Shown here: piece after piece, positions 1 to 64,000 of the stretch
Layout: the number at the start of each line of letters is the position of its first letter
How positions within the stretch are numbered: the stretch's first letter is position 1
Translations under genes and position numbers: made by a program
Origin: Candidatus Zixiibacteriota bacterium
GTDB lineage: Bacteria > Zixibacteria > MSB-5A5 > UBA10806
Reading direction: 5' to 3'
DNA length: 64,000 nt
NCBI GenBank assembly: GCA_024641335.1
Contig: JAHEDG010000010.1
Location: 9,910-73,909 of the forward strand
The notes under the pieces: generated by a model
Database searches by the model: none
Told to the model about the DNA's origin: nothing
The model's input: the letters and a program-made list of their open reading frames with translations, nothing else

Positions 1-783
1 CCTATCGAAAGCGGTGGGCGATCCCCCTCTCTGCAGATGGCCGAGCACAGTTATCTTGGAGATAATCCCTGCGATTTTCGAGAGGTTTCTGCTAACCTGA
101 TAGGCTGTCGAGGCTCCTTCGGCTACGACAATGATATTGGATGTTTTATGTCTTTTATATCGCTCCTTGATCCTGGCGGCAATGCCTTCGAGATCGAAGG
201 TAACTTCAGGTATAATAGCCGCTTCGGCTCCTGTAGTAATCGCGGAAATCAGAGCCAGGTAACCTGATCCTCGTCCCATGACCTCGATAATAAAGGTCCT
301 TTCATGGGATGAAGCGGTATCCTTGATTTTGTCTATGACATCGATAATATTGTTAAGCGCAGTATCTGTCCCCAGGGACATATCGGAGCCGAAGATGTCG
401 TTGTCTATGGAGCATGGAATACCGATGACGGTTACGCCTCGTCCGGCGATCGCGGCCGCACCCCGCAGAGATCCGTCGCCGCCGATAATAATCAGCCCGT
501 CGCATTTATTGGCGATCAGGTTTTTAACCGCTTCTTTCTGGGCTTCATCGTATTTGAACTCCTCGCACCGCGATGAGAGCAGAATCGTACCTCCATGATC
601 GATTATTCCGCTGGTATCTTTAATCTCGAGAAGCGCGCAATCGTTATCGAGAAGCCCCATAAAACCTCTTTTAAAAGCAATTATCTCGATATTTTTCTCA
701 GCGGCGGCGTGCACTACCGCCCTGATGCAGGGATTCATCCCGGGAGCATCACCACCCGATGTCAGCAAAGCGATTCTGTTCAT
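1..783 (-). CDS. pfkA: ATP-dependent 6-phosphofructokinase, 3'-truncated by window edge (N-terminal about 261 aa present)
   Basis: Own translation of the reverse strand from ATG at 783: MNRIALLTSGGDAPGMNPCIRAVV...IIIGGDGSLRGA...EVMGRGSGYLA, the canonical PFK-A motifs (GGDG, MGR). There is no stop before position 1. The three plus-strand ORFs at 37-804 in the track are antisense shadows of this gene. Confidence 0.85.
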   Translation of the reverse strand, partial: MNRIALLTSGGDAPGMNPCIRAVVHAAAEKNIEIIAFKRGFMGLLDNDCALLEIKDTSGIIDHGGTILLSSRCEEFKYDEAQKEAVKNLIANKCDGLIIIGGDGSLRGAAAIAGRGVTVIGIPCSIDNDIFGSDMSLGTDTALNNIIDVIDKIKDTASSHERTFIIEVMGRGSGYLALISAITTGAEAAIIPEVTFDLEGIAARIKERYKRHKTSNIIVVAEGASTAYQVSRNLSKIAGIISKITVLGHLQRGGSPTAFDR

Positions 784-894
784 TTAACCTGCCCCTACTC
801 CTGAATTAAGTCATTCTATAAAGCGCATTATTATACTCTTGATTGAAATATATAGTCAAGGTTTTTATCCTATGACATCAGAAGATCGAAAAGC

Positions 895-927
895 GAAAAA
901 AATAATCCAGGTTTGAGACCGATATTG
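895..927 (-). terminator. candidate intrinsic terminator downstream of rtcB
   Basis: Minus-sense hairpin TTGAGAC-aatatcg-GTCTCAA followed within about 10 nt by a T-rich run (ttattttttt). The stem-to-U spacing is loose, so this is weak. Confidence 0.35.
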
Positions 928-929
928 TC

Positions 930-2375
930 TCAACCTTTAATATTAGCCAGAGGAAGCATGCGGGCCAGTTTTTTCGAGATTCCCGCTCGGCTTACGGTAT
1001 TTACGACTTCGGAAACATCTTTATAGGCGAATCCGGCTTCCTCGGCGAGTCCGGAGTAGGAGGCGGCTCTGACCATTATGCCGTTGTCTTCCATTATTTT
1101 CTGCAGGTCGGCTCCGCGAATCCTTTTCTTGGCGGCCGTACGGGACATGACCCGTCCAGCTCCATGCAGGGTAGATCCGAAGGTCAACTCTTCGGCTTTG
1201 GCGGTTCCGGCAAGAAGATATGAACCTGTTTCCATCGATCCTCCGACCAAAACAGGCTGACCGGTTTGTTTGAAGATTTCAGGAAGTTCAGGATTGCCGG
1301 GGCCAAAAGCCCTGGTAGCACCTTTTCGATGCACCAGAAGCCGAGTGGATTTGCCGTCGATATTATAGCGTTCGAATTTGGCGATATTGTGGGCGACATC
1401 ATAAACCAGCCTCATGCCCAGGTTCTCGGCGGGACGGCCGAAAACGCGGGCGAAAGTTTCCCTTATATGATGAGTAATTACCTGCCGGTTGGCGAAGGCG
1501 GTATTGGCGGCTGATGCCATAGCCCCATAATACGCTTTACCTTCGGGAGAATTTATAGGGGCGCAGGCCAGCTCGCGATCTTTGACAGTTATGCTGTATT
1601 TTCTCATGGCGGCTCCGAAACTTTGCAGATAATCTGTACCAATCTGATGACCAAACCCTCGGGAACCGCAATGAACCATGATGACGATCTGTCCGTTTTC
1701 CTCCAGGCCGAGCATTCGGGCCGTATCCGAATCGCATTCGGAATCGAAGGCTATCCTTTGTATTTCGAGATAATGGTTGCCTGAGCCGAGTGTACCGATC
1801 TGATCCATGCCCCGTTTCAGGGCTTTTTCGGAGACGGCTGCGGGATCGGCTCCAGGGATTTTTCCTGCCTGCTCGATATGATCGATATCGGATTCCCAGG
1901 CATAACCGTTTTCGAGGCACCAGGAAGCGCCATTGACCATAATATCCTCGAACCGGGATTTATTCAGTCTAACCGATCCTGATTTTCCGACTCCGGCAGG
2001 GATGGACGAAAAGAGGGCATCTATAAGTATTTTAAGTTTCGGACGGACCTCTTCTTCACGAAGATCGGTTCTGATCATTCGGACGCCGCAGTTGATATCG
2101 AAACCGATTCCTCCGGGAGAGATTATTCCTTCATCGGAATCGAAAGCGGCAACTCCTCCTATGGGGAATCCATATCCGTGATGGCCGTCGGGCATACACC
2201 AGGCGTACTTTTTTATCCCCGGCAGACAGGCGACATTGGTAATCTGATTGATGACTCCTTCATCCATACCGGTCATGAGACTTTCGGAAGCTATTATTCT
2301 CGCCGGGACTATCATGCCGGGTTTATAATCGGTGGGGATCTCCCAGATGTTTTCTTCTATTCTCCCGCTTTTCAT
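930..2375 (-). CDS. rtcB: RNA-splicing ligase RtcB (3'-phosphate/5'-OH RNA ligase)
   Basis: 481 aa. RtcB hallmark segments are present: GSGNHYLEIQ, HCGSRGFGHQ, and the metal-binding His/Cys pattern. Confidence 0.9.
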   Translation of the reverse strand: MKSGRIEENIWEIPTDYKPGMIVPARIIASESLMTGMDEGVINQITNVACLPGIKKYAWCMPDGHHGYGFPIGGVAAFDSDEGIISPGGIGFDINCGVRMIRTDLREEEVRPKLKILIDALFSSIPAGVGKSGSVRLNKSRFEDIMVNGASWCLENGYAWESDIDHIEQAGKIPGADPAAVSEKALKRGMDQIGTLGSGNHYLEIQRIAFDSECDSDTARMLGLEENGQIVIMVHCGSRGFGHQIGTDYLQSFGAAMRKYSITVKDRELACAPINSPEGKAYYGAMASAANTAFANRQVITHHIRETFARVFGRPAENLGMRLVYDVAHNIAKFERYNIDGKSTRLLVHRKGATRAFGPGNPELPEIFKQTGQPVLVGGSMETGSYLLAGTAKAEELTFGSTLHGAGRVMSRTAAKKRIRGADLQKIMEDNGIMVRAASYSGLAEEAGFAYKDVSEVVNTVSRAGISKKLARMLPLANIKG

Positions 2376-2383
2376 AGTCTAAC

Positions 2384-2821
2384 CTACAGATCGAGTATTA
2401 TCCGAACCGAGTAACCGTCGGACCCTCGTTTGATATCGAGATCATGGAAAGCGACCGCCTTAACATCGGTTTTAATCAGATGATTATTATAATCTATCTT
2501 TTCGCCTTTGACAACAGCATTCAGCTTTACTGCCGACTCATCCACAACGCAGAGGAATTCGGAAAGGAACACTTTTTCGACGTCCTTGATATATATAAGT
2601 TCCGACAGGAATTTAAACAACAATTCCTCGAGATTCTCGCCGTCGAGCAGAATCTGAAATTCGAGACCGGGCTTGACTGATCGCGGATCGGTCATAGCGC
2701 AGAAACAGGCCCAGCCGCAATTGGAAAAGAGCGTTCCCGGGTCATCCCCGTAAGCGTCAAAAATAAAATCTCCGGAAGCGATATCCTCGACGATTTTAAA
2801 TTTCGTCCCCCGGGTAATCAT
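2384..2821 (-). CDS. archease (RtcB activator/chaperone)
   Basis: 145 aa ending ...DGYSVRIILDL, typical archease size and C-terminus. Lies 9 nt upstream of rtcB on the same strand. Confidence 0.75.
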   Translation of the reverse strand: MITRGTKFKIVEDIASGDFIFDAYGDDPGTLFSNCGWACFCAMTDPRSVKPGLEFQILLDGENLEELLFKFLSELIYIKDVEKVFLSEFLCVVDESAVKLNAVVKGEKIDYNNHLIKTDVKAVAFHDLDIKRGSDGYSVRIILDL

Positions 2822-3570
2822 ATCGCCCAGGCCAGGCTGAAAGCGTCCACACGAGCAGCTCCGGCTTTCAGCAAGGCGTCTGAAGCCTCGAAAATGGTCG
2901 CCCCGGTGGTAACGATATCATCAACCAATAAAACTACTTTACCATGCAACTGACAATGGAAATCCTCGTCGACGGCAAAAGCGTTTTTTACATTAGGCCA
3001 ACGTTCTTTCGGGGGCAGGGTTGATTGTTGTCCAGTGGCCCGGATACGCTTTAGTATACGGTTGTTTGTTTCGAGGTTGAGAATTCCGGCTAATTCTGCG
3101 GCGATTATATCGGATTGATTGAAATCGCGCTCTTTTTCCCTTAGAGAATGAAGAGGAACCGGAATAACGAGGTCATATCGGCGGAGCGATATTCTCTCAT
3201 CGAGTGACAAGGCGGCCAGACGGGTCAGAAACGGTCCGATCTCATAGGCGCCTTTGAATTTAAATTCGAGTATCAGGTCTTTGAGGGAGCCGTCATATAG
3301 ACCCCATGAAAAAAGGCGAAGGGTATCGTTTAATAGACATTTATCGCAGGATCCTGCAGCTTTGTCCGGGCGGCGGCAAAAGGGACAGACAGGACCGTAC
3401 CCGGAATTTGAAGTTTGAAGGTTGTTTTGGCAATCGGAACAGAGCAATTGTATCCGATCTATGACATCGCCACGGCAGACCAGGCAGGCTGACGGCGCCA
3501 GGAATTCCTGAAAATCGCGGTAAATCGATTTAATCAGAACTACAGCTCTATCGAGACTCGGAGACAGCAT
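2818..3570 (-). CDS. comF: ComF-family protein (zinc ribbon plus phosphoribosyltransferase domain)
   Basis: N-terminal CxxC...CxxC zinc-ribbon pairs and a C-terminal PRTase motif VVLLVDDIVTTGATI. 4-nt overlap with archease. Confidence 0.75.
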   Translation of the reverse strand: MLSPSLDRAVVLIKSIYRDFQEFLAPSACLVCRGDVIDRIQLLCSDCQNNLQTSNSGYGPVCPFCRRPDKAAGSCDKCLLNDTLRLFSWGLYDGSLKDLILEFKFKGAYEIGPFLTRLAALSLDERISLRRYDLVIPVPLHSLREKERDFNQSDIIAAELAGILNLETNNRILKRIRATGQQSTLPPKERWPNVKNAFAVDEDFHCQLHGKVVLLVDDIVTTGATIFEASDALLKAGAARVDAFSLAWAI

Positions 3571-4384
3571 TGGCAGCCGCCTTTTTGGAGTTCCTGAAGA
3601 ACATAATCATGTATGCAATGATCGCTCCAACTACCAGCAAAAGAGAAAGTGTCTGATTTCGAGAGATGTTTTGTTCACCGATGGAAAAGGCGACCATGGA
3701 TGGCTCATAATAGCGGTAGAAATCGATAATGAATCTCCAGAGGCCGTAGAGACCCAGTGTAATCCAAAATGAGTGGCCGTTGAATTTTTTATATTTCTCG
3801 CTGAAAAGTACAATAGTCAGAATTATAAGTCCGGCCAGCGATGAAAACAGTTGAGTAGGAATCAGCGGAGTATCGGGGAAATGGTATCCCGCGGCGGAAT
3901 CGGGAGGGAAAACCAGTCCCCAATGATCATGGGCCGGAAGACCATAGCAGCAACCGTTAAGGAAGCATCCGATCCTGGCTATCCCGATCCCGAGGGCGAA
4001 CATGGGCATCATGGAATCGCACAGAGGCCAGGGATCGATTTTCTTAATGACGAAAAAGAGAAAAGCCGAGATCAGAGCCAGAAGAACTCCTCCCATCATG
4101 GAAAGCCCTGCTATACCGATAGAACCGTTCTGGAATGGATTGATGATATCGAGAATGTTATTGGAAAATTCATCCAGATGATAAATGACATAGAACAAGC
4201 GTGAGCCTACGACCGAAGAGATCAGGACGATGAAAGAGAGATCGACGACCTGATCGGGATCAATGCCCGCTTTGGCCGCTCTTTTTCTAGCCCACATTAT
4301 ACCGGTTAGGAAAGCGATGGCCAGCATAATGCCATAAGAGCGAATAAAGTGTATTCCAATGAAGCCAAGCGGTTCGGGGTACAT
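3548..4384 (-). CDS. lgt: prolipoprotein diacylglyceryl transferase
   Basis: Polytopic membrane protein with Lgt-like N-terminus (MYPEPLGFIGIHFIRSYGIMLAIAF). The track start at 4399 is a TTG; the ATG at 4384 gives the classic TAATG 1-nt overlap with the rodA stop. Confidence 0.8.
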   Translation of the reverse strand: MYPEPLGFIGIHFIRSYGIMLAIAFLTGIMWARKRAAKAGIDPDQVVDLSFIVLISSVVGSRLFYVIYHLDEFSNNILDIINPFQNGSIGIAGLSMMGGVLLALISAFLFFVIKKIDPWPLCDSMMPMFALGIGIARIGCFLNGCCYGLPAHDHWGLVFPPDSAAGYHFPDTPLIPTQLFSSLAGLIILTIVLFSEKYKKFNGHSFWITLGLYGLWRFIIDFYRYYEPSMVAFSIGEQNISRNQTLSLLLVVGAIIAYMIMFFRNSKKAAANAVSESR

Positions 4385-5589
4385 TAATATTCCTGCCAAT
4401 CTCGGTTAAAAGCCAGTAAAAAACCTATGCAAGCCCAGAAGAATATAAGGGATGAACCTCCATAACTCAAGAACGGAAGCGGCAGACCCGTAACAGGCAT
4501 AAGGCCGATAGTCATTCCGATATTGATCATGACCTGAAAAACCAGCACGGCGGTCATTCCGCAGGCAGCATAACTATAGAATTGATTTCTGGCTTTCAAG
4601 GCGACGGAGAATCCTCGATAAAACAGCCAGAAAAAAAGAGCGATAACCACCATGCATCCCAAAAATCCGAACTGTTCAGCCAGCACAGAGAAGATAAAGT
4701 CGGTATGCTGTTCGGGCAGGAAATCGAGTTTGGTCTGTATTCCTTTCAGGAATCCCTGACCGAAAAATCCTCCGGCTCCGACCGCGATTTTGGATTGGAT
4801 GATCTGATACCCCGCTCCTCTAGGATCCTGTCCGGGATCGAGGAAAGTTATTATTCTCATTTTCTGATAGTCGTGGAGCTGGTTCCATAATACCGGAGTG
4901 ATCATTCCCACCGCGAGATTGATTGAGAGGAAAAAGGCTCCCTGAAGGAACCGCAGTTTGGAGAAGAATATGAGCAGGATCAAGAGGAAAAAGAAAATGC
5001 CCCATGTTATCCAGTGGAATGCGCTGATGACGCTTATAACCGGAGAGATGACCAGGATAATTTGAGGAACGGACAAACCGGACCAGAAGAGTATGGCGAC
5101 AAATACGGCGAAGAATACCAGGGAGCTTCCGAGATCCGGCTGGACGAGAGTCAATAAGGCCGGCACTCCCATAATAATCAGAGCGGCCAGGACCCAGTTC
5201 AGATCGTCGTGTTTTGTTTTTCTGAAGCTCATGAAGCGGGCCAGGGCCAGGATGGCGGCCATCTTGGCGATTTCGGCGGGCTGGATATTAAACGACCCGA
5301 AATGCAGCCAACGTGAAGTGGAGCCGCGGGACATGAACAACACGACAATAAGTAAAACAGCCGCGGCGAAATAATATAGAAAAGCGAAAGCTTCATGGAA
5401 TTTCAATGGAATAGAATAGACCGCCAGGCAAACAGCCAGGCCAAGACCGTGCCAGATAAACTGCCTGTAGAATAGGTTTTTAGCGGCCTCGGAACCGGAG
5501 TAATAAGTAGCGGCGTAAATAAGCCCTACTCCGATCAAGCTAAGCAGTACGGCCGGCAGGAATATTTTCAAATCGAAGGTCTTATTCAT
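4384..5589 (-). CDS. rodA: SEDS-family peptidoglycan polymerase RodA
   Basis: 401 aa, 10-TM FtsW/RodA/SpoVE family (…GAGYQIIQSKIAVGAGGFFGQG…). Directly downstream of PBP2, mreD and mreC. Confidence 0.85.
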   Translation of the reverse strand: MNKTFDLKIFLPAVLLSLIGVGLIYAATYYSGSEAAKNLFYRQFIWHGLGLAVCLAVYSIPLKFHEAFAFLYYFAAAVLLIVVLFMSRGSTSRWLHFGSFNIQPAEIAKMAAILALARFMSFRKTKHDDLNWVLAALIIMGVPALLTLVQPDLGSSLVFFAVFVAILFWSGLSVPQIILVISPVISVISAFHWITWGIFFFLLILLIFFSKLRFLQGAFFLSINLAVGMITPVLWNQLHDYQKMRIITFLDPGQDPRGAGYQIIQSKIAVGAGGFFGQGFLKGIQTKLDFLPEQHTDFIFSVLAEQFGFLGCMVVIALFFWLFYRGFSVALKARNQFYSYAACGMTAVLVFQVMINIGMTIGLMPVTGLPLPFLSYGGSSLIFFWACIGFLLAFNRDWQEY

Positions 5590-7402
5590 CGAGCAATTGC
5601 GTTATATTTTCAGACTGATTTTGAGCGGATTGACGTTGAAGATATTTTTCAATGACTTTCCGAGCCAGTGGTGCGGCTACAGATCCACCGTGACCAGCGT
5701 TTTCGACAATCACTGCCACCGCGATTTGGGGATTTTCGGCCGGGGCGAAGCAGACGAACCAGGCGTGATCGTCACCATGCGGATTTTGAGCCGTACCGGT
5801 TTTCCCGGCGACCGTTATTCCTTTAATGGCGGCTATTCTGGCGGTGCCGTTTTCATTGGTTGTAACCCCAATTAATCCTTCACGCAAAATATCCAGGTTT
5901 TCCTTCTCAATGGGCATATGACCGACTACTTCGGGAGCAACAACTGTGGTATCGCCGTCGGAAGAAATCATATGAGACACAAGCCGAGGCCTATACACAA
6001 TGCCGTTGTTACCCAGCGCGGCAAAAAGGGCGGCCATTTGGAGGGGCGTAACCAGAAGCTCTCCCTGTCCGATGGCCATATTTACGACCAGATATTTGGT
6101 CCAGCCTTTAACTCCATATCTTTTGTCTAAATATGCGGCATCGGGAACTAAGCCGGGATCCTCGGCTGGCAGGTCAATGCCGGTCGGCTTTCCGAATCCG
6201 AAGGCTTTCATCATATAGCTCCAGAGATCGACGCCCTCGCCTACGCCAAGTTGATAGAAATAAACGTCACACGACTGTATTATGGCATCAACCAGATGCA
6301 ATCTTCCATGGCCTCCGGGCCGCCAGCATTTAAAAGATCTGTTACCGAATTTCTTAGCGCCGTAGCAGGGTTCGAAATAGTCATTCGGACCGATTATGTT
6401 ATGTTCGAGTCCGGCGGCGGCGGTGAACAGTTTCATGGTCGAACCGGGCGGATAAGTACCCCTGATACTTCTGTTATACAGCGGATGAAGAGAATCCGAC
6501 ATTACCGCTTTCCAGGCTTCTTCGGAAACGACTCCGGAAAAGAGATTAGCATCGAAATCGGGTACCGAAGCCAGGACCATCACAGCGCCATTCCTCGGAT
6601 CGAGGGCCACAACCGCTCCCGAACCTTTCAGGGCCAATTCGTCCTCGGCTAATTTTTGCATTTCCCAATCCAGTTCGAGCAGAAGAGTCGATCCTTGTAC
6701 CGGCTTGATTCTTTGCTTATCGGTAAGCTCTCCCAGAATTTTCCCTGCGGCAGTGACCTCCATATATTTCAGCCCGGTGATTCCGCGTAATTTATTTTCG
6801 TAGAATTTTTCGAGCCCGTCTTTACCGGCCACGTCGCCCAGGGAACTTCCCTTGTAAGCGTCAGAGGCCAATTCTTTTTCGGTTAACTCACCGACATATC
6901 CCCAGATATGCGATCCATAGTTGTCTACCGGGTAAAACCTGGTCGGCTCAACCTGGAATATAACGCCCGGAAAATCCAGAGTATGTTCTTCTATATAGCA
7001 GACCGTAGCAAAATCAAGATCCCTTTTTAAGCGTATTGGCTGGAACCGTCCCTGCCGGCCTTGTTTTATCCTGTCTCTGATATCCTCCGGTTTGGATTTG
7101 AGGGCTTTACCGAGCAGGACGGAAGCGGAATCGAGGCTAGAGACCTCATAAGGAACCAGGTATATCGAGTATGACGGGCGATTTTTCACCAGAGTTTCCC
7201 CGAATCGATCTTTGATCAATCCTCTGGGAGCGGAGATCGGCACCAATCTTACGCCGTTTTGCTCGCTGGCTCGTTTGTATTCGCCTCCGGCAAACATCTG
7301 CATGCCGAACAACCTGACAGCAATGAAACCCATGAACAAAAAAGACAGAAGCAGCAGAATTCTGTAGTTAAGAACTCTATTTTCGGAGCTGTCTCCGCTC
7401 AC
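5582..7402 (-). CDS. mrdA: penicillin-binding protein 2 (peptidoglycan D,D-transpeptidase)
   Basis: N-terminal TM, dimerisation domain and transpeptidase motifs (STMK in PPGSTMKLFTA; SCD; KTGTA). The track start at 7507 overlaps mreD by 109 nt; an in-frame GTG at 7402 (…VSGDSSENRVLNYR…) gives the typical GTGA 4-nt overlap with the mreD stop. Confidence 0.85.
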   Translation of the reverse strand: MSGDSSENRVLNYRILLLLSFLFMGFIAVRLFGMQMFAGGEYKRASEQNGVRLVPISAPRGLIKDRFGETLVKNRPSYSIYLVPYEVSSLDSASVLLGKALKSKPEDIRDRIKQGRQGRFQPIRLKRDLDFATVCYIEEHTLDFPGVIFQVEPTRFYPVDNYGSHIWGYVGELTEKELASDAYKGSSLGDVAGKDGLEKFYENKLRGITGLKYMEVTAAGKILGELTDKQRIKPVQGSTLLLELDWEMQKLAEDELALKGSGAVVALDPRNGAVMVLASVPDFDANLFSGVVSEEAWKAVMSDSLHPLYNRSIRGTYPPGSTMKLFTAAAGLEHNIIGPNDYFEPCYGAKKFGNRSFKCWRPGGHGRLHLVDAIIQSCDVYFYQLGVGEGVDLWSYMMKAFGFGKPTGIDLPAEDPGLVPDAAYLDKRYGVKGWTKYLVVNMAIGQGELLVTPLQMAALFAALGNNGIVYRPRLVSHMISSDGDTTVVAPEVVGHMPIEKENLDILREGLIGVTTNENGTARIAAIKGITVAGKTGTAQNPHGDDHAWFVCFAPAENPQIAVAVIVENAGHGGSVAAPLARKVIEKYLQRQSAQNQSENITQLLDE

Positions 7403-7887
7403 AATAGCTCCTTGAGGCGGAATTTTTGCTTTAGGAGAAACAGTCCCGCCACGCCGGCCAAACCGGAGTAGACAGCTATCAATACCGAGTCGCTGAACGA
7501 CGCCCATAAATTATTGTAGAAGAAGCCGGGCCAGCTTACCATGACGATAAGAATTTGATAAACAAGAGTAAAAGCGGTTATGGTTATCGACTGGAAAAAA
7601 ATATTATCCAGAAATATTTTCCCCCTGGTAACACCGGCGAAATATCCGACTATGGCTACCAGGAGCGTCATCCAGCCGAGGTTCTGCGGATCCATCAGAT
7701 CCAAACCAAATCCCAGGGCGAATCCGAACCAGAGGCCGAACCTCCATCCTTTTTTCAGGGCTGTCAGCACGACAACGACGATGACAAAATCGGGGTAAAT
7801 ATTGGATACGGCCAGGCGAGGCGAGATAACCACTTGTCCGAAAATCACGAGAAACCAGGATACGGTGACGTAAAAAAGGAACATCAT
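7399..7887 (-). CDS. mreD: rod shape-determining protein MreD
   Basis: 162-aa multi-TM protein between mreC and mrdA. 4-nt overlap with mreC. Confidence 0.7.
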   Translation of the reverse strand: MMFLFYVTVSWFLVIFGQVVISPRLAVSNIYPDFVIVVVVLTALKKGWRFGLWFGFALGFGLDLMDPQNLGWMTLLVAIVGYFAGVTRGKIFLDNIFFQSITITAFTLVYQILIVMVSWPGFFYNNLWASFSDSVLIAVYSGLAGVAGLFLLKQKFRLKELL

Positions 7888-8681
7888 CTCGATTCCTCCC
7901 CGGATAAAACGACGAAAACCTCCTCCAGAACTGAAAAATTGGCTCCGGGCAAAATCTGAATATCCTTAAACAGTTCCCCTTCCTTGATTTGGGCTTCGAT
8001 TATCTGGCCGATATACAATCCTCTCGGGAAAATACCACCAAGCCCGGATGATATGACTGTATCGCCGATGGAAACTTCCAGATCGTATGGCACATTAGTC
8101 AGGGCAAGGAATCGTCCTCCGGCGTAGGATGCGATTCCCTGTACTCTGCCGGACTGTGTTCGCGCAGCTACTTTAAAAGCAGGATCGTACAGAAGCTGCA
8201 CTACGGCATAGTTTTCCTCGGCCGAGATGGTTTTTCCGACTATGCCTGATGGTGTAATTACCGGCATATTAGCTTTTACGCCCGATGATTTTCCAACATT
8301 GATGAGGATCGAATTGAACCGTCCCGTGGGAGTCACGGCGAAAACTTCGGCGGGAATGAGATCCAGCGGCTGATTGACATTGAAGCCCAGCATCTTTCGA
8401 AGCCGTTCATTTTCATATTTATTTTCGATCATAGAAGAGACAATGGTGGAGAGATAATCGAGGCGCCGGTTGAGATATTTGTTGGTCTCGAAGGTGGTAT
8501 CTATTTTTCTTAGGAATGTATCCACCTCGATAAAAGGATATAGAACGGACGATAATCCCAACCTGGAGAGCGTGGATTTATATGACAGCGGCAGGGCAAT
8601 CAGGATAATACAGATGATAACCATGACTGCCAACGGCTGGAATTCGGGACTTCTGAGTATCCCCCTCAGGGAAATTCGCAT
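7884..8681 (-). CDS. mreC: rod shape-determining protein MreC
   Basis: 265 aa with N-terminal TM and coiled coil, then the MreC beta domain (…GIVGKTISAEENYAVVQLLYDPAFKVAARTQ…GLGGIFPRGLYIGQI). Confidence 0.85.
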   Translation of the reverse strand: MRISLRGILRSPEFQPLAVMVIICIILIALPLSYKSTLSRLGLSSVLYPFIEVDTFLRKIDTTFETNKYLNRRLDYLSTIVSSMIENKYENERLRKMLGFNVNQPLDLIPAEVFAVTPTGRFNSILINVGKSSGVKANMPVITPSGIVGKTISAEENYAVVQLLYDPAFKVAARTQSGRVQGIASYAGGRFLALTNVPYDLEVSIGDTVISSGLGGIFPRGLYIGQIIEAQIKEGELFKDIQILPGANFSVLEEVFVVLSGEESR

Positions 8682-9137
8682 TTATTCGTTGGAATCCAAA
8701 ACCTCTATGAGGTCTTCTTTGTATTTTGCTTTCATAAGTTTCTGACGGTTTTTTTCGCTTTTCATCAGATAGGAAAGTTTGGCCATGACATTGAGATGGG
8801 CGCCGATAGCATCCTCGGGGGCAGCGATCAGGAAGAACAAATTGACCGCTTTTCTATCCATGGCGTCGAACTCGACTCCTTCGTTTTTCCGGCCGAAGGC
8901 AATAACTATTCCTTTGACCGCCCTGGTTTTGGCATGAGGGAAAGCGACTCCGTAGCCGACTCCGGTAGTGACCAGTTTTTCGCGGTCGAGCACGGCCTTG
9001 AGGAGTTCCTCTTTATTTTTGACCATTTCGGAGCGCGAGGCCAATTCCACCAGTTCTCCGATAATTTCGTCTTTAGTTTCGCCTTTAAGGTTGAACGATA
9101 TCACATCTTCTTCACAGAATCTCGAGAGCTTAATCAT
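8682..9137 (-). CDS. ptsN: PTS EIIA type-2 domain protein (PtsN / EIIA-Ntr-like)
   Basis: About 150 aa with the phosphorylatable His in GYGVAFPHAKT. The start is placed at the internal MIKLSRF (9137) to avoid overlapping the upstream mini-ORF. Confidence 0.65.
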   Translation of the reverse strand: MIKLSRFCEEDVISFNLKGETKDEIIGELVELASRSEMVKNKEELLKAVLDREKLVTTGVGYGVAFPHAKTRAVKGIVIAFGRKNEGVEFDAMDRKAVNLFFLIAAPEDAIGAHLNVMAKLSYLMKSEKNRQKLMKAKYKEDLIEVLDSNE

Positions 9138-9147
9138 TAATCCTCCA

Positions 9148-9312
9148 TCAAAATCTCTCCGCCTCATCGATAAGCATTACAGGGATATCATCCTCAATTC
9201 TATATCGCAGGCGGCATTTATCACAAATCAGTCTTTCATTATCTTTATCGTATTCCAGATCGCCCTTGCATTTAGGGCAGGCCAGGATATTAAGGAGTTT
9301 TTCGGGCAACAT
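9148..9312 (-). CDS. Trm112/YcaR-like small zinc-ribbon protein (UPF0434 family), missing from the ORF track because it is under 60 aa
   Basis: Own translation: [54 protein letters not shown]. CPxC...C motifs and the DIPVML tail are characteristic of Trm112-like proteins. Confidence 0.6.
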
Positions 9313-9326
9313 AAAATCCCCAGATT

Positions 9327-10310
9327 TTACAATTCTTTGACGACTCCGAGGGTCCGGTATTTTCTCAACCTGTCGGCCAGGAGTGTTTGTTTATCTTTTT
9401 GCGATAAGATATTCAATTTCTCAAGCAAAATATTTTTTAAAATCGCGGCGGCGGCGGCATAATCCCTGTGAGCTCCCCCTGCCGGTTCCGGGACAATTTC
9501 GTCGATGATCCCCAACCGCATGAGATCGTCGGGAATAGGTTTGAGGGCTTCGGCGGCCTGTATTCTGTTGGCCTCGGCTTGTTTAGGGTCATCGACCTGT
9601 TTCCAGAGAATGGCTGAACAGCCTTCCGGAGAGATGACCGAGTACCAGGAGTTTTCGAGCATCATGACTACGTCTCCTATACCGATACCAAGCGCTCCGC
9701 CAGATGCTCCCTCGCCGATGATGGTGACAATAATAGGGACCTCTATAACGGACATTTCCAGGATGTTGCGGGCTATGGCTTCGGCCTGCCCCCTTTCTTC
9801 CGCCCCGATACCCGGATAGGCGCCCGGAGTATCAACAAAAATGATGATGGGTCGATTGAATTTTTCAGCCAGTTTGAAAAGCCTGAGTGCTTTACGGTAG
9901 CCTTCGGGGTGGCTCATTCCGAAATTACGGTATTGCCGCTGTTTGACGTCACGTCCCTTTTGCTGCCCTACGAAAACAACCGGATGTCCATCAAGCGTAG
10001 CGAATCCTCCAACCATAGCCTTATCATCGGCGAAATACCTGTCGCCGTGAAGTTCCATGAAATCGTCGAAAACAAGAGGTACGAGATCGAACGAATACGG
10101 CCGCATGGGATGCCTGGCCAGCTGAACTCTCTGCCAGCGCGACAACCGAGAATAGACATCGGATTGAAGCCGGTTTCTTTTCTTTTCCAGATTTCGTATT
10201 TCAGATTCGAGTTCGGTATCGCCTGACAGGGCCAGGTCTTTCATCTGTTGGATTTTTTTATCGATCTCGATAATCGGTTTTTCGAATTCAAGGTAGTATT
10301 TGTCATCCAT
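9327..10310 (-). CDS. accA: acetyl-CoA carboxylase carboxyltransferase alpha subunit
   Basis: Strong AccA features (…[15 protein letters not shown]…, GGAHRD). The start is taken at [13 protein letters not shown] (10310) rather than the over-extended track start at 10382. Confidence 0.9.
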
Positions 10311-11352
10311 TATGGCCTCCCGACTTAATTTTACGGGAAAGAAATATGGCGATAAATATAATAAAAACGAACTCCAATACAAGAATAATATTGATTTTCC
10401 CTAAAACCAGCCCGACGGCCATGAATGAGAACTGGAGACTTATAATATAGAAAAACCAGACAACCCCCCTGTGGCTGAAGCCCTGCTCCAGGAGGTAATG
10501 GAAAAGATGCCGTCTATCAGCCATATATATTTTTTGGCCGGTTAACAGCCTTCTCAAAGTAGTACTAACCAGCTCGATAACCGGGAGCCCGAGGGCCAGA
10601 ATAGGGACGAACATGACGATGGAGGCATAGCTTTTGGGCCAATATAATGATAAAACTCCCAAAACATAGCCGATGAACAGCGACCCGGAATCTCCCATGA
10701 AGATCCTGGCCGGATATGAATTGAATTTCAGGAAAACCAGGCAGACTCCCAGGATGCCAGCGGCAAAAAGGGAGGCCAAGGGCAGGTCAAGGGCCACACT
10801 CAGGATCAGGAAGGTCATGGAAGCTATGGCCGCCACACCGGCCGCGAGACCGTCCAGACCATCGAGCAGGTTGAAAGTATTGGTAATCATCACCACCCAA
10901 AATACGCTTAAGGGGATACTCCAGTAGCCCAGGGCGACGACTTTGTAGTAGGGGATATTAAGAAAATCGGGGCGGATTCCCATGATCACCGGGATCATGG
11001 CGGCCAAAATCTGCCAGAACAATTTTGGGATTGGACTAACACCTTTGATATCATCGGTAGCTCCCAGAGCGAAAATGACAACTCCTCCCCCAATCAACCC
11101 CATTATGCCTTTCCAGTTTTCATACCAGAGTCCGGGATCGGCGATGAATCCCATCCAGACTGCCAGGGTGAAAGAGATAAAGAAAGCTACTCCGCCAAGG
11201 CGCGGGATAGGTGTCGAGTGCATTTTTCTCGGTCCGGGGAAATCGAGAAGCTCTTTGCGCAGGCAATAAGCGTTGATAATGGGCACCAGCATATAAGTTA
11301 GATATCCTGAAAGAAAAGTGACCAGAACGAAGGCCGGTATCCGCCAGTTCAA
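10303..11352 (-). CDS. polyprenyl-phosphate N-acetylhexosamine-1-phosphate transferase (MraY/WecA/TagO family)
   Basis: 349 aa, about 10 TM, with NTFNLLDGLDGLAAG and MGDSGSLFIGY motifs diagnostic of the MraY/WecA family. Confidence 0.8.
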   Translation of the reverse strand: MNWRIPAFVLVTFLSGYLTYMLVPIINAYCLRKELLDFPGPRKMHSTPIPRLGGVAFFISFTLAVWMGFIADPGLWYENWKGIMGLIGGGVVIFALGATDDIKGVSPIPKLFWQILAAMIPVIMGIRPDFLNIPYYKVVALGYWSIPLSVFWVVMITNTFNLLDGLDGLAAGVAAIASMTFLILSVALDLPLASLFAAGILGVCLVFLKFNSYPARIFMGDSGSLFIGYVLGVLSLYWPKSYASIVMFVPILALGLPVIELVSTTLRRLLTGQKIYMADRRHLFHYLLEQGFSHRGVVWFFYIISLQFSFMAVGLVLGKINIILVLEFVFIIFIAIFLSRKIKSGGHNG

Positions 11353-12215
11353 TTTTTTCGCCCTTTCTTAAAGACAGTTATGAGCGAGCTTACCACAAAA
11401 CCGGCCCAAAGAGCAACTAAAAGAAGAAGATTCAGGATCCGTTGATGGTCATAATGCTTTCTGAAATATTTCCAGACAGAGCTATGATGATGGAACGCCG
11501 ATAGATACGGTCGCCGGGACGATGACTGCCGCCATGAATGGTAAACTGTAACCGACGGCAACAAAAATATCTTCAGGCCTCTATCCGTAATTCTCCGGCA
11601 GAGGTCGAGATCTTCCAGGTACATGAAGAATCGCTCATCGAATCCTCCCAACTCCCGAAATAAAGCGGATTTGATGAGGACGGCTGTGGCTGAGACAGCC
11701 GGGACCTCAACGGGAGAATCGGAATCTGAAAGGATGTAGCCGGCTTTTTTCTCGCCGGTAATTCCGAGTTTGAACAAAGGTGATCCCCGTCCGAGGAGAA
11801 AATCCCGTCTCATGGGCATACGTCGGGCGGAAAGCTGCGGACGTCCATCGGGGTAGCAAAGCGCCGGGGAGATCAAGCCGACATCGGGGTTGTCATCAGC
11901 GTAAGCAAGCAGCCGCTCCAGGGCATCGGGTGGGATTAGAGTATCCGGATTAAGAATGAAAAGGTATTTCCCCCGCGCCCGCGCGGCGGCCCGATTAGCA
12001 GCCCGTCCATACCCCAGATTCCTCTGAGATAATATGGAATCGAAAGATTGATTTTTCAGAAATTCGGACGTGCCGTCATCGGAGGCGTTGTCGAATACGA
12101 TAATTTCGGATTTTATTCCCCTCGCGGATTTCAGGGAATCGACACATTTTTCAAGATGGCGGAGAGAATTATAGCTGACAATAATATTGCTTACGGAAAA
12201 CTCGTAAGGGATCAT
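11349..12215 (-). CDS. family 2 glycosyltransferase (GT-A fold), C-terminal TM
   Basis: VSYNSLRHLEKCVDSL…IIVFDNASDDGT… DxD-containing GT2 signature. 4-nt overlap with the upstream transferase gene. Confidence 0.8.
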   Translation of the reverse strand: MIPYEFSVSNIIVSYNSLRHLEKCVDSLKSARGIKSEIIVFDNASDDGTSEFLKNQSFDSILSQRNLGYGRAANRAAARARGKYLFILNPDTLIPPDALERLLAYADDNPDVGLISPALCYPDGRPQLSARRMPMRRDFLLGRGSPLFKLGITGEKKAGYILSDSDSPVEVPAVSATAVLIKSALFRELGGFDERFFMYLEDLDLCRRITDRGLKIFLLPSVTVYHSWRQSSSRRPYLSAFHHHSSVWKYFRKHYDHQRILNLLLLVALWAGFVVSSLITVFKKGRKN

Positions 12216-12309
12216 GAATGTCTCATCAGAGCGATATTGACTCCGGGGAAAGCGAAAGGAAACATGTCAAATGGAATCCCCGAGGCTTGATCGGAAGAAC
12301 CGCTCCCTC

Positions 12310-13545
12310 CTATCGTCTCGATCTAAGGGATTCTATTTCTTCTCTCAAGCCGACCATCATTTCAGCCAGAAAGCCGATGGCAAACAATAATAATCCCGAA
12401 AGGACCAGAAGGATGGTAGGGAAAAGCAAGGTTCTGGACCCGTGTTCGGTGAAATATCTGAGGTATAAGGCGAGCAGTCCGACAATGCCGCCAGACCCTC
12501 CCAAAATAAACCCCCACGTACCGAAAAGCCTCAGAGGTTTTTTCACAAACGAGATCTGAAATTTTACAGAGAACAAATCCAGAACGCCGTCCATAATCCG
12601 GCCCGCCCCGAATTTGCTTTTCCCGAATTTTCTGGGAAAGAGCTTGACCTTGACCTCGTCGATGACAAAACCCTGTTCAGCGGCCAGAACCACCAGGTAC
12701 CTGTGCCAGTCCCGGCGCAGAGTAATGGAATCGACCACATCTTTTTTGAAAGCTTTTACGGAGTTCATATCATGAATCTTCAAGCCGAAAAGCATTCGGC
12801 AGATTTTATTGTAAATAAAAGAGACTAATCTCTTATTGTATTTACCCTGTTTCCACCCGGCGACGACGTCGGCGCCCTGATCGATCCTGGCAATCATCCT
12901 GGGAATATCCTGCGGGCTGTACTGTAAATCGGCGGGATAAAACACCATAATCGAACCGTGCGCCTGTTTGAACCCGGTATTCAGAGCGGCAGTTAATCCC
13001 CGGTTGCGGGAGTACCCGGTAACCTTAAGCCAGGGGTAAGAGCGCGTGGCCTTACGGGCTCTTTCCTCTGTTCGATCGGTCGAGCCGTCATTGACATAGA
13101 TAACTTCCCACTCCGCTCCGGACTTTTTGATAACCTCATCGAATTGATCGAGCAGAGGCTGGACATTGTCTTCCTCGTTATAGGCCGGTATTATTACGCT
13201 GACTTTGGTTCTTGCTTTCCCCTTAAATCTATTATTATCGCGGTCACGTCCCGGTCGAGAGTCTGACCGGTCCCTTTTTCTGTCGCCGTACTGATTGGGT
13301 TTTCTTTCGGGTCTTCTTTGTTCCCTCCGTTGTGGGGGCTGAGAAGATCGGGGTCTATTTGATTCGGACTCTTTTCTTGTCTCCACTGATACTTCCGGCT
13401 TGATAATCGGAGGTATTTCTTTGGGAGTTTCTTCGGCCGGCGCGGCCTTTTGTCCTTCGGCCTCGGGGTTTTTGGGGCTTTCGGCTACGGCAGGCTTAAA
13501 TTTCTTGACCCTTCTGCGACCATAAAGTCTTTCTCCGTTTTCCAT
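12310..13545 (-). CDS. GtrB/DPM1-like polyprenyl-phosphate glycosyltransferase (GT2) with C-terminal TM helices and an unusual ~110-aa K/R/E/P-rich N-terminal extension
   Basis: Core VSVIIPAYNEEDNV…YVNDGSTDRT…, plus a C-terminal 2-TM anchor as in GtrB/ArnC/Ppm1. The N-terminal 110 aa (…RRVKKFKPAVAESPKNPEAEGQKAAPAEETPKEIPP…RREQRRPERKPNQYGDRKRDRSDSRPGRDRDNNRFKGKARTK) is low-complexity but in frame with no internal ATG. Confidence 0.7.
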   Translation of the reverse strand: MENGERLYGRRRVKKFKPAVAESPKNPEAEGQKAAPAEETPKEIPPIIKPEVSVETRKESESNRPRSSQPPQRREQRRPERKPNQYGDRKRDRSDSRPGRDRDNNRFKGKARTKVSVIIPAYNEEDNVQPLLDQFDEVIKKSGAEWEVIYVNDGSTDRTEERARKATRSYPWLKVTGYSRNRGLTAALNTGFKQAHGSIMVFYPADLQYSPQDIPRMIARIDQGADVVAGWKQGKYNKRLVSFIYNKICRMLFGLKIHDMNSVKAFKKDVVDSITLRRDWHRYLVVLAAEQGFVIDEVKVKLFPRKFGKSKFGAGRIMDGVLDLFSVKFQISFVKKPLRLFGTWGFILGGSGGIVGLLALYLRYFTEHGSRTLLFPTILLVLSGLLLFAIGFLAEMMVGLREEIESLRSRR

Positions 13546-13684
13546 TTAATTCAATTCCCGCTGGTTAAAAATGTGAGATAAACCATTATCGCTTTCCCCT
13601 CGTGCATCGTTTCAAGCGTAAATTAACATTATTTTTCCGTTATTGGCAAGGCATTATCGATTCTATTCTCCTATACCGCTGTTA

Positions 13685-14782
13685 TCATATTTCGATCTTT
13701 CCCAGGGATAAATGCTCCCGACGCAGATAATAGAACCCGATGAGAGTAACCGGGATGAACTGACAAAGCCATAGGACTATGGAGAAAGACAGAGCCTCCC
13801 CTTTTGATATTCCGAACAGCCCCAGCGATTCGCAGTAGGCTCCGATACCGATAATCGGGGTGAAGGCGTTGGCGGTCAGTGTCATGGCCAAAGCCTCGAC
13901 CCTGGCGGTATTGAGATAATGGCCTATAATCCCCAGATGGTTCATGGCGCCGAAGGCGGCAACAACGGCAGCCTGGAAGACCCCGATATAGCCCGGAGCC
14001 GACGGGAGCATCACTCCGGCGGCCACAAAAAGCAACAGAATAAATGAGGCTATAAAGTGAGGATATATCCCAAAAGCCATGAATATGAAGTAATTAGATA
14101 AAGCGGTGATCACCCAGATAACCGCCGACCAGAAGGAAATTATCATGAGGATCTTCAAATTTTTGAAGACATTCAGGCCCTTTGTAAAATGGGATAATAT
14201 ACTTTCTATTTTTTTACGGAAGGATCCGGGAAGAAAAGAAAATATTTTCGAAACAAGCCGGATGATGCCTTCTCCTCGATATTTTAAGGCGACCAGAAAA
14301 AGGACGGCGGCGACATTAATAACGAGGGTGAAGATCCCGAATTTTTTAACCGCAGGAGGAAAAGGAACAAAGAGAATAACCAACCAGAACATGGTCAGCA
14401 ATGAGAGGCTGTCGAAAATCCGTTCCAGCACGATGGTGGCGAAAATGGAGGATCTCGATTCTCCCGTTGTCCTGCCCAAAGAGTACGCTCTGACCAGCTC
14501 GCCCAGCCTGGCAGGCAGAACGTTATTGGCCATAAAGCCGATCATAACCGCCGGAAACAGCCGAGCGGCTGTAAAGACCTTGACAGGCTGCAGCAGATAT
14601 TTCCATCGTTCCGCCCTGAGGCCCATAAGAAACATTACGGCGACCATGTTGGGAATGATCCATATATAGTTTACGTTCTTCAGCGAATAGATTATTTCTG
14701 CCGGTTCTACCCTTCTGAAAGCAAGATAAACAAATAGGGCGCTGACGATCAGGCCGATTGCGAGATTCAGCCGATTTTTCAA
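13685..14782 (-). CDS. UPF0104 / flippase-like (MprF-C / LPG_synthase_TM-like) integral membrane protein
   Basis: 365 aa, about 8 TM, no soluble domain. Sits inside the glycosyltransferase cluster, as is usual for this family next to GtrB-like GT2 enzymes. Confidence 0.6.
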   Translation of the reverse strand: MKNRLNLAIGLIVSALFVYLAFRRVEPAEIIYSLKNVNYIWIIPNMVAVMFLMGLRAERWKYLLQPVKVFTAARLFPAVMIGFMANNVLPARLGELVRAYSLGRTTGESRSSIFATIVLERIFDSLSLLTMFWLVILFVPFPPAVKKFGIFTLVINVAAVLFLVALKYRGEGIIRLVSKIFSFLPGSFRKKIESILSHFTKGLNVFKNLKILMIISFWSAVIWVITALSNYFIFMAFGIYPHFIASFILLLFVAAGVMLPSAPGYIGVFQAAVVAAFGAMNHLGIIGHYLNTARVEALAMTLTANAFTPIIGIGAYCESLGLFGISKGEALSFSIVLWLCQFIPVTLIGFYYLRREHLSLGKIEI

Positions 14783-15891
14783 TTATCTACGATCACCTTT
14801 TTCAAAATATCTTCAGTCATTCGAGCGGTTTTTTCCCATGAGAAATTAGCGGCCCAGCGCAATCCTCCCATTTCCAGGCTTTTTCGGAGCGGGTCATCGC
14901 TCAATATTTTAGTAGCCAGGGTGGAAATTTGCTCGATATCGCCGTATTCGAATAGTAATCCTGAATTATTTTCGTCAACCGAATCCTGCAATCCGGGAAC
15001 CCTCGAGGCCAGCACGGCGGTTCCGCAGGCATTGGCTTCGATATTGGTGAGCCCCCAGCCTTCTTTGAGCGACGGGTAGATAGAAAGATGAGCTTTGCGC
15101 AGATAGCCGACTTTCTCCTCTTCGGAAACAAAGCCTTTGAAGATAACAGAATTTTGCACTCCCAATTCGACGGCCAGGTTCATCAGAGTTTGCTGATAAT
15201 CTCCCTGACCGACGACAATAAATTGAGCGTCGGGAATCGCCTCCCTGATAGCGGGCAGGGCTTTTATAACTGTTTCGACCGACTTGTATTTTTTCAACCG
15301 CCCGACATAGAGAATGGTCGGAGTTTCGAACTTGGTTATCTGCGGATCAAACCGATAGATTTCCTTATCGATGCCGCATTCGACCACGTCGATATTGCCG
15401 CGGGGAATTCCCTTGCGCTCAACCTCGCCGGCGGTTGATTTGGAGATAACCATGAAGCGGTTATTTCTGTAGATCCATCCTACAGGTTTTTCGGCTATGA
15501 AAATATATGATCCCAGGACAAAATTTATTTCCTTAAAGACAGCGTCGGAAAACAGATGAGGAATAACCGTTAGCGTGGGGAGTTTTTGGTAGAGCGGCGA
15601 ATAGAACGGTATTTTATTTATATCCTCGATGACGACGTTATAATTGTTGGCTTTGATGAGCTTTCTCATGACGAAGGGAGCTACCCAGTTGAAATTAAGG
15701 CGGGCTCCGTGACGATATATTTTGATGCCGTCGACATTATCGACCTTTGCTCCTCCCGGGAAATTACTGCAAAGCAGATCGACCTGATGGCCATATGAGA
15801 CCAATCTGCTTAGAATCTCCTGCAGATGGACCTCGGCTCCACCGGCCTGGGGATTTTTCAGATCCTGCCAGTTGATCGCCAGGATTTTCAT
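14779..15891 (-). CDS. family 4 glycosyltransferase (GT-B fold)
   Basis: 370 aa with N-terminal GGAEVH and C-terminal EGWGLTNIEANACGTAVLAS (EX7E region) typical of GT4. 4-nt overlaps on both sides. Confidence 0.8.
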   Translation of the reverse strand: MKILAINWQDLKNPQAGGAEVHLQEILSRLVSYGHQVDLLCSNFPGGAKVDNVDGIKIYRHGARLNFNWVAPFVMRKLIKANNYNVVIEDINKIPFYSPLYQKLPTLTVIPHLFSDAVFKEINFVLGSYIFIAEKPVGWIYRNNRFMVISKSTAGEVERKGIPRGNIDVVECGIDKEIYRFDPQITKFETPTILYVGRLKKYKSVETVIKALPAIREAIPDAQFIVVGQGDYQQTLMNLAVELGVQNSVIFKGFVSEEEKVGYLRKAHLSIYPSLKEGWGLTNIEANACGTAVLASRVPGLQDSVDENNSGLLFEYGDIEQISTLATKILSDDPLRKSLEMGGLRWAANFSWEKTARMTEDILKKVIVDN

Positions 15892-18518
15892 TTGTTTTCC
15901 TCCGGAAAGTCCGGCAAGCTCTTGAGTTTTTCCTTAAGCTGGTCGAGAGACGTTTGAATATCCATATTATCCTCGAACTGTTTTCTAAATTTATCGATGA
16001 GGGAATCTGCCCGGGTAATATGGCCGTCTCGATAATATAATACCGCCAGATTATTGAGCGCGGAAAAAGAGTCGGGGTATTTGGACAGAACAATCACCAG
16101 TATTTTTTCGGCGGCCTCGAATTCCTGATCCATAATCAGCTCCTGAGAAATCGCCAGATAGATCTTTTCACCTTCAGGAGAATCGCATATGATTTCGGGG
16201 ATCCGGTCGATCTCTCCGCTCAAGGCAAATATTTTAGCTACATAAGCCCTGGATTGCCAGGGAGAGTCGTCGGAGCTGAGATTAAAGGCCAACTCGGCTA
16301 TCTTGACCGCCGAATCGGGCTCTTGCTGTTCTAAATAAGTTTCGGAGATTTTAAGCATAGCGACTATATAATTGGCGATAAGTCTTTTATCGTTTTCATC
16401 TTTTATTACCGAAGGGTCGGCGATACCTCTGAAGTTGGCCGGATTCCCCAACACCTTCATCCCGATCTCGGGTTCGACCCTATCCTTACCGGATGTTTCC
16501 ACTACCCTTAGGGCCATTCCTTCCATAATCAGATGATCGTCGAGGCCCAGACGGTTATCTTCGGAAACAGTTATGGCAAAATAAACCGGTATGTTCCAGC
16601 TGTCGTTACGGATATTGGTGACGATATGCTGGACCATCTGATCCTGCACTCTCCAGATTCCGGGGTAATCGGTGAATCTCTTCGGCTGCAGCTTGTCGAT
16701 TTCATCATCGCTGATACTGATCGGGACGTTCATTTGGTCTTTCAGCTGGTGAACATACCAGGACGTGTTGAGCAGGCTGAGGTTAACGACGCGCACGTCC
16801 AGACGCACTTTTTCGACCTCTTGAATATACCATAGCGGAAAAGTATCGTTATCTCCATTGGTGAAGAGGATACCGTTTTGGGCGCATGATTCCAGAATGT
16901 TTTCGGCATAATCGCGAGGGATAAAATTGCCCAGTCTGCTGTTATGCTGATAATTGGCATAAACGGTGTTGAAGGCCAGAAGGATAGCCACCAGCACAGC
17001 TGCGGCAAACGCCGGGATAAGCGCCGCGGCGCGCAATTTAAATTTATCGGCCAGGCCTCCCAGCCATTGGAGAAACATGGCTATTCCCATTCCGATGATA
17101 ATACCGTAGTACATATATCCGGGCGTGAAGAAGTAATCTCTGTTTCGGACCTCGGCGATGGGGGCAATGGCTGTATTGTAAGCGCCGTCAGAGAAGTTCA
17201 TGTACAGCATCAGTCCGATAGTGCCTATCAGGAACGAAATGAGCATGAAGGATCCTTCAGGGCCTGCCCGCCTGGACGATTCATATAACCCGTAAAAACC
17301 GATGATCAGAATATAGAATATCGGCAGGCTGAGACTGAATTCCGGGCTGGATGAACCATTACTTTTTCCTTTATCGGAGGCTTTGTACAGGGTGATTTTC
17401 TGATCGGGCGAGGCATACTGGGAGTTGAAATAGCCCAGAAGCCCGAACCTGGGATGAGCTATGAGTTGATTGCGCCAGCTTGCCCGACGTTGGAGCATGC
17501 GAGTAATCATCGATTCCTGTCCGTATTGTTTTCTTTCGAGAAAACCTTTGAAGCGATTGAAGGTGGCGGGATCGTTTTCGTTGATAGCCGGCTTCTGAGA
17601 GGCTCTGATGGGAATATACATTTGGGATGAAAACCCGATAACCGCCGAGATCATGACGAGTAAAGCGGTTCCCCAGGCGGCGGCCGCTGTACGTTTGAGA
17701 AGGCGATAAGCGGTTACGCTTCCGGTAATCATCAGGGCGAGGACGAAAATGCAGGCGAACGATTCGAGTTCAAAGGCGGCGATATCGATACCCAAAATAC
17801 CCAGAAGAGGCGTTTGTACCGGGGCGGCAAACAGTATGAACATTGACATAACTATCCAGACCGGCCAACGTTTTAACCCTGATTTTAAGAAATCATAATA
17901 AGCCAGATATAAAATCATGGGGATCAGGACCAGGAATACGGTCATGTGCACGCCCAATGACAACCAGAGCAGGTAGGAGATGAGAATCAGAAGTCTGTCA
18001 TTGCCGGGGCGGTCGATATTCTCGGCCCAGATAAAGGCCAGGTAATTGATAAGGAGCATGAGCAACATAGCCAGCGCGTAGACCTCGGCTTCGACCGCGC
18101 TCGACCAGAAGGTAGAGGAGAATCCCATAATAAGAGCGCCGCACAGCGCTCCGATACCGAGTCCGTATTTGGAGAGACCATTGGGGATCTTCGGACTACC
18201 GTTCAGAGCGATCCGGATTATCAGCCAATAGGCGACGACAACAGAGGCAGCCGCGCTCAGGACCGAGATAAGGTTGACCCTGACGGCAATATCGCCGGCT
18301 ATCGGGAGCAAAGTGAACAATCGTCCGATGATTATAAATAGCGGGTAACCGGGCGGATGTGGTATGCCCAGGATATAGGACGAAGCGATAAATTCTCCGC
18401 AATCCCAGAAGGAAGTTGTGGGAGCTTTGGTTATGTAATAAATGATAAGGCTGATAAATCCCGCTGCCAGGGATAAGATGAGGAAATATTTGTCTTTATA
18501 AAGCTTCATCAGCGTCAA
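15888..18518 (-). CDS. DUF2723/TMEM260-like GT-C fold membrane glycosyltransferase with C-terminal TPR repeats
   Basis: 876 aa. The N-terminus has FWDCGEFIASSYILGIPHPPGYPLF (acidic first-loop motif of PMT/ArnT-type GT-C enzymes; resembles DUF2723), followed by more than 10 TM helices. The C-terminal soluble region (…GDNDTFPLWYIQ…) carries TPR-like repeats. Confidence 0.6.
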   Translation of the reverse strand: MTLMKLYKDKYFLILSLAAGFISLIIYYITKAPTTSFWDCGEFIASSYILGIPHPPGYPLFIIIGRLFTLLPIAGDIAVRVNLISVLSAAASVVVAYWLIIRIALNGSPKIPNGLSKYGLGIGALCGALIMGFSSTFWSSAVEAEVYALAMLLMLLINYLAFIWAENIDRPGNDRLLILISYLLWLSLGVHMTVFLVLIPMILYLAYYDFLKSGLKRWPVWIVMSMFILFAAPVQTPLLGILGIDIAAFELESFACIFVLALMITGSVTAYRLLKRTAAAAWGTALLVMISAVIGFSSQMYIPIRASQKPAINENDPATFNRFKGFLERKQYGQESMITRMLQRRASWRNQLIAHPRFGLLGYFNSQYASPDQKITLYKASDKGKSNGSSSPEFSLSLPIFYILIIGFYGLYESSRRAGPEGSFMLISFLIGTIGLMLYMNFSDGAYNTAIAPIAEVRNRDYFFTPGYMYYGIIIGMGIAMFLQWLGGLADKFKLRAAALIPAFAAAVLVAILLAFNTVYANYQHNSRLGNFIPRDYAENILESCAQNGILFTNGDNDTFPLWYIQEVEKVRLDVRVVNLSLLNTSWYVHQLKDQMNVPISISDDEIDKLQPKRFTDYPGIWRVQDQMVQHIVTNIRNDSWNIPVYFAITVSEDNRLGLDDHLIMEGMALRVVETSGKDRVEPEIGMKVLGNPANFRGIADPSVIKDENDKRLIANYIVAMLKISETYLEQQEPDSAVKIAELAFNLSSDDSPWQSRAYVAKIFALSGEIDRIPEIICDSPEGEKIYLAISQELIMDQEFEAAEKILVIVLSKYPDSFSALNNLAVLYYRDGHITRADSLIDKFRKQFEDNMDIQTSLDQLKEKLKSLPDFPEENK

Positions 18519-18657
18519 TAGCGGAAACTTCTTTCGCTGTATGCCCGCGAAGATATCCGGGTATCAGAATCCTCCCTATCCAAAAAAAGCACCCTTAAAA
18601 AGGCGCCTATTAAGGTTTAATTTACGATATATTGTACTCCTGTCAATACCAAATGAT

Positions 18658-19065
18658 CTAGAAATCTTTGCCTAAGGCGTCAAGTACACCGTTGACAAAT
18701 CTCCCTGAATCGGCAGATCCATAGATTTTGGCCAGTTCGATAGCTTCGTCGATGGAGACCTTTTTGGGAATATCAGGGAAATAGATTATTTCGGCCAGAC
18801 CGAGACGCAGTATATTTCTATCTATCACCGCCAATCTTTTGAGATCCCAGTTTTCGGTATGCAGCTCGATGGATTTATCCAGTTCATCTCTGTTTTTCAC
18901 AGTTTTGCATAGAAGATCGTATCCGAATTCGGAAACATCCTTATCGAGGCTATGTCTTTCGGCGCAATAATCGAAGATTTCCTTCAGATCGTCGTCGGCC
19001 GCGCGCATTTCATAGCAGTAGAGCGCTTCCAGTACCGCTTCGCGTGCCTGTCTTCTTTTGCCCAT
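18658..19065 (-). CDS. nusB: transcription antitermination factor NusB
   Basis: 135 aa, MGKRRQAREAVLEALYCYEM…, NusB family. Last gene of the rib operon, as in many bacteria. Confidence 0.85.
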   Translation of the reverse strand: MGKRRQAREAVLEALYCYEMRAADDDLKEIFDYCAERHSLDKDVSEFGYDLLCKTVKNRDELDKSIELHTENWDLKRLAVIDRNILRLGLAEIIYFPDIPKKVSIDEAIELAKIYGSADSGRFVNGVLDALGKDF

Positions 19066-19530
19066 TTAGAGAACGCCGTAAAGGTTAACCATTTCGATAG
19101 CCGACAAGGCCGCCTGGAAACCTTTGTTCCCATGCTTTGTTCCGGCCCGTTCTATAGCCTGTTCCAATGTATCGGCGGTAACAATACCGAAGATGACCGG
19201 TTTCTTCTTATCCATAGCCAGCCTGGCTACGCCCTTGGCTGCCTCCGAAGCGACATAGTCGAAATGAGGCGTTTGTCCTCGAATGATAGCGCCCAGGCAG
19301 ATAACGGCGTCATATTTATCCGAATCAGCCAGTCGAGCGGCTACCGGAGGTATTTCGAAGGATCCGGGAACCCAGACTACAGTCAGATCTTTTTCCAGGG
19401 CGCCGTGCCGAATCAGGCAATCAAGCGCGCCATCTTTTAGTTTGGCGGTCAGGAAATCATTGAAACGGGAAACAATGATGGCGAATTTGTTTCCTTTCAC
19501 ATTTAATGATCCGCCGATTTCATTTACCAT
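19066..19530 (-). CDS. ribH: 6,7-dimethyl-8-ribityllumazine synthase
   Basis: 154 aa with …RFNDFLT…[10 protein letters not shown]…[15 protein letters not shown]… lumazine synthase motifs. Confidence 0.9.
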
Positions 19531-19539
19531 GCTATCTCC

Positions 19540-20772
19540 TTATTTACAGCCTTTTAGATTATTAATGTTATGGGAATCTATCAGATGGCCGAGTTTGTCC
19601 CGTTTGGTTTCCAGGTAGCGGGCGTTATGCTTGTTGGGTTTTATCTGCAGCGGGACCCGATCGGTGATCTCGAGATTATATCCTTGCAGTCCTATCAATT
19701 TCTTCGGGTTATTGGTTATCAGCCTGATGGTCGTCAGGCCGAGGTCGGCGAGAATCTGTGCGCCGATACCGTAATCGCGGAGATCCGGGGGGAAACCGAG
19801 ATCAGCGTTGGCCTCGACCGTATCCCGCCCGTTATCCTGAAGTTTGTAGGCCAGCAGTTTGTTGGCCAGCCCGATACCTCTCCCCTCCTGCCGCATATAG
19901 AGCACTACTCCGAGTCCTTCTTTATCGACAAGTTCCATGGAGGCGGCCAGCTGTTCTCCGCAATCGCATCGGCAGGATCCCAGGACATCGCCGGTCAGGC
20001 AGGACGAGTGAACCCTGGTAAGAACATTTTTTTGTCCACGCACGTCCCCTTTGACAATAGCCAGGTGATGATGATCATCGATGGAGCTTTGATAAAGATG
20101 CAGTTTGAAGGCACCGTGCTTTGTGGGAAAATCGACGATGGTGATATTACGAACCAGTTTTTCCTTGGATCGGCGATATTTTATCAGGTCGGCTACGGTT
20201 ATGAGCTTAAGGCCGTGCAGCCGGGCTATTTTGAAAAGCTGAGGCAACCGGGCCATTTTACCGTCATCATCGAGTATTTCGCAAAGTACGCCGGCCGGTT
20301 TCAAGCCGGCCAGGCGGCAAAGATCGACTGTAGCTTCGGTATGACCGGCACGGGAGAGAACCCCGCCGGGCAGGGCCTGGATCGGGAAAATATGTCCGGG
20401 ACGTCCTAACTCCTCCGGCCTGGTTTTTTCATTGGCCAGTATAGCGATTGTAACGGCCCTATCGTGGGCGGAGATACCTGTGGTAGCTCCCTCGAGAGCG
20501 TCGACTGAAATGGTAAACCTGGTCCCGTGCAGGGCGGTATTGTTCCGTACCATCGGGGTCAGTTCGAGTTCCTCGATTCTCTCCGCCGGCAGAGGAACGC
20601 ATATCAGGCCGCGTCCCTGTTTGGTCAGAAAATTGACTTTTTCGGGAGTGATAAATTCGGCGGCCAGCACAAGGTCTCCTTCGTTTTCGCGGTCTTCGTC
20701 GTCGACCACGATCACCATTTCACCCTGCCTTATGGATTGAATCGCTTCGTCAATAGTTGAAAATTCAGACAT
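19540..20772 (-). CDS. ribBA: bifunctional 3,4-dihydroxy-2-butanone-4-phosphate synthase / GTP cyclohydrolase II
   Basis: 410 aa. N-terminal DHBP synthase (…VDDEDRENEGDL…) and C-terminal GCH-II with the Cys triad (CLTGD…CRCDCG). Confidence 0.9.
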   Translation of the reverse strand: MSEFSTIDEAIQSIRQGEMVIVVDDEDRENEGDLVLAAEFITPEKVNFLTKQGRGLICVPLPAERIEELELTPMVRNNTALHGTRFTISVDALEGATTGISAHDRAVTIAILANEKTRPEELGRPGHIFPIQALPGGVLSRAGHTEATVDLCRLAGLKPAGVLCEILDDDGKMARLPQLFKIARLHGLKLITVADLIKYRRSKEKLVRNITIVDFPTKHGAFKLHLYQSSIDDHHHLAIVKGDVRGQKNVLTRVHSSCLTGDVLGSCRCDCGEQLAASMELVDKEGLGVVLYMRQEGRGIGLANKLLAYKLQDNGRDTVEANADLGFPPDLRDYGIGAQILADLGLTTIRLITNNPKKLIGLQGYNLEITDRVPLQIKPNKHNARYLETKRDKLGHLIDSHNINNLKGCK

Positions 20773-20800
20773 AATTAATCATGGTTAGAGCAAAAGCCCC

Positions 20801-21436
20801 CTAAAAATAACCATGCTCCTTTAAAAAATCCGCGGTTAGTTTACTGTTTCGGGGAGATACCATTTTTTCGACATACTTGGCAATCATATCGAACTCGAGA
20901 TTGACGGTGTCTCCGGTAATTTTATATCCAAGGATAGTGTTTTTCATGGTATGGGGTATAACGGCCAGATCGAGTCGACCGCGAGAGGAGGAAGCGATAG
21001 TCAGGCTGATACCGTCGACCGCGATGGAGCCTTTTTCGACGACATATCTGTCAAAATCTCCGGGAAATTCGATGGTAAAAACATGACTGCCCTCGAGCCG
21101 CCCGATTTTCAGAATCTTCCCTTTACAGTCGACATGACCTTGTACCAGGTGACCATCGAGGAGGCTGCTCGGGGTCAGGGGAGATTCGAGATTGACAAAA
21201 GCTCCCTCACGCAATTCTCCCAGATTGGAGCGGGTCAGAGTCTCGTCTATAGCCTCCACAGTGAACAGATCATGAGCGGTTGAAATTACCGTCTGGCATA
21301 CGCCGTTTACCGAAACGGATGATCCTAACAGCAGACGAGGAGCTGTTTTTTCGGCGGAGATAGTCAGATGAAGATTGCCGCCCGACCTAACGACTGATTT
21401 CACCTTGGCGATTTCCTGAATTATCCCCGTGAACAT
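20801..21436 (-). CDS. ribE: riboflavin synthase alpha chain
   Basis: 211 aa, MFTGII…, with two lumazine-binding repeats. Confidence 0.85.
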   Translation of the reverse strand: MFTGIIQEIAKVKSVVRSGGNLHLTISAEKTAPRLLLGSSVSVNGVCQTVISTAHDLFTVEAIDETLTRSNLGELREGAFVNLESPLTPSSLLDGHLVQGHVDCKGKILKIGRLEGSHVFTIEFPGDFDRYVVEKGSIAVDGISLTIASSSRGRLDLAVIPHTMKNTILGYKITGDTVNLEFDMIAKYVEKMVSPRNSKLTADFLKEHGYF

Positions 21437-21437
21437 T

Positions 21438-22490
21438 TTATCTCCAGACAGGATTGCCGGACATGATCATATCCGGGCCTGATTTTTGCCATCGGATATG
21501 GTCAATTCCTATGGATTTACCGATAGTTTTGATTCCAAGTTCCCGGATCGCCGGGATGCCGTCCCCAATTATGATCGGAGCGACGCAGACGATTATTTTA
21601 TCGACCAGTTTCTGAGTCAGAAAAGAGGTCAGTGTCAATGATCCGCCTTCCACCATGAGAGTCATAATTCCCATTTTCCCCAGCCTGGACAATAGATCGC
21701 GAAGGTCGAGAACGCCCCGTTTCGTTTTTACGGGAATAATATCAAAACCAGTTCCTGGAACCGTTTTTGTATTTTCCGGCAGGGCTACAAATGAGCGGGC
21801 CAGGCCGTCTTTGAACATGATTCTATCGCGGCCGATTTGGCCGGAGTTCGAAAGGACAATTCTAATCGGGTTTGAGCCTTTGACCAGACGGGTGGTCAGT
21901 TGAGGGTTATCATTGCGTAATGTCTCCGCCCCAACAAGTATAGCGTCATGGGACGCTCGCAGCTTATGGGAGCGCTTGAGCGATTCAGCGGATGATATCC
22001 ATCTCGAATGGCCTGTGGAGGACGCTATCCGGCCGTCGAGGCTCTGTGCGAATTTGAGGGTTACGAACGGCAAACCCTCAGTAACGAATTTAAAATAAGG
22101 GCGATAAAACGTCTCCGCGTAATTTTCACCGATATTTTGTATGACCTCGACTCCCGCCTGGTGTAATTTTCGGAATCCCCTGCCGGATACTATGGGATTT
22201 TTATCTATAACAGGGCAAACTACTTTTGAGATACCGGCGGCAATGATAGCGTCGGAACAAGGAGGGGTTTTACCGTGATGGGAACATGGTTCGAGAGTAA
22301 CTACCAGTGAAGCTCCACGAGCGTCATCTCCGGCTTTGCGGATGGCTTCTATCTCGGCATGAAGACCGCCGGCCCGGCGATGAAACCCCCGGGCGATAAT
22401 CCGGCCATCCTTAACCAGCAACGCGCCTACGGGTGGATTGGGACTCGTATAGCCGAGTCCTTTTTCGGCCAGTTTGAAAGCCGACATCAT
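21438..22490 (-). CDS. ribD: bifunctional diaminohydroxyphosphoribosylaminopyrimidine deaminase / 5-amino-6-(5-phosphoribosylamino)uracil reductase
   Basis: CMP/dCMP-type deaminase motifs (HAEIEA…, PCSHHGKTPPC) plus the RibD C-terminal reductase domain. The start is placed at MMSAFKLAEKG (22490) because the track start at 22526 lies inside the riboswitch terminator hairpin. Confidence 0.85.
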   Translation of the reverse strand: MMSAFKLAEKGLGYTSPNPPVGALLVKDGRIIARGFHRRAGGLHAEIEAIRKAGDDARGASLVVTLEPCSHHGKTPPCSDAIIAAGISKVVCPVIDKNPIVSGRGFRKLHQAGVEVIQNIGENYAETFYRPYFKFVTEGLPFVTLKFAQSLDGRIASSTGHSRWISSAESLKRSHKLRASHDAILVGAETLRNDNPQLTTRLVKGSNPIRIVLSNSGQIGRDRIMFKDGLARSFVALPENTKTVPGTGFDIIPVKTKRGVLDLRDLLSRLGKMGIMTLMVEGGSLTLTSFLTQKLVDKIIVCVAPIIIGDGIPAIRELGIKTIGKSIGIDHIRWQKSGPDMIMSGNPVWR

Positions 22491-22509
22491 TAATTTTTCA
22501 AAGTTATCC

Positions 22510-22537
22510 AATAAAAAACCCCGCACTTCGGGGGATA
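22510..22537 (-). terminator. intrinsic terminator forming the expression platform of the FMN riboswitch
   Basis: Minus-sense CCCCG-AAGUG-CGGGG followed by UUUUUUAUU, located between the FMN aptamer and the ribD start. Confidence 0.7.
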
Positions 22538-22557
22538 TGATCGCGCCAAAGACGCAA

Positions 22558-22692
22558 CCGGTCTTCTCTCATCCGGACTGTAACCGTCGGCGCCTGGATT
22601 TCACAGGCTCAGGCCGTCCTGATCATTCTGATCCGAAGGCCTCGCGGGCTTTAACCGCCGGTCGAGGATTTCCGCCTCGCCCCGAAGACAGA
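22558..22692 (-). ncRNA. FMN riboswitch (RFN element) aptamer upstream of ribD
   Basis: Reverse-strand read: …CUUCGGGGCGAGGCGGAAAUCCUCGACCGGCGGUUAAAGCCCGCGAGGCCUUCGGAUCAGAAUGAUCAGGACGGCCUGAGCCUGUGAAAUCCAGGCGCCGACGGUUACAGUCCGGAUGAGAGAAGACCGG. It contains the conserved RFN blocks (GGGGC.AGG…GAAAUUCC-like, GACCGGCGGU, AAGCCCGCGAGC, GCCGACGGU, ACAGUCCGGAUGAGAGAAG). Confidence 0.8.
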
Positions 22693-22696
22693 AGGA

Positions 22697-22724
22697 AATA
22701 TAGAAACTTATGAATATATGTCAA
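22697..22724 (-). promoter_or_regulatory. sigma70-type promoter for the riboswitch-rib operon
   Basis: Minus-sense TTGACA (22719-22724), a 16-nt spacer, then TATATT (22697-22702). The predicted TSS sits a few nt upstream of the aptamer. Confidence 0.5.
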
Positions 22725-22811
22725 GCGGTTTCGCTAAACTCGTTTAGCTTGTCAGTAACTCTGTTTCCGGAGTCTTTGATTTAGAAATCACGACTGATTT
22801 GAATTTCAGTT

Positions 22812-23216
22812 TTAGCCGGATGATATTTTAAGAATCAATTTTCTGTTTCTTGGGCCGTCGAATTCGCAGAAGTATATCCCCTGCCATTGGCCGAGAAGAA
22901 GTTTGCCGTTTGATATGAGGATGGTTTGGCTGAAACCGGTTAAGCCGGCCTTGATGTGAGCGTCGGAATTCCCCTCGGCATGGGCGAATCCAGAGTTTTG
23001 AGGAATCAATTTCTCCAGATATCCGAGAATATCCGATTTCACCGACGGGTCGGCGTTTTCATTGATGGTAACCGCGGCGGTTGTGTGGGGAACGAATATC
23101 AGGACGAAACCGTCCTTAACCCCCGATTGACCAACCGCCTTTTCTAATCTGGAGGTGATATCGATAAATTGATCGCGGCGATCTGTTTTGATTTCGAGAT
23201 TAATGAGTTTATTCAT
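22812..23216 (-). CDS. yjbQ: YjbQ/UPF0047 family protein (secondary thiamine-phosphate synthase-like)
   Basis: 134 aa with …FVLIFVPHTTAAVTINENADPSV…AHIKAGLTG… typical of the YjbQ family. Confidence 0.75.
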   Translation of the reverse strand: MNKLINLEIKTDRRDQFIDITSRLEKAVGQSGVKDGFVLIFVPHTTAAVTINENADPSVKSDILGYLEKLIPQNSGFAHAEGNSDAHIKAGLTGFSQTILISNGKLLLGQWQGIYFCEFDGPRNRKLILKISSG

Positions 23217-24114
23217 CGATACCCACTAAGGCTCTGGAGAAAGCGGCCGGATCGAAATCGACGAGATCTTCCGCTTTTTCACCCAGCCCGACATATTTGA
23301 TCGGGATCGAAAATTTTTCGGCCGCGGCGACAAGAACTCCGCCTTTGGCGGATCCATCGAGCTTGGTAACGACTATCCCGGTAAGACCGACGGCCTGGTG
23401 GAAAAGATCTATCTGGGATAGACCGTTTTGTCCGGTGGTGGCATCCATAACCATCAGAATTTCGTGAGGGGCGCCGGGCAAAGCCTTATCGACGACTCTT
23501 TTTATTTTTTTCAGTTCTTCCATAAGATTCGTTTTAGTCTGCAGCCGTCCGGCGGTATCGATCAATACCAGATCGGCCGATCTGGAAATTCCGGCTTTAA
23601 CGGCATCAAAAGCCACCGCCGCGGGATCAGATCCGCTGGATTGCCTGATGATATCAGCTCCGACTTTATCAGCCCAGTGTTCGAGCTGCTCCCCGGCGGC
23701 CGCCCGAAAAGTATCAGCCGCGGCCAGCAGGACCTTGTGGCCCATGCCTATCTCCCGACCCGCTATCTTGGCGATTGTGGTGGTTTTCCCGGAACCGTTA
23801 ACACCGACAATAAGAATGACATACGGTCCGGCTATCGGGGCAATTGCTTTCCCCTTATTTGAACCAAACCGATTCTTGATAATATCTGCCAGCGCCTTTT
23901 GAGGGTCGTCGATATCAGTTATTTTCTTGATGGCGGCCACTATATCGGCCGCCGAGGCAGCGCCGATATCGGCGAGTATCAGGGCCTCCTCTAATTCGTC
24001 GAGAGCGGCCTGATCCAATTGATTTCCCTTACCCAGCAAGGCTGAGAAATCAGAAAGAGTATTAGAGATAGCCTGGCGGGTTTTCCGCAGGCCTGAGGCG
24101 AATCTGTTGAACAT
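23209..24114 (-). CDS. ftsY: signal recognition particle receptor FtsY (short form: N and G domains)
   Basis: 301 aa with GVNGSGKTTT P-loop, DTAGR and TKLDG motifs of SRP GTPases. It lacks the M domain, so it is FtsY rather than Ffh. Confidence 0.9.
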   Translation of the reverse strand: MFNRFASGLRKTRQAISNTLSDFSALLGKGNQLDQAALDELEEALILADIGAASAADIVAAIKKITDIDDPQKALADIIKNRFGSNKGKAIAPIAGPYVILIVGVNGSGKTTTIAKIAGREIGMGHKVLLAAADTFRAAAGEQLEHWADKVGADIIRQSSGSDPAAVAFDAVKAGISRSADLVLIDTAGRLQTKTNLMEELKKIKRVVDKALPGAPHEILMVMDATTGQNGLSQIDLFHQAVGLTGIVVTKLDGSAKGGVLVAAAEKFSIPIKYVGLGEKAEDLVDFDPAAFSRALVGIDE

Positions 24115-24119
24115 ATTGG

Positions 24120-27100
24120 TTATTCCCGGTCCCGGCCACCGTTGCCATTTCCGGCGAATTTTACCGATACTACTTTGGAGACCCCGGGGTTTTCCATGGT
24201 TACGCCGTAGAGAATATCGGAGGCTTCCATGGTCAGCTTGTTGTGGGTGATAATAATAAACTGCGTATTTTCCGAAAAGTTTTTGATTAGCTTGAGAAAC
24301 CGAAGAAGGTTGGCATCGTCGAGAGGAGCGTCAACCTCGTCGAGGATACAGAAAGGGCTGGGTTTGACCAGATAGATAGAGAATAGAAGCGATATGGCTG
24401 TCAGGGCTCTTTCTCCGCCTGAAAGCTGAGTAACCGCCAACATCTTCTTGCCGCCGGGCCTGGCGGAGATTTTAATAGGACTTTCAAGAGGATTGGAGGG
24501 GTCCTCGAGTTCTACCCTGGCCTCGCCGCTTTCAAACAGGGTCATGAAGACTTTCTGGAAATTTTCCTCGATTTTAACAAAAGTATCGTTGAACCGTTCG
24601 ACGGCCGTAGTGTTGATTCTGGTGATAGCTTCTTTAAGCGACGATTTCGCTTCCAGCAGATCCTCTCTCTGGCGGGTCAGGAAATTAAGTCTGTCGTTTT
24701 CCCTCTCGTAATCTTCGGCGGCCATCAGGTTAACCGGCTCCATCCTTCGCAGCTCTTCCCTGATCAGTTCGGCCTCCTCTCTCATGGAATCCAAAGTCCG
24801 GCCTTCCTCGAACGGTTTCGGCTCGACCGATGAAATATGGAATTCCATTCTGAGGCGTTCACCAATGGACTTCCTGGACGATTCCAGTTCGACCAGTTCC
24901 ATATCGAGATTATGGAGATTGGCCATTTGAAGCTCTTTTAGTTTTCTTCCTTTGGACAACTCGTTTTCGATCCGTTTGGTCTCTGACATGATCTCGTTAA
25001 TGGAGCCTTCAATTTTCAGTAGTTGTTCTTTGACCTCTTTTCTCCGGCCGAAGCAGTCTTCGAGTTCCTTTTTGGCTTCCTCGTTTTGAGCCAAAGCGCG
25101 ATCGATCAATCCGCGAGCCGAGGCGATAGCGTCCTTTTTAGCGACAATCATCTTTTCGGCTTCTTCGCAAAGCTGCCGGGCATGCTCGATTTCGGAATTG
25201 AATCTGGCCGTTAAACCGTCAAGCTCGACGTTTCTAATTCTGGCTTTGGTTAGACCGGATTCTATATCCCTGGCTGATTTTCTCAACTGGTCAACGGCGG
25301 CTGAAGCCTGATCGAGATCGTCGGAACCGTTTTTCAATTCATTTTCGAGACTGGCCAGATTCAGGCTCAATCCGGAAAGTTTTTGATCATATGACTCGAT
25401 TTCGGCGATCAGCTTATCAGCTTCGCCCAGGGCGGAGGAATACCTGTTTTCTTTTTCCCTGAAATCGAATTTCTGCTGGCTTAAATCGGAATCGATCCGG
25501 TTTTTCTCATCATCGAGATTCTTGAGAGTTTTCTCAATTTCCCCGGATTCATTTTTTAAACGAGCAAAATTATCGAGATCGGCGGATAACTCCTTTTCAA
25601 AACCGTCCACCCGGGAGGAAATTTCGGTGATTCTATTTTCGACGGCTCCGAGATCCTGTCTTCTTCCCAATAATCCGGCGGCTGTTTTGCCTCCGGCGAT
25701 CATCCCTGAAGGCAAAAGCACGAGGCCGTCAGGAGTTACCCTGGTATGATATTCGAATCCTTCCGAGGAGTTGAGGGCGGATTCTTTCGAATCGAACATG
25801 GCCACCCGGCTCAATAGCAGATCGACAATGTCTCTGTATTCGTCGGGGCAGGAAACGATATCGTTTAGATATCCGAGCAGCCCGGAAACGCCTTGAGGCC
25901 GCGAGGATTCCGGCTTGATGTTTTTCAGTTTTTCCAGGACTATAAAACTGGCTCGTCCACCGCTGGCGGACTTCAGATACTCTATGGCCGTTTCAGCGTC
26001 AGAATATTGCCTGACCGGGATTATCTCACCCATTTCTCCCAAGGCGGCGTTGACTGCTATACGATATTTTTCGGGGACCTCGAGGACTTCGGCTACCGGC
26101 ATGAGCATACCGGGAGGCTTTTCCGGCCACGACATCAGCGCTCTGGCTCCGCTGGAATACCCTTCGCCGGATTCAATCAACTGATCGAGGAGTTCCTGCC
26201 GGGCTTTAAGACCGGAGAGCTCTTCCTTATCCATAGCCAGCCTGTCTTTCAGCTCGGAAACCGCCTGGCTTAATTTTGAGATTTCTGTTTCCTTACCGGA
26301 AAGGGAATTTCGGAGTTCTTCATTTCTGGATATCAAGGCGGCCCGGGAGTTTTCGAGATTTCTAATATCGTCGCCGCTTTCGTTTTTGAATTTATCGAAG
26401 CCAGCCGTATTCTGCCTGATATCATTCAGCTTTCGCTGGAGATCATCTCGCATGCGGTTAAGCGATAATGACTCGGCCTTCAATCCAGATATGTTTTCCG
26501 AAACTTTGGAGCGAGCGCGGCGTTTCTCCTCCAACTCGGTTTCGGCTTCGGTCAGTTTGCCGGAGATATCGGCCAGGCTGTTTTCGATCGCCTGGCATTC
26601 GGAGAGAGACGATGATTTTTCCCCATCTATTTCAATCAGTCGATTCCGTTTTTCCTCGATGTTTTGTTTGAGAGTCAGTATTCTGTTTTCCAGTGCCTCG
26701 ATTTCCTCGCGATTATTAGCGATCTCTCTTTCGGCCGATTCGCTTTTCTGTTTATTTAGTTTTATATCGCTTTCGATCTCGGCGGCTTTTACCGTCAGAG
26801 AGGATTCGGCCTGTCTGACCCGTGAAGCATCGGAATCGAGCTCAGAGAGCCTTAGTTTCATTTCCTGCAGGTTGGCTTCTGATTTATCCAGCTCAATTAT
26901 CGAGGAATCGACTTCGAGCTTGAGATTTTTCTTGTTCAGAAGAAGTGTTTCGAACTGCCGTTCGGATTGATGCAGCTGTCCTGCGGCTGCGGCGATCTCG
27001 ACGGTCTTCAAATCGTCCTTACGCGATGAATATCTTAAGGCTCTCTTGGCCTGACGGCGAAGCGAGACGACCTGTTTTTCGATCTCGGAGATGACATCAC

Positions 27101-27674
27101 CGAGTCTAAGAAGATCGGCCTCGGCGGCTTCCAGCTTGTTTTCAGCGTCTTTTTTACGGTGCTTGTATTTGGTGACGCCGGCTGCTTCCTCGAACAAGGA
27201 TCTGCGATCTTCGGTTTTATCCGAGAGAATCGAATCGACCATCCCCTGCTGTATGACACTGTAGGCGTGCGGACCCATGCCGGTATCATAGAACAGCTCC
27301 ATGATATCCTTGAGACGGCAGCGGTTTTTATTAAGGAAATATTCGGATTCTCCGGAGCGGAACAGCCTTCTGGTAATGACAATATCGTTGTATTCGATAG
27401 GCAGGATGCCGCGGTTGTTTTTGATAGTCAGATTGACCTCGGCCATGCCCGTAGGTTTGAGCTGCGAGGTACCGTTGAAGATGATCTCCTCCATGCGTGA
27501 GCTTCGCAGCATGCTGGTTCGCTGCTCTCCGAGAACCCATCTGATGGAATCGAGAATATTGGACTTGCCGCAACCATTGGGGCCGACGACACCGGTTATG
27601 CCACCATTGAAATCGAGAGTGGTTTTTTCGGGAAACGATTTGAATCCTGATATTTCAAGACGAGAAAGTAACAT
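24120..27674 (-). CDS. smc: chromosome segregation protein SMC
   Basis: 1184 aa with N-terminal Walker A (GPNGCGKSNI), long coiled coils, a hinge and a C-terminal LSGGERALTAISLLF…ILDEVDAPLD signature/Walker B. Confidence 0.9.
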   Translation of the reverse strand: MLLSRLEISGFKSFPEKTTLDFNGGITGVVGPNGCGKSNILDSIRWVLGEQRTSMLRSSRMEEIIFNGTSQLKPTGMAEVNLTIKNNRGILPIEYNDIVITRRLFRSGESEYFLNKNRCRLKDIMELFYDTGMGPHAYSVIQQGMVDSILSDKTEDRRSLFEEAAGVTKYKHRKKDAENKLEAAEADLLRLGDVISEIEKQVVSLRRQAKRALRYSSRKDDLKTVEIAAAAGQLHQSERQFETLLLNKKNLKLEVDSSIIELDKSEANLQEMKLRLSELDSDASRVRQAESSLTVKAAEIESDIKLNKQKSESAEREIANNREEIEALENRILTLKQNIEEKRNRLIEIDGEKSSSLSECQAIENSLADISGKLTEAETELEEKRRARSKVSENISGLKAESLSLNRMRDDLQRKLNDIRQNTAGFDKFKNESGDDIRNLENSRAALISRNEELRNSLSGKETEISKLSQAVSELKDRLAMDKEELSGLKARQELLDQLIESGEGYSSGARALMSWPEKPPGMLMPVAEVLEVPEKYRIAVNAALGEMGEIIPVRQYSDAETAIEYLKSASGGRASFIVLEKLKNIKPESSRPQGVSGLLGYLNDIVSCPDEYRDIVDLLLSRVAMFDSKESALNSSEGFEYHTRVTPDGLVLLPSGMIAGGKTAAGLLGRRQDLGAVENRITEISSRVDGFEKELSADLDNFARLKNESGEIEKTLKNLDDEKNRIDSDLSQQKFDFREKENRYSSALGEADKLIAEIESYDQKLSGLSLNLASLENELKNGSDDLDQASAAVDQLRKSARDIESGLTKARIRNVELDGLTARFNSEIEHARQLCEEAEKMIVAKKDAIASARGLIDRALAQNEEAKKELEDCFGRRKEVKEQLLKIEGSINEIMSETKRIENELSKGRKLKELQMANLHNLDMELVELESSRKSIGERLRMEFHISSVEPKPFEEGRTLDSMREEAELIREELRRMEPVNLMAAEDYERENDRLNFLTRQREDLLEAKSSLKEAITRINTTAVERFNDTFVKIEENFQKVFMTLFESGEARVELEDPSNPLESPIKISARPGGKKMLAVTQLSGGERALTAISLLFSIYLVKPSPFCILDEVDAPLDDANLLRFLKLIKNFSENTQFIIITHNKLTMEASDILYGVTMENPGVSKVVSVKFAGNGNGGRDRE

Positions 27675-27685
27675 TCAACTCTCCT

Positions 27686-28237
27686 TTATAGCCTGAAATT
27701 GCCGAGTATATCGGCCATAGCGCGATAAGAAACTCTGGGCGCGGCTTCGGCGGAAGGAACTCCCAATATGAAATTATAATAAGGCAGTCCTACTCCCTTA
27801 TCAAAGGCTGTTCTGATCGCGGCGCCGGACCGCAAAGCGACCACGGCGTTGAAAAAATTGGGAGTGGTATCCATATCAATAGCTACCGCCAAACCGCCGG
27901 CGGCGACACGTTCGATGAAGGTTTTTTTAGGGAGCGAAAAGGAATCCAGGTCGTACGATAACGGTTTGATAACCACGAATTTTTTAATGATCTCGTGAGA
28001 CTGCGGATCGACGTTTGATGTCAGCAGGATCCTGATGGTTCTGTTGGGGAAAGTATCGGCAATGGCCGGAAGAATCTCGGCGGCCGGTTTGATCAGATTG
28101 AGCTTGGAAGGCATACAAATCAGACAGCATTTATGGTCACTGGCCAGTTCGCTGAAACGAACAGGATCGGCTTTGATCGAATGTTTATACCTGAAAGAGA
28201 GGAAACGTTCGGCCATAGGACTTATTTTGATACTCAC
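27686..28237 (-). CDS. hypothetical protein (183 aa), possibly a degenerate glycosyltransferase-9-like fragment
   Basis: Coding potential is clear and it sits between smc and the rodZ-like gene, but no confident family. Faint GT9-like segments (…AAGGLAVAIDMDTTPNFFNAVVAL…) only. Confidence 0.35.
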   Translation of the reverse strand: MSIKISPMAERFLSFRYKHSIKADPVRFSELASDHKCCLICMPSKLNLIKPAAEILPAIADTFPNRTIRILLTSNVDPQSHEIIKKFVVIKPLSYDLDSFSLPKKTFIERVAAGGLAVAIDMDTTPNFFNAVVALRSGAAIRTAFDKGVGLPYYNFILGVPSAEAAPRVSYRAMADILGNFRL

Positions 28238-28244
28238 GTCTCTC

Positions 28245-28973
28245 TCATTCCTTTCCGACGACCACCTGGAAGCCGATCAATCCTTTGTTGCCGGCGCCAA
28301 TTTGATCGATCTTACGACCGTTATAAAATGCCTGAATACAATCGTTTTTGTCAAGGGTCAACAAAAAACTATCGGCTGCCCTGAACTTCTTTATCTCACC
28401 GGCGGCCATATATGAATTAAAAACAGTATCGCCGTCGGCCAGGATACAGGCATTGACCATATCGGAAACGACTAAAAGGAGATTTCCGGAATATCGGGTC
28501 ATTTCGATTGCCGAAGGACGCTCCCATGGTCTTTGCCGTTTTTTCAGGAGATTGACACTCTTGTTTTCGGCCGGTACGATGATTGAGATTTCGCTGTCGG
28601 GACGGCGATTTTCCTGAGAGGATACAGTAAGATAGATAATCCCGATGATAATCAGGGCGGTAACCACAACCGCGATAATTCGGTAATCTATTTTGGCTTT
28701 CCCCGAAGGAGCTTTTGCCTGACCGTCATCGACCTGAGCATCTGTTTGTCCGTCTATTAATCTATATAACTCTTTAACGTCAAGCTCCAGAGCCTCGGCG
28801 CAAGCCTTGGTGAATGGCTTAAGGTAAACCTCGCCAGGCAGCTGATCGCGCCGTCCTGCTTCAAGGGCTTTGATAAAAGCGCCGTTAATCCTGGTGGCGG
28901 CGGCCAGTTGTTCGATTGTCAACCCTTTGGCCTCCCTGGCTTGACGAAGCATATCGCCTAACGATTGAGACAA
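28245..28973 (-). CDS. RodZ-like cytoskeleton protein (HTH_XRE, TM, C-terminal DUF4115-like domain)
   Basis: N-terminal Cro/XRE helix-turn-helix (LRQAREAKGLTIEQLAAATRI), one TM (IIAVVVTALIIIGIIYL) and a C-terminal beta-rich domain: the RodZ architecture. Confidence 0.6.
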   Translation of the reverse strand: MSQSLGDMLRQAREAKGLTIEQLAAATRINGAFIKALEAGRRDQLPGEVYLKPFTKACAEALELDVKELYRLIDGQTDAQVDDGQAKAPSGKAKIDYRIIAVVVTALIIIGIIYLTVSSQENRRPDSEISIIVPAENKSVNLLKKRQRPWERPSAIEMTRYSGNLLLVVSDMVNACILADGDTVFNSYMAAGEIKKFRAADSFLLTLDKNDCIQAFYNGRKIDQIGAGNKGLIGFQVVVGKE

Positions 28974-29551
28974 GAAACAACCTCCGTGTAGATTCTTCGG
29001 AAAAGCTCCGAAGGAAAGCCGATGACAGTATCGAGTTGTCCAATGTATTCTTTCACCAAAAACGAGCCCATACCCTGGATTCCGTAAGCTCCGGCCTTAT
29101 CAAGCGGTTCGCCGGAATCGACATATTCTCCAATACTGTTCTCATCAAGCCTGTTGAATGTCACCGAAGTCGAGTCAAACTCAGTCCTGGTAATATTCTG
29201 ACTTAGCAATACGAGAGCCAGGCCGGTATAGACGGTATGTGTCCTTGAGGATAGCCTGCGCAGCATCTCGACAGCTTCCTCCGGGGATGGTGGTTTCCCC
29301 AGGATCGCGTCATCGAGGACAACGACAGTATCCGCTCCTATAACCAGGTCGTCCTTGTTTTGCCTTGCTATCGTCATGGCTTTCATCAAGGCGAGTCTCC
29401 TGACATGATCTTCAGGCGATTCACCGGGAATATTCTCTTCCGGCAGATCCGGAGGGATAACCCGGAACTCGTAACCCATATCTGCCAGCAATTTGCTGCG
29501 ACGAGGCGACCCGGAGGCTAAAATTATTTTCATAACCGCTAAATCTATCAT
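28958..29551 (-). CDS. maf: Maf-like nucleoside triphosphate pyrophosphatase
   Basis: 197 aa, …ILASGSPRRSKLL…, Maf/Ham1 signature. Confidence 0.85.
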   Translation of the reverse strand: MIDLAVMKIILASGSPRRSKLLADMGYEFRVIPPDLPEENIPGESPEDHVRRLALMKAMTIARQNKDDLVIGADTVVVLDDAILGKPPSPEEAVEMLRRLSSRTHTVYTGLALVLLSQNITRTEFDSTSVTFNRLDENSIGEYVDSGEPLDKAGAYGIQGMGSFLVKEYIGQLDTVIGFPSELFRRIYTEVVSCLNR

Positions 29552-29985
29552 CCATCCAGCACAAACGTAACCGGACCGTAATTTAGGAGCTTAACCTTCA
29601 TCCTGGCACCGAACTCTCCGGTTTTGATTTCGAGTCCGGATCCACGCAGTTTTTCAACAAAGTAATCAAATAGAATTTGGGCTTCCGCCGGTTTCATCGC
29701 TTTTGAGAAACTCGGCCTTCTCCCTTTGGCCAGATCGGCTGACAAGGTGAACTGACTGACCGCCAGTATCGCTCCCTTAACATCGGAAATCGAGAGATTC
29801 ATTTTACCTTCGTCATCTTCAAAAACCCTAAGACCCAGGCATCGGTCGGCGAGATAATCAGCGGTCTTTTCAGTATCTCCCTCGTCGGCTCCCACCAACA
29901 GAAGAAATCCCGGACCGATGTCGCTTATTATTGCGGAGTTAACCTCAACCGAGGCTTCGGAAACCCGCTGAATTACGATTCTCAC
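29548..29985 (-). CDS. dtd: D-aminoacyl-tRNA deacylase
   Basis: 145 aa starting MRIVIQRVSEASV with the …SQFTL… motif of Dtd. Confidence 0.85.
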   Translation of the reverse strand: MRIVIQRVSEASVEVNSAIISDIGPGFLLLVGADEGDTEKTADYLADRCLGLRVFEDDEGKMNLSISDVKGAILAVSQFTLSADLAKGRRPSFSKAMKPAEAQILFDYFVEKLRGSGLEIKTGEFGARMKVKLLNYGPVTFVLDG

Positions 29986-30034
29986 AGCCCCTCCGGCCAG
30001 TGGGAGTATTTAGCATTATTATTCAGTCCAGTCA

Positions 30035-30070
30035 ATAAAAAAGCCTGTCTGACTAAAACCATACAGGCTT
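30035..30070 (-). terminator. intrinsic terminator after the TPR lipoprotein / dnaK-dnaJ block
   Basis: Minus-sense AAGCCUGU-auggttttagtcag-ACAGGCUU (8-bp stem) immediately followed by UUUUUUAUU. Confidence 0.65.
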
Positions 30071-30108
30071 AGAAATCTTTAGTCGTGTCGGAGATTGATA
30101 TCGATCAA

Positions 30109-30486
30109 TCACTTAGAATCGAGAGAATCTTCGAAAGTGGACATTATATCGGCGCCTTTTAGAGCTATATCCCTAAGCACCGCGGCATCATCGGCAAGAT
30201 CACAATCCGGATATTCCGAAATAAGCCGGTCGAAGGCCTCGATAGACTCCTTTTTATTTTTCAAATGCTCCATTTGCAGGAATCCGATCATGAAAACAGC
30301 CTTGTATCGATCCTGGCTTTCGGGGTAATTCTCGATAATAAGATCATAGATTTTCAAGGCTTTATTGAACTCCTGGGCCGCCTCGAATTTCTGGGCGTCA
30401 AGATAAAGCTCTTTCTCGGTCCGAACGTCCTGATTGCATGACAAAGCAAACATACCCGCGATAAATCCGACAATTAAGATTCTCAA
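30109..30486 (-). CDS. small TPR-like lipoprotein
   Basis: 125 aa, signal peptide plus lipobox (…FALSC), helical TPR-like body. Preceded by its own promoter. Confidence 0.5.
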   Translation of the reverse strand: MRILIVGFIAGMFALSCNQDVRTEKELYLDAQKFEAAQEFNKALKIYDLIIENYPESQDRYKAVFMIGFLQMEHLKNKKESIEAFDRLISEYPDCDLADDAAVLRDIALKGADIMSTFEDSLDSK

Positions 30487-30532
30487 TTACGCCTCCGAAT
30501 AGCAGTCATCCTATTCAACTACTTTGCTGATA

Positions 30533-30560
30533 ATATTACAATTAATACCGGTTTTGTCAA
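30533..30560 (-). promoter_or_regulatory. sigma70-type promoter for the TPR lipoprotein gene
   Basis: Minus-sense TTGACA (30555-30560), 16-nt spacer, then TAATAT (30533-30538), about 45 nt upstream of the start codon. Confidence 0.45.
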
Positions 30561-30602
30561 GTTCAAATGACCTTGGGGTGAAATTCGTTTTCTCCGTTAT
30601 CA

Positions 30603-31718
30603 TCAGGTTTTTGCGGTCATCCGGTCGTAGAGTTTTTGCTCTTCAGCCGACATATTCCCCGGTACTCGTATATCTACAACCACGATTTGATCTCCCTGCC
30701 TTTTTCCAGCTGTCAATCCGAGTCCCTTGAGTCTGAATTTGGATCCCTGTTTGGTCCCGGGCGGGATTTTGACTTCGGCTTTATCGCCTTTTACTGTCCG
30801 AACCCTGACCCTGGTTCCATTGACCGCCTGATTTAATTCAATAACTATTTTGCAGAATATATTCAAACCCTCTCTCCAGAAGAAATGATCGCCTTTTATA
30901 TCAACCCGAAGATACAGATCTCCCGGAACGCCTCCGTTTCCCCCGGGATTGCCGAGTCCTTTTAATCTGATTTTTTTTCCCGCTTCGGCGCCAGCGGGGA
31001 TATTGACAGCAATTTCTCTCGGACGGGTTACCGATCCGGCTCCCCTGCATTTTTTGCATAATTCGCCGGTGATAATGCCTCGTCCCAGGCAACGCGGGCA
31101 GGGTCGTGAGACGGCGAAATTACCTTGAGTAAAGGTAATCATTCCACGGCCGTGGCAATCGGGGCATGGTGTCCTGGCGGATCCGGGGCGGGAGCCAGCG
31201 CCTTTGCAATCATTACAAACCTCGGTTATATTGAGTTTCAGCGAAGCCTTCCCTCCTTTGGCGGCGACCGCAAAAGGTATGGTTAGATCGGCGTAAAGAT
31301 CGTCTCCTTGTTGAGCACCACCTGCCTGTCCGAATCCGGGGCTTTTCCCGAACCCCCTGATATTGTCGCCAAAAAGGGATGAGAAGATATCGGCGAATGA
31401 TCCGAACCCTCCGGATTGTCCGAAGCTGGAGGAAATATCCTCAAAATTGAAGCCTTGAGCGGCTGCGCCCCGTCCGGAGCGAGCTGAATCGAAACCCTCG
31501 AAGCCGCCGTATTTTTTCATCTGGTCATATTGCGACCGTTTACTCTGATCGGAGAGAGTTTCGTTGGCTTCTGAAATCTCCTTAAATTTGGCCTCTGCCC
31601 GCTTATCACCGGGGTTGGCGTCGGGATGGTATTTCTTTGCTAGTTTCCGATAGGCCTTTTTTATCTCTTCGCCGGAGGCAGCTTCGGGCACGCCCAGTAT
31701 TTTATAATAGTCATTCAT
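30603..31718 (-). CDS. dnaJ: chaperone DnaJ (Hsp40)
   Basis: J domain with HPD (YHPDANPGD), G/F-rich linker, four CxxCxGxG repeats and C-terminal CTD I/II. Confidence 0.9.
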
Positions 31719-32302
31719 CAGCTTACTAAAATAGTAGCGTTTATGATGTAATTGCCATCCCGGAAGACCAACTTATCGTTATTTCTGATCCCGGGTTTGA
31801 TAGTCAGTCGGCTTTTGCCGGTTCCCTCGATCATACCTTTCCCATGGCATTCTCCGCATGTAGAGAATACTGTGCCGCCAAAACCGAAACATCTATGGCA
31901 GATAATTTCTCTGGGGATATTCAGCTCGATATTAATCCCGTTCCGTGACTCTTTGGGTGAAATCGGGATATCGACATCAATTTTCGATTTTCGGTCCAAG
32001 CCTAACCGCCGGGATAGAACATCGACAAGATCATCGAAAACATCAACCGGCCCGGATTTCAGAACAGGGACTATCCGTCTGAACGGCTCTCCCTTGAAAG
32101 GTGTGCGGCTTAGTTTCAAGTCATAGGGTTTTCGACGTTCGGGATCAATTAATGTTTCGTAAGCAGTCCTAATTTCAAGAAAAGCGGTGTGGTCTCCCCC
32201 TGTATCGGGATGATAGATCCTGGCCAGCCTTCTATAAGCTGTCTTTATCTCCTTTGCGGAGGAGCCCTGAGAGATTTTCAGCAAGGAATAATGAGTTTTC
32301 AT
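31718..32302 (-). CDS. J-domain protein with a single CxxCxGxG pair (mini-DnaJ), translationally coupled to dnaJ
   Basis: 194 aa. J domain with HPD (YHPDTGGD), then CHRCFGFGG and CGECHGKG (one Zn centre). It has no G/F region or CTDs. Its stop overlaps the dnaJ ATG by 1 nt. Confidence 0.7.
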
Positions 32303-32449
32303 TTAGAATAAATCTATCCTCCATCGGCGATTCTGTCAATAGATGCTCATATAAAAACCGATACCGCCTGCTCCCGGACAACAACCCAATGTCATTAAAA
32401 TATAGGGGCGAAGAGAATAATACCCTCGGTTCGCCCCTTTGTTGAGCGC

Positions 32450-34354
32450 TTAGTTGACCACTTCAAAATCAGCGTCCACCGCTCCATCATCCTGCTTTTC
32501 AGATGAAGTTTTTGAATCGCCGTTGTTTCCACCCGGAGTGCCGGAAGCCGCTGCCGACTGCTGTTGATAGAGCTTGGCCGAGATTTCATGCCATACCGCC
32601 GTAAGCGCTTCGGAAGCGGCTTTCATCTCGTCTGTATTTTCGGTCTTGGTTGTTTCTCTTAAACGATCAACAGCGGCCTGAACTCTGGCCCGATCATCAG
32701 GATCGATTTTACCGTCGAATTCTTTAAGCTGTTTTTCGGTCTGGTATATTTCCTGGTCGATCCGATTTTTCAGATCGATCTTTTCCCTGTTGGCCTTATC
32801 CTCGGACGCATGAGCTTCGGCGTCTTTGACCATTTTATCTATATCCTTCTCTCCCAGCCCGGACGCGGCCTCGATTCTGATCGACTGCTCCTTGCCGGTC
32901 GCTTTGTCTTTGGCCGAGACATTCAGGATACCGTTGGCATCAATATCGAAGGACACTTCGATCTGAGGAACGCCGCGCTGCGAGGGCGGAAGACCGTCAA
33001 GATGGAACCGTCCGATTGTCTTGTTATGAGCAGCCATCTCCCTCTCTCCCTGAAGAACATGAATCTCCACGGAGGTCTGATTATCGGCGGCTGTCGAGAA
33101 GACTTCCGATTTTTTTGTAGGTATAGTGGTGTTTCTCTCAATCAAACGAGTAAACACTCCGCCCAGGGTCTCTATGCCGAGAGACAGAGGAGTAACATCA
33201 AGAAGAAGCACGTCTTTGACATCTCCGGCCAATACTCCGCCCTGGATAGCCGCGCCTATGGCCACGACTTCATCGGGGTTGACGCCTCTATGAGGCTCCC
33301 GTCCGAACAAGGATTTGACCGTTTCCCCGACCTTGGGCATTCTGCTCATGCCGCCTACCAGTATCACTTCGTCTATATCGGAGGCGTTGAGTTTGGCATC
33401 GGCCAGGGCTTTTTTGCAGGGCTGAATAGTACGATCTATAAGATCGTCAACCAATTGCTCGAACCTGGCGCGGGAAAGAGTCAGATTGAGATGTTTCGGG
33501 CCATTCTGATTGGCGGTGATAAAGGGCAGATTGATGCTGGTCTCGACCGTGCTGGAAAGCTCGATTTTGGCTTTTTCGGCGGCCTCTCTTAGCCGTTGGA
33601 CAGCCATAGGGTCGCTCGACAAATCGATGCCATCGGATTTTTTGAACTCGTCTATGAGCCAGTCTATGATTCTTTTATCGAAGTCATCTCCTCCCAGATG
33701 GGTATCGCCGTTTGTGGAACGAACTTCGAAAACTCCGTCACCGATCTCAAGTATGGAGATATCGAACGTACCACCGCCGAGATCATAGACGGCTATTTTC
33801 TGATCCTTCTTTTTATCCAGACCGTAAGCCAAAGCGGCGGCCGTCGGTTCGTTTATGATCCGAAGCACTTCCAGCCCGGCAATCCTGCCGGCGTCTTTGG
33901 TGGCCTTGCGCTGGGCGTCATTAAAATAAGCAGGAACAGTAATCACAGCTTTGGCGACCTTCTGGCCGAGGAAATCCTCGGCAGTTTGTTTGAGCTTTCC
34001 TAATATCATGGCCGAGATTTCCGGAGGGGTGAACTGCTCTCCGCCCATCTCGATATTAACGGCGCCGTTGGGCCCGGATTTTACTTTGTATGGGAAATTA
34101 GCGATTTCAGAGCTTGTCTCGCTGAAAAGCCGTCCCATAAATCTTTTTACGGAAAATATGGTATCCTTCGGATTGGTTATCGCCTGACGTTTGGCCACCT
34201 GGCCGACCAGACGTTCGCCGGTCTTATTGATAGATACCACCGAAGGGGTGGTACGAGCTCCTTCGGAATTGGGTATCACCACCGGATCTCCGCCCTCCAT
34301 GACGGACACGCACGAATTGGTGGTCCCCAGATCGATTCCAATTATCTTTGTCAT
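32450..34354 (-). CDS. dnaK: chaperone DnaK (Hsp70)
   Basis: 634 aa with [18 protein letters not shown] and the canonical NBD/SBD organisation. Confidence 0.95.
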
Positions 34355-34439
34355 TTTTACTAATCCTCCTTTATCTTCATCTTTCTTTATTCTACATGTG
34401 GGTCCTGGGATTGATCCAATTCCTATCCGGATCTATCCC

Positions 34440-34516
34440 GCCCGGATTTTCCGGTATTAAACAGTTTAACTCAGAAAGCCCGGGCGGGATACGGGGGGAT
34501 CCCCCCGTATCAATCG
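34440..34516 (-). promoter_or_regulatory. nested perfect palindromes between hsp20 and dnaK (terminator and/or regulatory element)
   Basis: Directly after the hsp20 stop: a 24-nt perfect palindrome GATACGGGGGGATCCCCCCGTATC. It is followed by an 11-bp inverted repeat ATCCCGCCCGG…CCGGGCGGGAT enclosing a 34-nt loop that itself holds a near-palindrome, TTAAACTGTTTAA. No U-run follows. Confidence 0.4.
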
Positions 34517-34960
34517 TTATTTGATTCCGACACGAATCTCCTTCGGTTTGGCATCTTCCTTCTTTGGGAGCATTACGGACAGAACGCCATCGACAAACTC
34601 GGCTTCAATTCCGGAATGATCGATCGAGGGAGGAAGATTGACGGTTCTGCAAAGCGATCCGAAAGAGCGCTCCATCATGTAATGCGCATCATCTTTCGAT
34701 TCGCTTTTCTTGCTTTTCGTTCCGCTAATGGTCAGGAGATTATTCTGCAAGGTAATTCTGATATCCTCTTTTTTAAGCCCCGGCAGATCCGCGGCAACCA
34801 CGAATTTATCGTTTTTTTCGATTATATCCAAAGGAAGCGACATCATGGCCCCGTCTTCTCCCCTGACATCTCCCAGGAAATCACCGAACATCCGGTTGAT
34901 CTCATCCTGGATAGAGAGAATATTCCTTGCCGGTCTCCATCTTACCAATGACATGTTCAT
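34517..34960 (-). CDS. Hsp20/alpha-crystallin family small heat-shock protein
   Basis: 147 aa with an alpha-crystallin domain (…LPLDIIEKNDKFVVAADLPGLKKEDI…AEFVDGVLSVMLPK). Confidence 0.85.
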   Translation of the reverse strand: MNMSLVRWRPARNILSIQDEINRMFGDFLGDVRGEDGAMMSLPLDIIEKNDKFVVAADLPGLKKEDIRITLQNNLLTISGTKSKKSESKDDAHYMMERSFGSLCRTVNLPPSIDHSGIEAEFVDGVLSVMLPKKEDAKPKEIRVGIK

Positions 34961-34968
34961 TCACCTCC

Positions 34969-35343
34969 CTACTTAATCGAAATATCTTTCGGTTTCGATT
35001 CGGCTGATTTTTTCAGGACGATCACGAGGACACCGTTTTGGAGCTCGGCCTCGATATTGTTCCTGTCCGCGTTATCCGGAAGCCGGAATGAACGCTGGAA
35101 TCTGCCGAAATTTCTTTCGGAGATTATCGCCTGATCGTCTTCGCTTATATTTCTTTTCTTTTCTCCGGAAACGATCAACAGATCATTTTCCACCCAGATT
35201 TTGACATCGTCTTTGAGGGCACCCGGGATTTCGATTTTGAGATTGAACTCGGTATCGTTCTCGAAAACATCGACCCTGGGCTGTGGGGCGCGAGGGTTTC
35301 TGTTGGCCAAGGCCGGGTTAGGCATTAAATTGAATCTTATCAT
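34969..35343 (-). CDS. Hsp20/alpha-crystallin family small heat-shock protein (second copy)
   Basis: 124 aa; …DVFENDTEFNLKIEIPGALKDDV…AELQNGVLVIVLKK. Confidence 0.85.
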   Translation of the reverse strand: MIRFNLMPNPALANRNPRAPQPRVDVFENDTEFNLKIEIPGALKDDVKIWVENDLLIVSGEKKRNISEDDQAIISERNFGRFQRSFRLPDNADRNNIEAELQNGVLVIVLKKSAESKPKDISIK

Positions 35344-35543
35344 TTTTTCTCCTTTTTAAAGGTTCATTTAAGCTACCGCTATAAGGAGGTCAAAAAGCGT
35401 GCCAATCGACATTTGGAAACGATAAGGCATTATAAGATGATAAGATATGAAATTGGCTTTATCATATGCAAAATATTAATTCTGGCCTTCATGCCTTAAT
35501 GACAGTATGAATCGCCATTATGACATGCGACTGTCAAAATGGC

Positions 35544-37715
35544 TTATAAATTTTCTCTGAGACCCAGAACTATTTTAGCGGTATTGGAAAGTAAGTCTTT
35601 TTTGAACAAAGACTTGGTAAAGCTTTTACGGGAGTATTCCTCGAGTTTTCCAACGGCAGTTTCGTCGCCGATGCGGTAGAGGGCTTTAATTATAGCGACT
35701 TGGATTTCCTCTTTGTTCTTTTTGGAGATACCAAGTTCATCGAAAAGAGAGTCGTTTTCGAAAATTTCAATAAGTAGATCTCGTGATTGAGAGTCTCCGA
35801 TCCTGCTGAGGGATGCGACAGCCAGCACCCGGCAATCGTCGATGGTTTTGAATATATGCATAAGTCTTTGGATCATATCTGGATGTCCAGATAGTCCCAT
35901 GGCGATAATAGCGACTTTCCGAACTTCAAACTCGGAATCGGAGGATAGTTTTTCGAGGAGTTTTCCGGTACCTGCCGCTGTCATCCCTTCGAGGGTCTTG
36001 ACTATCTCCATTCTTACCCGGATAATAGGCCATCCGGCCATAAGTTCCAGATACGGCAGAGCTTCCTCGGCGTTGATATCTTTCAATACCCGCAGGATAT
36101 TTCTGTAGAAATACCACTTTTCGTCCGATACCAGGCCGCCGTCGTATTTTCCCACCTCTTCGCCCAGAATACCGGTTAGAACTTCGGCGGATTCCTTTTT
36201 CATATTAACCAGTAGCTTTATGATCCTGGATCTGACATTAATATCCGGATGAGTAATTTTTGAGGCCAGAATTTTGACAATGGCCCTGGAGCCGAGATTG
36301 CCGAAGGCTTCAAAGAAATTGCCGACCTCATCGCTCCAATCCTGTTCGAGCAGTTCGTTCATGGTATCTTCGAGGAGCGTCGACTCGCTGATATCGAGAA
36401 GATTTTTCAAAGCCAGCTTTCGTTTGCTTTCCTGCTGCATGCGATCATCGGCCAGTCCTTTGAGGGTTCCGACTATATATTTCAGTTCTTCCCATCGTTT
36501 TCTTTTCAGCGATTGCCAGGCCATTTGCGAGGCCAGTTCCACAGGTTCGAGAGTATCGTTGGGAGATAGCGCTATCCTGACCACGTCGCGGCAAAGCGCT
36601 CCGAATTCGGAATGAAAACCTCCGCCGGAAAGAACTTCGCTGGCGGCGATTATCAGATTCAGACCCTGTTGCCGAAGTTCGATAGTCGGACCGTTGATGG
36701 AGCGGAGAAGTTCTTCGATCAGGTCGGTCAGATATTCATTTTGTTTATCAGCGGCCAGCTTGAAAACTATTTTTTTGAGTTCTCCGGGATTTACCAGCGA
36801 CGGGTCGGAGTTTTTGAGGATATCCAAGATATTTTCGGATTCCCGGAAGGCGCGGAGCTTGACCACCGATGTTTTATCGAAGATCTCTTCCAGAACAGCA
36901 TCGGGAGCTCCGACTCTTTTGAACAGCTGGTAGATATGATGGAGGTTTCCACCGGCGTCTTTTCTCGACAGATAATCCTTGAATAAACTGTTCAATCCCG
37001 AGAGCATGGTCTTATCCATCTCATCGTCAAGCCAGTTGGTCGAGAGGACAATATTCTCGATCAATTCTGCCGCGCTATCCCTGTCCATTTGAAGCAAAGT
37101 TTCTTTGAAATATCCGGTAAGGAAGCGCAGGCGTATATCGACATTGAGATATCCGGCCACATCGTCATCGGTTTTGAGACGTCCCATATAATAGGCTCCG
37201 ATGATATTTTGATTTTTGGATATGAGCTGTTTTATTCTACGGCTGAGGGATTTCAGATCAGAATCGCCGGGAGTATCAGGACCTTCGAAGCGAAATAAAT
37301 TCGGCGGGGCGCCGATATTAACCGAGACCGAATCGATATTATTGGATTTAAGCATTCTCTCAAGTGAATCATCGCGAGGGCCGGATTTAGCGATAAGACC
37401 GCTGAGCAGGTTATAGAGATCTCCTATATTGATATTGGAGCGGATAGCTATATTGCTCAAGTTATGTTTTTTCATGTCCATAGCCAAACCGGAAACATAT
37501 ACGGAATCGTCGAGCAATATTCCTTCGACCAGAAGCCGTTCTTTATAGAGCTCTATTGTAAAGCTATGTTTGAAGGAGAATATCACATTCAAAGCGTCAA
37601 GGGGCTTTTTCAGTGTCTCCTGGGTGACCGGATGTCCCAGAGGATACATGGAAAGTCTTCTCGAGCTTCCGTAGAGATGACGCAGGATTTCGAGACTTTG
37701 GGCTTTAATATCCAT
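35544..37715 (-). CDS. large soluble protein with C-terminal HEAT/armadillo-like repeats (function unknown)
   Basis: About 720 aa with no TM. The C-terminal third shows HEAT-like repeats (…HPDINVRSRIIKLLVNM…, …DSEFEVRKVAIIAMGLSGHPDM…, …VAIIKALYRIGDETAV…). The start is taken at the second Met (37715) to remove the overlap with the upstream gene. Confidence 0.45.
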   Translation of the reverse strand: MDIKAQSLEILRHLYGSSRRLSMYPLGHPVTQETLKKPLDALNVIFSFKHSFTIELYKERLLVEGILLDDSVYVSGLAMDMKKHNLSNIAIRSNINIGDLYNLLSGLIAKSGPRDDSLERMLKSNNIDSVSVNIGAPPNLFRFEGPDTPGDSDLKSLSRRIKQLISKNQNIIGAYYMGRLKTDDDVAGYLNVDIRLRFLTGYFKETLLQMDRDSAAELIENIVLSTNWLDDEMDKTMLSGLNSLFKDYLSRKDAGGNLHHIYQLFKRVGAPDAVLEEIFDKTSVVKLRAFRESENILDILKNSDPSLVNPGELKKIVFKLAADKQNEYLTDLIEELLRSINGPTIELRQQGLNLIIAASEVLSGGGFHSEFGALCRDVVRIALSPNDTLEPVELASQMAWQSLKRKRWEELKYIVGTLKGLADDRMQQESKRKLALKNLLDISESTLLEDTMNELLEQDWSDEVGNFFEAFGNLGSRAIVKILASKITHPDINVRSRIIKLLVNMKKESAEVLTGILGEEVGKYDGGLVSDEKWYFYRNILRVLKDINAEEALPYLELMAGWPIIRVRMEIVKTLEGMTAAGTGKLLEKLSSDSEFEVRKVAIIAMGLSGHPDMIQRLMHIFKTIDDCRVLAVASLSRIGDSQSRDLLIEIFENDSLFDELGISKKNKEEIQVAIIKALYRIGDETAVGKLEEYSRKSFTKSLFKKDLLSNTAKIVLGLRENL

Positions 37716-37720
37716 AGCTG

Positions 37721-38863
37721 CTACTCCTCCGGAAGTCCGAAACAATAGAGGTTCATATCCTCGCCGACTACAAATATTTTATTCTGGCAGGTTATGGGCC
37801 GAGTGGAGATCATGCCGTCGGTTTTGAATTTGTTTTTGACCAGGCCGCTGGCCTTATCGACAAAATAGACATTGAAATCGATGCTTGTAAATACAGCCAT
37901 TTGTTCGGTAAGAGCCGGCCCTGCCTTGACCGGTCCGGCGATCCTGTTTTTCCAGACAATATCACCGGTTTCGAAATCGAGCCGGACGATAAAACGGTTA
38001 TTGGTTCCGAAATACACTCCTTGGCCATCAGAGGCAATCGGTCCGTAGACCGGCAACTTCAAATCATGGTACCAGACAGTTTGGCCTGAGACCAAATTTA
38101 CTCTGGCAGCCTGGCCATCGGCCGAGCAAAAGATGACCTGATCTTCGACAATAACCGGGGCGTTTCTGATTCTCGCGCCGGTATCGAAGCTCCATAGCAG
38201 TCGTCCGCTCCGGGGATCGAAACATTCCAGGACGCCGTCATCCGGGAAGATAAGAATTCCGAGTTCGGAACCGGAAACGGGCGCGGAAACGGTCCGATCG
38301 ATTTTTCTATCCCAGATTCGTTTACCTTGTGAGATATCGAAGCATCGCAAGTATCCCATACCATCCAACCAAATAAGTTTATCACCCAAGACCAGTGGTT
38401 CTCCGCCGGCTCCATTCAGATCGGCCTCCCAAAGCTGTTGGCGGTCAACCCAATTTTCCACCATCAAGCGGTATCCACCGATATTCAGGACAGCCATAGA
38501 ATCCGATATGACTACAGGAGCCATAACCGGCTCCTTAAAGCTTATTTCGGCATAAATATCGCCGTTATTAGCCGAAACAACATGGAGTTTATTATCGGGT
38601 GTGGAAATAAGCAGGAAACCTAACGCGCCTGTAGGTTCGATGTGCAGCGGATATTTGAATTTTCTGACCCAGAGCAATCCAGGCTGTTGGGAAAACGATA
38701 TATCGGAGTATGAAGATCTTTCGGGGCTACCTCCGCTATGATTCCAGAGGCAGCCATCCGGTCGATCTTTCAATACTATGGGGGCGGACGGCCCGCACCC
38801 GCAGGCGGCCGCTATTACCCCTCCCAGTATGACCAGCGAGAATGTTTTCTTTAGAAGTTCCAC
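37721..38863 (-). CDS. PQQ-like / BamB-like beta-propeller repeat protein with signal peptide
   Basis: 380 aa. N-terminal signal/lipobox-like segment (…AAACGCG), then repeated …G.V…D..TG…W motifs of PQQ-type propellers (BamB/YfgL-like). Confidence 0.65.
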   Translation of the reverse strand: MELLKKTFSLVILGGVIAAACGCGPSAPIVLKDRPDGCLWNHSGGSPERSSYSDISFSQQPGLLWVRKFKYPLHIEPTGALGFLLISTPDNKLHVVSANNGDIYAEISFKEPVMAPVVISDSMAVLNIGGYRLMVENWVDRQQLWEADLNGAGGEPLVLGDKLIWLDGMGYLRCFDISQGKRIWDRKIDRTVSAPVSGSELGILIFPDDGVLECFDPRSGRLLWSFDTGARIRNAPVIVEDQVIFCSADGQAARVNLVSGQTVWYHDLKLPVYGPIASDGQGVYFGTNNRFIVRLDFETGDIVWKNRIAGPVKAGPALTEQMAVFTSIDFNVYFVDKASGLVKNKFKTDGMISTRPITCQNKIFVVGEDMNLYCFGLPEE

Positions 38864-41709
38864 CCAAAAAAGAAATCAAAATCGTACTTGTTTTGCACCG
38901 ATTTAAAATCGGTACGCCTTGAGAAATCGAATCTCAGAACAGTAACATATCCCAGGGATGCCCGGATACCGAAACCGAGGCTTCCGACAACCCCCTTACT
39001 ACCATAATCGGGATTTTCGGCCATTTCTTTATTGGTTTCCCACGAATTTCCGACATCGAAAAACAGCGCTCCACGGATAGCCTGGAACCTCATATTGCCA
39101 AACGGGAATCCGATGAAGAGGTCGTTGACCAACGGAAAACGGATTTCATTATTGACCAACAGCATATTATTGGCGTAGAATTCCCTACGGGGATATCCTC
39201 TCAAAGACCAGCTTCCGCCGAGATAATATCTTTGTTTATCTTGCCCCGCGGAGTGCAGATACATGAACCTGGAAGCGTAAGCCGATGCCTGGCCGAGACG
39301 GAAATATCTGCGGAAGTCCACGTTGTAGGTGCTATTGTAGTAGTTGAGATCTTTCAGTCTGACCGATTGGGTCATTCCGATATTCACTCTGGTGCCCTCG
39401 ATCGGCCCGGTGGGATCCCAGATAGATGTATCTTTGATGTATGAAATAGTCATGGTACCGGTCGTCGCGTTAGTCCGCCTTGCGGGATCATTCGAAATAG
39501 TGGATTGTTTTTCCAGTTTACGCAGGTATAAAGAAGTTTCCAGTCTGCGGTAGCGAGAGATCGGATAGCTGGCGGCGAGAAGCCCTCCATAGGTTCTCTC
39601 GGCGACATATCCGTAGTAGTTTTCGGCGTATTCGTTGTAGAAATGGAAGATACCGGCTCCGAAATTAACTCTCCTGGTTTTATTCATATATGTCGCGCCG
39701 AAATTGACGCTGCTCAAAAAATCGGATTTGGTGTTGGCGGTATTGTAGAGCAGAAAATACCATTGGTGATTGCCCAGGATATCAGTCATAGCGAATTGGA
39801 GGCCTCCCATGGTTCCGCCGAGAGCGTCATAAGAGACCGCGGACTGGGCGATATCAAAGGAGAGTTGAGTTTTGTATTTGGCAGATCCCTGAGCAAGCTG
39901 GCCATCGAGTTTAGGCATTTTCCATGTTTCCCCTGCATTCCAGAGATCGGCAATCTCAACCGGTTCGTCAAGATCGTATTTTGAGCTGTCGGGCAGATCC
40001 ATTTTGTAGATATGGAATCCGAAATTTTGATAGGCTGAGAAGACTACGCTTGAATCTGAGGAGGCCAGCACGGGATCGAAGATACCTGTGACGAAATTGG
40101 TCAGCTGATGAGAGACGATCGAGCTCTCGGTCAGACGGTCGAGTATAAAGAGGTTCATAACGCCGGCGCGATCTGAACAGAAGACAATTCTCTTGTCGTC
40201 TTTGGTCCATTGCGGGTAGCTATCGATATGATCGCCGGATGTAAGGCCGGAGATTTTTCCCGAATCCAGATGATATAGATAGAGATTTCTGGCTCCATTT
40301 CGGCCGGAAATTCCCCTATCGGAGGAGAAGGCGATAAACTGTCCATCGTGCGAGAAAGAGGGGTTTTTATCGGTATAGATATCATTGGTAAGCCGGCTGA
40401 AGGAACTTGATTCGATATCGACCAGATAGAGATCGGATCGTCCTCCCCTGGTCATACCCTCTATCACAATGGAAGCTCCGTCTGGAGACCAGGCTGGCGA
40501 GGAGATAGCTATCAAGGAATCGCTTTTAATCTTATTGACTATTTTTCTCCGATCAGTATCGTAAATATACAGAGCATCGCTTTCCTGGTTTTTGGAGGCG
40601 AAAGCCAGCATGCCATCGTCATTGGCGTCAAGGCCGGATTCGGTGAAATGCAAAGATTCGAATTGTTCCGACCGTCCGCCTTTAATCAGTGTTTTGAAAT
40701 GGCTTTTTTCCCCTTCGAGAGGCATTTCGGCGATTTTGGAATAACCCATGCGGTAAGTTTTGAAGGCGATAAACTCTTTGGGCCCGTCAACGGTGTTTCT
40801 GGTAAAAATGGCGGGTTTGAGGTTATAACCGTCGCGGGTTAATTTATCGGCTATCCTGTCGGGCAGTTCCTGATCCTGCAGGTATGGATAGTAGGTTTTT
40901 TTAAGATCATACTCCCATTCGGCGCCAATTTCGGACAATGTTTTGCCGTAGGTGATCCTGATATTGTCGGAGAAGGTTTTTCCTTTCCACCAGTTATCAA
41001 AAAGATCAGCGAGTTTGTCATCTCCGTATGTTTCTCCGATATGTTTTAAGAGAGACTGTCCGACTTTATACATCAGGAATGTTCCTGAAATGCTGTAGAG
41101 TTCGTCGACCGAAACAATTCGACCGGAGATGGTCATATCGCGCATGAACATATCGGCCTGGCTATCCCATCCGTCAGACCAGTATTCGGCCAATCCTTCG
41201 GTAAACCAGAGCGGAGGAGTTGCGACGCTTGTTCTCCGGTGCATTTTTGCGACATAGGCGATTTTCTGCATGGTGAAAACATGGACCAGCTCGTGCCGGA
41301 CGACCTTGGCAAAATCAGCGAATGAACCGTTAAAAGGAATGACCACCCGCTGTTTGAAAAATTCGGTGAATCCAGCGACATTTTCAGGGAGAAGCCCGGG
41401 GATAATATTGGTTTGCTCGAAGAAAACCGGGGAGCTGTAAACGATGAAGGGGACTTTCTTTTCGATGGTATGGTTGAATTTTTCCTGAAGAAAGTCGTAT
41501 GATTCCTCGGCCAATTGAGCGGCGGCATCGGCGATTTCTTTCTCTTCCGGGTAGAAATATATATTAAAATGCTCGGTAGTCAGAACCTGCCAATCGAACC
41601 TGGTATACTGTATTTTGTTTTGTCCGAAATAATATTGGGCGTGCGAAGTTATTGCGGACAAAAGAATTAGGCAAATAATTCCGCTTGCTACCAGTAATCG
41701 CCGTTGCAT
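38851..41709 (-). CDS. multidomain outer-membrane protein: signal peptide, gluzincin-like HExxH domain, TolB/PD40-like beta-propeller repeats and a C-terminal Omp85-like beta-barrel
   Basis: 952 aa. Signal peptide MQRRLLVASGIICLILLSAITSHA. HELVHVFT followed about 30 aa later by FTEGLAEYW (HExxH…E). PD40-like repeats (PAWSPDGASIVIEG, NPSFSHDGQFIAFSSDRG, YPQWTKDDKRIVFCSDRAG). The C-terminus ends …FGIRASLGYVTVLRFDFSRR…DFDFFFGWNF, with the alternating pattern and terminal Phe of OMP barrels. 13-nt overlap with the propeller gene. Confidence 0.5.
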   Translation of the reverse strand: MQRRLLVASGIICLILLSAITSHAQYYFGQNKIQYTRFDWQVLTTEHFNIYFYPEEKEIADAAAQLAEESYDFLQEKFNHTIEKKVPFIVYSSPVFFEQTNIIPGLLPENVAGFTEFFKQRVVIPFNGSFADFAKVVRHELVHVFTMQKIAYVAKMHRRTSVATPPLWFTEGLAEYWSDGWDSQADMFMRDMTISGRIVSVDELYSISGTFLMYKVGQSLLKHIGETYGDDKLADLFDNWWKGKTFSDNIRITYGKTLSEIGAEWEYDLKKTYYPYLQDQELPDRIADKLTRDGYNLKPAIFTRNTVDGPKEFIAFKTYRMGYSKIAEMPLEGEKSHFKTLIKGGRSEQFESLHFTESGLDANDDGMLAFASKNQESDALYIYDTDRRKIVNKIKSDSLIAISSPAWSPDGASIVIEGMTRGGRSDLYLVDIESSSFSRLTNDIYTDKNPSFSHDGQFIAFSSDRGISGRNGARNLYLYHLDSGKISGLTSGDHIDSYPQWTKDDKRIVFCSDRAGVMNLFILDRLTESSIVSHQLTNFVTGIFDPVLASSDSSVVFSAYQNFGFHIYKMDLPDSSKYDLDEPVEIADLWNAGETWKMPKLDGQLAQGSAKYKTQLSFDIAQSAVSYDALGGTMGGLQFAMTDILGNHQWYFLLYNTANTKSDFLSSVNFGATYMNKTRRVNFGAGIFHFYNEYAENYYGYVAERTYGGLLAASYPISRYRRLETSLYLRKLEKQSTISNDPARRTNATTGTMTISYIKDTSIWDPTGPIEGTRVNIGMTQSVRLKDLNYYNSTYNVDFRRYFRLGQASAYASRFMYLHSAGQDKQRYYLGGSWSLRGYPRREFYANNMLLVNNEIRFPLVNDLFIGFPFGNMRFQAIRGALFFDVGNSWETNKEMAENPDYGSKGVVGSLGFGIRASLGYVTVLRFDFSRRTDFKSVQNKYDFDFFFGWNF

Positions 41710-41904
41710 TAGAACCCCCTGTCTACTATAGAGTTAACCGAATACGGCTTGACGGTGTTCCCCGTCCTCGACATTACTGGCGAAAAGAAAGGCGAGCAAA
41801 AAACAACCATTAATAATCTAACCCTCACGTCAAATTTAATTAACATTTGAAATAAGTCAACATAAATGTTTGCACAGTGTTGTAAGGTCCGATTGCATAA
41901 GGAT

Positions 41905-42633
41905 TTATCCGGCCAAATCGGCCTTTTTACTTCTTTTTCCGATGATAATTAGTATTAATATGGATATTTCATAGAGGATATATAGCGGCAAGCCCATCAT
42001 AGCCATAGAAAAAACATCGGGAGGTGTGACCACGGCGGCGATTACGGCGATAGCGACAACCGCGTATCGTCTACCCTTGCCGAGCATTCCGGCGTTAATA
42101 ATGCCTAATTTGCCCAGAAATAGGGCGATAATCGGTGTCTGAAAGACCGCTCCATACGCCAGGGTAGTCCACATGACGAAATTCAGGTATTCATTTACAG
42201 TTAGCACCGGGGTGACGTTTTCCGGCGCGATATTGAGCAGGAAGGATATGGTAAACGGAAGAACCCAGACAAAGCACATCGCCGCCCCGCCCAGGAATAG
42301 AACTGATGAGATAAAAACCAGCGGGATAATGAATTTCTTTTCATGCTCATAGAGACCGGGCATGACAAAACACCAGGCCTGGTAAACCGTAATTGGTATA
42401 GAGACGAAGATACCGGCCAGAAAGGAAAGTTTGATTCTGACGGTAAAACCTTCGGAGATTTTGAGGAAATTCAAATCGATTTTGCCATCGGGAACCGCTT
42501 TTTCGAGCGGATAGCGGAGCCAATGGAAGAGAAAATCGGAAATTAGGTAGCAACCGATAGAGGCGATGATCATAGCGGCCAGGATCTTGATAATTCTCCA
42601 GCGCAATTCCTCGAGATGTTCCAGGAATGGCAT
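41905..42633 (-). CDS. tatC: twin-arginine translocase subunit TatC
   Basis: MPFLEHLEELRWRIIK… plus 6 TM helices. The track start at 42750 overlaps nrdR; the start is taken at the internal MPFLEHL (42633). Confidence 0.85.
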   Translation of the reverse strand: MPFLEHLEELRWRIIKILAAMIIASIGCYLISDFLFHWLRYPLEKAVPDGKIDLNFLKISEGFTVRIKLSFLAGIFVSIPITVYQAWCFVMPGLYEHEKKFIIPLVFISSVLFLGGAAMCFVWVLPFTISFLLNIAPENVTPVLTVNEYLNFVMWTTLAYGAVFQTPIIALFLGKLGIINAGMLGKGRRYAVVAIAVIAAVVTPPDVFSMAMMGLPLYILYEISILILIIIGKRSKKADLAG

Positions 42634-42640
42634 TTCCCCG

Positions 42641-43414
42641 CTAATTCTGGCTGCCAAGTTTTTCCTCCTCGGAGAGGCTTTCCACTTCTCTGGTAAATTC
42701 GGAGACGTCTTTGAATTTTCTATAGACCGAGGCGAAACGGATATAGGCAACCTCGTCGATTTCTCTGAGGCGTTTCATGATTAGTGTACCGAGTTCGGAG
42801 GAGGAGACCTCGCGACGTTTAGCCAGCGATTCGATTATCTCTTCGGCCAGACTTTCTATTTTCCGTTGGGATACGGGTCGTTTACGGAGAGCAATACTGA
42901 TGGAAGATATCAGTTTTTCACGTTTGAACGGTTCGTATCGGCCGTTAGCCTTGATCACCTGGAGTGATCCGGGCAGGGCTTTCAGCGAGGTAATGAATTC
43001 ATCCTTATCGGAGAAACGTTGATGGGCGGCGGCGTAACGGACATAAGAGACCTCGTCGAGCTTGAGCAGTTCTTTTTGCACGAGTTCGCCGATTTGACCG
43101 CTGTTTATCCCTCCGGAGTATTCGTTTTTAATTCGGGCAGTGAGATCGGAGATGACTGTTTGTATCCGTTCCCTGGAGACCGGTCTGTTTTTCAAAGCCA
43201 TATCGATACTGCCGGCAATTTTCTCGATCATGAAGGGTTCCCGCCGTCCATCGGCTTTGATTACCGTTGGGGAGGGTGTTTCCACCTGTTCATAGGTAGT
43301 GAACCGGTTGCCGCAGGCCAGGCATTCGCGTCTTCTGCGAATGGCACGACTATCCGCGGCCGGACGAGAATCAATAACCTTATCGCCGTCGGCGTTGCAG
43401 GCGGGGCAGATCAT
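42641..43414 (-). CDS. nrdR: transcriptional repressor NrdR with a duplicated (tandem) ATP-cone domain
   Basis: MICPACN…IDSR…IRRRRECLACGNRFTTYE zinc ribbon, then two consecutive ATP-cone units (VIKADGRREPFMIEKIAGSI…YVRYAAAHQRF and VIKANGRYEPFKREKLISSI…YIRFASVYRKF). Canonical NrdR is about 150 aa with one cone; this is about 258 aa. Confidence 0.75.
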   Translation of the reverse strand: MICPACNADGDKVIDSRPAADSRAIRRRRECLACGNRFTTYEQVETPSPTVIKADGRREPFMIEKIAGSIDMALKNRPVSRERIQTVISDLTARIKNEYSGGINSGQIGELVQKELLKLDEVSYVRYAAAHQRFSDKDEFITSLKALPGSLQVIKANGRYEPFKREKLISSISIALRKRPVSQRKIESLAEEIIESLAKRREVSSSELGTLIMKRLREIDEVAYIRFASVYRKFKDVSEFTREVESLSEEEKLGSQN

Positions 43415-44172
43415 GAGGAAATCATCACTTTCCATCCGAGATCGGCGCCGAAGTGACTATCGGCCCGTCCCAGGTTGATCGCTATTTCCAGGTAACCCAT
43501 GCTTCCGATATAAGCCAGCGGTTTACCCCGCGGAACATCGGAGAAAGCTCTGACCAATGGGATATCGTCCACTCCGGGCAGCTTGATTCTGCTACTCGGT
43601 TTGATCAACTCCCGGGATAAATTTGTAATCAGGTTGCCGAAATTGTCAATATCAATCACGACGCCTTCGATACCACTTTTTCCGATTGCCGGTAAAGGTG
43701 TTTTTAAGAGCACCGGATTATCTATGATATCCCCCAGATCGGCCGGTTTTTCCCCGGCGGCTATCAAGGCGGCAGCCGGCGCGAATATATCCCGTCCGTG
43801 GAAAGTAGCCGATATTTCAGCAGACGGCAGCGATCCGATATTTATTTCCCGCCATTGGGAATCAAGGGATCTTTCCATGATTCCGGTGAAGATGCCGTTA
43901 TCGGGTCCGACGTAATAGTATCGCCCGTCAAAACCTACAAGGGCCCTGCGACTGGATCCGACAGTGGGATCGACAACCAGCAGATGGATTGTTTCGGCAG
44001 GGTAATAGCGATAATATCTGGCCAGGGCAAAAGACGATTTTACGACCCCGGTCAGATCGTGGGTAACATCGATAATCTCGGCCTGGGGTGAGATCGATTT
44101 GATAACCCCCTTCATGGCGGCGGGGTAACCGTCGACTGTGCCGAAATCAGTAGCGAGAGTAATAATGCTCAT
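43411..44172 (-). CDS. SAM hydroxide adenosyltransferase family protein (DUF62; chlorinase/fluorinase-like fold)
   Basis: MSIITLATDFGTVDGYPAAMKGVI…LLVVDPTVGSSRR…YYVGPDNGIF, the signature N-terminus of DUF62. Confidence 0.75.
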   Translation of the reverse strand: MSIITLATDFGTVDGYPAAMKGVIKSISPQAEIIDVTHDLTGVVKSSFALARYYRYYPAETIHLLVVDPTVGSSRRALVGFDGRYYYVGPDNGIFTGIMERSLDSQWREINIGSLPSAEISATFHGRDIFAPAAALIAAGEKPADLGDIIDNPVLLKTPLPAIGKSGIEGVVIDIDNFGNLITNLSRELIKPSSRIKLPGVDDIPLVRAFSDVPRGKPLAYIGSMGYLEIAINLGRADSHFGADLGWKVMISS

Positions 44173-44592
44173 CTATATTTTTATCAGGTTTAGGCCGGTT
44201 TGCTCGTCCCGACCTCGGCTAATTACTGTCTCTCCGGACCTGATATAGAATTCGCCGGTAACCGCGACAATCGCGCTGAACAGGTGGCCTCCGAAAACAG
44301 AGCATTGCTTATCGGAAATAACCGCGTGGCAATGCAGTATGGTCTCGGAGCCGAGTTTGGCGAAATTGCCGGAAAGATTCAACAGCTCGTGATCGCCGTC
44401 GAATTCCCTTTTATGGTACTCTCCCCCGACCAGATCGTAGTAGCCGAGAGTGATTTTCTTTAAAGCCCCGATCCCAACAACAGTGCCGGAACTAATATTA
44501 TTATCGGCGGCGAATTTCGCCAGGGTCGATACGACCTCGTCGCCGATATCACAGCGAACAAAGAAACCGTCCTTTATTGTTTTGCTTTGCAC
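44173..44592 (-). CDS. PPC/DUF296 domain protein
   Basis: 139 aa; …GTVVGIGALKKITLGYYD…HCHAVISD…FGGHLF…, the PPC (plants-and-prokaryotes-conserved) fold. Confidence 0.55.
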   Translation of the reverse strand: MQSKTIKDGFFVRCDIGDEVVSTLAKFAADNNISSGTVVGIGALKKITLGYYDLVGGEYHKREFDGDHELLNLSGNFAKLGSETILHCHAVISDKQCSVFGGHLFSAIVAVTGEFYIRSGETVISRGRDEQTGLNLIKI

Positions 44593-44931
44593 CTACTCCC
44601 CTTTGCTGTCCGATTCAATACCGCAGGATGATCTGACCCAATCGGCGTATTCAGCTGACACGGCGGCGACATCGAAGGCGATTACCTCCGGGTAGTTATA
44701 GGAATGACTGGCTTTGACATATTTCTCGATGTCTCCGAATTTCGAGCGGATCGATTTAATGATCAACAGCCATTCGTCCTGATTTTCAATCTTCCCCTGC
44801 CAATAAAAGACTGATCTCACTCCGGAAATATTCACGCAGGCGGCGAGATTTTTTTTAACGAGGCCGTCGGAAATCAATACCGCCTCTTCCTCCGTGACGC
44901 AGGTTACCATTATGATTATCAGATCTTCCAT
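44593..44931 (-). CDS. cutA: divalent-cation tolerance protein CutA
   Basis: …AACVNISGVRSVFYWQGKIENQDEWLLIIKS…HSYNYPEVIAFDV, typical CutA1. The start is taken at MEDLIIIMVTC rather than the over-extended track ORF. Confidence 0.7.
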   Translation of the reverse strand: MEDLIIIMVTCVTEEEAVLISDGLVKKNLAACVNISGVRSVFYWQGKIENQDEWLLIIKSIRSKFGDIEKYVKASHSYNYPEVIAFDVAAVSAEYADWVRSSCGIESDSKGE

Positions 44932-45138
44932 TTTATCGCCTCGTGTTTCAGCCGATCCTCGGCGGGCGGCATGCTTTCTTCGACCGGAGGTCGAAGTCGG
45001 CATTGGCCGAGACTTTTCAATTCAAGATCCTCAATTATTCGAACATTTCCTTCCGGTATATTGTTTCTTTCGCCGCTATACGGGTGAAAATGCCCAATCC
45101 CGCCGTAGCGGGATAAAGCATGCCGCCCAGATAAAAGC

Positions 45139-45444
45139 CTACTTCCTGACCTCCCGACCGATAATCTTCTCGATATCGGCGATTTTGCCCTTGAGCCGGC
45201 CTTTGGCCCCGGCGCGATCATCGATAGAGATCTTGGTGTTGACTCGCTCGGAGCTTTCTCTAAGCTTATTATGGCAGGCTCTGATCAGGCTCATAACCTC
45301 GTCCCAGTCGCCTTCCACGATTGTGCCCATGGCGGTAGTCTGGTAATCGAGACCGGATTTATCGATCAGGTCGATCACCCCGGCCACGTCCTTGCCCAGC
45401 GCGGTGCCCTTATCCAATGGAAAAGTAGAGAACATTGCCAGCAT
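45139..45444 (-). CDS. MTH1187/YkoF-family (DUF77) small thiamine-binding-like protein
   Basis: 101 aa, MLAMFSTFPLDKGTALGKDVAGVIDLI…, the ferredoxin-like fold family MTH1187/YkoF. Confidence 0.65.
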   Translation of the reverse strand: MLAMFSTFPLDKGTALGKDVAGVIDLIDKSGLDYQTTAMGTIVEGDWDEVMSLIRACHNKLRESSERVNTKISIDDRAGAKGRLKGKIADIEKIIGREVRK

Positions 45445-45632
45445 TAAGCCCTCCTTTCGGTTTCCCCTTAAACGCTGTAAGTCTCGCCTTCAGCTTACGA
45501 CTATCGGGATGTCGTCAGGAAAGGATTCCTGACAACTCTTAGGAACGACCCGCAGAGAATGCGCTCGTTGGCTATTGCGGTATTTATGCGCTTCAGGATG
45601 CCGTTTCGCTTCATCCTGACAGATAAAGATAC
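45445..45632 (-). promoter_or_regulatory. structured 188-nt 5' leader (candidate cis-regulatory RNA, class unassigned) carrying two copies of the GTCAGGA…TCCTGAC hairpin
   Basis: Minus-sense RNA folds into at least three stable hairpins: CAGGAUG-aagcgaaacgg-CAUCCUG, GUCAGGAA-uccu-UUCCUGAC, and a distal UUGCGGUA/UACCGCAA pairing. The SD AGGAGGG is 7 nt before the AUG. No TPP-riboswitch core (CUGAGA, …GCGUAGGGA) could be identified. Confidence 0.3.
45592..45619. repeat. REP-like palindromic element, copy A (TCAGGATG…CATCCTGA)
   Basis: An 8-bp inverted repeat around an 11-nt loop, 13 nt past the glyA stop. A related GTCAGGAA-aggatt-CCTGAC hairpin lies at 45513-45532. Confidence 0.45.
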
Positions 45633-46880
45633 CTACCGCAATTCCGGGTAAAGCGGGAATTTGGCGCAGAGAGTAGAGACCTCCCGGCGCACATCGGCGA
45701 TGACTGAATCATCTTTCATGTTCTTGATCACACGGGAGATCATTTTGCCGATCTGCATCATTTCATCAACTCCCATGCCGCGGGTGGTGACAGCCGGAGC
45801 GCCGATTCTTATGCCCGATGTTACAAACGGTTTTTCCGGATCGAACGGCACGGTATTCTTGTTGACCGTGATGGCGGCCTTCTCCAACGCTTTCTCGACT
45901 TCTTTGCCGGTAATCCCCTGGCCGACGAATGAGAGCAGCAAAAGATGCGTATCAGTTCCGCCGGAAACCACGTGGAAACCATCGTCGAGCAAAGTCCGGG
46001 CCAGAGTTTTGGCATTGGCAATAATCTTTTTCTGATATTCTTTGAATTCCGGCTTCAGGGCCTCTTTGAAAGCCACGGCTTTGGCTGCGATGATATGCAT
46101 TAGCGGGCCGCCCTGGATACCGGGCATGACCTCGCGGTCGAGGTCTTTGGAATATTTCTCCTTGCACATAATCATCCCGCCGCGCGGACCACGCAGGGTT
46201 TTATGGGTTGTCGTAGTCACGAAGTCGGCGTACGGAACCGGCGACGGATGCAGACCGGCAGCCACCAGACCGGCGATATGGGCTATATCGACAACCAGAT
46301 AGGCGCCGACCTCGTCGCAAACCTCGCGGAATTTCTTGAAATCGAGTACGCGCGGGTAGGCAGAGGCTCCGGCCATAATCAAGCTGGGCCCGACTTCAAC
46401 AGCTCTTTTCATCAGTTGGTCGTAATCGATGGTTTCTGTTTCTTTGCTAACCGAATACGGCTCGACTTTGTACAACTTGCCTGAGAAATTCACCGGATGG
46501 CCGTGGGTAAGATGTCCGCCATGGGAAAGATTCAATCCCATGATCGTATCGCCCGGTTTCAATACAGTGAAATAGACAGCCATATTGGCCTGCGAGCCGG
46601 AGTGCGGTTGAACATTGACATGTTCGCAACCGAAAAGCTCCCTGGCGCGGGCTCGGGCCAGATTCTCGGCATCGTCGACAAAAGCACAGCCGCCGTAATA
46701 ACGTTTGCCGGGATACCCCTCGGCGTATTTGTTGGTCATGACCGATCCCATCGCCTCCATCACAGGATAGGAAACGAAATTCTCAGAGGCAATCAGTTCG
46801 AGGCCGTCATGCTGACGGTCGACCTCGCCGCACATGGCCTGATAGATTTCAGGATCGGCGTCTTTTAAATATTCAAACAT
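45633..46880 (-). CDS. glyA: serine hydroxymethyltransferase
   Basis: 415 aa with PLP-lysine region …[15 protein letters not shown]…, the canonical SHMT. Confidence 0.95.
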
Positions 46881-46932
46881 CGAATTCCCTCATCGCAAAA
46901 ATTACTTAGCAATTGCGAGCAGGCTTACGTTA

Positions 46933-47856
46933 TCAGTTAACATAGGTAAGCCAGCCGAATTTATCGTACTTGCTGTTCTCAAAAATCGAGAAAAAAGCTT
47001 TCTGCAATTTTTCGGTGAGAGGCCCCCGCTTTCCCTGGCCGATCTTGATACCGTCGATGGTGCGGATAGGGGTTATCTCGGCAGCGGAACCTGTGAAAAA
47101 GACCTCGTCGGCGATATACAACGCCTCTCTGGGAATCTCTTCCTCGATGACCTTTATTCCCAGGTCATCGGCCAGCCGCATGACAGTGTTCCTGGTAATA
47201 CCGGGCAGAATGGACGATCCGAAAGGAGGTGTAATGATAGCGTTATCCCTGACAATGAAAATATTCTCGCCGGAACCCTCGGAAACATGACCGAAGACAT
47301 CGAGAGCGATGCCCTCGACATAACCGTGAGCCCGAGCCTCCAGCCTAATCAGCTGTCCATTCATATAGTTGGCGGATGATTTTGCCATGGCCGGCATTGT
47401 TCCCGGAGCGTTGCGCCGCCAGGACGAAACGCCGACATCAACACCCTGCTCCAGAGCCTCGGGACCGAGGTATTTGCCCCAGGGCCAAACGGCTATGGAA
47501 ACATCGATAGGCACGCCGGTAGGATCGACGCCGAGATGACTGTAGCCTCGATAAACCAGCGGGCGAATATAGCAGGCCTCCATCTTATTGACCCTGATAA
47601 GTTCTATGATGGCCTTATTAATATCTTCTCTCGTGAAAGGGATCTCCATACGATAGATTTTGCAGGAGTTAAACATCCGATCGGTATGTTCCGCCAGCCT
47701 GAAAATGGCCGGGCCTTTGGGTGTTTTATAGCATCGAGCGCCCTCAAAAATACCAGACCCATAATGCAGAACGTGAGAGAGGACGTGCACTTTGGCGTCA
47801 TCCCAATCTACGAGCTTACCATTCATCCAGATCTTATCTACTTTTTCAAAAGCCAT
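46933..47856 (-). CDS. ilvE: branched-chain amino acid aminotransferase (fold-type IV PLP enzyme)
   Basis: 307 aa; …HVLHYGSGIFEGARCY…EVFFTGSAAEITPI… class IV aminotransferase motifs. Confidence 0.9.
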   Translation of the reverse strand: MAFEKVDKIWMNGKLVDWDDAKVHVLSHVLHYGSGIFEGARCYKTPKGPAIFRLAEHTDRMFNSCKIYRMEIPFTREDINKAIIELIRVNKMEACYIRPLVYRGYSHLGVDPTGVPIDVSIAVWPWGKYLGPEALEQGVDVGVSSWRRNAPGTMPAMAKSSANYMNGQLIRLEARAHGYVEGIALDVFGHVSEGSGENIFIVRDNAIITPPFGSSILPGITRNTVMRLADDLGIKVIEEEIPREALYIADEVFFTGSAAEITPIRTIDGIKIGQGKRGPLTEKLQKAFFSIFENSKYDKFGWLTYVN

Positions 47857-48163
47857 GGTTCCTCCAGATTATTACCTCGAATAGAGGTAATCGTAAAACA
47901 GGCACACCAATAAATCATCTAAACCGCATGAAGATACCATTTCAGGCCGGGGATTTCAAGGAATATTAGTCCGGCGTTTAGCGCCGGAATTATCGCCATC
48001 AATACATCAGGAAATTATGGTTATTAAAATAGAATAAGAGCAGATTAGTGAGCAACCCGTTCCCGAAAATGGATAGAATATGATTCAGCCGGAATCGAGC
48101 TTAAGGCGTTTCGAGGAATATAGATATACGCCTGATATCGCCTTCGATTATTCCGGGCCAATA

Positions 48164-48469
48164 CTACTTATTCTTCAACTCGATTATGAGATCCTGCAGA
48201 TACTCGGCATGAGTCTTGGAAGCCCTGTTAAGATCATCAGCTGTTAATCTGTTCATTGTCGGCTTTTCGAGATTTTCGAAAGTTACGGCTTTTTGATGGT
48301 CGAAATCAGAATTAAGGAGTTGTTTGGTTTCGTCCACCCACTCGTGAAACAACCTTACGGTCTCCCCTGGTCCGTTATCGGAGTAGGCGCTCATAACAGT
48401 CGACAGCCTGACGATTTTGTCAGTCATCTTCATGGTCAGCTCGAGTCTTTTTGATCCTTCGGTCATCAC
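48164..48469 (-). CDS. hypothetical small protein (101 aa)
   Basis: ORF with reasonable codon usage in a 600-nt spacer between ilvE and the lyase gene; no family recognised. Confidence 0.3.
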   Translation of the reverse strand: MMTEGSKRLELTMKMTDKIVRLSTVMSAYSDNGPGETVRLFHEWVDETKQLLNSDFDHQKAVTFENLEKPTMNRLTADDLNRASKTHAEYLQDLIIELKNK

Positions 48470-48550
48470 TTCCTCCCTTTTTGCCTATATATCGGCACAA
48501 AATATTCAAACTACAGGGGGGATCACGTTAAATCTGTTTTGAACTAACGC

Positions 48551-49945
48551 TTAGCTGTGTATGCCGGGATCGGTCAGACCGGATAAATCGAGGATCTGGT
48601 CGAGCTTGTCGATATCTATCAGTTTTTCCTCTATGAGGATCTCCCTTACACTCTTGTTCTCGGCATATGACCGTTTGGCCACCTCGGCCGCTCTGGCATA
48701 TCCGATTATCGGATTGAGGGCGGTAACTACAGCGGCCGACGATTCGGCGTATTCGCGGCATCTTTTGCTATCGGCTTTAAGGCCCTCAATACAGAAATGG
48801 GTCAGGACATCGACAGAGTTGGTCAAGATGGTGATCGATTCGGGCAATTTATAAGCGATAAGCGGCATCATAACATTGAGATCCAGCTGTCCGGCCTGAG
48901 CGGCCCAGAGGATAGATTGGTCGTTACCGATAACGGCGAAACAGGCCATGTTGGTCATCTCAGCCATAACCGGATTAACCTTGCCGGGCATTATTGACGA
49001 TCCCGGCTGGCGCGCCGGCAAAAGCAGTTCGGCCAGGCCGGTTTTAGGGCCGGAGGCCAGAAGCCTGATATCGTTAGCGATCCGGGAAAGATCCTGGGCG
49101 AAATTCCGCAGGGCCGACGACAATCCCACAAATGGAGCCATCGATTGCATAGCCTCGAAATAATTTTTAGCCGGCCTGATATTCAAACCGGTCTGATTGG
49201 CCAGATTCTGGGCCACCTTCATCCGGTAATCAGGGTGAACATTGAGCCCTGTACCAGCCGCCGACCCCCCCAACCCGATCTCTTCGAGCTCGTCGAAGGC
49301 GGTCTCGATCCATTTGGCGTGCCTTTCAACAGTCCGGGCGTAACCGGAGAACTCCTGCCCCAGCCTGATCGGGACAGCGTCCTGAAGATGAGTGCGGGCT
49401 GATTTGATGACCGAATCGAATTCGATTGATTTATCTGAAAAGGACTGTCTCAAGGCCTGAAGCTTAGCTTTAAAGTCATTGCGTAAGATTAAAGCCGTTA
49501 TCCGAATAGAGGTAGGAATGAAATCATTGGTTGATTGTGCCATATTGACCGTATCATTGGGATTGATCGGCTCGTAATCCCCCTTCTGACCGCCGAGGAT
49601 CTCGTTGGCGCGGTTGGCAATGACTTCATTGATATTCATATTATGAGATGTGCCTGCTCCGGCCTGAAAGATATCGACAGCGAATTGATCGTGGAATTTG
49701 CCCTCGATTATCTCGTCGCAGGCCTGGATTATGGCCCTGGTCTGATCCGGATTTATCAGGCCGAGCGAGCTGTTGGTAATACAGGCGGCTTTCTTGACAT
49801 GGGCCGAGGCCAGGATAAAAGCCGGATGCGCCTTAATCCCGGAAATGGGGAAATTCTCGATCGCCCGTTGAGTCTGGGCACCCCAGTAGGCGTTTTCGGG
49901 GACCTTGACGTCGCCCAATGAATCTTTCTCTATTCTAAAGGCCAT
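48551..49945 (-). CDS. aspartate ammonia-lyase / class II fumarate hydratase family lyase (aspartase-like)
   Basis: 464 aa with the GSSIMPGKVNP signature of the fumarase/aspartase superfamily. The …VIGND… context is slightly closer to aspartase than to FumC. Confidence 0.8.
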   Translation of the reverse strand: MAFRIEKDSLGDVKVPENAYWGAQTQRAIENFPISGIKAHPAFILASAHVKKAACITNSSLGLINPDQTRAIIQACDEIIEGKFHDQFAVDIFQAGAGTSHNMNINEVIANRANEILGGQKGDYEPINPNDTVNMAQSTNDFIPTSIRITALILRNDFKAKLQALRQSFSDKSIEFDSVIKSARTHLQDAVPIRLGQEFSGYARTVERHAKWIETAFDELEEIGLGGSAAGTGLNVHPDYRMKVAQNLANQTGLNIRPAKNYFEAMQSMAPFVGLSSALRNFAQDLSRIANDIRLLASGPKTGLAELLLPARQPGSSIMPGKVNPVMAEMTNMACFAVIGNDQSILWAAQAGQLDLNVMMPLIAYKLPESITILTNSVDVLTHFCIEGLKADSKRCREYAESSAAVVTALNPIIGYARAAEVAKRSYAENKSVREILIEEKLIDIDKLDQILDLSGLTDPGIHS

Positions 49946-50143
49946 TTTGTACTCCTTTTATCGTTTTCATTATAGATCTATTACTACGATAAATGACAAT
50001 GAGTTTCAAGTTTATAATAATATTGCGGCGGGGAATTATCCTAACGGCTCCCATGTCGTCATGTTCGGCCCGCGGCTCGAAAAGGGACCTGACGACCGAG
50101 GAAATGGCGTCATTGCTTCGGCAATACAGCCGGAAGCATCAGA

Positions 50144-51343
50144 TTACTCCGTTGGTGGGCAATCGGCGCAGGGAATCAAGTTCGGGCCACCTTTGAAATA
50201 ACCTACCAGATAAGTAACATCCAGCCCGTTTATCGAACAGCTTCCATTGACATCGACGGTGACCATAAAATCACCATGTGGAGGACAATCACAGATATCC
50301 GGCGGAGGCGGGCCGCCTTTAAGGAAATTGACTAAATAGACCACGTCGAGACCGTTAGTGGTTCCGTCGCCATTGATATCGCCGACAACATAGACGCAGC
50401 CTCCCCCGCCACCAGGAGCCAGGACCGCGCCAAACGCCCCCATGTCACAGAGATTTGTACCGAGACCCCAGATACATTCGAGACGGGTTTCAGTTAAATC
50501 AGGATCGCCGGAATCAATGCAGGGTGAATCGCTTCCGCTGCCGCAAGAGATGGCCATCAGATGATAATCTCCGGCGGCCGGGTCCCGAAAGAGCGGATTT
50601 TGATTAATATTCCCCTGTCCGCTCCATCCCCCCTGAATATCGCTGTAAGTGATACTGACGGTTCCGGTGATCTGGTCGCTGTTATTTCCCCAGATAATTG
50701 TATTGCTGATAACCGGATTGGATGACCAGGATGAGATACCGGCGCCTCCGGCACTGGGGGCTGTATTTCCGGCTATTACGCAGTTGGAAATAACCGGATC
50801 GCAATTCGCGCTCAAAGATATCCCGCCTCCGAACGAGGCCGTAGAGTTGCCGTAGATTACTGTATTCTTGATAAGCGGATCGCAGTTTTGCCAGCAGGAT
50901 ATGCCTCCGCCACTCTGGCCCGCGGAATTCTGCTTTATAATATTGAAGGCGATAAGCGGATTTGAGCCGCTGGCGCAAGAGATCCCCCCGCCAAAGGATC
51001 CGTTACCTCCGATAAGCGTAAAACCGATCAGAGCCGCGGAGTTAGTTTCTCCGCTTTCCATGAGCACGACTGTTCCGGCAGAATGGCCATCGATAATGGT
51101 GGTTTGGATATGAACGATGTCTCCCGAAGTTAAGAAAAGCGAGCCGACAACAATGTTGCGGCCGTTGTAATTTATATTCTCAAGATAGGTTCCGGGCTGA
51201 ACCAGGACTGTATCGCCGGGTGAAGAAGCGTCAATACCCGCCTGGATAGCGCTATATTCTCCGGGGACATTGATAATAGCGGCAGGTGAAGAAAGGGCAA
51301 TGGCTATAGTTAAAAGCGGGATAAAAACAAAAAGTCTAATCAA
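50144..51343 (-). CDS. secreted right-handed parallel beta-helix repeat protein with C-terminal dockerin-like Ca-binding repeats
   Basis: Signal peptide (MIRLFVFIPLLTIAIALSSPAA), many …N.I.GN.…GGGI… beta-helix turns, and a C-terminus with two dockerin-type repeats (DINGDGTTNGLDVVYLVNFL, DVNGSCSINGLDVTYLVGYF). Confidence 0.55.
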   Translation of the reverse strand: MIRLFVFIPLLTIAIALSSPAAIINVPGEYSAIQAGIDASSPGDTVLVQPGTYLENINYNGRNIVVGSLFLTSGDIVHIQTTIIDGHSAGTVVLMESGETNSAALIGFTLIGGNGSFGGGISCASGSNPLIAFNIIKQNSAGQSGGGISCWQNCDPLIKNTVIYGNSTASFGGGISLSANCDPVISNCVIAGNTAPSAGGAGISSWSSNPVISNTIIWGNNSDQITGTVSITYSDIQGGWSGQGNINQNPLFRDPAAGDYHLMAISCGSGSDSPCIDSGDPDLTETRLECIWGLGTNLCDMGAFGAVLAPGGGGGCVYVVGDINGDGTTNGLDVVYLVNFLKGGPPPPDICDCPPHGDFMVTVDVNGSCSINGLDVTYLVGYFKGGPNLIPCADCPPTE

Positions 51344-51760
51344 GAGATCCTCCCTATTAGAGGTTTTGGAATTCCTTTATTTTTCTTAGTTACAAAAGGG
51401 CAATAAACGAAGATAAAAGCACTGCCTGATCGAAATATATGAATATGAGCCAATTAGTAAAGTAGAACATTATCACAGCCGAGCTGGAGTATATCAGGAT
51501 AGGAAATTCCGGAATTCTGGCAAAATCGAGGCCGCCGGCAGAGAGAGCTGACAATACAAGGAAAGCTCGAGTTTCTTGACGAATTAACAGAGCAATATAG
51601 GGCTATCAATCGCATTTTTTACTGTCATCCGTTCCGACGGAACGGTCAGGCGGAACGCCTCACGACTGTATCCCGGCTCTGGGGAAAAGGTATCTGGTGA
51701 CAAAGAGCCAGACGGCTATTATTAAGAAGATTTCTATTATATCGCGCATTATATTCCCTT

Positions 51761-52906
51761 CTATTCTGTTTCCTTAAGCAGCATACGGGAGATAACCAGC
51801 CTTTGTATCTCGGAAGTTCCCTCGCCTATTTCGCAAAGTTTGACATCCCGGTACATTCGCTCTACCGGGTAACGATCGCCATAGCCTTCCGCTCCGAGAA
51901 TCTGGATGGCCTGATAAGTGACGAAATTTCCGACTTCGGAAGCGTAAAGCTTGGCCATAGCCGATTCTTTGGAATAACGTCTTTTCCCTTCGTCTTTAAG
52001 GCTGGCGGCGTGGTAAACAAGATGCCTGGCGGCCTGAATTCTTGTGGCCATATCGGCCAGCTTAAAACCTATGCCCTGGTAATCTCCTATAGCCTTACCG
52101 AATTGTTTGCGGTTTTTGGCGTATTTCACGGCCACGTCGAAGGCCCCCTGGGCCAGACCTAGAGCCATAGCTCCGATAGAGATCCGTCCGCCATCGAGGG
52201 TTTTCATGAATTGCTTGAATCCGGAACCTGTTTCGCCGAGCAGGTCTGAATCAGGAACGAAACAGTCGTCAAAATGCAGAAACCGAGTATCTGAGCCTCT
52301 AAGCCCCATTTTATTTTCTTTTTTCCCTGACGAAAAACCGGCAGTACCCGATTTCATGATGAAGGATGAGATGGAATGCGATCCCGGTTCATATGATGTT
52401 CTGGCGGTAAAGACAAATGTGGAGGCTACTCCGGCGTTGGTGATCCAGCATTTGGTCCCGTTGACCTTGAAGCCGCCATCGGTTTTTTCGGCGAATGTCC
52501 TGGTGCCGCCGGCATCGGAACCTGCTCCGGGCTCGGTCAATCCGAATCCGGCCAGATCTCCGCCGGTAGTAATGGCCGGTAGAAATTTCTTTTTTTGTTC
52601 TTCTGTTCCGAATTCATAAATCGGCCAGCATCCGAGAGAGTTATGAGCGGCCAGAGTTATTCCGGTTGACCCGCAAACGCGTGATACTTCCTCGACAGCG
52701 ATAATATAGGTCATCGTGTCGGAGAGTGTGCCGCCGTATTTTTCATCGACCACCATTCCCAGAAGCCCGAACTTATTGAGTCTGGCGACCAGTTCATCGG
52801 GGAAAACCTGTTCTCTGTCGATTTTGGTTGTTAACGGCAGTATTTCGGCGAGCGCGAATTCTCTGATTTTCGATCTGTATTTGTCATGTTTATCTGATGT
52901 CCACAT
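51761..52906 (-). CDS. acyl-CoA dehydrogenase (short/medium-chain type)
   Basis: 381 aa, ACAD N/M/C domains, catalytic-base region …YDVKLCEIGEGTSEIQRLVISR…. Confidence 0.9.
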   Translation of the reverse strand: MWTSDKHDKYRSKIREFALAEILPLTTKIDREQVFPDELVARLNKFGLLGMVVDEKYGGTLSDTMTYIIAVEEVSRVCGSTGITLAAHNSLGCWPIYEFGTEEQKKKFLPAITTGGDLAGFGLTEPGAGSDAGGTRTFAEKTDGGFKVNGTKCWITNAGVASTFVFTARTSYEPGSHSISSFIMKSGTAGFSSGKKENKMGLRGSDTRFLHFDDCFVPDSDLLGETGSGFKQFMKTLDGGRISIGAMALGLAQGAFDVAVKYAKNRKQFGKAIGDYQGIGFKLADMATRIQAARHLVYHAASLKDEGKRRYSKESAMAKLYASEVGNFVTYQAIQILGAEGYGDRYPVERMYRDVKLCEIGEGTSEIQRLVISRMLLKETE

Positions 52907-52907
52907 T

Positions 52908-54053
52908 TTATTTTTTCCCCAGGTTTCTGAAAATTACCATACGCTGCGCTTCCGACGTTCCCTCGTATATTTCAGTTACCCGGGCATCTCGGAAATATCT
53001 TTCGACAGGATATTCTTTCACGTAGCCGTACCCCCCATGAATCTGCACGGCTTCATTAGCCACCCAATTAGCTGTTTCGGAGGCTTGCAGTTTGGCCATA
53101 GAGATGAATTTGGAGGCTTCCCTGCCGAGTTTGTCTTTTTTCCAGGCCGCCGAATAGGTCAGCAGTCTGGCAGCCTCGATTTTCAGGGCCATATCCGCGA
53201 GTTTGAACTGAATAGTCTGGAAGTTGGCGATAGGCTGATCGAACTGCTCCCGTTGATGAGCGTATTTGTAGGCTTCCTCGAAAGCGGCCTGGGCAATACC
53301 GACTCCCTGTGCGGCGACTCCCATCCTGCCACCGTCAAGAAGAGACAAGGCGACCTTGAAACCGTGATTTTTTTCGCCGATCAGATTCTCTTTTGGTATT
53401 TCGCAATCGACGAAAGAAACTTCGCGGGTATCCGAGGGTTTGATTCCCATTTTTTTCTCTTTAGCCCCCAGACTCAATCCCGGGGTATCTTTATCAACTA
53501 TAAAACAGGATATGCCTTTGGGACCCAATGACCTGTCGGTCAGAGCGAAGACTATAAAAACTTTAGCTACTCCAGCCGATGTTATCCATGATTTTGTACC
53601 GTTAAGAATGAATTTATCGCCTTTTTCATCGGCGGTACATTTGAGGGAACCGGCATCTGTTCCGGCATCCGGTTCTGAAAGGCAATATGAGCCGAAAAAT
53701 TCACCCGAAGCCATGGAAGGGAGATACTTGTCTTTCAGGAAATCGGAACCCCAGTTATGGACCGCTCCGCAACAAAGGGAGTTATGCACGGAAAGACCGA
53801 TCATGACACCGGCTGATCCGCGGGCCAGTTCCTCCATGGCGCAGACATAGGAAAGGCTATCGAGCTCCAATCCTCCGTATTTTTCCGGGAGGAGCATGCC
53901 GAAATATCCGAGATCGGCCAGCTCTTTGTATATTTCCGGCGGGACAGCCTCTTCCTCATCCATTTTTTCGGCAATGGGGATGAGTTTTTTCTCGGCAAAT
54001 TCCCGGGCCGCGTCGCGCATCAATATCTGGTCTTCGCCCAATTCAAAATCCAT
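52908..54053 (-). CDS. acyl-CoA dehydrogenase (butyryl-CoA dehydrogenase-like), second copy
   Basis: 381 aa ending …RDARVTEIYEGTSEAQRMVIFRNL…. Tandem with the previous ACAD, separated by 1 nt. Confidence 0.9.
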   Translation of the reverse strand: MDFELGEDQILMRDAAREFAEKKLIPIAEKMDEEEAVPPEIYKELADLGYFGMLLPEKYGGLELDSLSYVCAMEELARGSAGVMIGLSVHNSLCCGAVHNWGSDFLKDKYLPSMASGEFFGSYCLSEPDAGTDAGSLKCTADEKGDKFILNGTKSWITSAGVAKVFIVFALTDRSLGPKGISCFIVDKDTPGLSLGAKEKKMGIKPSDTREVSFVDCEIPKENLIGEKNHGFKVALSLLDGGRMGVAAQGVGIAQAAFEEAYKYAHQREQFDQPIANFQTIQFKLADMALKIEAARLLTYSAAWKKDKLGREASKFISMAKLQASETANWVANEAVQIHGGYGYVKEYPVERYFRDARVTEIYEGTSEAQRMVIFRNLGKK

Positions 54054-54092
54054 TACACCACCTCATCGAGTATCTAAAAATCAATTGTCGAA

Positions 54093-54947
54093 CTATTTGC
54101 CGTAATCGTAAAAACCCCGGCCCGATTTTCGTCCCAGGTATCCGGCCATGACCAGCTTCTTGAGCAGCGGGCAGGGACGATATTTAGAATCAGAGTAACC
54201 TTCATACAAAACGTTCATAATGTCAAGACAAACGTCCAAACCGATAAAATCGGCCAGGGTCAACGGTCCCATAGGATGATTCATGCCCAGTTTCATGACC
54301 GTATCGATATCTTCGGCTTTGGCCACGCCTTCCATTAGGCAAAAAGCGGCCTCGTTGATCATCGGCATGAGCACCCGGTTGGATATGAAGCCGGGATAAT
54401 CGTTGACCTCAACCGGTGTTTTGCCTATCGCGATCGATAAATCATGGATGGTTTTGTAGGTTTCATCGGAGGTAGCGTGTCCCCGGATAATCTCGACCAG
54501 CTTCATCATGGGTACGGGGTTCATGAAATGCATACCTATAAATCTATCGGGCCGTGTGGTATCGGAAGCCATAGCGGTTATAGGGAGCGACGACGTATTC
54601 GAAGCGAAGATAGTTTCGCTCTTACAAACAGAATCGAGCGCTTCGAATATTTCGGCTTTGACATGGCCGTCCTCATAAACGGCCTCAATAGCCAGATCAG
54701 CCGTTTTGGCGTCCTCGATTTTCAGAGTCGGCTTGATACGGCCTGTTATGGCGGAAATATTGTCGGCCGAGATCTCCCCTTTTTTCGCCTGACGATCCAG
54801 GTTCTTTTTAATAGTCGCCATCGCCTTATCCAGATATTCCTGTCCGGTTTCCACTAACAGAGTCTCGAATCCATTCTGCGCGAACACATGAGCGATACCG
54901 TTGCCCATAGTGCCGCCGCCTACCACCGCGATCTTCTTAATCTTCAT
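54093..54947 (-). CDS. hbd: 3-hydroxybutyryl-CoA dehydrogenase (NAD-dependent 3-hydroxyacyl-CoA dehydrogenase)
   Basis: 284 aa with N-terminal Rossmann [14 protein letters not shown] plus the 3HCDH C-terminal domain. Confidence 0.9.
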
Positions 54948-55134
54948 TTATTAATCCTTCCATTGTTGTTAATCTCTTCCGCGGCATCATGATCGCGGCT
55001 ATTTTCATTTCCACTATCATATAAATTGCGACCCGCCTGTCGGGCCATCATTTTTTTATCAGGTTCTTGCTTTCTTATGGCCTTACTAAAGCGCGACTTG
55101 TCAGGCGCTATTTCCTTTCGTTTATTATGGCAAA

Positions 55135-55923
55135 CTATAATTCACTCTGTATCTGTTTCTCCATCAGGTTCCAGGTTTCTACGGTCCTGACCGAATCGAT
55201 AAGATTACCGAATTCATCGCGAACATAATGAACGCCAAAATCCATTTGAGATTTTACCAATCCGTCATCCGTATACCAATCGTAGAAAGATATAACGACA
55301 TTCGGATTCGGTATCATGACGTCAGAAATATGGCTGCTGACAACGTCGCAGAGAAAATAACCGGCCATAATATCCAGATACTCCGTGCCGGCGACAAAGC
55401 TCGATTTACTTCCCTGCATATGGCTCCAGCAAAGCCAGCCCTTACCATTCGACAGAGGAAAATCAAGCCAAATCCCGGGCTGATCATTAAGAAGCGGATG
55501 GGGCTCCGAACCGGGGTTGTAGATATCCGCCGCATATTCTTTCAGTCTGCCGTTGTCTATTTTAACCAGATATCTGGCGATAGATGTGTCGATCAGATCG
55601 GCCGCGGTAGTGATAATCGTATCTTCGAGAGCAACCAGGCCGGCGATATCGAAGGCGGTATCGGGGCCGATAACATGCCTGGAGATCTCTCTTCTGATTG
55701 TATCGGCCAAAGCGGAATCGTTGAAGGGATAATCGATCATAAATCCATCATAGACCCATCTGCTGTCAGTTGTCAAAGGGAAACCGGAGGTCGGTGTTCT
55801 ACCCGGTTTCGACGGTCCGTCTCCGCAGGCCAAACTAAGTACGAGCAGAGCGATTAATATTGTGAAAACAGCTAATTTCAACATTACCGTCACTCCTCGA
55901 ATTAAAGGTTCGAAATTTATCAA
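55135..55923 (-). CDS. hypothetical lipoprotein (paralog 1)
   Basis: 262 aa with signal peptide and lipobox (…LSLACGDG). Shares block similarity with the adjacent ORF (…HYVRDEFGNLIDSVRTVETWNLMEKQ vs …VDIRRDELGNPIDSARAIEIMELIDYQ). Confidence 0.5.
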   Translation of the reverse strand: MINFEPLIRGVTVMLKLAVFTILIALLVLSLACGDGPSKPGRTPTSGFPLTTDSRWVYDGFMIDYPFNDSALADTIRREISRHVIGPDTAFDIAGLVALEDTIITTAADLIDTSIARYLVKIDNGRLKEYAADIYNPGSEPHPLLNDQPGIWLDFPLSNGKGWLCWSHMQGSKSSFVAGTEYLDIMAGYFLCDVVSSHISDVMIPNPNVVISFYDWYTDDGLVKSQMDFGVHYVRDEFGNLIDSVRTVETWNLMEKQIQSEL

Positions 55924-56654
55924 CCGTTTATCTGATAATCGATAAGTTCCATTATCTCTATCGCCCGGGCGGAATCGATGGGATTACCCAGTTCGTCTCT
56001 TCGAATATCAACACCGTAATCAATCTCTGATCGAATCAGACCATCATTGGAATACCACCAGTACGAATCGAAAAATTGATGCCCGGTATTGGAATCGAGC
56101 GCCCTCGTTCGAACGACGTCGCATTTAACAATACCGCTGCCCACAGCGATATTCTCGATACCGACGACGCTGCTGTAAATATCGGCGATATCGGTTTGAT
56201 AAACCGGGAAGGCCTTTCCGGGAAAAAGCGGGAAATCAAGAATAACGCGGGGAGTTGAAAAATATAAAGGAACCGGAGTTTCGCCCGGCAAAAACGAACT
56301 AGAGGCGAACTGTAATAGTTGTCCGGCCGAAAGACCGTACCAATATCTGAATACGAAAGAATCGGGAGGAACCCCGGGGTCGTCACGAAAGGTGGAATCA
56401 TCGACAAGGAAGGTCTGGGTTGAGTTGATTATGGTATCCTGGCCTATTACCCGACGATAGATCACGAATGTTTGAGTATCGGTTACCGCGGAATCGGCAA
56501 ATGGAATATCGAGATACCACTTAACATATTCCCAACGGGCGCCTGTCTCTAAAGGAAATGCGGTGGCCCCGATATACTCAGGCTCAGTGTTTTTTGTGGA
56601 GCAACCCATGAACAACAAGGTGCCAATCAGGGTGATTAGGAATTTATTAATCAT
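55920..56654 (-). CDS. hypothetical lipoprotein (paralog 2)
   Basis: 244 aa with signal peptide and lipobox (…LFMGCSTKN). Tandem paralog of the previous gene, with a 4-nt overlap. Confidence 0.5.
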   Translation of the reverse strand: MINKFLITLIGTLLFMGCSTKNTEPEYIGATAFPLETGARWEYVKWYLDIPFADSAVTDTQTFVIYRRVIGQDTIINSTQTFLVDDSTFRDDPGVPPDSFVFRYWYGLSAGQLLQFASSSFLPGETPVPLYFSTPRVILDFPLFPGKAFPVYQTDIADIYSSVVGIENIAVGSGIVKCDVVRTRALDSNTGHQFFDSYWWYSNDGLIRSEIDYGVDIRRDELGNPIDSARAIEIMELIDYQING

Positions 56655-56798
56655 AAATTTCCTCCCCGGTTAAAGGGATTTATTCTAATAGCCGGGAGCG
56701 CAGGGCTCCCGACCTACGGCTAATTAACCTCTCCCGATGGTCAGATCCCGGAGAGATTTGACCTGCGATCTGTGTGTCAAAACCGCGAGGGTTTTGAA

Positions 56799-57983
56799 CT
56801 ACATCATTTCTATCGCTAACGCGACCGCATTGCCGCCGCCGAGGCATAATGTTGCCATGCCGGTCTTAAGCCCGCGGTCCTTGAGAGCGTATATCAACGT
56901 GGTCAATATCCTGGAGCCGGAGGCTCCGATCGGGTGACCCAGGGCTATCGCTCCGCCGTTTACATTGACCTTATTGTAATCCCAGCCGAGCTCGTTGCCG
57001 TCGGCTAAGCATTGGGCAGCGAAGGCCTCGTTGGCCTCGATCAGGTCCCAATGGCCGATCTTGACATTCATCTTCTTCATCAAATTTTGCACAGCGTAGA
57101 TTGGCGCGAAAAAGAGATCCTGGGGATCGGTGCCCGCCGCCGCGTAGGCGATAATTTTAGCCAGCGGTTTGTGGCTATGCTTTTGTGCATATTCTATCGA
57201 TGAAACTATGACCGCTGATGAACCGTCGTTTAAGCCCGGAGCGTTGCCGGCCGTGATTATCCCGTCTTTTTGAAAGGCCGGCCTGAGCTTAGCCAGCGTC
57301 TCCACGGTCGTTTGCGGACGAGGACATTCATCAGTATCGAAAACGACCGGATCGCCTTTACGCTGGGCAATCTCGATCGGGAATATTTCGGTTTTGAACT
57401 TACCGTCGGCCATCGCTTTGCCCGCTTTTTGCTGTGAATTGGCCGAATATTCATCCAACATTTGACGGGTCAGCTTGGCTTTTACGGCGGTATATTCGGC
57501 GGCGCTACCCATATGGTAATCGTTGAACGAGTCCCAGAGGCCGTCGGTGATCATCAAGTCCACTAATTGCTTATGCCCGAATTTCAATCCGCCTTTAGCC
57601 CCGTGCAGAGCGTACGGCGTGTTAGACATCGATTCCTGCCCTCCAGCTACAAACAGATGGCCGTCGCCGGCTTTGATCGCCTGGGCTGAGAGCATGACCG
57701 CTTTTAAGCCCGAACCGCAGACTTTGTTGATGGTCAGCGCGGGGACTTTCGACGGTATCCCGCCGTGCATGGCCGCCTGACGGCCGGGGGCCTGATTGGA
57801 GCCGCCCTGCACTACCTGCCCCATGATTACCTCGTCGATATCATTAGGGTCGATACCGGCCCGTTTTACCGCTTCTTTTATCGCCAGCGCCCCTAATTGC
57901 GGGGCGGTAAAGTTTGAGAGACCGCCTAAGAAATTCCCTATCGCCGATCGGCACGCTGATAATATTACAGCTTCACCAGCCAT
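56799..57983 (-). CDS. acetyl-CoA C-acetyltransferase (thiolase II)
   Basis: 394 aa with active-site regions …[12 protein letters not shown]…, …[17 protein letters not shown]…, and a [11 protein letters not shown]-terminus. Confidence 0.9.
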
Positions 57984-58037
57984 TTATTCCTCCTTACACC
58001 AAGTATTTATTTAACGGGATACTATGTTATTTATTAT

Positions 58038-58877
58038 TTACTGTTTTTTCTTTCTTTTCAAGTAATCTTCTAATGCGACGATCTCACGACCCTTTTTCGC
58101 GGCAATCATCTGTCTTTTCTCCACAATCGCTCGCTCAATTATTACTAGGAGCAAATCCGAAATTAATTTATACATAGTAGCTTGGGCTTCAATACATTGC
58201 TGAAATTCCCTTTCAAAAACAATTTTCGTATATATTTTTGGAAGACGAAATTGCGGTTTTTCCTCTTCTGGTAAAATATCCATGAACATGCTTTCAAGAA
58301 ACAGTTTTCCCATATCTTCTGACCGGGTTGTTTTTGCCTGATGGATAGTTATGTTTCGGAATTTTCGATGCTCTTCCAAGAATTTGTGCACCGTTGAAAG
58401 CCGTTTCTTGATAGTACTCCTCCTAATCCGAGGTGAATTATAAATGATCTGGAATTTTGCGTCTTGATCTCTAAGACCGAATTCGTATGTTTTATTTATT
58501 AAGGCAAGACACACATCTTCAAGTGAAACAAGTAATATGTAAAACATCTTTTGATTGTAAAGAAAATAATCAATCTGTCTCATTTTAACACTTTTCAAAT
58601 AACTCGCCGAAGGAAATCTGCTCAATAGGAAAATGCAGTTTTCCAAATCTGAAAATATTCTAACGGTACCTGAAAACGAGTGCAAGACATCTACTATGTA
58701 GGACTCGGCTTTCGATAATGAAGCGTTTTGATCTCCGGTTAAATAATTTTCCATTTGCTGTGTCAATATTTTATATTCAGATTCGAATGGAATAAAATAC
58801 TTATTAAAGACGATACCTTCAAATAGTTTCTTATTGTCGTACCATTTCTTCCGTATCGTTTTTTTAATTGTCAGCAT
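58038..58877 (-). CDS. HEPN-like protein with R-N-xxx-H motif (candidate Abi/defence RNase) encoded in a low-GC single-gene island
   Basis: 279 aa, no TM. The motif …EEHRKFRNITIHQAKT… is an exact R-N-x3-H HEPN signature. The gene is clearly AT-rich by eye (GC not computed) against about 50% GC flanks, and is bordered by a REP-like repeat at 59009-59056. Confidence 0.4.
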   Translation of the reverse strand: MLTIKKTIRKKWYDNKKLFEGIVFNKYFIPFESEYKILTQQMENYLTGDQNASLSKAESYIVDVLHSFSGTVRIFSDLENCIFLLSRFPSASYLKSVKMRQIDYFLYNQKMFYILLVSLEDVCLALINKTYEFGLRDQDAKFQIIYNSPRIRRSTIKKRLSTVHKFLEEHRKFRNITIHQAKTTRSEDMGKLFLESMFMDILPEEEKPQFRLPKIYTKIVFEREFQQCIEAQATMYKLISDLLLVIIERAIVEKRQMIAAKKGREIVALEDYLKRKKKQ

Positions 58878-59008
58878 AAGACACCGTAATTTTCGCTGTC
58901 GGCAGACAAGTTACCGACTTACATTATCCTTCCCATTGTCCCGCTTCTGGATTCCCGCCCATACGGGTCCGTAGGACTTCCGCGGGAATGACAGGGTTCG
59001 TTCCCGGC

Positions 59009-59056
59009 GCGTCAGGATGTCAATTCATTCCATCCTGACGCATCACGCATCAATCT
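59009..59056. repeat. REP-like palindromic element, copy B (GCGTCAGGATG…CATCCTGACGC plus CATCAATC tail)
   Basis: An 11-bp inverted repeat with an 11-nt loop, just past the TPR-lipoprotein stop. It shares the tail …CATCCTGACGCATCA(CGCATCA)ATC with copy C. Confidence 0.45.
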
Positions 59057-59059
59057 GGC

Positions 59060-59833
59060 CTACTTTTGCTGTTTTATCAAAAAGATCGTGTCACGGGCTT
59101 TGTCGGCCCATTGGCCGGTCGGTTCCTTTTCGAGATACTTCTCAAACCACTCCCTGGATCTGTCATACTTTTTCTGCTCATAATAGAGTTGGCCGAGCAT
59201 AAAAATGGCCTCGGGCATCGAGCCAACCCTGACAGCGTCGAGGAACTTCGCTTCAGCCTCGGCGGTATCCCCCTCTTTCCAAGCGACTAACCCCAGGCCG
59301 TAATATCCCCGCGGATAAGTAGCGTCGACGGTTACAGCCATACCGAAATATTTTTTGGCCATCCGAAGATTGCCGCGCGCAAGCCAGATAGTGGCCATAT
59401 TCTGATAAGTTCTGGGATAGAGATTGTCTATGTCGGCTGCCCGATCGTACCAGATCAAAGCATCATCATAGTTGCCCTGCATATAGTAAATATTACCGAT
59501 TGACTGGTAAGCGTCGACATTGGCGGGATTATAGACAATAGCCCCGGTATAGTAAACAATAGCGCTATCATCCAAACCTATCTGCTGGTAGCAAACAGCC
59601 AATTCATGATAAGCCGGAGCGAAATTGTTTCTTTGTTTTAAGGTTTTCCTGAAATACGGAATGGCCTTCTGGGGCAGATTTTGGACCATAAATTGATGGG
59701 CTTTGGTGTAATTTTTCAGGTAGGCATCGTCGGGCTGAACAAAAACCCCGCAAGAGACGGTGAGGATAGCAGCGGCCAGAGTGGTTAAAACCGCGAACTT
59801 TGTGATTTTTTTCATTAATACCCTCAAAAACAC
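59060..59833 (-). CDS. TPR-repeat lipoprotein
   Basis: 257 aa with signal peptide and lipobox (…AAILTVSCGVF), then at least 5 TPR units (…AYHELAVCYQQIGLDD…, …AYQSIGNIYYMQGNYDDA…). Confidence 0.65.
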   Translation of the reverse strand: MFLRVLMKKITKFAVLTTLAAAILTVSCGVFVQPDDAYLKNYTKAHQFMVQNLPQKAIPYFRKTLKQRNNFAPAYHELAVCYQQIGLDDSAIVYYTGAIVYNPANVDAYQSIGNIYYMQGNYDDALIWYDRAADIDNLYPRTYQNMATIWLARGNLRMAKKYFGMAVTVDATYPRGYYGLGLVAWKEGDTAEAEAKFLDAVRVGSMPEAIFMLGQLYYEQKKYDRSREWFEKYLEKEPTGQWADKARDTIFLIKQQK

Positions 59834-60010
59834 CCGGTTTGATCAACGGTGATTTCTTATTATATTGTTTATATGCTCGATAATCAATTCGAATTTGAAA
59901 AAAACTCGATCCCGGTGATATTTAGGAGCTTATGAGATATTAGAATTATCAAGCGGTATCGAAAAAGGCTCCTGAACCGGAGTGCAGGGGCTGGTTCCGG
60001 GCCAAATAAG

Positions 60011-60039
60011 TTGACATTAACTCATCCAGATTTTAGATT
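60011..60039 (+). promoter_or_regulatory. sigma70-type promoter for the HMGCS operon
   Basis: TTGACA (60011-60016), 17-nt spacer, then TAGATT (60034-60039), about 60 nt upstream of the HMGCS ATG. It lies in the divergent spacer marking the strand switch. Confidence 0.45.
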
Positions 60040-60102
60040 ACCAGCCATTATGGAAACGATGAACTTTGGCCTTTCGAAATATACAACGAGGAAAGGATTT
60101 TT

Positions 60103-61155
60103 ATGGTAGGAATAATCGGTTACGGAGCATACATACCCAGAAACCGGATTAAGGTCGAGGAGATCGCCAAGGTCTGGGGGGCCGACGCTCCCAGCTACAA
60201 AAAAGGGCTGATGCTTCAGGAAAAATCAGTACCGTCGCCCGACCAGGATACGATAACTATGGCGGTGGAAGCGACCAAGAACGCCATTAAGCGGGCCGGA
60301 ATCGACCCTGGCGAAATCGGAGCGGTGTATGTCGGTTCGGAATCTCACCCCTATGCGGTTAAGCCGTCGGGAACAACCCTGGCCGAGGCCATCGGGGCCA
60401 CTCCCGATTGTCATTGCGCCGATTTCGAATTCGCCTGCAAAGCGGGTTCAGAGGGGATGTTTGTGGCCATGAGTCTGGTTAAGGCTGGCGAAATCAAGTA
60501 CGGTGTCGGAGTCGGAGCGGATACGTCGCAGGGAGCTCCCGGGGACGCGTTGGAGTATTCAGCGTCAGCCGGCGCGGCGTCTTTTATATTCGGCAAGGAG
60601 AAAATATTAGCTGAATGCCATCACACGCATTCTTTCATGACTGACACCCCCGATTTTTGGCGTAGAGAGCATCAGTTTTACCCCAGCCACGCCTCCCGAT
60701 TTACCGGGGAGCCGGCATATTTCAGAACAATAACAGGATGCGCTACAGCCCTTTTGGAAAAATCGAAGATGAAACCCGCGGATTTCGCTTTCGCGGTATT
60801 TCATCAGCCCAACGGTAAATTCCCGATGACTGTCGGCAAGAAGCTCGGATTCACCGAAGCACAGATGAAACAGGGCTGGCTCTGTCCGACGCTCGGCAAT
60901 ACTTATTCGGGAGCCTCTCCTATTGGTCTGACCGCGATTTTAGACGTGGCCAAGCCGGGAGACTGGATTTTTATGGCGTCTTACGGCTCCGGGGCCGGCA
61001 GCGACGGTTTTATCTGGAAAGTAACTGATAGAATCAAAGAGGTCCAGAATATGGCGCCTCATACCCGGGCCATGCTGGATACCGAAAGAAGAAGATATCT
61101 TGATTACGGCACCTATACGAAGTTCAGGGGCAAAATCAAGTTAAGAGGCGAATAA
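60103..61155 (+). CDS. hydroxymethylglutaryl-CoA synthase, archaeal-type (about 350 aa)
   Basis: MVGIIGYGAYIPRNRIKVEEIAKVWG…GAVYVGSESHPYAVKPSGT…ADFEFACKAGSEG…GADTSQGAPGDALEYSASAGAASFIFG. This is near-collinear with archaeal short-form HMGCS. RBS GAGGAAAGGA. Confidence 0.85.
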   Translation: MVGIIGYGAYIPRNRIKVEEIAKVWGADAPSYKKGLMLQEKSVPSPDQDTITMAVEATKNAIKRAGIDPGEIGAVYVGSESHPYAVKPSGTTLAEAIGATPDCHCADFEFACKAGSEGMFVAMSLVKAGEIKYGVGVGADTSQGAPGDALEYSASAGAASFIFGKEKILAECHHTHSFMTDTPDFWRREHQFYPSHASRFTGEPAYFRTITGCATALLEKSKMKPADFAFAVFHQPNGKFPMTVGKKLGFTEAQMKQGWLCPTLGNTYSGASPIGLTAILDVAKPGDWIFMASYGSGAGSDGFIWKVTDRIKEVQNMAPHTRAMLDTERRRYLDYGTYTKFRGKIKLRGE

Positions 61156-61168
61156 TCCGTTTCGCGGT

Positions 61169-62002
61169 TTGGAATCAGGGCGGAAGAATTTGAAGAATAC
61201 AGGTTATAAAAAGGTCGCAAGCGACAGCTGGAAAAGCGCCGGGTCCTATGAAGAATTTATGGGACGATGGAGCCATTCGGTGGCCGAGCGTTTCTTGAAA
61301 TGGCTGAATATCGAGCCTCGGCTCCGCTGGCTAGAAATCGGCTGTGGGACTGGCGCTCTTACCCGGGCGATCTTGACAGCGGCGGATCCAACGACGATAA
61401 CGGCAATCGATCCATCCGAAGCCTATATCGCTTATTGCCGCGCCCGAACATCGGATAAGCGAGCGCTATTCAAGGAAGGCGAAATCGCGTCGATAGGGTC
61501 TGATACCGAGCAATACGACGTTATCGTTTCGAGTTTGGTGCTTAATTTTTTGCCTGAACCCGTCGAGAGTCTGGCATTGATGGGACAGGCAATCTGCAGG
61601 GGCGGTATTATCGCTGCCTATGTCTGGGATTACTCTGAGGGCATGCAATTTCTGCGTTACTTCTGGGATGCCGTTGTCGAGCTAGATCCCCGGCAGGCAA
61701 GTTTGCACGAGGGCGTGAGGTTCGGGATCTGCAAAGCCGACGCTTTGAAGCGCCTTTTCTCCTCAGCCGGCTTCGGAGAAATCGAAATGACAGCGATCGA
61801 TATTCCCACGCCATTTCGAGATTTCGATGATTTCTGGCAGCCCTTCACTTCGGGGCAGGGGCCGGCCGGGAGTTATTGCGCTTCGCTTAACGATCACCAG
61901 CTAAAAGCCCTGAAGGAGATTCTACGAGTGAAAGTCCCATCCGAAAACGACGGCTCAATTGCGTTATTGGCGCGAGCCTGGGCGATAAGGGGTAGAAAAT
62001 AG
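61169..62002 (+). CDS. class I SAM-dependent methyltransferase
   Basis: LEIGCGTGALTRAIL… (motif I), plus …DVIVSSLVLNFLP… (motif II/III), the Methyltransf_11/25-like fold. Confidence 0.7.
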   Translation: MESGRKNLKNTGYKKVASDSWKSAGSYEEFMGRWSHSVAERFLKWLNIEPRLRWLEIGCGTGALTRAILTAADPTTITAIDPSEAYIAYCRARTSDKRALFKEGEIASIGSDTEQYDVIVSSLVLNFLPEPVESLALMGQAICRGGIIAAYVWDYSEGMQFLRYFWDAVVELDPRQASLHEGVRFGICKADALKRLFSSAGFGEIEMTAIDIPTPFRDFDDFWQPFTSGQGPAGSYCASLNDHQLKALKEILRVKVPSENDGSIALLARAWAIRGRK

Positions 62003-62046
62003 GAAACACCATACACTGAAGAATATTTATTATTGGAGGAATAAAC

Positions 62047-63207
62047 ATGAGAGATGTGGCAGTAATCGGGGTCGGGATGAACAAATGGGGCGAGCTTTGG
62101 GAAACATCCCTTCGCGATTTGATCGCCCAAAGCGCCCTGATGGCCCTTGATGACGCCGGGATAGAAGAGGTCGAGGCGATGTATATAGGTTGTATGTCGT
62201 CAGGACTTTTCACCGACCAGGAGCATTTAGGCTCCATGGGCCCCGATTATTCGGGGATCTGCCCTGTACCCGGAACACGAGTGGAATCAGCCTGCGCGTC
62301 CGGCGGAGCGGCCTTCAGATCGGCCTACATGCATGTAGCGTCGGGAATGGCCGATATCGTCATGGCCGCCGGAGTCGAGAAGATGACCGATGTCGACGGC
62401 GGCGGGGCGACGTTCGCGTTGGCCACCGCGGCCGACCAGGAATACGAAGTTTACAACGGGGTTACTTTCCCCGGGCTTTACGCCATGATGGCCAATCATC
62501 ATATGAAAAAATACGGCACCACCCGGGATCAATTGGCGCAGGTATCTGTTAAGAACCATTACAACGGCGCTAAAAACTCGCTGGCCCAGTTCAGGATGGA
62601 AGTATCGCTGGACCAGGTAAAGAACGCGGTAATGGTTTCCGATCCATTAACTCTTTTGGATTGCTCCCCTATCACCGACGGTTCGGCGGCTGTCATTCTT
62701 TGCTCGATGGATAAGGCCAAATCGCTCACCAAGAAACGTCTGGTCAAGGTAATCGGTTCGGGTCACGCGTCGGATACGATACAACTGGCCCAGCGCGAGG
62801 ATCTTTCCAGCTTAAAATCGACCGCCATAGCCGCCAAACAGGCGTTGGATATGGCCGGCAGAAAGATCAACGATATAAATTTCGCCGAGGTTCACGATTG
62901 TTTCAGTATCGCAGAGATAATGGTAATCGAGGCATTAGGTATCGCGGCCCAAGGCAAAGGCGGCCCGGCCACGGCAGACGGCACTACGGCGATGACCGGC
63001 AAATTTCCGGTGAATGTCAGCGGCGGACTAAAATCGAAGGGCCACCCGGTGGGAGCGACCGGTGTAGCGCAGATCGTGGAGCTTACCAAGCAGATCCGCG
63101 GCGAGGCCGATAAGGATCGTCAATTGAAAAAGGCGGATATCGGGTTGGCGCAGAATATGGGCGGCAGCGGCGCCAGCAGTGTGGTTCATATATTGGAGGG
63201 AATGTAA
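62047..63207 (+). CDS. thiolase-fold acetoacetyl-CoA thiolase, archaeal type (SCP-x-like, partner of HMGCS and DUF35)
   Basis: 386 aa. MRDVAVIGVG…, an active-site Cys in …ESACASGGAAF…, and a C-terminal …NVSGGLKSKGHPVGATG… region. It lacks the bacterial thiolase II C-terminal CxG signature. RBS GGAGG. Confidence 0.8.
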   Translation: MRDVAVIGVGMNKWGELWETSLRDLIAQSALMALDDAGIEEVEAMYIGCMSSGLFTDQEHLGSMGPDYSGICPVPGTRVESACASGGAAFRSAYMHVASGMADIVMAAGVEKMTDVDGGGATFALATAADQEYEVYNGVTFPGLYAMMANHHMKKYGTTRDQLAQVSVKNHYNGAKNSLAQFRMEVSLDQVKNAVMVSDPLTLLDCSPITDGSAAVILCSMDKAKSLTKKRLVKVIGSGHASDTIQLAQREDLSSLKSTAIAAKQALDMAGRKINDINFAEVHDCFSIAEIMVIEALGIAAQGKGGPATADGTTAMTGKFPVNVSGGLKSKGHPVGATGVAQIVELTKQIRGEADKDRQLKKADIGLAQNMGGSGASSVVHILEGM

Positions 63208-63208
63208 G

Positions 63209-63598
63209 ATGTCAGCCCCTAAATACTGGAGAGAGATTCCGCAGAGATACCGTTTCGAGGCGGCCAAATGCAAAAAGTGCGGCAAGGTTTCGTTCCCGCC
63301 CAGGATAGTATGTCCTGAATGCCGTTCGAGGGAATTCGAAAATACGCGCATAAACGACAAGGGAACGGTGGAGACATACACGGTCATACGGGTGGCGCCA
63401 ACTCAATTCACCGATGAAGCGCCGTATCCGGTAGCCATAGTAGACGTGGGAGACGGTGTCCGTGTTCTCTGCCAGGTGGCAGATTGCGGTCCGGAGGAAA
63501 TAAAAATCGGCATGTCTGTCCGTCTGGAGTTCCGCAAGGTTCAACAGGAAGGACACGGCGGTATAATCAACTATGGTTATAAATGCGTGCCGGAGTAG
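63209..63598 (+). CDS. DUF35 zinc-ribbon/OB-fold protein (scaffold of the archaeal thiolase-HMGCS complex)
   Basis: 129 aa with C4 Zn-ribbon CKKCGKVSFPPRIVCPECRS and an OB-fold (…GTVETYTVIRVAPTQF…). The ATG at 63209 sits 1 nt after the thiolase stop, with GGAGGG as RBS. Confidence 0.8.
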   Translation: MSAPKYWREIPQRYRFEAAKCKKCGKVSFPPRIVCPECRSREFENTRINDKGTVETYTVIRVAPTQFTDEAPYPVAIVDVGDGVRVLCQVADCGPEEIKIGMSVRLEFRKVQQEGHGGIINYGYKCVPE

Positions 63599-63615
63599 AA
63601 ATAAAGAAAGGATGT

Positions 63616-63663
63616 GTCAGGAAGGAGCCCGTTTTTCAGGCCGACATCCTGACGCATCAATCA
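63616..63663. repeat. REP-like palindromic element, copy C (GTCAGGA…TCCTGACGCATCAATC)
   Basis: 7-bp arms around a 24-nt loop, 18 nt after the DUF35 gene stop. The tail CATCCTGACGCATCAATC is identical to copy B. Confidence 0.45.
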
Positions 63664-63682
63664 AAGACGATAGGAAACTTTA

Positions 63683-64000
63683 GTGTTTCAAATTCAATCC
63701 AAAATCGATACCAATAGTATCGAATACAAACAAAACTTCGAGCATCTTCAAAAGAGCGTGGCCCGGCTGAAGGAAAAGCTGGCCGCAGCCCGCGAAGGCG
63801 GACCTGAAAAGGCTCGGGAGAAGCATCTTAAGAGGGGCAAGCTCCTGACCCGCGATCGGGTTAAGAAGTTGTTCGACCGGAATACGCCGTTTTTGGAATT
63901 ATCTCCTCTGGCGGCAGACGATATGTATGATAATGAAGCCCCCGCCGCCGGAGTAATAACCGGTATCGGAATCGTCCACGGGCGAGAAGTGATGGTGGTG
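63683..64000 (+). CDS. acyl-CoA carboxylase carboxyltransferase (beta) subunit, methylcrotonyl-/propionyl-CoA carboxylase family; 3'-truncated by the window edge
   Basis: GTG start with AGGAAA SD. …[72 protein letters not shown]… is the conserved N-terminus of biotin-dependent carboxyltransferase beta chains. Confidence 0.75.

Follow-up and report, generated by a model that had tools for sequence, protein, structure and literature searches.

The window, the whole stretch of 64,000 nucleotides from a Zixibacteria genome that was analysed here, contains six minus-strand genes that probably form an operon attaching lipid-carried sugars to targets in the cell envelope, and these targets possibly include proteins. 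Judged from its sequence, the product of one of these genes is a bacterial protein related to TMEM260, which in humans acts as a protein O-mannosyltransferase. That the genes constitute a housekeeping envelope glycosylation operon, in which this TMEM260-family GT-C protein acts in a lipid-linked sugar pathway as proposed below, is given somewhat less than an even chance. The analysis established which genes are present and which families they belong to, as well as the GT-C fold of this protein, the conservation of its residues and the synteny of the locus.

The six genes were found in the list of open reading frames with the outer coordinates (10303-18518) given by the first-pass annotation. 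That annotation had let the cluster end with the GT-C gene, but by the direction of transcription this gene is the first (Table 1). It had also described the genes as translationally coupled. This holds for three of the five junctions, where 4-nt overlaps join the GT4 start to the GT-C stop (15888-91), the UPF0104 start to the GT4 stop (14779-82) and the PNPT start to the GT2 stop (11349-52), but not for the other two, where 139 nt and 94 nt separate the genes. In the database, the GT-C gene is called from ATG 18509, giving 873 aa. For the PNPT the N-terminus is conserved among orthologues, which supports the long start. In front of the cluster, the spacer after nusB probably separates the glycosylation genes from the rib-nusB unit, which is under FMN-riboswitch control; the promoter-like site and hairpin of the spacer are consensus matches only and are regarded as putative elements. 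At the other end more genes follow closely: accA begins 8 nt ahead of the end of the PNPT gene, and the same-strand run continues with mreC, mreD, PBP2 and rodA.

Table 1. Genes of the cluster and the preceding spacer, in order of transcription.
Feature	Position	Strand	Remarks
nusB to GT-C spacer	18519..18657	-	putative promoter-like site 18646..18619; putative hairpin + T-run 18608..18580
TMEM260-family GT-C glycosyltransferase	15888..18518	-	876 aa; first in transcription order
GT4-family (Glycos_transf_1) cytoplasmic glycosyltransferase	14779..15891	-	370 aa
UPF0104 / LPG_synthase_TM membrane protein	13685..14782	-	365 aa
GtrB/ArnC/DPMS-type polyprenyl-phosphate glycosyltransferase, GT2 with C-terminal TM hairpin	12310..13545	-	411 aa
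GT2 glycosyltransferase with hydrophobic C-terminal segment	11349..12215	-	288 aa
MraY/WecA-superfamily PNPT (polyprenyl-phosphate N-acetylhexosamine-1-phosphate transferase)	10303..11352	-	349 aa

The DUF2723 N-terminus that had been claimed for the 876-aa protein was confirmed by a match to Pfam TMEM260-like/DUF2723 (PF11028) at aa 39-208 (169.5 bits against a cut-off of 24.2) and by the motifs FWDCGEF and GIPHPPGYP; the precomputed domain assignments are PF11028 and PF28495 (TMEM260_2). The protein consists of a membrane core of about 13 TM helices with the GT-C fold, a periplasmic Rossmann-like domain (approximately aa 533-700) and a TPR-like tail (approximately aa 708-866), the C-terminal TPR domain being a mark of the TMEM260 family. 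Human TMEM260, an IPT-domain protein O-mannosyltransferase (PDB 9RQL/9RQM/9RQN), belongs to the same Pfam family and has the same three-part plan. A profile of the Zixibacteria orthologues was aligned with it (9RQL) in two blocks (E 2.9e-26), in which human D52, H67, E144 and D441 pair with the invariant or nearly invariant D39, H54, E145 and D556, and human RGD441LPGN pairs with NGD556NDTF. The strand-loop context of D556 is visible in the AF2 model (E550-553). The residues tested in the human protein include D52 and H67, which form part of the donor site, and D441, the catalytic base (bioRxiv 10.64898/2026.03.17.711096). D39, E42, H54, R305, R458, R460, D556 and D558 are invariant in all 83 homologues, which come from more than 15 lineages. 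Thus, the GT-C fold and the acidic residues in the first loop (D39 and E42), on which the first-pass annotation had made its reading depend, were both found. Human R264/Y267 (donor loop) and R355 (TMH10) are in regions outside the HMMER alignment, and the invariant R305 and R458/R460, at most candidate equivalents, occur in the corresponding loops. The two proteins differ in the number of TM helices (about 13 predicted versus 11 in the human protein) and in a conserved periplasmic loop of some 90 residues (aa 308-397; PAINEN, ERKQYGQESM) that is not matched in the alignment. Unlike human TMEM260, the window protein must use a bacterial polyprenyl phosphate as carrier, and its gene is located in an operon with presumed donor-supply genes. 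A literature search revealed no experiment on any bacterial member of the family.

Every other domain call was checked with profile HMMs as well, and all were far above the Pfam curated cut-offs (98 and 80 bits for the two Glycos_transf_2 proteins). The assignment of the 411-aa GT2 (Pfam 9e-28) as a polyprenyl-phosphate glycosyltransferase is sound, because it was aligned to ArnC, PfDPMS and GtrB, which are all enzymes of this type: its PDB matches are ArnC (1e-28) and GtrB sll0501 (4.5e-22), both in full-length alignment, and the catalytic domain of P. furiosus Dol-P-Man synthase (PfDPMS, 1e-23). The NCBIfam models PgfS and ArnC match at about 3e-31 over aa 113-398, covering positions 6-294 of 316 in the ArnC profile. 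Two hydrophobic helices are present at aa 340-400, and a low-complexity N-terminal extension of about 110 aa is kept only in Zixibacteria. The 288-aa GT2 (Pfam 2e-22) has weak PDB matches only; it shows a weak likeness to WbbL-type rhamnosyltransferases and GlfT1, and matches the rhamnosyltransferase model TIGR01556 under its cut-off (4.6e-8). By its family match the PNPT is an initiating enzyme of the MraY/WecA superfamily (Glycos_transf_4, 131 bits, 5e-38), which bears out its earlier description as WecA/MraY-like. It is neither equivalog, because it scored 90.8 bits against 326 for wecA and 83.9 against 192 for mraY (NCBIfam). The GT4 protein (Glycos_transf_1, 136 bits, 9e-40) gave only generic matches in PDB and NCBIfam, PimB' and PimA being among those in PDB. 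The UPF0104 protein matched LPG_synthase_TM (179 bits, 2e-52) and the 'flippase-like' model TIGR00374 (1e-29), and is homologous to the MprF flippase domain; a sequence search for solved structures gave no homologue.

The TMEM260-type GT-C family is widespread in the FCB group, Bacteroidota included, and many genomes contain several paralogues with unrelated neighbours. Whether the cluster stays together in relatives had been a further point on which the earlier reading hinged. It is kept as a unit in related Zixibacteria, where the full six-gene order is repeated with GT-C proteins 55% and 43% identical, and across FCB phyla its core persists. The GT-C, GT4, UPF0104 and GtrB-like genes were found together again in other FCB phyla, at loci where genes for RmlD (rmlD), for a SAM methyltransferase and for a 240-aa GT2 matching Dol-P-Man synthase (3.5e-32) are often present as well. 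Linkage of the GT-C and synthase genes was observed in three Zixibacteria genomes and at loci of Latescibacterota, Fibrobacterota and Eisenbacteria; among the 44 loci with enough flank, only 7 have a member of the GtrB-like/short-GT2 cluster in the vicinity of the GT-C gene. A UPF0104 gene is nearby at 13 loci. The most widely conserved neighbour is not the GtrB-like gene but the GT4 gene, of which full-length orthologues (37-44% identity) adjoin the GT-C gene in Fibrobacterota, KSB1, Cytophagia, Chitinophagaceae, Ignavibacteria and Chlorobi.

The combination of a GtrB/ArnC-type GT2, a candidate translocator and a GT-C protein is also encoded by GtrA/GtrB/GtrC, ArnC/ArnT, CsbB/GtcA/YfhO and GacI-L. 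The window differs from these systems in that its candidate translocator is a UPF0104 protein (neither GtrA-family nor Wzx flippases were among the Pfam families of the cluster), that its GT-C protein is of the TMEM260 family, and that a conserved GT4 and a PNPT + GT2 module are added. In archaea, a neighbourhood of UPF0104 (arCOG00899), AglD-like GT2 and PMT/STT3-like GT-C genes was predicted to function in protein glycosylation, UPF0104 acting as the flippase (Makarova et al., 2015; PMC5898192). This triad, whose assignment is a prediction, has the same three domain families; its GT-C family is different, and fusions of UPF0104 with the GT2 are frequent there, in contrast to the separate genes in the window. 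The triad logic put forward by the first-pass annotation is thus strengthened by the archaeal precedent and by the full-length GtrB alignment.

In the pathway that we propose, the GtrB/ArnC/DPMS-like GT2 would use a nucleotide sugar to charge undecaprenyl phosphate with one sugar residue at the cytoplasmic face of the membrane; a hexose, for instance mannose or glucose, is the likeliest choice. UPF0104 would bring a lipid-linked sugar to the periplasmic face, the direction of flipping being presumed. The donor would then be held in the GT-C membrane core by D39, H54 and E145, and D556 of the Rossmann-like domain would activate the acceptor hydroxyl. The identity of the acceptor is something we only infer: held by the TPR tail, it would most likely be an extended stretch of an exported protein, resulting in Ser/Thr O-glycosylation. 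The PNPT and the second GT2, possibly with GT4, may act in the cytoplasm to assemble a short glycan on undecaprenyl diphosphate. This glycan would go into the same envelope glycoconjugate or into a parallel one, the link between the branches being presumed. Counting against this pathway are the lack of a defined role for GT4, the most conserved partner, the single flippase-like gene for two kinds of lipid-linked intermediates, the low share of loci with a GtrB-like/short-GT2 gene nearby (7/44), the many genomes with several GT-C paralogues among unrelated neighbours, and the human R264/Y267 and R355, for which no confident alignment was obtained.

A glycolipid pathway following PIM, GPI or GlcN-PG logic is considered unlikely. 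GT4 would glycosylate a membrane lipid (phosphatidylglycerol, diacylglycerol or similar) at the cytoplasmic face, UPF0104, characterised as a phospholipid translocator, would flip it, and GT-C would extend it in the periplasm with Und-P-sugar from the GtrB-like GT2. This reading competes with protein O-glycosylation because GT4 + UPF0104 pairs make glycosylated membrane lipids: such an operon, gpgSDF, makes GlcN-phosphatidylglycerol in P. aeruginosa, hexSDF of C. difficile is analogous, and UPF0104 is predicted to flip the product. Unlike these systems, the cluster also carries a GT-C gene and an Und-P-sugar synthase gene. The GT-C, GT4 and UPF0104 genes are joined by the 4-nt overlaps and are the portion that even the most distant Zixibacteria retain, as does a MAG labelled Ignavibacteria, and the PDB matches of GT4 include PimB' and PimA. 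However, the six proteins lack a deacetylase (Pfam), and the GT4 is not a GpgS equivalog: an orthologue (locus L010) scored 44.8 bits against a cut-off of 480 with the GlcNAc-PG synthase model NF053787, a model absent among the 25 listed matches of the window GT4. In addition, GT-C keeps the full acceptor apparatus of a peptide enzyme, comprising TPR and a Rossmann-like domain that contains the catalytic Asp, and its nearest structures are protein transferases, ranking above AftB, ALG9 and GPI mannosyltransferase. That AftB and ALG9, together with ALG12, are nevertheless good structural neighbours is consistent with a periplasmic reaction that decorates or extends a lipid-linked glycan or a polysaccharide of the cell surface (GtrABC, GacIJKL or luminal ALG logic), a reading likewise judged improbable. 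Here PNPT, GT2 and GT4 would make an Und-PP-oligosaccharide to which, after export, GT-C adds a branch sugar from Und-P-sugar, and a ligase encoded elsewhere would join the product to LPS, peptidoglycan or protein. This would be the mechanism of known three-component systems. The full cytoplasmic assembly set is in one operon with the synthase and GT-C genes, and the GT2 + initiating-transferase module beside accA persists in other FCB phyla despite a family swap, a GT2-Bac_transf fusion replacing the PNPT. Against it, Wzx, Wzy, ABC exporter and Wzy_C ligase (the PglL/WaaL-type O-oligosaccharyltransferase domain) were absent from the six cluster proteins by Pfam, and a scan of ten other window ORFs did not recognise any of them either; in many phyla GT-C and GT4 genes are found without a nearby initiating transferase, and GT-C is homologous to a protein-directed enzyme whose catalytic base is conserved.

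En bloc transfer of the glycan to proteins, as by PglB, seems very unlikely. It would place five of the six genes in a single linear pathway, with PNPT, GT2 and GT4 assembling the Und-PP-oligosaccharide, UPF0104 flipping it and GT-C acting as O-oligosaccharyltransferase, but it leaves no role for the GtrB-like synthase. The donor of the sole family member characterised so far is a single sugar on a monophosphate carrier (Dol-P-Man), and there is no record of UPF0104 proteins that translocate diphosphate-linked oligosaccharides. It is hardly to be expected that the six genes are not one system but housekeeping neighbours in a long array (rib-nusB ... accA-mreCD-pbp2-rodA), their order kept by descent. 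Gene order around the cluster, with ribBA-ribH-nusB upstream and accA downstream, is also kept across phyla, and the two internal gaps could hold promoters; yet each of the six products has its place in lipid-linked glycan metabolism, and GT-C pairings with GT4, UPF0104 and GT2 recur in three GT-C clades with differing flanks (LepA-S26-rSAM, RecG-DUF1844 and nusB).

The general protein O-glycosylation of Bacteroidota builds a mannose-rhamnose core, with an LFG locus for the outer glycan. The machinery for this core, its flippase and its transferase were described as undiscovered in a review, and the reported core chemistry comprises mannose, rhamnose and O-methyl groups (PMC12871550). At the level of gene content, the rmlD, methyltransferase and Dol-P-Man-synthase-like genes of the related loci match this chemistry.

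The glycosylation cluster was found to consist of six minus-strand ORFs with exactly the outer coordinates given by the first-pass annotation (10303-18518), and each of its domain assignments was upheld with a wide margin by Pfam and NCBIfam (see the table). That annotation let the cluster end in the gene of the TMEM260/DUF2723-family protein (GT-C), which is, however, the first gene in transcription order. The genes had also been described as contiguous and coupled; this holds for three junctions, where 4-nt overlaps occur, but not for two others, which show gaps of 139 and 94 nt. The cluster is not set apart from its surroundings. accA begins at ATG 10310, within the gene for the MraY/WecA-superfamily protein (PNPT), so that the two genes overlap by 8 nt (10303-10310), and accA is followed in the same run by a small Trm112p-like ORF, a PTS-IIA-like gene, mreC, mreD, the PBP2 gene and rodA. 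On the 5' side lies ribD-ribE-ribBA-ribH-nusB, preceded by an FMN riboswitch, and a hairpin with a T7 run follows nusB directly ahead of the glycosylation genes. Promoter and terminator scans gave matches at consensus level only; the operon boundaries are putative. Rfam families and tRNAs were sought within the cluster and none was found, and a Pfam scan of ten further ORFs of the window recognised no rml, DUF4837, methyltransferase or second GT-C gene. In each of the three Zixibacteria loci accA is followed by the Trm112p-like ORF, a zinc ribbon of 54 aa.

Features of the window and of homologous GT-C loci fetched from other genomes (L numbers)
Feature	Sequence	Position	Strand	Support
TMEM260-like/DUF2723 GT-C, 876 aa	window	18518..15888	-	Pfam 8e-50
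Glycos_transf_1 (CAZy GT4), 370 aa	window	15891..14779	-	Pfam 9e-40
LPG_synthase_TM (UPF0104), 365 aa	window	14782..13685	-	Pfam 2e-52
GT2, GtrB/ArnC-like, 411 aa	window	13545..12310	-	Pfam Glycos_transf_2 9e-28
N-terminal extension of GtrB-like GT2	window	13216-13545	-	
GT2, 288 aa	window	12215..11349	-	Pfam Glycos_transf_2 2e-22
Glycos_transf_4 (MraY/WecA superfamily; PNPT), 349 aa	window	11352..10303	-	Pfam 5e-38
Trm112p-like ORF	window	9180-9330		
Hairpin + T7 run	window	18608..18580		
FMN riboswitch	window	22557-22693	-	RF00050, 100 bits
HEAT-repeat protein	window	35544-37745	-	
BamB-like PQQ_2 lipoprotein	window	37721-38863	-	
Omp85 fusion, 952 aa	window	38851-41709	-	
Low-GC patch	window	58001-60000		GC 0.41
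HEPN_Cthe2314-like ORF, 279 aa	window	58038-58877	-	
TPR protein	window	59060-59833	-	
240-aa GT2	L010	19445-20167		
240-aa GT2	L016	16963-17688		
240-aa GT2	L007	15931-16647		
GT2 + CoA_binding_3 fusion	L007	16644-18269		
GT2 + CoA_binding_3 + Bac_transf fusion	L014	10417-12495		

A database protein from a Logan assembly has the same sequence as the GT-C protein, save for a start codon called three residues downstream, and relatives of the GT-C protein at 40-58% identity carry a Zixibacteria annotation. Modelled with AlphaFold2 on the basis of 24 orthologues (pLDDT 78.6, pTM 0.78), the protein showed some 13 membrane helices, a mixed alpha/beta domain at approximately residues 533-700 and paired helices at about 708-866; the top Foldseek matches were STT3, PglB, AglB, ArnT and DPY19. 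The orthologue profile aligned with the human TMEM260 sequence (9RQL) in two blocks (E 2.9e-26). Human TMEM260 consists of a GT-C core, a Rossmann-like domain and TPRs, in which D52 and H67 bind the donor and D441 of the Rossmann-like domain is the catalytic base (2026 cryo-EM preprint, bioRxiv 10.64898/2026.03.17.711096). In the profile alignment D52 corresponds to D39 of the GT-C protein (context FWDCGEF), H67 to H54 (HPPG), E144 to E145 and D441 to D556 (NGDNDTF). The 83 bacterial homologues in the fetched loci showed no variation at D39, E42, H54, E143, R305, R329, Q331, Y332, N441, R458, R460, G555, D556, N557, D558, T559, W563, W587 and Y588. By its fold, the aligned human residues and this invariance the GT-C protein therefore agrees with the TMEM260 family in every sequence and fold feature that could be compared; the human donor-loop R264/Y267 and R355 could not be aligned.

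More than 597 GT-C relatives were found when each GTDB species was scanned through one genome. The 80 loci that were kept belong to Zixibacteria, Latescibacterota, Fibrobacterota, Gemmatimonadota, Ignavibacteria, Chlorobi (including a cultured Prosthecochloris), Bacteroidota, Marinimicrobia, KSB1, Calditrichota, Cloacimonadota, Eisenbacteria and WOR-3, which is essentially the FCB group. When residues 1-700 served as query in an exhaustive phmmer search, 16,662 representatives of 50%-identity clusters were obtained at E <=1e-3 and 8,192 at E <=1e-10. With a Bacteroidales GT-C as seed all matches returned were proteins of uncultured MAGs, and none was from B. fragilis, P. gingivalis, T. forsythia or F. 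johnsoniae. One Bacteroidales-type paralogue, on a 6.4-Mb contig, is without glycosylation neighbours, and a second, unlinked Zixibacteria paralogue clade (L002, L003, L011, L068) has unrelated neighbours. Two TMEM260-type GT-C genes occur in one locus in L010, L014 and L018, where they are adjacent, and in L048 and L069, where two genes lie in between. In the Bacteroidales versions, which are up to 1,147 aa long, an additional domain (PF28497, DUF8416) is inserted.

Among the other products the GtrB-like GT2 aligned with ArnC (1e-28), the Dol-P-Man synthase of P. furiosus (1e-23) and Synechocystis GtrB (4.5e-22), which are all polyprenyl-phosphate glycosyltransferases; the alignments to ArnC and GtrB take in the membrane hairpin. 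Its N-terminal extension of 110-140 aa is charged and of low complexity (rich in Lys, Arg, Glu and Pro), starts with MxxxExxGRxR and is kept in three Zixibacteria orthologues, but those of Latescibacterota and Fibrobacterota are without it. A mis-called start was rejected as its explanation, as orthologues share both the extension and the 13 residues at its beginning. UPF0104 is the flippase domain of MprF, and a sequence search with the UPF0104 protein found no solved homologue. The GT4 and the 288-aa GT2 gave generic matches only, the latter with weak similarity to rhamnosyltransferase. PNPT, whose long start is backed by a conserved N-terminus, is no equivalog of WecA or of MraY in NCBIfam, and on this score it was rejected as the MraY of the cell.

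Conservation as a unit, which the first-pass annotation had made a test of its reading, was found in related Zixibacteria. The full order nusB, GT-C, GT4, UPF0104, GtrB-like GT2, GT2, PNPT, accA recurs on a complete chromosome (GT-C 55% identical) and on a metagenomic contig (43%), in which a methyltransferase is inserted ahead of the GT-C gene; more distant Zixibacteria retain GT-C, GT4 and UPF0104 alone. All ORFs of 84 loci were clustered and a neighbour-joining tree of the GT-C proteins was made, in which three clades retain glycosylation partners amid differing flanking genes. Clade 1 (Zixibacteria, Latescibacterota, Fibrobacterota) has nusB, GT-C, GT4, then UPF0104 and/or the GtrB-like GT2. 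Clade 2 (KSB1, Calditrichota, Cytophagia, Marinimicrobia) has a methyltransferase, GT4, one or two GT-C, GT2, UPF0104, DUF4837, rmlD and a 240-aa GT2, with a GT2-CoA_binding_3-Bac_transf fusion before accA. Clade 3 (Bacteroidota, Ignavibacteria, Chlorobi) has LepA, two signal peptidases, a radical-SAM gene, GT-C, a methyltransferase and GT4. A partner was present in 20 of the 44 loci that are flanked by 6 kb or more on each side (GT4 in 15, UPF0104, GT2 and methyltransferase in 8 each, GtrB-like or short GT2 in 7, rmlD in 5), and the GT4 orthologues, 37-44% identical between phyla, are better conserved than the GT-C protein.

The 240-aa GT2 that directly follows rmlD in L010 matched the P. furiosus Dol-P-Man synthase at 3.5e-32, far above its ArnC match; it is a candidate polyprenyl-phosphate-mannose synthase of the related clusters. 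In other FCB phyla the fusions of L007 and L014, the latter with Bac_transf, stand before accA, so that an initiating phosphoglycosyl transferase of a different superfamily takes the place of the Zixibacteria GT2 and PNPT. This exchange at the same site argues that the function, and not merely the gene, is kept there. In seven loci (L021, L022, L028, L030, L032, L033, L039) two genes for signal peptidase I and one for a HemN-like radical-SAM protein precede the GT-C gene, in most with lepA upstream; this linkage with protein export genes in Bacteroidota, Ignavibacteria and Chlorobi could be functional or merely an inherited order.

The best-supported scheme for the cluster has three steps: the GtrB-like enzyme would make an undecaprenyl-phosphate sugar, UPF0104 would translocate a lipid-linked sugar and the TMEM260-type GT-C would transfer the sugar in the periplasm. 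A triad of GT2, UPF0104 and GT-C has an archaeal precedent, predicted in 2015 (PMC5898192). The glycosylation reading of the first-pass annotation is supported as far as sequence and structure reach, with a putative acceptor and sugar. The catalytic base in an acceptor-side domain, the TPR tail and the protein transferases as nearest structural neighbours favour, by homology, Ser/Thr of proteins as the putative acceptor.

The weak point is GT4, the most faithful partner of GT-C, which is without a role in the simple three-component scheme. Operons of GT4 and UPF0104 are known to make glycosylated membrane lipids (gpgSDF), the flipping there being predicted only. GT-C might therefore lengthen a glycolipid in the manner of PIM or GPI synthesis; against the features that point to a protein acceptor we consider this rather unlikely. 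A similarly low probability is given to GT-C adding a branch to an Und-PP-linked glycan assembled by PNPT, GT2 and GT4, and transfer of such a glycan en bloc to proteins seems more improbable still. The three-step scheme and GT4 would be linked if, speculatively, GT4 or GT2 put a second sugar on Und-P-hexose before flipping, so that GT-C would transfer a disaccharide.

Only since 2023 has TMEM260 been known as a protein O-mannosyltransferase; its structure is available as a 2026 preprint. Full-text literature searches retrieved TMEM260 work in animals only and none on bacterial DUF2723/PF11028 proteins. The O-glycan of Bacteroidota has a conserved reducing-end mannose, rhamnose and glucuronic acid with frequent O-methylation; its core-glycan enzymes, flippase and transferase are described as undiscovered, and relatives of eukaryotic O-mannosylation are advised as the place to seek them (2025 review, PMC12871550). 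Compared with this core, the FCB loci hold an O-mannosyltransferase homologue, Dol-P-Man-synthase-like and GtrB-like GT2s and a flippase-like protein, and further rmlD, a methyltransferase and more glycosyltransferases. Such a content appears to fit the reported chemistry, which is suggestive but circumstantial. It is conceivable, though doubtful, that GT-C with GT4, UPF0104, the Dol-P-Man-synthase-like or GtrB-like GT2, rmlD and the methyltransferase forms the long-sought core machinery for general protein O-glycosylation in the FCB group, which would place mannose (and rhamnose) on Ser/Thr of exported proteins and of which metazoan TMEM260 would be a descendant. Specific candidate genes for each of these steps (transferase, flippase and core glycan) can be read from the locus and its relatives, so that knock-outs combined with glycoproteomics in culturable relatives could address the question. 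The bacterial TMEM260 relatives are a large family in a deeply conserved housekeeping neighbourhood throughout the FCB group. All parts of the cluster belong to known families; what has not previously been described is that a TMEM260-type GT-C is combined with UPF0104 and a conserved GT4 in a housekeeping array.

Elsewhere in the window lies an unusual Omp85 fusion, in which Peptidase_MA_2 and PD40 beta-propeller repeats are joined to an Omp85 barrel at the C-terminus; its gene is followed by those of the BamB-like lipoprotein and the HEAT-repeat protein. The low-GC patch (about 0.49 elsewhere), which contains the HEPN_Cthe2314-like ORF and the TPR protein gene, may be acquired DNA.

Follow-up and report, generated by a model that had tools for sequence, protein, structure and literature searches.

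An Omp85 barrel protein of Zixibacteria with a putative zinc-peptidase domain and a downstream lipoprotein gene, a candidate for envelope quality control

Omp85 proteins are best known as machines for the insertion or translocation of outer-membrane proteins (OMPs). Characterised members handle their substrates through POTRA domains, and it is on the POTRA domains of BamA that BamB docks. The closest described relatives of the protein examined here form the "WD40-like" subfamily defined by Heinz & Lithgow (2014, Front Microbiol 5:370; PMC4104836), which joins a PD40/WD40 propeller to a PF01103 barrel, without POTRA and with an M1-like N-terminal region; UniProt accessions such as D0MEQ5, H1XQ58 and A9FGN9 appear in Tables S1 and S3 of the study. 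Table S3 of that study already records aminopeptidase-like (M1-type) matches in this region; its authors suggested that the fusion resembles BamA plus BamB and proposed periplasmic roles for such fusions, and a 2024 paper assigns "WD40 and peptidase domains" to the subfamily (PMC11358297). We found no functional study of this architecture in the literature, just the 2014 classification and papers citing it. Another Omp85 fusion, the patatin-like PlpD, also carries an enzyme domain N-terminal to the barrel. This domain has been shown to stay periplasmic, and a closed Omp85 barrel was judged an energetically unfavourable route for a folded domain (PMC11116518); the scaffold can thus hold a periplasmic enzyme, which supports its reuse for new enzymatic functions. 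Finally, BepA is a periplasmic HExxH zinc protease that acts at an Omp85 machine in OMP quality control (PMC8423444, PMC13655028).

The locus described here lies in the window, by which we mean the whole 64,000-nucleotide stretch of a Zixibacteria contig that was analysed. Three genes, here called A, B and C, sit on the minus strand where the earlier note had placed them (table 1). Its domain calls (HExxH gluzincin, PD40/TolB propeller, Omp85 barrel, BamB-like propeller and HEAT repeats) are all right, with Pfam scores above threshold. Database relatives bear out that these are real genes: among the candidates scored, A finds 4507 of them at E <= 1e-5 (general PD40 proteins included), and it has at least 583 matches across species-representative genomes; the 120 relatives listed are near-full-length orthologues with 46-100% identity, and 1353 clusters (50% identity) of the family score E <= 1e-30. 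With PD40, Omp85 and Peptidase_MA_2 matches and no POTRA, A is a member of the "WD40-like" subfamily, where the architectures in Tables S2 and S3 of PMC4104836 place it, and the fusion is not a new one, having been on record since 2014. For the window, this means that a known subfamily has been correctly annotated and no new kind of protein discovered. Beyond the 2014 study, the Zixibacteria form a new phylum-level member set, and the invariant HExxH…E signature, the downstream lipoprotein partner and its apparent translational coupling, none of them reported in PMC4104836, are new here.

Table 1. Features of the three-gene locus, in window coordinates
Feature	Residues	Position	Strand	Details or basis
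Gene A	952 aa	38851..41709	minus	ORF, Pfam, AF2 and Foldseek
Sec signal peptide of A	1-24	41638..41709	minus	MQRRLLVASGIICLILLSAITSHA, followed by QYY; read from sequence
Conserved mature N-terminal motif of A	25-40	41590..41637	minus	F28-G29-x-N31-K32 ... W40
Clan-MA (gluzincin) zinc-peptidase domain of A	~41-290	40840..41589	minus	Pfam PF13485
HExxH motif of A	H139-E140-x-x-H143	41281..41295	minus
Predicted third zinc ligand of A	E171	41197..41199	minus
Six-bladed TolB/PD40-type beta-propeller of A	~295-571	39997..40827	minus
Poorly conserved short linker of A	572-616	39862..39996	minus
Omp85 barrel of A, 16 strands predicted	~617-952	38854..39861	minus
R-G-Y of the L6 loop motif of A	L-R837-G838-Y839	39193..39201	minus
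Gene B	380 aa	37721..38863	minus	PQQ/BamB-type propeller lipoprotein
Gene C	723 aa	35544..37715	minus	cytoplasmic HEAT-repeat protein
Candidate sigma-70-type promoter of the trio		41833..41860	minus	TTGACT-16 nt-TAAATT; consensus scan

The A protein runs from a signal peptide through a clan-MA HExxH peptidase and a six-bladed TolB/PD40 propeller to an Omp85 barrel, and its AF2 model (pLDDT 81, pTM 0.78) matched TolB and BamA in Foldseek. The signal peptide is the sole hydrophobic segment (Kyte-Doolittle maximum 2.14, residue 5) and is probably cleaved after residue 24. The motif that opens the mature protein is 94-99% conserved across 150 divergent representatives, despite an AF2 pLDDT of just 31-43. 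The 45-residue linker that joins the propeller to the first barrel strand combines low pLDDT with the lowest column conservation (0.27-0.32). The POTRA module of the Omp85 superfamily as usually characterised is missing from A, with no PF07244 match in Pfam at E <= 0.1. Such absence is typical of the "WD40-like" subfamily.

The peptidase domain matches Peptidase_MA_2 (PF13485, residues 123-267, 43.7 bits against a cut-off of 32.4), and A therefore unites the HExxH motif, the downstream Glu and the family HMM score above threshold by which a gluzincin is recognised. Each of the 145 divergent representatives covering the region carries H139, E140, H143, W168, E171 and G172, and each of the 147 covering its position carries Y214, within a set that reaches down to 31% overall identity. 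These seven residues are also invariant among 53 Zixibacteria orthologues, and conservation of HExxH, one of the points on which the earlier note had made its proposal depend, is thereby borne out. E171 sits within a W-F-x-E-G-L-A-E segment. That HExxH…E and Y214 are so strictly kept speaks for real catalysis over a scaffold role, and a catalytically competent zinc metallopeptidase of clan MA, M1/M61-like, best explains the sequence. M1 aminopeptidases carry a GxMEN exopeptidase motif upstream of HExxH and space their zinc ligands as HExxH-X18-E. In A, the conserved segment 23 residues before H139 is G113-F-T-E116 (G 99%, E/D 100%) and not GxMEN, and E171 follows H143 by 28 residues, not by the 19 of HExxH-X18-E. 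Pfam returned no M1 match and a weak M61 match below cut-off (E 0.0011), and a PDB search with the single peptidase-domain sequence gave nothing useful.

The propeller scores 60.1 bits for PD40 (Pfam cut-off 20.9) and shows approximately 24 strands in the AF2 DSSP string. TolB, itself a six-bladed PD40 propeller, is its best structural match (Foldseek E 6e-12; TolB chains of the PDB, E 2e-14; a partial NCBIfam TolB propeller match). The TolB structures being the strongest matches in both sequence and structure, one could envisage a tether and processor similar to Tol-Pal, in which the propeller would bind a Pal-like or peptidoglycan-associated lipoprotein while the peptidase would trim envelope-linked proteins or peptides at the interface of outer membrane and cell wall. 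Sources do annotate relatives as "Tol biopolymer transport system component", and dapA and dapB (peptidoglycan precursors) lie directly upstream in two other phyla. However, only the propeller part matches the TolB equivalog TIGR02800, at 116 bits where the cut-off is 343; the TolA-binding N-terminal domain of TolB is missing from A, and the genes near A in the window include neither tol nor pal. The propeller residues are, moreover, the least conserved part of A apart from the linker minimum. We regard this explanation as the least probable of those considered.

A propeller beside a peptidase domain is also a feature of tricorn and of S9/DPP-IV enzymes, whose catalytic domain is a serine peptidase and not a gluzincin as in A. 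The likeness is visible in a DPPIV_N match, in the recovery of tricorn (1k32) by Foldseek and in precomputed Tricorn_N/Tricorn_2nd matches. Together with an M1/M61-like catalytic domain, a type typical of peptide trimmers (Table S3, PMC4104836), it raises the possibility of a surface-displayed nutrient peptidase. The N-terminal domains would then reach the cell surface by way of the barrel or alongside it, in the type V manner, and digest extracellular proteins for a protein-fermenting organism, the propeller serving as a gate that lets peptides alone reach the active site. PlpD was at first classed in just this way, as a secreted "type Vd" passenger, but its passenger has since proved periplasmic, and the energetic cost of moving a folded domain through a closed barrel (PMC11116518) weighs against export in A. 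Furthermore, an Omp85 barrel has its N-terminus on the periplasmic side, the partner of A is a lipoprotein of the BamB type, which is periplasmic in known cases, and the globular peptidase and propeller, approximately 550 aa together, do not resemble the beta-helical passengers, whose folding takes place outside the cell. We thus consider surface display distinctly improbable; by analogy with known Omp85 proteins, the peptidase and propeller of A would lie in the periplasm.

The C-terminal part of A matches Omp85 (PF01103, residues 669-952, 50.3 bits against a cut-off of 24). About 16 strands in the AF2 DSSP string (residues 617-950) and target-normalised Foldseek TM-scores of 0.60-0.63 to barrel-only chains of BamA predict a BamA-like barrel of 16 strands. 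While a PDB search with the single barrel sequence returned nothing useful, the barrel profile succeeded, aligning end to end with BamA of F. nucleatum (E 1e-14) and bringing all three motifs into register. L836-R837-G838-Y839 and F883-x-D885-x-G887, 96-98% conserved, align with GGGNSLRGY and FADAG in F. nucleatum BamA and with VRGF and FWDMG in that of E. coli, and the conserved Gly at -3 from the C-terminus (...FFFGWNF) is likewise aligned with BamA. The earlier note had also staked its proposal on a C-terminal barrel of 16 strands, and on this point model, structural search and profile alignment agree.

The two-gene arrangement resembles BamA and BamB in several respects, namely a 16-strand barrel with the RGY and FxDxG motifs, a C-terminal Gly-x-x-aromatic and a PQQ-type propeller lipoprotein. 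We rejected the possibility that A is the organism's BamA, given that it has no POTRA and that its score, confined to the barrel part (model positions 442-741), falls far below the cut-off of the BamA equivalog TIGR03303 (48.6 against 297 bits). BamA itself has neither a peptidase nor a TolB-type propeller, and the absence of POTRA from the A family limits the analogy with BAM. A subtler alternative is a specialised assembly factor, that is, a BamA/TamA-like insertase for a particular class of clients, in which the propellers would replace POTRA as docking sites and the peptidase would be mainly a chaperone or maturation module, like BepA for LptD. The BamA hallmarks kept in the barrel and the BamA-BamB-like pairing with a lipoprotein speak for it. 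Against it stand the lack of POTRA, the low equivalog score, the absolute conservation of HExxH…E and Y214, which points to catalysis and not to a scaffold, and the absence of a conserved client gene in the neighbourhood. We hold such a role to be unlikely.

The conserved partner of A is the lipoprotein gene directly downstream, not the nearby heat-shock genes. In our window this is B, which scores 106 bits for the PQQ_2 "BamB" family of Pfam (cut-off 27.6) and matches BamB chains of the PDB at E ~1e-13, yet misses the cut-off of the BamB equivalog TIGR03300 (95.2 against 285.2 bits); it is for this reason called BamB-like and not a demonstrated BamB. By a simple sequence pattern B is a lipoprotein (lipobox ...VIAAA-C21), and by the same pattern 65 of 73 Zixibacteria orthologues have a lipobox Cys near the N-terminus. 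The overlap of A and B described earlier, read directly from the sequence, measures exactly 13 nt (GTGGAACTTCTAA), the GTG start of B sitting inside the last four codons of A, and an overlap of this length recurs in 47 of 65 Zixibacteria loci. Translational coupling of B to A is the best explanation of this arrangement. A B-like lipoprotein gene adjoins A in every one of the 73 Zixibacteria loci and follows it in 45 of the 72 loci of a broader sample. Such a gene was also seen next to A in Marinimicrobia, Latescibacterota, bins labelled Latescibacterota/Gemmatimonadota and other lineages. In 14 of the 72, its place is taken by a gene for a lipoprotein of approximately 240 aa, from a high-GC clade, that is unrelated to B and that neither Pfam nor NCBIfam matches even at E <= 1. 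The remaining 13 (~18%) have no downstream lipoprotein gene, and the partner may therefore not be obligatory.

The third gene has a different distribution. The ORF list starts C at a TTG (position 37745, 733 aa); most likely, the actual start is the ATG at 37715, since it is preceded by GGAGGAG, lies 5 nt past the stop of B and gives the 723 aa of the database copy. The protein comprises an N-terminal alpha/beta domain (residues 1-135, with an invariant Y24-P-L-G-H28) and a HEAT/ARM solenoid (residues 157-716), which AF2 models as all-alpha (pLDDT 85.5) and Pfam recognises as HEAT repeats (HEAT_2, 75.8 bits). Foldseek returned generic HEAT scaffolds only (PP2A PR65, CAND1, importins), with no functional lead. 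With tatC upstream of A, we considered whether a conserved S-R-R-L near the N-terminus of C could be a Tat signal, but rejected it because no hydrophobic region follows and the segment falls inside a confidently folded alpha/beta domain; C has no hydrophobic segment at all, neither signal segment nor lipobox. All named homologues belong to the Zixibacteria, to which C is confined, and it is thus not part of the conserved module. We see in C a cytoplasmic HEAT scaffold specific to Zixibacteria and probably transcribed together with A and B. The operon-like trio of the earlier note accordingly stands as regards the tight packing of its genes, with C outside the conserved unit, and the synteny extends well beyond the source genome for A and B whereas C and the chaperone neighbours keep to Zixibacteria. 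A candidate sigma-70 promoter (9/12 consensus matches) lies inside the 195-nt gap after tatC; it is weak evidence because shuffled sequence would be expected to yield about as many such sites as the region contains.

Downstream of the trio lie hsp20, hsp20, dnaK, a J-protein gene and dnaJ, as previously described. It had also been proposed that these genes and A-B-C, being co-directional, make up one proteostasis module, here taken as a co-regulated unit of envelope and cytoplasm induced by heat or folding stress. The genes do share a strand, but almost every gene from 1 to 60 kb of the window is on the minus strand, so that co-direction is uninformative and was rejected as operon evidence. 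In favour of the module, hsp20 lies downstream in 36 and dnaK in 28 of 48 Zixibacteria loci, against tatC upstream in just 9 of 59; the stretch from C to hsp20 gave no terminator-like site, and C is a cytoplasmic repeat scaffold adjoining chaperone genes. Outside Zixibacteria, however, the adjacency is seen in none of the 49 broader-sample loci whose downstream flank extends 3 kb or more. Even within the phylum, 12 loci have hsp20 but no C, and 6 have C but no hsp20. The 200-nt gap between C and hsp20 holds a σ54-like TGGCACG-N4-TTGA that recurs in 16 of the 48 loci, against 0.09 expected, and the surroundings are a core housekeeping stretch (SHMT, nrdR, tatC, SMC, PBP). The larger module thus appears highly improbable. 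The link between trio and chaperones is positional only, and the best explanation is that hsp20-dnaK-dnaJ stands next to the trio as a separate unit, with a putative σ54-like promoter of its own, and does not belong to the machine.

An outer-membrane-anchored quality-control protease thus remains the most plausible reading. In this context, we put forward, with somewhat more confidence than doubt, that A and B constitute an outer-membrane-anchored periplasmic zinc peptidase and its lipoprotein partner, active in envelope quality control or processing. The BamA-type barrel of A would sit in the outer membrane and hold the metallopeptidase and the TolB-type propeller on its periplasmic side, where B, as an outer-membrane lipoprotein, would most likely be complexed with A. 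Together they would act as a stationary proteolytic unit beneath the outer membrane, where unfolded polypeptides of the envelope are trimmed or degraded; the substrates could be OMPs that have stalled or been misassembled, or other periplasmic clients. The propellers of both proteins would offer platforms for substrate binding or gating, and the barrel would be an anchor and possibly a recognition site for beta-signals. Overall, this would approximate a BepA docked on BAM, built on the plan of an enzyme on an Omp85 scaffold seen in PlpD. BepA would be the closest functional analogy, although it is a separate soluble protein of the M48 family with a TPR domain and no barrel fusion. PlpD is a phospholipase that keeps its POTRA, forms homodimers and is reported without a lateral gate (PMC11116518), unlike A with its metallopeptidase and propeller, its BamA-like seam motifs, its lack of POTRA and its lipoprotein partner gene.

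A bolder version, which we offer tentatively and as clearly less likely than not to be right, is that A and the coupled lipoprotein make up a kind of Omp85 machine not recognised before, one whose task is destruction and not assembly. Polypeptides bearing beta-signals would be captured at the BamA-like seam, with its first and last strands and the conserved C-terminal kink glycine; the two propellers would hold these clients, and in a compartment free of ATP the M1-like zinc peptidase would trim or break them down. The universally conserved but unstructured FGxNK…W segment could then be a regulatory plug or a docking peptide.

The A family is large and spread over several poorly studied phyla, and its invariant catalytic site, BamA-like motifs and coupled lipoprotein define a concrete and testable two-protein system. 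If the barrel-tethered quality-control protease is real, it would give a second clear example of enzymology built on a reused Omp85 scaffold, and would illustrate how OMP assembly might be policed in bacteria that have no BepA/DegP-style system. If, in addition, A and its lipoprotein do dispose of OMPs, Zixibacteria, Marinimicrobia, Latescibacterota and related lineages would possess a dedicated and widespread station for OMP disposal or processing.

The three ORFs of the trio, gene A (an Omp85-barrel protein with an HExxH peptidase and a TolB/PD40 propeller), gene B (a BamB-like propeller lipoprotein) and gene C (a HEAT-repeat protein), agree in every detail with the domains and coordinates of the earlier note, whose interpretation is partly supported. 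Genes A and B share 13 nt, GTGGAACTTCTAA, which places the GTG start of gene B within the final G-W-N-F-stop codons of gene A. The most likely true start of gene C is the ATG at 37715, which gives 723 aa, the length of the database copy; it lies 5 nt past the gene B stop codon, with GGAGGAG just before it. On either side the trio is set off by a gap of about 200 nt, upstream between tatC and gene A and downstream between gene C and hsp20. The names given to close homologues place the organism in the candidate phylum Zixibacteria.

Positions of the features discussed in the window, in the gene A product and in sampled genome loci (L-numbers) holding gene A homologues
Feature	Location	Strand	Description
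Gene A	38851..41709	minus	ORF, 952 aa
Gene A residues 25-40	41590-41637	minus	mature N-terminus, F28-G29-x-N31-K32 … W40
Gene A helical domain	residues ~41-290		AlphaFold2 model
Gene A, ~24 strands	residues 295-571		AlphaFold2 model; fits six four-stranded blades
Gene A linker	between propeller and barrel		AlphaFold2 model; short, low-confidence
Gene A, ~16 strands	residues 617-950		AlphaFold2 model
Gene B	37721..38863	minus	ORF, 380 aa
Gene C	TTG at 37745 (ORF list)	minus	ORF, 733 aa
σ54-type element	35389-35404	minus	47 nt upstream of hsp20 start at 35343
Short J-domain protein	31718-32302	minus	194 aa
NrdR-like repressor	42641-43435	minus	264 aa
Shared housekeeping genes	41905-47856		also in L083, L085, L089
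TMEM260-like protein	15888-18518	minus	876 aa
PEGA and NHL/Vgb-type propeller genes	L090:12042-14211; L091:10107-12127
Similar propeller gene	L085:9900-11195	opposite	convergent to A homologue
~240-aa lipoprotein	L139, L140, L142-L150, L160, L163, L168		first gene downstream of A homologue

In gene A, matches to Peptidase_MA_2 (residues 123-267), PD40 repeats and Omp85 (residues 669-952) each exceed the Pfam gathering score, in line with the domains proposed previously, while the Pfam scan detected no POTRA domain. NCBIfam returned only TolB for the propeller and BamA for the barrel, both partial and sub-threshold. The AlphaFold2 model, built from 53 orthologues, is confident (pLDDT 81, pTM 0.78) and agrees with the anticipated 16-strand C-terminal barrel, as do Foldseek matches to many BamA barrels (TM-score ~0.6, normalised to barrel-only targets); the same search matched TolB at E 6e-12. 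Moreover, the Fusobacterium nucleatum BamA aligns end to end with the gene A barrel profile (E 1e-14), with the L6 motif (GGSWSLRGY vs GGGNSLRGY), FxDxG (FADAG in BamA) and the C-terminus (FFFGWNF vs YFNMGQSF) all in register. The latter includes a glycine three residues from the end, which corresponds to the kink glycine of BamA beta16. A specialised insertase, as which gene A might be read given this barrel, has less support than a peptidase.

Searched exhaustively, 1.84 billion cluster representatives yielded 1353 clusters at E <= 1e-30. Among the best 150 of these, 31-46% identical to gene A, conservation peaks in the peptidase core and barrel and is lowest in the propeller and linker. H139, E140, H143, W168, E171 and G172 are kept in 145/145 covering representatives, the other five being N-terminal truncations, and Y214 in 147/147; the HExxH pinpointed earlier is thus invariant. 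A conserved G-F-T-E strand precedes it, and W-F-x-E-G-L-A-E and Tyr motifs follow. These presumably resemble motifs of M1/M61 aminopeptidases, and exopeptidase trimming is therefore possible. Residues 25-40 of the mature N-terminus are 94-99% conserved, matching the catalytic site family-wide, yet are disordered in the AlphaFold model (pLDDT 31-43); this segment could serve in docking or regulation.

The architecture itself, which had been presented as striking, is already catalogued. The Omp85/TpsB superfamily was divided into ten subfamilies, one of them 'WD40-Omp85' or 'WD40-like' (Heinz & Lithgow 2014, PMC4104836); Table S2 of that work holds PF07676 + PF01103 architectures, and in Table S3 the column 'best aminopeptidase hit' names the M1-type structure 1z5h as well as 4kxd and 4fgm, at confidences of 98.7-99.4%. 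A 2024 summary describes 'divergent WD40 and peptidase domains' (PMC11358297). Our literature searches turned up no paper on the function of this architecture. Gene A joins a known, uncharacterised subfamily as a new member.

Gene B is a PQQ_2-family propeller (Pfam) that matches BamB crystal structures at E ~1e-13, scores under the NCBIfam BamB equivalog threshold and has a lipoprotein-type N-terminus (…IAAA-C21). Across 80 genome loci, nearly all from Zixibacteria, a B-like gene directly follows gene A in all 73 with enough flank; 65 of these 73 genes carry a lipobox, and the identical -13 overlap recurs in 47/65 loci. The pair is also found in Marinimicrobia, on a Latescibacterota chromosome (L079), in a lineage variously labelled Zixibacteria, Latescibacterota or Gemmatimonadota, and in two further lineages outside Zixibacteria. 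Among the 72 loci of a broader sample whose downstream flank was long enough, the first gene after A is a PQQ_2/BamB-type ORF in 45, whereas in 14, all on high-G+C contigs (clade 65-71% G+C), an unrelated ~240-aa lipoprotein replaces it. The gene for this protein (lipobox …LLAGC) shares 4 nt with the Omp85 gene, and searches of Pfam and NCBIfam gave no match to the protein even at E <= 1. The remaining 13, mostly the most distant members, have something else. The conserved unit is therefore gene A plus an outer-membrane lipoprotein, probably from the same message, a pairing mentioned neither in the main text of PMC4104836 nor in the citing papers checked. Downstream of the A-B pair, two lineages encode first a PEGA-domain protein and next a propeller protein of the NHL/Vgb-lyase type, and an Eiseniibacteriota contig carries a similar propeller gene; these may belong to the module as well.

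Outside Zixibacteria, synteny of the trio held for A and B only. Gene C is a lineage-specific addition, downstream of gene B in 30/48 Zixibacteria loci and in just three, Zixibacteria-like, loci of the broader sample; its named relatives in a word-indexed search are from Zixibacteria only. In its AF2 model (pLDDT 85.5) the N-terminus forms an alpha/beta domain, in which a Y-P-L-G-H motif is invariant, and a long alpha-solenoid follows; Foldseek gave generic HEAT/ARM scaffolds only, and no hydrophobic segment was found. Gene C probably shares a transcript with A and B.

The evidence speaks against the proposed functional link between the trio and the chaperone block (hsp20-hsp20-dnaK-J-dnaJ). 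Co-directionality is uninformative, as nearly all genes over 1-60 kb lie on the minus strand. Adjacency is real within Zixibacteria, where hsp20 (36/48) and dnaK (28/48) downstream are commoner than tatC upstream (9/59), but hsp20, dnaK and dnaJ are absent from all 49 broader-sample loci whose downstream flank reaches 3 kb or more. Furthermore, an intergenic gap always separates hsp20 from the preceding gene, and in the window it holds TGGCACGCTTTTTGAC, a σ54-type -24/-12 element (TGGCACG-N4-TTGA). This pattern precedes hsp20 in 16/48 sequences (47 Zixibacteria loci and the window), whereas shuffled sequences give a mean of 0.09 and the opposite strand has none, which suggests that the small heat-shock and DnaK genes are under σ54-dependent control in Zixibacteria. 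The chaperone genes thus look like an independently promoted neighbour in a conserved housekeeping stretch, which also holds SHMT, nrdR, tatC, SMC and a PBP. A joint heat-shock module has less support, although read-through from gene C into hsp20 is possible since no terminator-like site was found between them.

Between dnaK and the full-length dnaJ, directly next to the latter, sits a short second J-domain protein with a CxxCxGxG zinc-finger segment; in the window, the stretch from hsp20 to dnaJ contains no ORF of grpE size. Shared housekeeping genes recur beside the homologues of A in distant lineages: tatC, which precedes A in the window, is found two genes after it in Marinimicrobia; SHMT and nrdR lie upstream in the window but downstream in L089; and Marinimicrobia and Eiseniibacteriota have dapA and dapB upstream. 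Such a pattern looks like the remnant of an old neighbourhood, not a functional link. The window's NrdR-like repressor has a zinc ribbon followed by two ATP-cone domains, whereas that of L089 (149 aa) has the usual single cone. The window also encodes a protein in which TPR repeats at the C-terminus are joined to a TMEM260-like domain of the protein O-mannosyltransferase kind, and in L081 a PMT_2 glycosyltransferase lies directly downstream of the A homologue.

Judged from sequence, gene A is predicted to encode an exported protein that lacks POTRA and combines a BamA-type barrel with a TolB-type propeller and a gluzincin domain whose catalytic site is intact, and gene B an exported, probably translationally coupled lipoprotein propeller. 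Given standard Omp85 topology and the demonstrated periplasmic enzyme domain of PlpD (PMC11116518), the N-terminal domains of A would face the periplasm; a surface nutrient peptidase accordingly has less support, as has a Tol-Pal-like role for this TolB-like propeller. A and B would join in a complex that trims or degrades unfolded envelope polypeptides, for which BepA, a BAM-docking zinc protease that handles stalled outer-membrane proteins, offers the nearest functional analogy (PMC8423444, PMC13655028). We lean slightly towards an outer-membrane-anchored periplasmic peptidase with a lipoprotein partner; a role specifically in quality control of outer-membrane proteins is less certain, with a rather low probability. 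What is added here is that the catalytic site is absolutely conserved, that the barrel has BamA-like seam motifs and that the translationally coupled lipoprotein partner is widely conserved. Gene A is unsurprising as an architecture, yet it defines a well-bounded, experimentally tractable system, which falls within the recent idea of the Omp85 barrel as an enzyme scaffold.

Follow-up and report, generated by a model that had tools for sequence, protein, structure and literature searches.

The window, by which we mean the whole 64,000-nucleotide stretch of DNA that was analysed, encodes at 42641..43414 on the minus strand a NrdR protein in which the zinc ribbon is followed by two ATP-cones. We propose, with moderate confidence, that it represents the NrdR of a sub-lineage of Zixibacteria in which an old tandem duplication of the cone has left the second copy with the canonical switch and the first with a retained, altered nucleotide site. 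That two-cone NrdR is a real and conserved variant in a branch of this uncultured phylum is an observation in its own right. NrdR proteins normally have a single cone and about 150 amino acids, whereas the window protein has 257, the difference being an extra complete cone between the ribbon and the canonical-looking cone.

The nrdR reading frame runs without interruption. The listed ORF begins at 43435 (MESDDFLM...), but we have taken the ATG at 43414 as the start, because nearly all of the orthologues start with M/L/V-ICP (MICP...) and because this ATG and the stop codon of the preceding gene share bases in an ATGA. This start gives a product of 257 amino acids plus stop, which is also what the coordinates of the original prediction imply. 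In Pfam the zinc-ribbon DNA-binding domain, residues 1-47 (43274..43414, minus strand), matches Zn_ribbon_NrdR (PF22811) at residues 1-42 over the full model, positions 1-42 (78.5 bits, E 3.6e-22). It is followed by ATP-cone 1, residues 48-149 (42968..43273, minus strand; PF03477, with coordinates from tblastn), and ATP-cone 2, residues 150-251 (42662..42967, minus strand; PF03477). Scanned alone, the cones gave 62.3 bits (E 6.4e-17) and 73.1 bits (E 2.8e-20), respectively, against a PF03477 gathering cut-off of 25.8 bits. The original prediction of a zinc ribbon and two complete ATP-cones was thus right, with the ribbon found once and the cone twice in Pfam, and the second repeat not only scores as an ATP-cone but scores higher than the first. 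The NCBIfam NrdR equivalog TIGR00244 matches with 241 bits against a cut-off of 125, while the ribonucleotide reductase (RNR) models of that collection match solely through the cones and far under their cut-offs. Neither Pfam nor NCBIfam revealed an RNR catalytic or radical-generating domain in the two-cone protein.

As proteins, the two cones share 37% identity (BLASTP E 1e-24). Their coding DNA has a single common stretch of 29 nt with 83% identity, so that the duplication is old and a misassembled repeat is excluded. A frameshift or a fusion with a downstream gene, either of which had been named as a possible source of the extra length, was looked for and not found; tatC is a separate ORF which starts 8 nt past the nrdR stop codon. 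Among 5.8 billion proteins, 51 clusters (90% identity) have the ribbon-cone-cone layout and a length of 252-258 amino acids (one has 265), in addition to a few fragments. These clusters are drawn from NCBI, JGI, ENA and Logan assemblies, and all of those with a named source come from Candidatus Zixiibacteriota. One member, P0002, which is 80% identical to the window protein, is encoded on the closed 3.74-Mb chromosome CP070742.1.

Based upon Pfam matches, nrdR lies in a same-strand block with the order SHMT (glyA), Thiamine_BP, CutA1, PCC, SAM_HAT, nrdR, tatC. The first four genes occupy 44173..46880 (minus strand), followed by the SAM hydroxide adenosyltransferase gene (SAM_HAT; 43411..44172, minus strand) directly upstream of nrdR, and by tatC downstream of it (41905..42633, minus strand; Pfam TatC, E 2.8e-70; likely start ATG at 42633). 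With 10 kb inspected on each side of nrdR, the order Thiamine_BP-CutA1-PCC-SAM_HAT-nrdR-tatC was also found in CP070742.1 (locus L003). The block order recurs in locus L002, which encodes P0054, a protein 44% identical to that of the window and belonging to a more distant clade of two-cone NrdRs. In that locus SAM_HAT and nrdR are separated by a dCMP/cytidine deaminase gene (L002:9489-9998), a nucleotide-metabolism neighbour which the window does not have. An ordinary one-cone Zixibacteria NrdR of 149 amino acids (P0067, CP070777.1) is encoded by a gene directly upstream of tatC. Since this one-cone gene also adjoins tatC, and given the synteny of the block, the two-cone gene is probably the positional orthologue of ordinary nrdR and not an extra paralogue.

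Other features of this neighbourhood deserve mention. The Thiamine_BP gene is the head of the block containing nrdR, and the 188-bp gap between it and glyA contains, at 45511-45536, an 11-nt inverted repeat (GTCGTCAGGAA and TTCCTGACAAC, 4 nt apart), which is not an NrdR box and could be an operator or a stem-loop. The promoter and terminator scan yielded nothing exceeding the shuffled background. Downstream of tatC, at 38851-41709 (minus strand), is a gene for a 952 amino acid protein of unusual architecture, in which Peptidase_MA_2 and PD40 beta-propeller repeats occur together with an Omp85 domain at the C-terminus; L002 and L003 carry after tatC genes for proteins of similar length (937 amino acids) with Tricorn-like and PD40 matches.

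The zinc ribbon is that of a canonical NrdR. The ligands C3, C6, C31 and C34 as well as E42 are invariant among the 50-51 family members compared, D15, R17, R26-R29 and R37 are each present in 51/51, and position 12 is Arg or Lys. The same Cys ligands, D15/R17 pair, Arg cluster and E42 occur in the NrdRs of E. coli and S. coelicolor (PDB accession numbers 9fvr, 9fxk, 7p37 and 7p3f), in which D15 and R17 read bases, R26-R29 and R37 bind the backbone, and E42 forms a dimer salt bridge (PMC9110341, PMC12176259). Since D15, R17 and the Arg cluster are invariant, the DNA motif recognized by two-cone NrdR should be the NrdR box.

Among solved structures, sequence searches matched NrdRs alone, with cone 2 aligning to residues 59-149 of the E. 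coli protein, including its C-terminal VAYIRFASVYR.F.D..EF segment. The AlphaFold monomer (pLDDT 80.5) consists of the ribbon and two cones with an extra C-terminal helix in each cone; both cones are of the NrdR type, possessing the C-terminal helix-loop-helix of canonical NrdR together with the inner-site residues. Foldseek returned E. coli and S. coelicolor NrdR as best matches (E ~3e-13), followed by the class I RNR subunit NrdA of P. aeruginosa (PDB accession number 5im3) as the best non-NrdR structure. The linkers differ from canonical NrdR, being Pro-Gly-Pro before cone 1 and Leu-Pro-x-Ser before cone 2, and at the cone junction (Leu-Pro-Gly-Ser) the pLDDT falls below 50, as in a floppy hinge. 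With pTM values of 0.43 for the full-length protein and 0.45 for the cones alone, the relative placement of the cones is of low confidence, and such monomer models lend no support to a fixed cone-cone pairing within one chain but, being weak evidence, say little against it either. PDB accession number 9a6n is an integrative model of a Soj-NrdR complex, which hints at NrdR partners beyond DNA.

To compare the cones, residues were numbered through a gap-free alignment to E. coli NrdR and a cone-to-cone alignment, with residue roles taken from the structures of S. coelicolor (PMC9110341) and E. coli (PMC12176259) NrdR. In both cones, 49/49 sequences have the inner-site residues corresponding to S. 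coelicolor V48, K50, E56 and F58, as well as the equivalent of K62, an outer-site phosphate contact; in cone 1 the contacts K53, E59, F61 and K65 are invariant in all 49. Both cones also have an aromatic residue at the position of F124. This shared conservation would be expected if both cones were full two-nucleotide sensors, together binding up to four nucleotides per monomer and both switching, with the changes in cone 1 being tolerated. Also in favour of such a double sensor are the second Zixibacteria clade (clade B: P0052 and P0054), which has Val-Tyr at the switch position in both cones, and the Tyr which 11/49 main-clade proteins keep in cone 1. Since clade B keeps Val-Tyr twice, a two-cone NrdR need not lose the switch in cone 1.

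We nevertheless consider that two full sensors are unlikely, on account of what has happened to the outer site of cone 1. V127 of S. coelicolor NrdR packs against the 2'-deoxyribose, and its Y128 (Y131 in E. coli) flips and binds the 2'/3'-OH of ATP; the mutation Y128A alters nucleotide selectivity (PMC9110341). At these columns 274 one-cone NrdRs have Val in 97% and Tyr in 98%. Cone 2 conforms, with Tyr in 49/49 and Val in 48/49 (V230/Y231 in the window protein), while cone 1, the ribbon-proximal one, departs from canonical NrdR in having no conserved Val-Tyr switch: the Tyr column contains His (27), Tyr (11), Cys (4), Arg (3), Ser (3) and Asn (1) among 49 sequences, Val is found in 18/49 at the preceding column, and the window protein has A130/H131. 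One-cone NrdRs have 23 cone positions with a conservation of 85% or more; cone 2 retains 21 of these, and the two that it is missing, changed from G to S and from F to Y, are changed in cone 1 as well. Cone 1 further loses G109 (an otherwise invariant Gly), V130 and Y131, and in about half of the sequences the Lys equivalent to E. coli K76, which extends to the nucleotides of the partner cone (PMC9110341, PMC12176259). Judged from the alignment, the relaxed positions of cone 1 cluster at the outer site and the cone-cone interface and leave the fold and the inner site untouched.

Both cones are under strong purifying selection, which is somewhat weaker on cone 1. Between the window and L003, synonymous differences are saturated (pS 0.66-0.79). 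The ribbon, cone 1 and cone 2 have pN values of 0.065, 0.185 and 0.127 in this comparison, and mean pairwise identities within the main clade of 88%, 67% and 76%, respectively. The faster evolution of cone 1 would fit a purely structural role as a ligand-free spacer or oligomerization surface, for which the second cone of P. aeruginosa NrdA offers a model: in that enzyme's tandem cones only the N-terminal, outer one binds nucleotides (PMC5794259), so that tandem cones of unequal role have a precedent. The fusion partner of the cones is an RNR catalytic subunit in NrdA and a DNA-binding ribbon in the window protein. The two differ also in that both cones of the window protein keep the binding residues, the better conserved copy being the C-terminal one. 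Complete invariance of K53, E59, F61 and K65 is not expected of a ligand-free site, and a purely structural cone 1 seems to us distinctly improbable.

The arrangement that we favour, a canonical switch in cone 2 and a modified nucleotide site in cone 1, would most likely work as follows. Cone 2 would bind ATP at its inner site and either ATP or dATP at its outer site, as in the E. coli and S. coelicolor proteins, and the Val-Tyr switch would re-set the cone 2-cone 2 pair and so gate DNA binding by the oligomer. Cone 1 would hold an adenine nucleotide at its inner site without discriminating between ATP and dATP, and would serve as a second, differently tuned input and/or as a spacer, changing the geometry or the length of the arm by which the switching cone pair is joined to the ribbon pairs. 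Since only cone 2 keeps the residues which distinguish ATP from dATP, the two-cone protein probably senses nucleotides in a manner different from that of any NrdR studied. The inequality of the cones gives indirect support to the original prediction, according to which a second cone would alter nucleotide sensing and oligomeric state. A more specific version, in which cone 1 reads for example the ATP/ADP energy charge or another adenine ligand, cone 2 reads ATP/dATP, and the oligomer is changed as well, is offered as a tentative possibility. The canonical tetramer is a ring of alternating ribbon-ribbon and cone-cone contacts, with ribbon pairs approximately 80 Å apart, which corresponds to the three-turn spacing of NrdR boxes (PMC9110341, PMC12176259). 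Each arm of the two-cone protein has a further domain of about 100 residues, which could change the oligomer or its preferred box spacing.

No RNR was found among the eight window ORFs of at least 450 amino acids, as the original prediction had claimed, and tblastn located no further ATP-cone or NrdR ribbon encoded in the window. Nor was there an RNR gene in the Logan contigs that extend approximately 3 kb and 9 kb past its two ends. The window and loci L001-L010 were also scanned for NrdR boxes with the consensus ACACWATATATWGTGT, with C4 and G13 obligatory and at most 5 mismatches allowed. No pair of boxes with a spacing of 15 to 60 bp was discovered in any of these sequences, and there was no box in the 188-bp glyA/Thiamine_BP intergenic region. 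The sole decent single box in this set (ACACTAGCTCCAGTGT, L001:9958-9973) is just upstream of an unrelated two-cone nrdR. Because no RNR gene or box pair is present in the window, its flanks or the related loci, the RNR regulon of two-cone NrdR is an assumption, according to which it would repress RNR operons through NrdR boxes elsewhere in the genome.

The same absence of RNR genes and NrdR boxes from the vicinity could mean that the protein has been re-purposed and that RNR genes are no longer its targets, its own operon or other genes perhaps having taken their place; that it shares an operon with the unrelated SAM_HAT and tatC would agree with this. We regard re-purposing as very improbable. 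Lack of linkage to RNR genes is common among canonical nrdR genes, the search turned up no NrdR box in the operon in which this one resides, and there is no variation in the base-reading D15 and R17 or in the Arg cluster. As for the extra length being an artefact of a frameshift, of fusion to a neighbour or of assembly duplication, this has virtually no chance of being correct and is refuted by the intact ORF, the divergence of the cones, the approximately 50 clusters, one of them represented in a closed genome, and the separate tatC.

Multi-cone NrdRs are rare. A HMMER scan over 1.84 billion cluster representatives revealed only the large Zixibacteria clade, the small clade B, a small lineage in which LETR replaces IDSR in the ribbon (P0126, P0129, P0150, P0254, P0284 and P0285), and a single three-cone protein, P0135. 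A peptide-pattern scan of species genomes, which employed very specific patterns, recovered 5 loci, with a two-cone gene in CP070742.1 alone. Two-cone nrdR genes of the LETR lineage are located at L001:10001-10756 and L012:10001-10762; the former has an actinobacteria-like context (FHA, PP2C and PBP genes) and lies 3 kb from a class II RNR gene. P0135 (L011:49-1170, JGI contig Ga0613077_104992) is a 373 amino acid protein with a zinc ribbon and three ATP-cones, of which the second and third are 56% identical; a class II RNR gene starts within its gene, in an nrdRJ operon-like arrangement, and P0135 is a singleton among the 5.8 billion proteins. P0126, P0129, P0150 and P0254, with two cones, and P0135 resemble the window protein in placing more than one NrdR-type cone after the ribbon, but they are just 31-35% identical to it and their genomic context differs.

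In a tree of individual cones, those of the LETR lineage and of P0135 are found outside the Zixibacteria groups, which suggests separate duplications, and on this basis duplication of the NrdR cone has probably occurred more than once. Neighbour-joining bootstrap values are at least 95% for each of the four Zixibacteria cone groups and at most 12.5% for all deeper groupings. The G-to-S and F-to-Y changes are derived in both cones of the main clade and occur neither in clade B nor in the one-cone NrdRs of Zixibacteria; these common derived residues hint at separate duplications or gene conversion within Zixibacteria. Other rearrangements were encountered. The NrdR-like proteins P0123 and P0172 show the opposite domain duplication, with two zinc ribbons in succession followed by one ATP-cone. 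A 261 amino acid "NrdR" (P0121) contains a near-identical repeat of a ribbon-plus-partial-cone segment; it has the look of a chimera between strain variants, produced in assembly, and not of a true two-cone protein.

Full-text literature searches returned no prior description of a multi-cone NrdR, or of NrdR in Zixibacteria, and recent structural and bioinformatic papers on NrdR deal with the ribbon-plus-one-cone protein only. As databases label the two-cone proteins plainly as "transcriptional repressor NrdR", the variant is invisible in annotation. NrdR acts through nucleotide-driven re-pairing of a single ATP-cone, one-cone proteins having been the subject of all structural and biochemical studies to date, and a natural two-cone form with unequal cones departs from that scheme, separating within one polypeptide the binding at the inner site from the ATP/dATP switch at the outer site. 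It also provides a natural test of how far apart ribbon pairs and cone pair may lie. If the more specific version outlined above is true, the additional layer of cones would alter the stoichiometry of the oligomer or lengthen the span between ribbon pairs, which in turn would entail another spacing of NrdR boxes, and the unequal cones would amount to a naturally re-wired nucleotide-gated oligomerization switch. The gain, duplication and decay of ATP-cones, which are known in the RNR enzymes, are extended by two-cone NrdR to a transcription factor.

Follow-up and report, generated by a model that had tools for sequence, protein, structure and literature searches.

The archaeal complex of an acetoacetyl-CoA thiolase, an HMG-CoA synthase (HMGCS) and a DUF35 protein is exemplified by that of Methanothermococcus thermolithotrophicus (PDB 6ESQ/6ET9; Vögeli et al. 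2018, as cited in PMC12960953). The PhlACB and MucABC Friedel-Crafts acyltransferases share its three-protein architecture and its ancestor, and no longer have the catalytic tetrad of HMGCS or the HDxF motif (PMC12960953). We have analysed here a 64,000-nucleotide stretch of bacterial DNA (the window) that carries genes for such a trio near its downstream end. In the abstract of their 2018 study, Vögeli and colleagues reportedly pointed out that the trio also occurs 'in some bacterial' genomes.

Layout of the operon and assignment of its products

Five open reading frames lie head to tail on the + strand between 60103 and 64000, in the order HMGCS, methyltransferase (MTase), thiolase, DUF35 and carboxyltransferase that a preliminary description of this DNA had given. 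Over 6245 nt, window positions 57756-64000 are 100% identical to contig L001, which extends the operon past the window end; on it four genes separated by short spacers follow DUF35. The window holds the promoter-proximal half of an eight-gene operon, in the order HMGCS, MTase, thiolase, DUF35, MCCase beta, LiuC-like hydratase, biotin carboxylase and BCCP:

60011..60039, + strand (L001 2256-2284): predicted promoter-like site, TTGACA-17 nt-TAGATT, from a consensus scan and conservation, about 64 nt 5' of the HMGCS start codon
60103..61155, + strand: archaeal-type HMGCS, 350 aa (TIGR00748, NF003274, 6ESQ/6ET9)
61169..62002, + strand: class I SAM MTase, 270-277 aa (generic MTase Pfam matches only)
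62047..63207, + strand: SCP-x-type acetoacetyl-CoA thiolase, 386 aa (PRK06064, 6ESQ chain A)
63209..63598, + strand: DUF35 scaffold protein with Zn ribbon and OB fold, 129 aa (zf-ChsH2, OB_ChsH2_C)
63683..64000, + strand: MCCase beta (carboxyltransferase), N-terminal 106 codons, GTG start, cut by the window end; the full gene (535 aa) is at L001 5928-7535
L001 7547-8344: LiuC/AtuE-like crotonase (hydratase), after MCCase beta
L001 8345-9925: biotin carboxylase, after the hydratase
L001 9936-10466: BCCP, after the biotin carboxylase
L001 10499-10517: predicted terminator-like hairpin, after BCCP

In more than 10 related loci a TTGAC(A/T)...TAnATT pair aligns in register 5' of HMGCS, and within the operon this conserved, predicted promoter-like site is found only before HMGCS.

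As the preliminary description proposed, family scores, identities and motifs mark the trio as a full orthologue of the channelling complex known from archaea. Against the archaeal model TIGR00748 of NCBIfam (cut-off 353) HMGCS scores 517 bits, and against NF003274 530, but it reaches only 104 with the bacterial MvaS model TIGR01835 (cut-off 360); the enzyme is not of PksG/MvaS type. Its best solved relative is the 6ESQ/6ET9 HMGCS (459 bits, 61% identity), and it keeps E80, C112, H234 and N266 of the E-C-H-N catalytic tetrad defined in PMC12960953. The thiolase scores 524 bits against PRK06064 (cut-off 420) and 513 against the M. thermolithotrophicus thiolase model NF053570, which is under the cut-off of 600; it is 47% identical to 6ESQ chain A (361 bits to the archaeal thiolase) and keeps the motifs C83-x-S, H283-D-x-F286 and G332-H333. 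The DUF35 protein, with zf-ChsH2 and OB_ChsH2_C domains, is 43% identical to 6ESQ chain E and has the Zn-ribbon cysteines C21xxC24 and C35xxC38. A single nucleotide separates the thiolase stop codon (TAA, 63205-63207) from the DUF35 ATG at 63209 with GGAGGG just upstream, a configuration that makes the proposed translational coupling of the two genes plausible.

The carboxyltransferase, initially described as of methylcrotonyl/propionyl-CoA type, scores 751 bits against Pseudomonas aeruginosa MCC beta and 747 against human MCCC2, compared with 464 for geranyl-CoA carboxylase and less than 285 for propionyl-CoA carboxylases, and by these scores we assign it as an MCCase beta orthologue. The rest of the carboxylase and a liuC homologue, both suggested as targets of a search, lie in the same operon on L001: the former as biotin carboxylase and BCCP, the latter as a hydratase that is LiuC/AtuE-like by best match only, with scores under the curated cut-offs.

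The MTase has an uncertain start (TTG 61169 gives the longest ORF, and TTG 61190 is the source call of 270 aa) and matches only the generic Pfam families Methyltransf_11/12/25; the BioC model gives 52.7 bits (cut-off 185), all family-specific models are far under their cut-offs, and homologues about 50% identical to it number more than 6800 and are spread over many phyla. It is indeed inserted between HMGCS and thiolase, an order that recurs on at least seven distinct contigs with MTase identities of about 45-59%, but its conservation is confined to a small subclade of Zixibacteria, and it is missing from the closest HMGCS relatives of the window (L002-L007, 85-88%) and from about 95% of operons. 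Because its distribution is so restricted and other lineages carry unrelated insertions at the same junction (a 23S_rRNA_IVP gene or thi4/thiE-like genes), the MTase is most likely a tolerated passenger gene without a pathway role. It is improbable that it is a working part, for example a BioC/Tam-like O-methyltransferase esterifying the free carboxylate of HMG-CoA, 3-methylglutaconyl-CoA or free acids. Such a role would fit the retention of the gene at this position despite its divergence, a composition (GC 0.533, GC3 0.59) matching the operon, and an AF2 model (pLDDT 92) whose nearest folds are the small-molecule MTases JHAMT, Tam, BioC, LahSB and GtmA (TM 0.6-0.7, 11-20% identity), the first four being carboxyl O-methyltransferases. 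Besides its distribution, its occupied junction elsewhere and its low family scores, however, the MTase evolves much faster than its operon neighbours (52-59% against 80-85% identity), and most relatives of similar or lower identity sit in unrelated contexts, which holds for the two sampled at about 50% (P0076 and P0007) and, at 40-49%, for about 75 of the 80 metagenome relatives.

Conservation across bacterial phyla

We surveyed 80 related bacterial genome loci from at least six phyla, with operon relatives in Zixibacteria, Eisenbacteria, Aminicenantes, Gemmatimonadota, Coatesbacteria and KSB1. The trio is co-directional in 70 of these. Among the 56 informative loci, which have at least 2.5 kb of downstream sequence, MCC beta lies within 5 kb of the trio in 44, and in five more it is frameshifted, upstream, rearranged or slightly further off; MCCase is linked to the trio in about 80-88% of loci, and seven loci have the trio without MCCase nearby. 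Carboxyltransferase, hydratase and biotin carboxylase are all present in 36 of 45 longer loci, and the median spacers are 4 nt between HMGCS and thiolase and 56 nt between DUF35 and carboxyltransferase. The seven-gene operon, comprising all but the MTase, is conserved across many bacterial phyla, and close relatives of the trio occur in more than 552 bacterial genomes counted at species level. Complete Zixibacterial chromosomes with the operon include CP070742.1, CP070813.1 and OY969724.1. Since this arrangement is common, the trio is no rarity or anomaly among bacteria, and the earlier emphasis on an oddity in a bacterial genome does not hold. In a crude HMGCS tree the MCC-linked and unlinked loci are intermingled, and the enzymes from both are equally close to the archaeal one (about 62%), so there is no sequence sign of a specialised 'reverse' enzyme.

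A probable HMG-CoA node and its proposed pathway

Upstream of the operon, a group of genes on the opposite strand includes several acyl-CoA enzymes assigned by NCBIfam models:

51761-52906, - strand: Bcd/SCAD-like acyl-CoA dehydrogenase
52908-54053, - strand: second Bcd/SCAD-like acyl-CoA dehydrogenase
54093-54947, - strand: 3-hydroxybutyryl-CoA dehydrogenase (Hbd)
56799-57983, - strand: classical acetyl-CoA acetyltransferase
within 51761..57983, - strand: two unannotated lipoprotein-like genes

The acyl-CoA dehydrogenase, Hbd and classical thiolase families recur beside the operon in 16, 12 and 9 of the 80 loci respectively, and other recurrent neighbours are a leucine-type dehydrogenase, a butyrate-kinase-like gene, methylmalonyl-CoA mutase and epimerase, and a second, propionyl-CoA carboxylase-like carboxylase. 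Query sequences for HMG-CoA lyase and class I HMG-CoA reductase, validated against PDB (the lyase query detects bacterial lyases at 278-383 bits), have no match at E<=10 among the ORFs of 81 loci and the window, and neither gene lies within 10 kb in any of the 80 loci. A motif scan of the window and related loci finds no DAMGxN, lyase or GHMP-kinase motif, and there is no mevalonate kinase within 10 kb in the 80 loci.

From known family chemistry, the seven conserved proteins would catalyse four consecutive steps connecting acetyl-CoA, acetoacetyl-CoA, HMG-CoA, 3-methylglutaconyl-CoA and 3-methylcrotonyl-CoA, and the unit is very probably an HMG-CoA node tied to leucine/isovalerate metabolism rather than a self-evident mevalonate entry. 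The preliminary description, whose observation is confirmed and whose interpretation is partly supported, had offered both. Neither the window nor the 10 kb around the related loci holds a pointer to a mevalonate entry. The link between leucine and HMG-CoA is much firmer than first described, with a complete MCCase and a LiuC-like hydratase in the operon across phyla; the analogy with the AIB pathway does not hold, the operon containing no MvaS-type synthase, AibA/B or AibC.

For the pathway itself we tentatively favour lower leucine/isovalerate catabolism with the trio replacing HMG-CoA lyase, a reading we hold with some reserve. MCCase and hydratase would form HMG-CoA in the textbook direction, and the thiolase/HMGCS/DUF35 complex would take the slot of HMG-CoA lyase (liuE) in canonical liu operons, running in reverse to convert HMG-CoA and two CoA to three acetyl-CoA, with the unfavourable HMGCS reversal pulled by channelled thiolysis and all three thioesters conserved. 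Operons normally encode consecutive steps and the trio sits where liuE is expected, a pattern of non-orthologous displacement. Thiolase condensation costs about +25 kJ/mol and the HMGCS step is of similar size and opposite sign (estimated from textbook values), so that their sum should lie near equilibrium and be sensitive to the CoA/acetyl-CoA ratio. We note that the neighbours are of catabolic type and that no other HMG-CoA consumer is nearby. Against this, we know of no demonstration of HMG-CoA synthase reversal in vivo. The adjacent dehydrogenases are nearer to butyryl-CoA/short-chain enzymes than to isovaleryl-CoA dehydrogenase (the best solved relative of the ACAD type is Bcd (5OL2) at 388 bits, against 262 for isovaleryl-CoA dehydrogenase). 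The best-match assignment of the hydratase, the seven trio loci without MCCase and the lack of a 'reverse' signature in HMGCS also count against lyase replacement.

A serious, though less likely, competitor is that the operon instead supplies HMG-CoA convergently to a mevalonate pathway, the trio from three acetyl-CoA and MCCase and hydratase from leucine/isovalerate, with HMG-CoA reductase encoded elsewhere and isoprenoids as the product. No unprecedented enzyme direction would be needed, and the trio cannot be told apart from the anabolic complex of archaea. Since the mevalonate genes of archaea are likewise dispersed, the missing reductase linkage is weak evidence. Still, reductase or GHMP kinase lies within 10 kb in none of the 80 loci where MCCase is so frequent, and it would be unusual for a catabolic carboxylase of high flux to be co-transcribed with a biosynthetic entry of low flux. 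Among cultured organisms, Caldithrix abyssi, from a phylum with the trio (Calditrichota; L048), is listed as using mevalonate (PMC13001223, Table S1), which speaks for mevalonate supply and against lyase replacement, whereas the Gemmatimonas, Ignavibacterium and Melioribacter isolates are scored MEP-only (PMC13001223), which would count against mevalonate supply if they carry the operon.

Two further readings are less likely again, and we consider them equally so. In one, which still competes with the favoured reading, acetyl-CoA would be converted anabolically to 3-methylcrotonyl-CoA/isovaleryl-CoA, as iso-fatty-acid primer or for leucine by reductive carboxylation, in an AIB-like route in which MCCase would work as a decarboxylase that yields ATP and the reductase would be a Bcd-like dehydrogenase. 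The isovaleryl-CoA synthesis operon of Myxococcus reportedly includes an HMGCS, the trio and LiuC-type enzyme would run in known directions, the adjacent dehydrogenases are of the Bcd type that is reductive in anaerobes, and biotin carboxylases are reversible in vitro. However, we know of no physiological reversal of a biotin carboxylase with an ATP-grasp subunit, the operon has no AibA/B-type decarboxylase or AibC-type reductase, and the leucine dehydrogenase, butyrate kinase-like, propionyl-CoA carboxylase-like, mutase and epimerase neighbours look catabolic. In the other, HMG-CoA lyase would be encoded elsewhere, with ordinary leucine degradation, a ketogenic HMG-CoA cycle and a trio that is merely co-located. 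This requires nothing new, and lyase genes are not always within liu clusters, but the sensitive lyase query finds none within 10 kb in any of the 80 loci, no acetoacetate-activating genes came to notice in the neighbourhoods, and what these bacteria would gain from a ketogenic cycle is not obvious. That the trio is a repurposed PhlACB/MucABC-type C-acyltransferase is effectively refuted, since, although such bacterial derivatives exist (PMC12960953), scores to the Phl proteins are two to three times lower than to the archaeal ones (PhlA 186-193 bits against 459 for HMGCS, PhlC 112 against 361 for thiolase) and the tetrad and HDxF lost in those acylases are intact here.

Relation to described systems

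The locus shares with the archaeal complex the set of three adjacent genes, the catalytic residues, all four cysteines of the Zn ribbon and the HDxF motif at the fused CoA site. It differs in its bacterial host, in an operon that runs on into MCCase and a LiuC-like hydratase, in having no mevalonate genes nearby and in the MTase inserted between HMGCS and thiolase. Pseudomonas liuABCDE likewise groups MCCase beta (liuB) and the MCCase alpha functions (liuD) with a LiuC-type hydratase in one operon, but here separate biotin carboxylase and BCCP genes replace the single alpha subunit, a clear liuA is missing (the nearby dehydrogenases being Bcd/SCAD-like), and the trio stands in place of liuE, which is absent. 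The Myxococcus xanthus AIB operon (aibR-aibA-aibB-aibC-mvaS), with LiuC, also couples an HMGCS to 3-methylglutaconyl-CoA enzymes, although the synthase here is of the archaeal type rather than MvaS and a complete ATP-dependent MCCase takes the place of the AibA/B decarboxylase and AibC reductase. Citrate synthase was long regarded as irreversible, yet in the roTCA cycle it operates in reverse in vivo where mass-action ratios permit. Citrate synthase is also a thioester-hydrolysing Claisen-type synthase, although of a different family, and may offer an analogy for the hypothetical reversal of HMGCS.

The operon and the identity of its products

Archaea are held to enter isoprenoid lipid synthesis through the thiolase/HMG-CoA synthase (HMGCS)/DUF35 complex, and the key result of our analysis is the conserved linkage of the genes for this trio to those of a leucine-branch carboxylase and hydratase, with no lyase or reductase nearby. 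Five ORFs lie head-to-tail on the + strand at 60103–64000, exactly in the order given in the preliminary description:

60103–61155, + strand: HMGCS, 350 aa (TIGR00748 517 against a cut-off of 353; NF003274 530 against 244)
TTG 61169 or TTG 61190 to 62002, + strand: class I SAM methyltransferase (MTase), generic family matches only
62047–63207, + strand: SCP-x-type thiolase (PRK06064 524 against a cut-off of 420)
63209–63598, + strand: DUF35 protein (Pfam zf-ChsH2 and OB_ChsH2_C; zinc ribbon, OB fold)
GTG 63683 to window end, + strand: carboxyltransferase, 5' part, the ORF being cut at the window edge

The DUF35 ATG is 1 nt past the thiolase stop codon and is preceded by GGAGGG. A consensus match to a promoter, TTGACA-17-TAGATT, is present at 60011–60039, more than ten relatives share this hexamer pair, aligned in register, ahead of HMGCS, and an Rfam search upstream of HMGCS returned no known RNA element. 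Just upstream of the promoter region is a HEPN_Cthe2314-domain gene (58038–58877, − strand) with a GC content of 0.34 and GC3 of 0.36 against a window mean GC of 0.49; this DNA was probably acquired recently and is perhaps defence-related.

The truncated ORF is found in full on L001, a 14.4-kb contig that extends the window rightwards, which was retrieved by exact look-up of the window HMGCS protein and is 100% identical to window positions 57756–64000 over 6245 nt. It encodes a 535-aa carboxyltransferase and is followed, on the same strand and with short spacers, by genes for a 265-aa crotonase, a 526-aa biotin carboxylase (BC) and a 176-aa BCCP, with a terminator-like hairpin 3' of the BCCP gene. 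The carboxyltransferase matches the methylcrotonyl-CoA carboxylase (MCCase) beta subunits of P. aeruginosa and human at 751 and 747 bits, geranyl-CoA carboxylase at 464 bits and propionyl-CoA carboxylases at less than 285 bits, scores that mark it as an MCCase beta orthologue. The separate BC and BCCP genes would supply the MCCase alpha functions, an assignment based on operon position. The best curated NCBIfam matches of the crotonase are PRK07468 (270 bits against 350) and the AtuE (gamma-carboxygeranoyl-CoA hydratase) model PRK05674 (260 against 426), and it is putatively placed in the LiuC/AtuE group by these matches, both of which are below cut-off. The MCCase-like neighbour noted in the preliminary description thus holds up, with a LiuC/AtuE-like crotonase and the rest of the carboxylase downstream of it.

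The archaeal character that had been proposed for the trio is also borne out. The window HMGCS reaches only 104 bits with the bacterial MvaS model (cut-off 360), and the thiolase scores 513 bits with the species-specific model NF053570, under its cut-off of 600. A PDB search with each of the three proteins gives as best match a subunit of the solved Methanothermococcus thermolithotrophicus complex 6ESQ/6ET9, with 459 bits and 61% identity for HMGCS, 361 bits and 47% for the thiolase, and 114 bits and 43% for DUF35. The residues that tell a true HMGCS complex apart from PhlACB and MucABC, bacterial acylases of repurposed origin, were defined in 2026, with the HMGCS catalytic tetrad being Glu-Cys-His-Asn (PMC12960953). 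In alignments the tetrad is present as E80, C112, H234 and N266 (in GSESH, EFACKAG, FHQPNG and LGNTYS contexts), the thiolase CxS, HDxF and GHx motifs are kept as C83-A-S85, H283-D-C-F286 and G332-H333, and DUF35 keeps its four-Cys zinc ribbon as two CxxC pairs, CKKC and CPEC. The PhlACB and MucABC acyltransferases have lost the HMGCS tetrad and the thiolase HDxF, whereas the window trio has both intact, and against the window HMGCS and thiolase the scores of PhlA and PhlC are lower than those of the 6ESQ subunits by a factor of two to three; we therefore reject a PhlABC-type acylase. Because 6ESQ/6ET9 is the best match, all of the separating residues are present and PhlA and PhlC score lower, the trio is, judged by sequence, fully orthologous to the channelling complex of archaea.

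Distribution and genomic setting

The occurrence of an archaeal-type trio in a bacterium, highlighted in the preliminary description, is not unusual. Scanning GTDB with one genome for each species gave at least 600 pattern matches and at least 552 confirmed relatives carrying many phylum labels, and the trio is therefore common in bacteria. Both the trio itself and its occurrence in bacteria are already known, and the abstract of the 2018 description of the complex reportedly stated that it is present in some bacterial genomes. The closest genomic relatives among the matches listed are Candidatus Zixiibacteriota MAGs with 85–88% HMGCS identity, and the best 80 of the at least 552 relatives (all with at least 71% identity), which form our synteny set, are labelled Zixibacteria, Eisenbacteria, Aminicenantes/Acidobacteriota, Gemmatimonadota, Coatesbacteria, KSB1, Calditrichota, Planctomycetota and Ignavibacteria.

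Six-frame ORFs of these 80 loci were searched with the eight operon proteins. HMGCS, thiolase and DUF35 are co-directional in 70 of the 80, the remaining loci being truncated, and an MCC beta orthologue is within 5 kb in 44 of the 56 loci that extend 2.5 kb or more downstream; in five further loci it is frameshifted (L010), immediately upstream (L019), rearranged (L054 and L075) or a little more distant (L061). Among the 45 loci that extend 6.5 kb or more downstream, 36 encode all three of carboxyltransferase, hydratase and biotin carboxylase. The spacer has a median length of 4 nt between HMGCS and thiolase and of 56 nt between DUF35 and carboxyltransferase. Seven loci have the trio alone (two labelled Melioribacteraceae, one Calditrichota, one Zixibacteria, one Acidobacteria and two 'bacterium'), although one of these, L026, has a hydratase-like gene. 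The carboxyltransferase, thiolase and biotin carboxylase are each in two ORFs in L010 (12657–14274) and L011 (11098–12256 and 15247–16744), reflecting either assembly-error frameshifts or pseudogenisation of the operon in those MAGs.

In a crude neighbour-joining tree of 81 bacterial HMGCS sequences and one archaeal outgroup, MCC-linked and unlinked copies do not form separate groups; having only one sequence from archaea, the tree does not bear on bacterial monophyly. The GC and GC3 of the operon and the MTase resemble those of glyA, dnaK and the classical thiolase, and this composition gives no sign of recent transfer of either. We considered L068, labelled 'Ignavibacterium sp.', as a bridge to the cultured I. 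album, which uses only the MEP pathway (PMC13001223) and is without branched-chain amino-acid biosynthesis, and rejected it because the nearest relatives of its HMGCS are all Zixibacteria. For the same reason its label is unreliable for phylum-level inference, as are those of many 'uncultured Ignavibacteria/Eubacteriales/Cytophagia' TPA MAG records.

Bcd/SCAD-like acyl-CoA dehydrogenases are adjacent in 16 loci, some flanking the operon on the same strand, a 3-hydroxybutyryl-CoA dehydrogenase is nearby in 12 and a classical thiolase in nine. Directly upstream of HMGCS there is a Glu/Leu/Phe/Val-type dehydrogenase in four loci and a butyrate-kinase-like gene in four, methylmalonyl-CoA mutase is present in five, and a second carboxylase set also recurs. 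Propionyl-CoA-carboxylase-like sets lie upstream of HMGCS in L045, L051, L059 and L063, with methylmalonyl-CoA mutase beside them in the last three, and a methylmalonyl-CoA epimerase gene (TIGR03081, 145 bits against a cut-off of 115) is just downstream of the operon on L001 (12954–13364, − strand). The epimerase, mutase and carboxylase neighbours suggest a larger branched-chain acyl-CoA catabolic neighbourhood. In the window, the opposite strand at 51.8–58.0 kb carries two Bcd/SCAD-like dehydrogenases, hbd and the classical thiolase, this type of dehydrogenase scoring 388 bits to Bcd versus 262 bits to isovaleryl-CoA dehydrogenase. Two tandem, overlapping paralogous lipoprotein-like genes (55135–55923 and 55920–56654, − strand) between hbd and the classical thiolase interrupt this otherwise butyrate-type cluster, and a Pfam search of the gene at 55135–55923 gave no match.

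The interposed methyltransferase

The family of the MTase is very large: a search gave over 6800 matches at about 50% identity in many phyla. At least seven distinct contigs (L012, L082, L083, L084, L087, L092 and L118) have a homologue of about 45–59% identity placed between HMGCS and thiolase, and two relatives at about 50% (loci P0076 and P0007) are in unrelated contexts, as are about 75 of the 80 best metagenome relatives, all of which are at most 49% identical. The distribution is patchy, in that the nearest HMGCS relatives of the window (L002–L007) have no MTase, and the window and L012, which both have it, fall in different subclades of the HMGCS tree. In insertion-bearing loci the MTase is 52–59% identical to that of the window and the flanking HMGCS and thiolase 80–85%, so the MTase appears to be under weaker constraint than its neighbours. 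Two internal junctions of the operon appear to tolerate insertions: that between HMGCS and thiolase holds a 23S_rRNA_IVP four-helix-bundle gene in L014, L017, L020, L031 and L033 and thi4/thiE-like genes in one locus (L061, 11012–12455), and that between DUF35 and MCC beta holds an IS200-like Y1-transposase-like ORF in L003, L004, L009 and L041 (a weak Pfam match of 20 bits, below cut-off) and a TPR gene in one locus (L031, 6777–8450). Because of this patchy distribution, the weaker constraint, the unrelated contexts elsewhere and the other insertions at the same junctions, the MTase is probably a retained but dispensable passenger; its GC and GC3 are in line with those of the rest of the operon.

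An AF2 model of the MTase has a pLDDT of 92, and the nearest folds to the model are small-molecule methyltransferases including the carboxyl type JHAMT, Tam, BioC and LahSB (TM 0.6–0.7, 11–20% identity). The protein fails the family cut-offs of both BioC (52.7 bits against 185) and Tam (35.4 against 320), and a profile of its family matches PDB entries over the SAM-binding core only, giving no clue to its substrate. That it acts, BioC-like, on the free carboxylate of the dicarboxylyl-CoA intermediates of the pathway would be a long shot.

Another Zixibacterium (L085, 2877–11362, and L086) has an island of about 9 kb between ribD and ftsY, which are neighbours in the window, with small stress and detoxification genes (OsmC, DinB, AHSA1, UDG and glyoxalase-like) and three methyltransferase genes, including one whose product is a homologue of the window MTase at 51%. 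In the window, an FMN riboswitch (22557–22693, − strand; RF00050, 100 bits against a gathering score of 66) is directly upstream of ribD (21438–22526) and heads a ribD-ribE-ribBA cluster.

Direction of flux and relation to known systems

The family chemistry of the seven conserved genes predicts four consecutive reactions connecting acetyl-CoA, acetoacetyl-CoA, HMG-CoA, 3-methylglutaconyl-CoA and 3-methylcrotonyl-CoA, and we considered four readings of the direction of flux. Queries for human HMG-CoA lyase and for the HMG-CoA reductase catalytic domain found no match at E ≤ 10 among ORFs of at least 60 aa in 81 loci and the window. Both queries were validated in the PDB (655 and 967 bits to the human structures), and as positive controls they find bacterial lyases at 278–383 bits and an archaeal reductase at 304 bits, respectively. 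A motif scan revealed no DAMGxN, lyase or GHMP-kinase motif in the 64-kb window, L001 or within 10 kb in the 80 loci, and in the same space there is no HMG-CoA reductase or mevalonate or phosphomevalonate kinase.

We tentatively favor a catabolic reading, in which the trio replaces HMG-CoA lyase by running in reverse during leucine or isovalerate breakdown. MCCase and the hydratase would make HMG-CoA from leucine or isovalerate, and the trio, at the position of the missing lyase, would cleave it in a CoA-dependent manner (HMG-CoA + 2 CoA → 3 acetyl-CoA). The genes of an operon usually serve a single linear pathway, the trio has the position of liuE in canonical leucine/isovalerate utilisation (liu) clusters, the neighbours are catabolic, and no other HMG-CoA consumer is linked in the 80 loci. 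Moreover, in a textbook-based estimate the energy cost of the thiolase condensation is roughly offset by the exergonic step of the synthase, such that the 3 acetyl-CoA/HMG-CoA couple should be near equilibrium. However, we know of no precedent for reversal of HMGCS, and a lyase could be encoded elsewhere in these genomes. The broader proposal, that in many bacterial phyla this 'anabolic' trio is a CoA-dependent HMG-CoA cleavage system that replaces the lyase and saves one thioester per leucine, is rather doubtful. MCC-linked and unlinked HMGCS are indistinguishable by sequence. The complex itself is the same enzyme for either direction of flux.

Convergent supply of HMG-CoA to a mevalonate pathway, with both halves of the operon running in their textbook direction, is unlikely; it needs no new chemistry and fits the listing of Caldithrix as a mevalonate user (PMC13001223), but requires a reductase, which is never linked to the operon in the loci searched.

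Finding this complex in one operon with a leucine-breakdown carboxylase and hydratase across many bacterial phyla, with no mevalonate gene or HMG-CoA lyase seen near it, leaves two possible outcomes. Both acetyl-CoA and leucine may feed isoprenoid synthesis in these abundant bacteria of sediment and soil, or the complex may have a second, catabolic or bidirectional role absent from textbooks. Reversal of the trio would save roughly one ATP per leucine and would be a second case, after the precedent of reversed citrate synthase, of a supposedly irreversible synthase driven backwards by channelling and mass action. In either case, these genomes are likely to be misannotated by automatic pipelines, both in reading 'incomplete leucine degradation' and in treating HMGCS as a mevalonate marker. 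In the literature searched DUF35 is never linked to methylcrotonyl-, methylglutaconyl- or isovaleryl-CoA, and the conserved trio–MCCase operon therefore appears to be undescribed; searches on mevalonate, MEP or leucine metabolism in Zixibacteria, Aminicenantes and Eisenbacteria found nothing relevant.

The operon shares with liu clusters the MCCase beta, BC and BCCP functions. The putative hydratase has its best matches in the LiuC/AtuE group, below cut-offs, the window dehydrogenases are nearer to Bcd/SCAD than to LiuA (isovaleryl-CoA dehydrogenase), and the trio stands at the place of LiuE. Ordinary leucine degradation with an HMG-CoA lyase encoded elsewhere is improbable, the lyase being without a match in the 81 loci and the window. 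The analogy to the myxobacterial alternative isovaleryl-CoA (AIB) route drawn in the preliminary description fares poorly, in that AIB uses an MvaS-type HMGCS, AibA/B decarboxylase and AibC reductase, whereas the window synthase is archaeal-type and none of the eight genes in the operon is CoA-transferase-like or codes for an MDR reductase; anabolic isovaleryl-CoA synthesis, which would also require MCCase to run backwards, has little likelihood.
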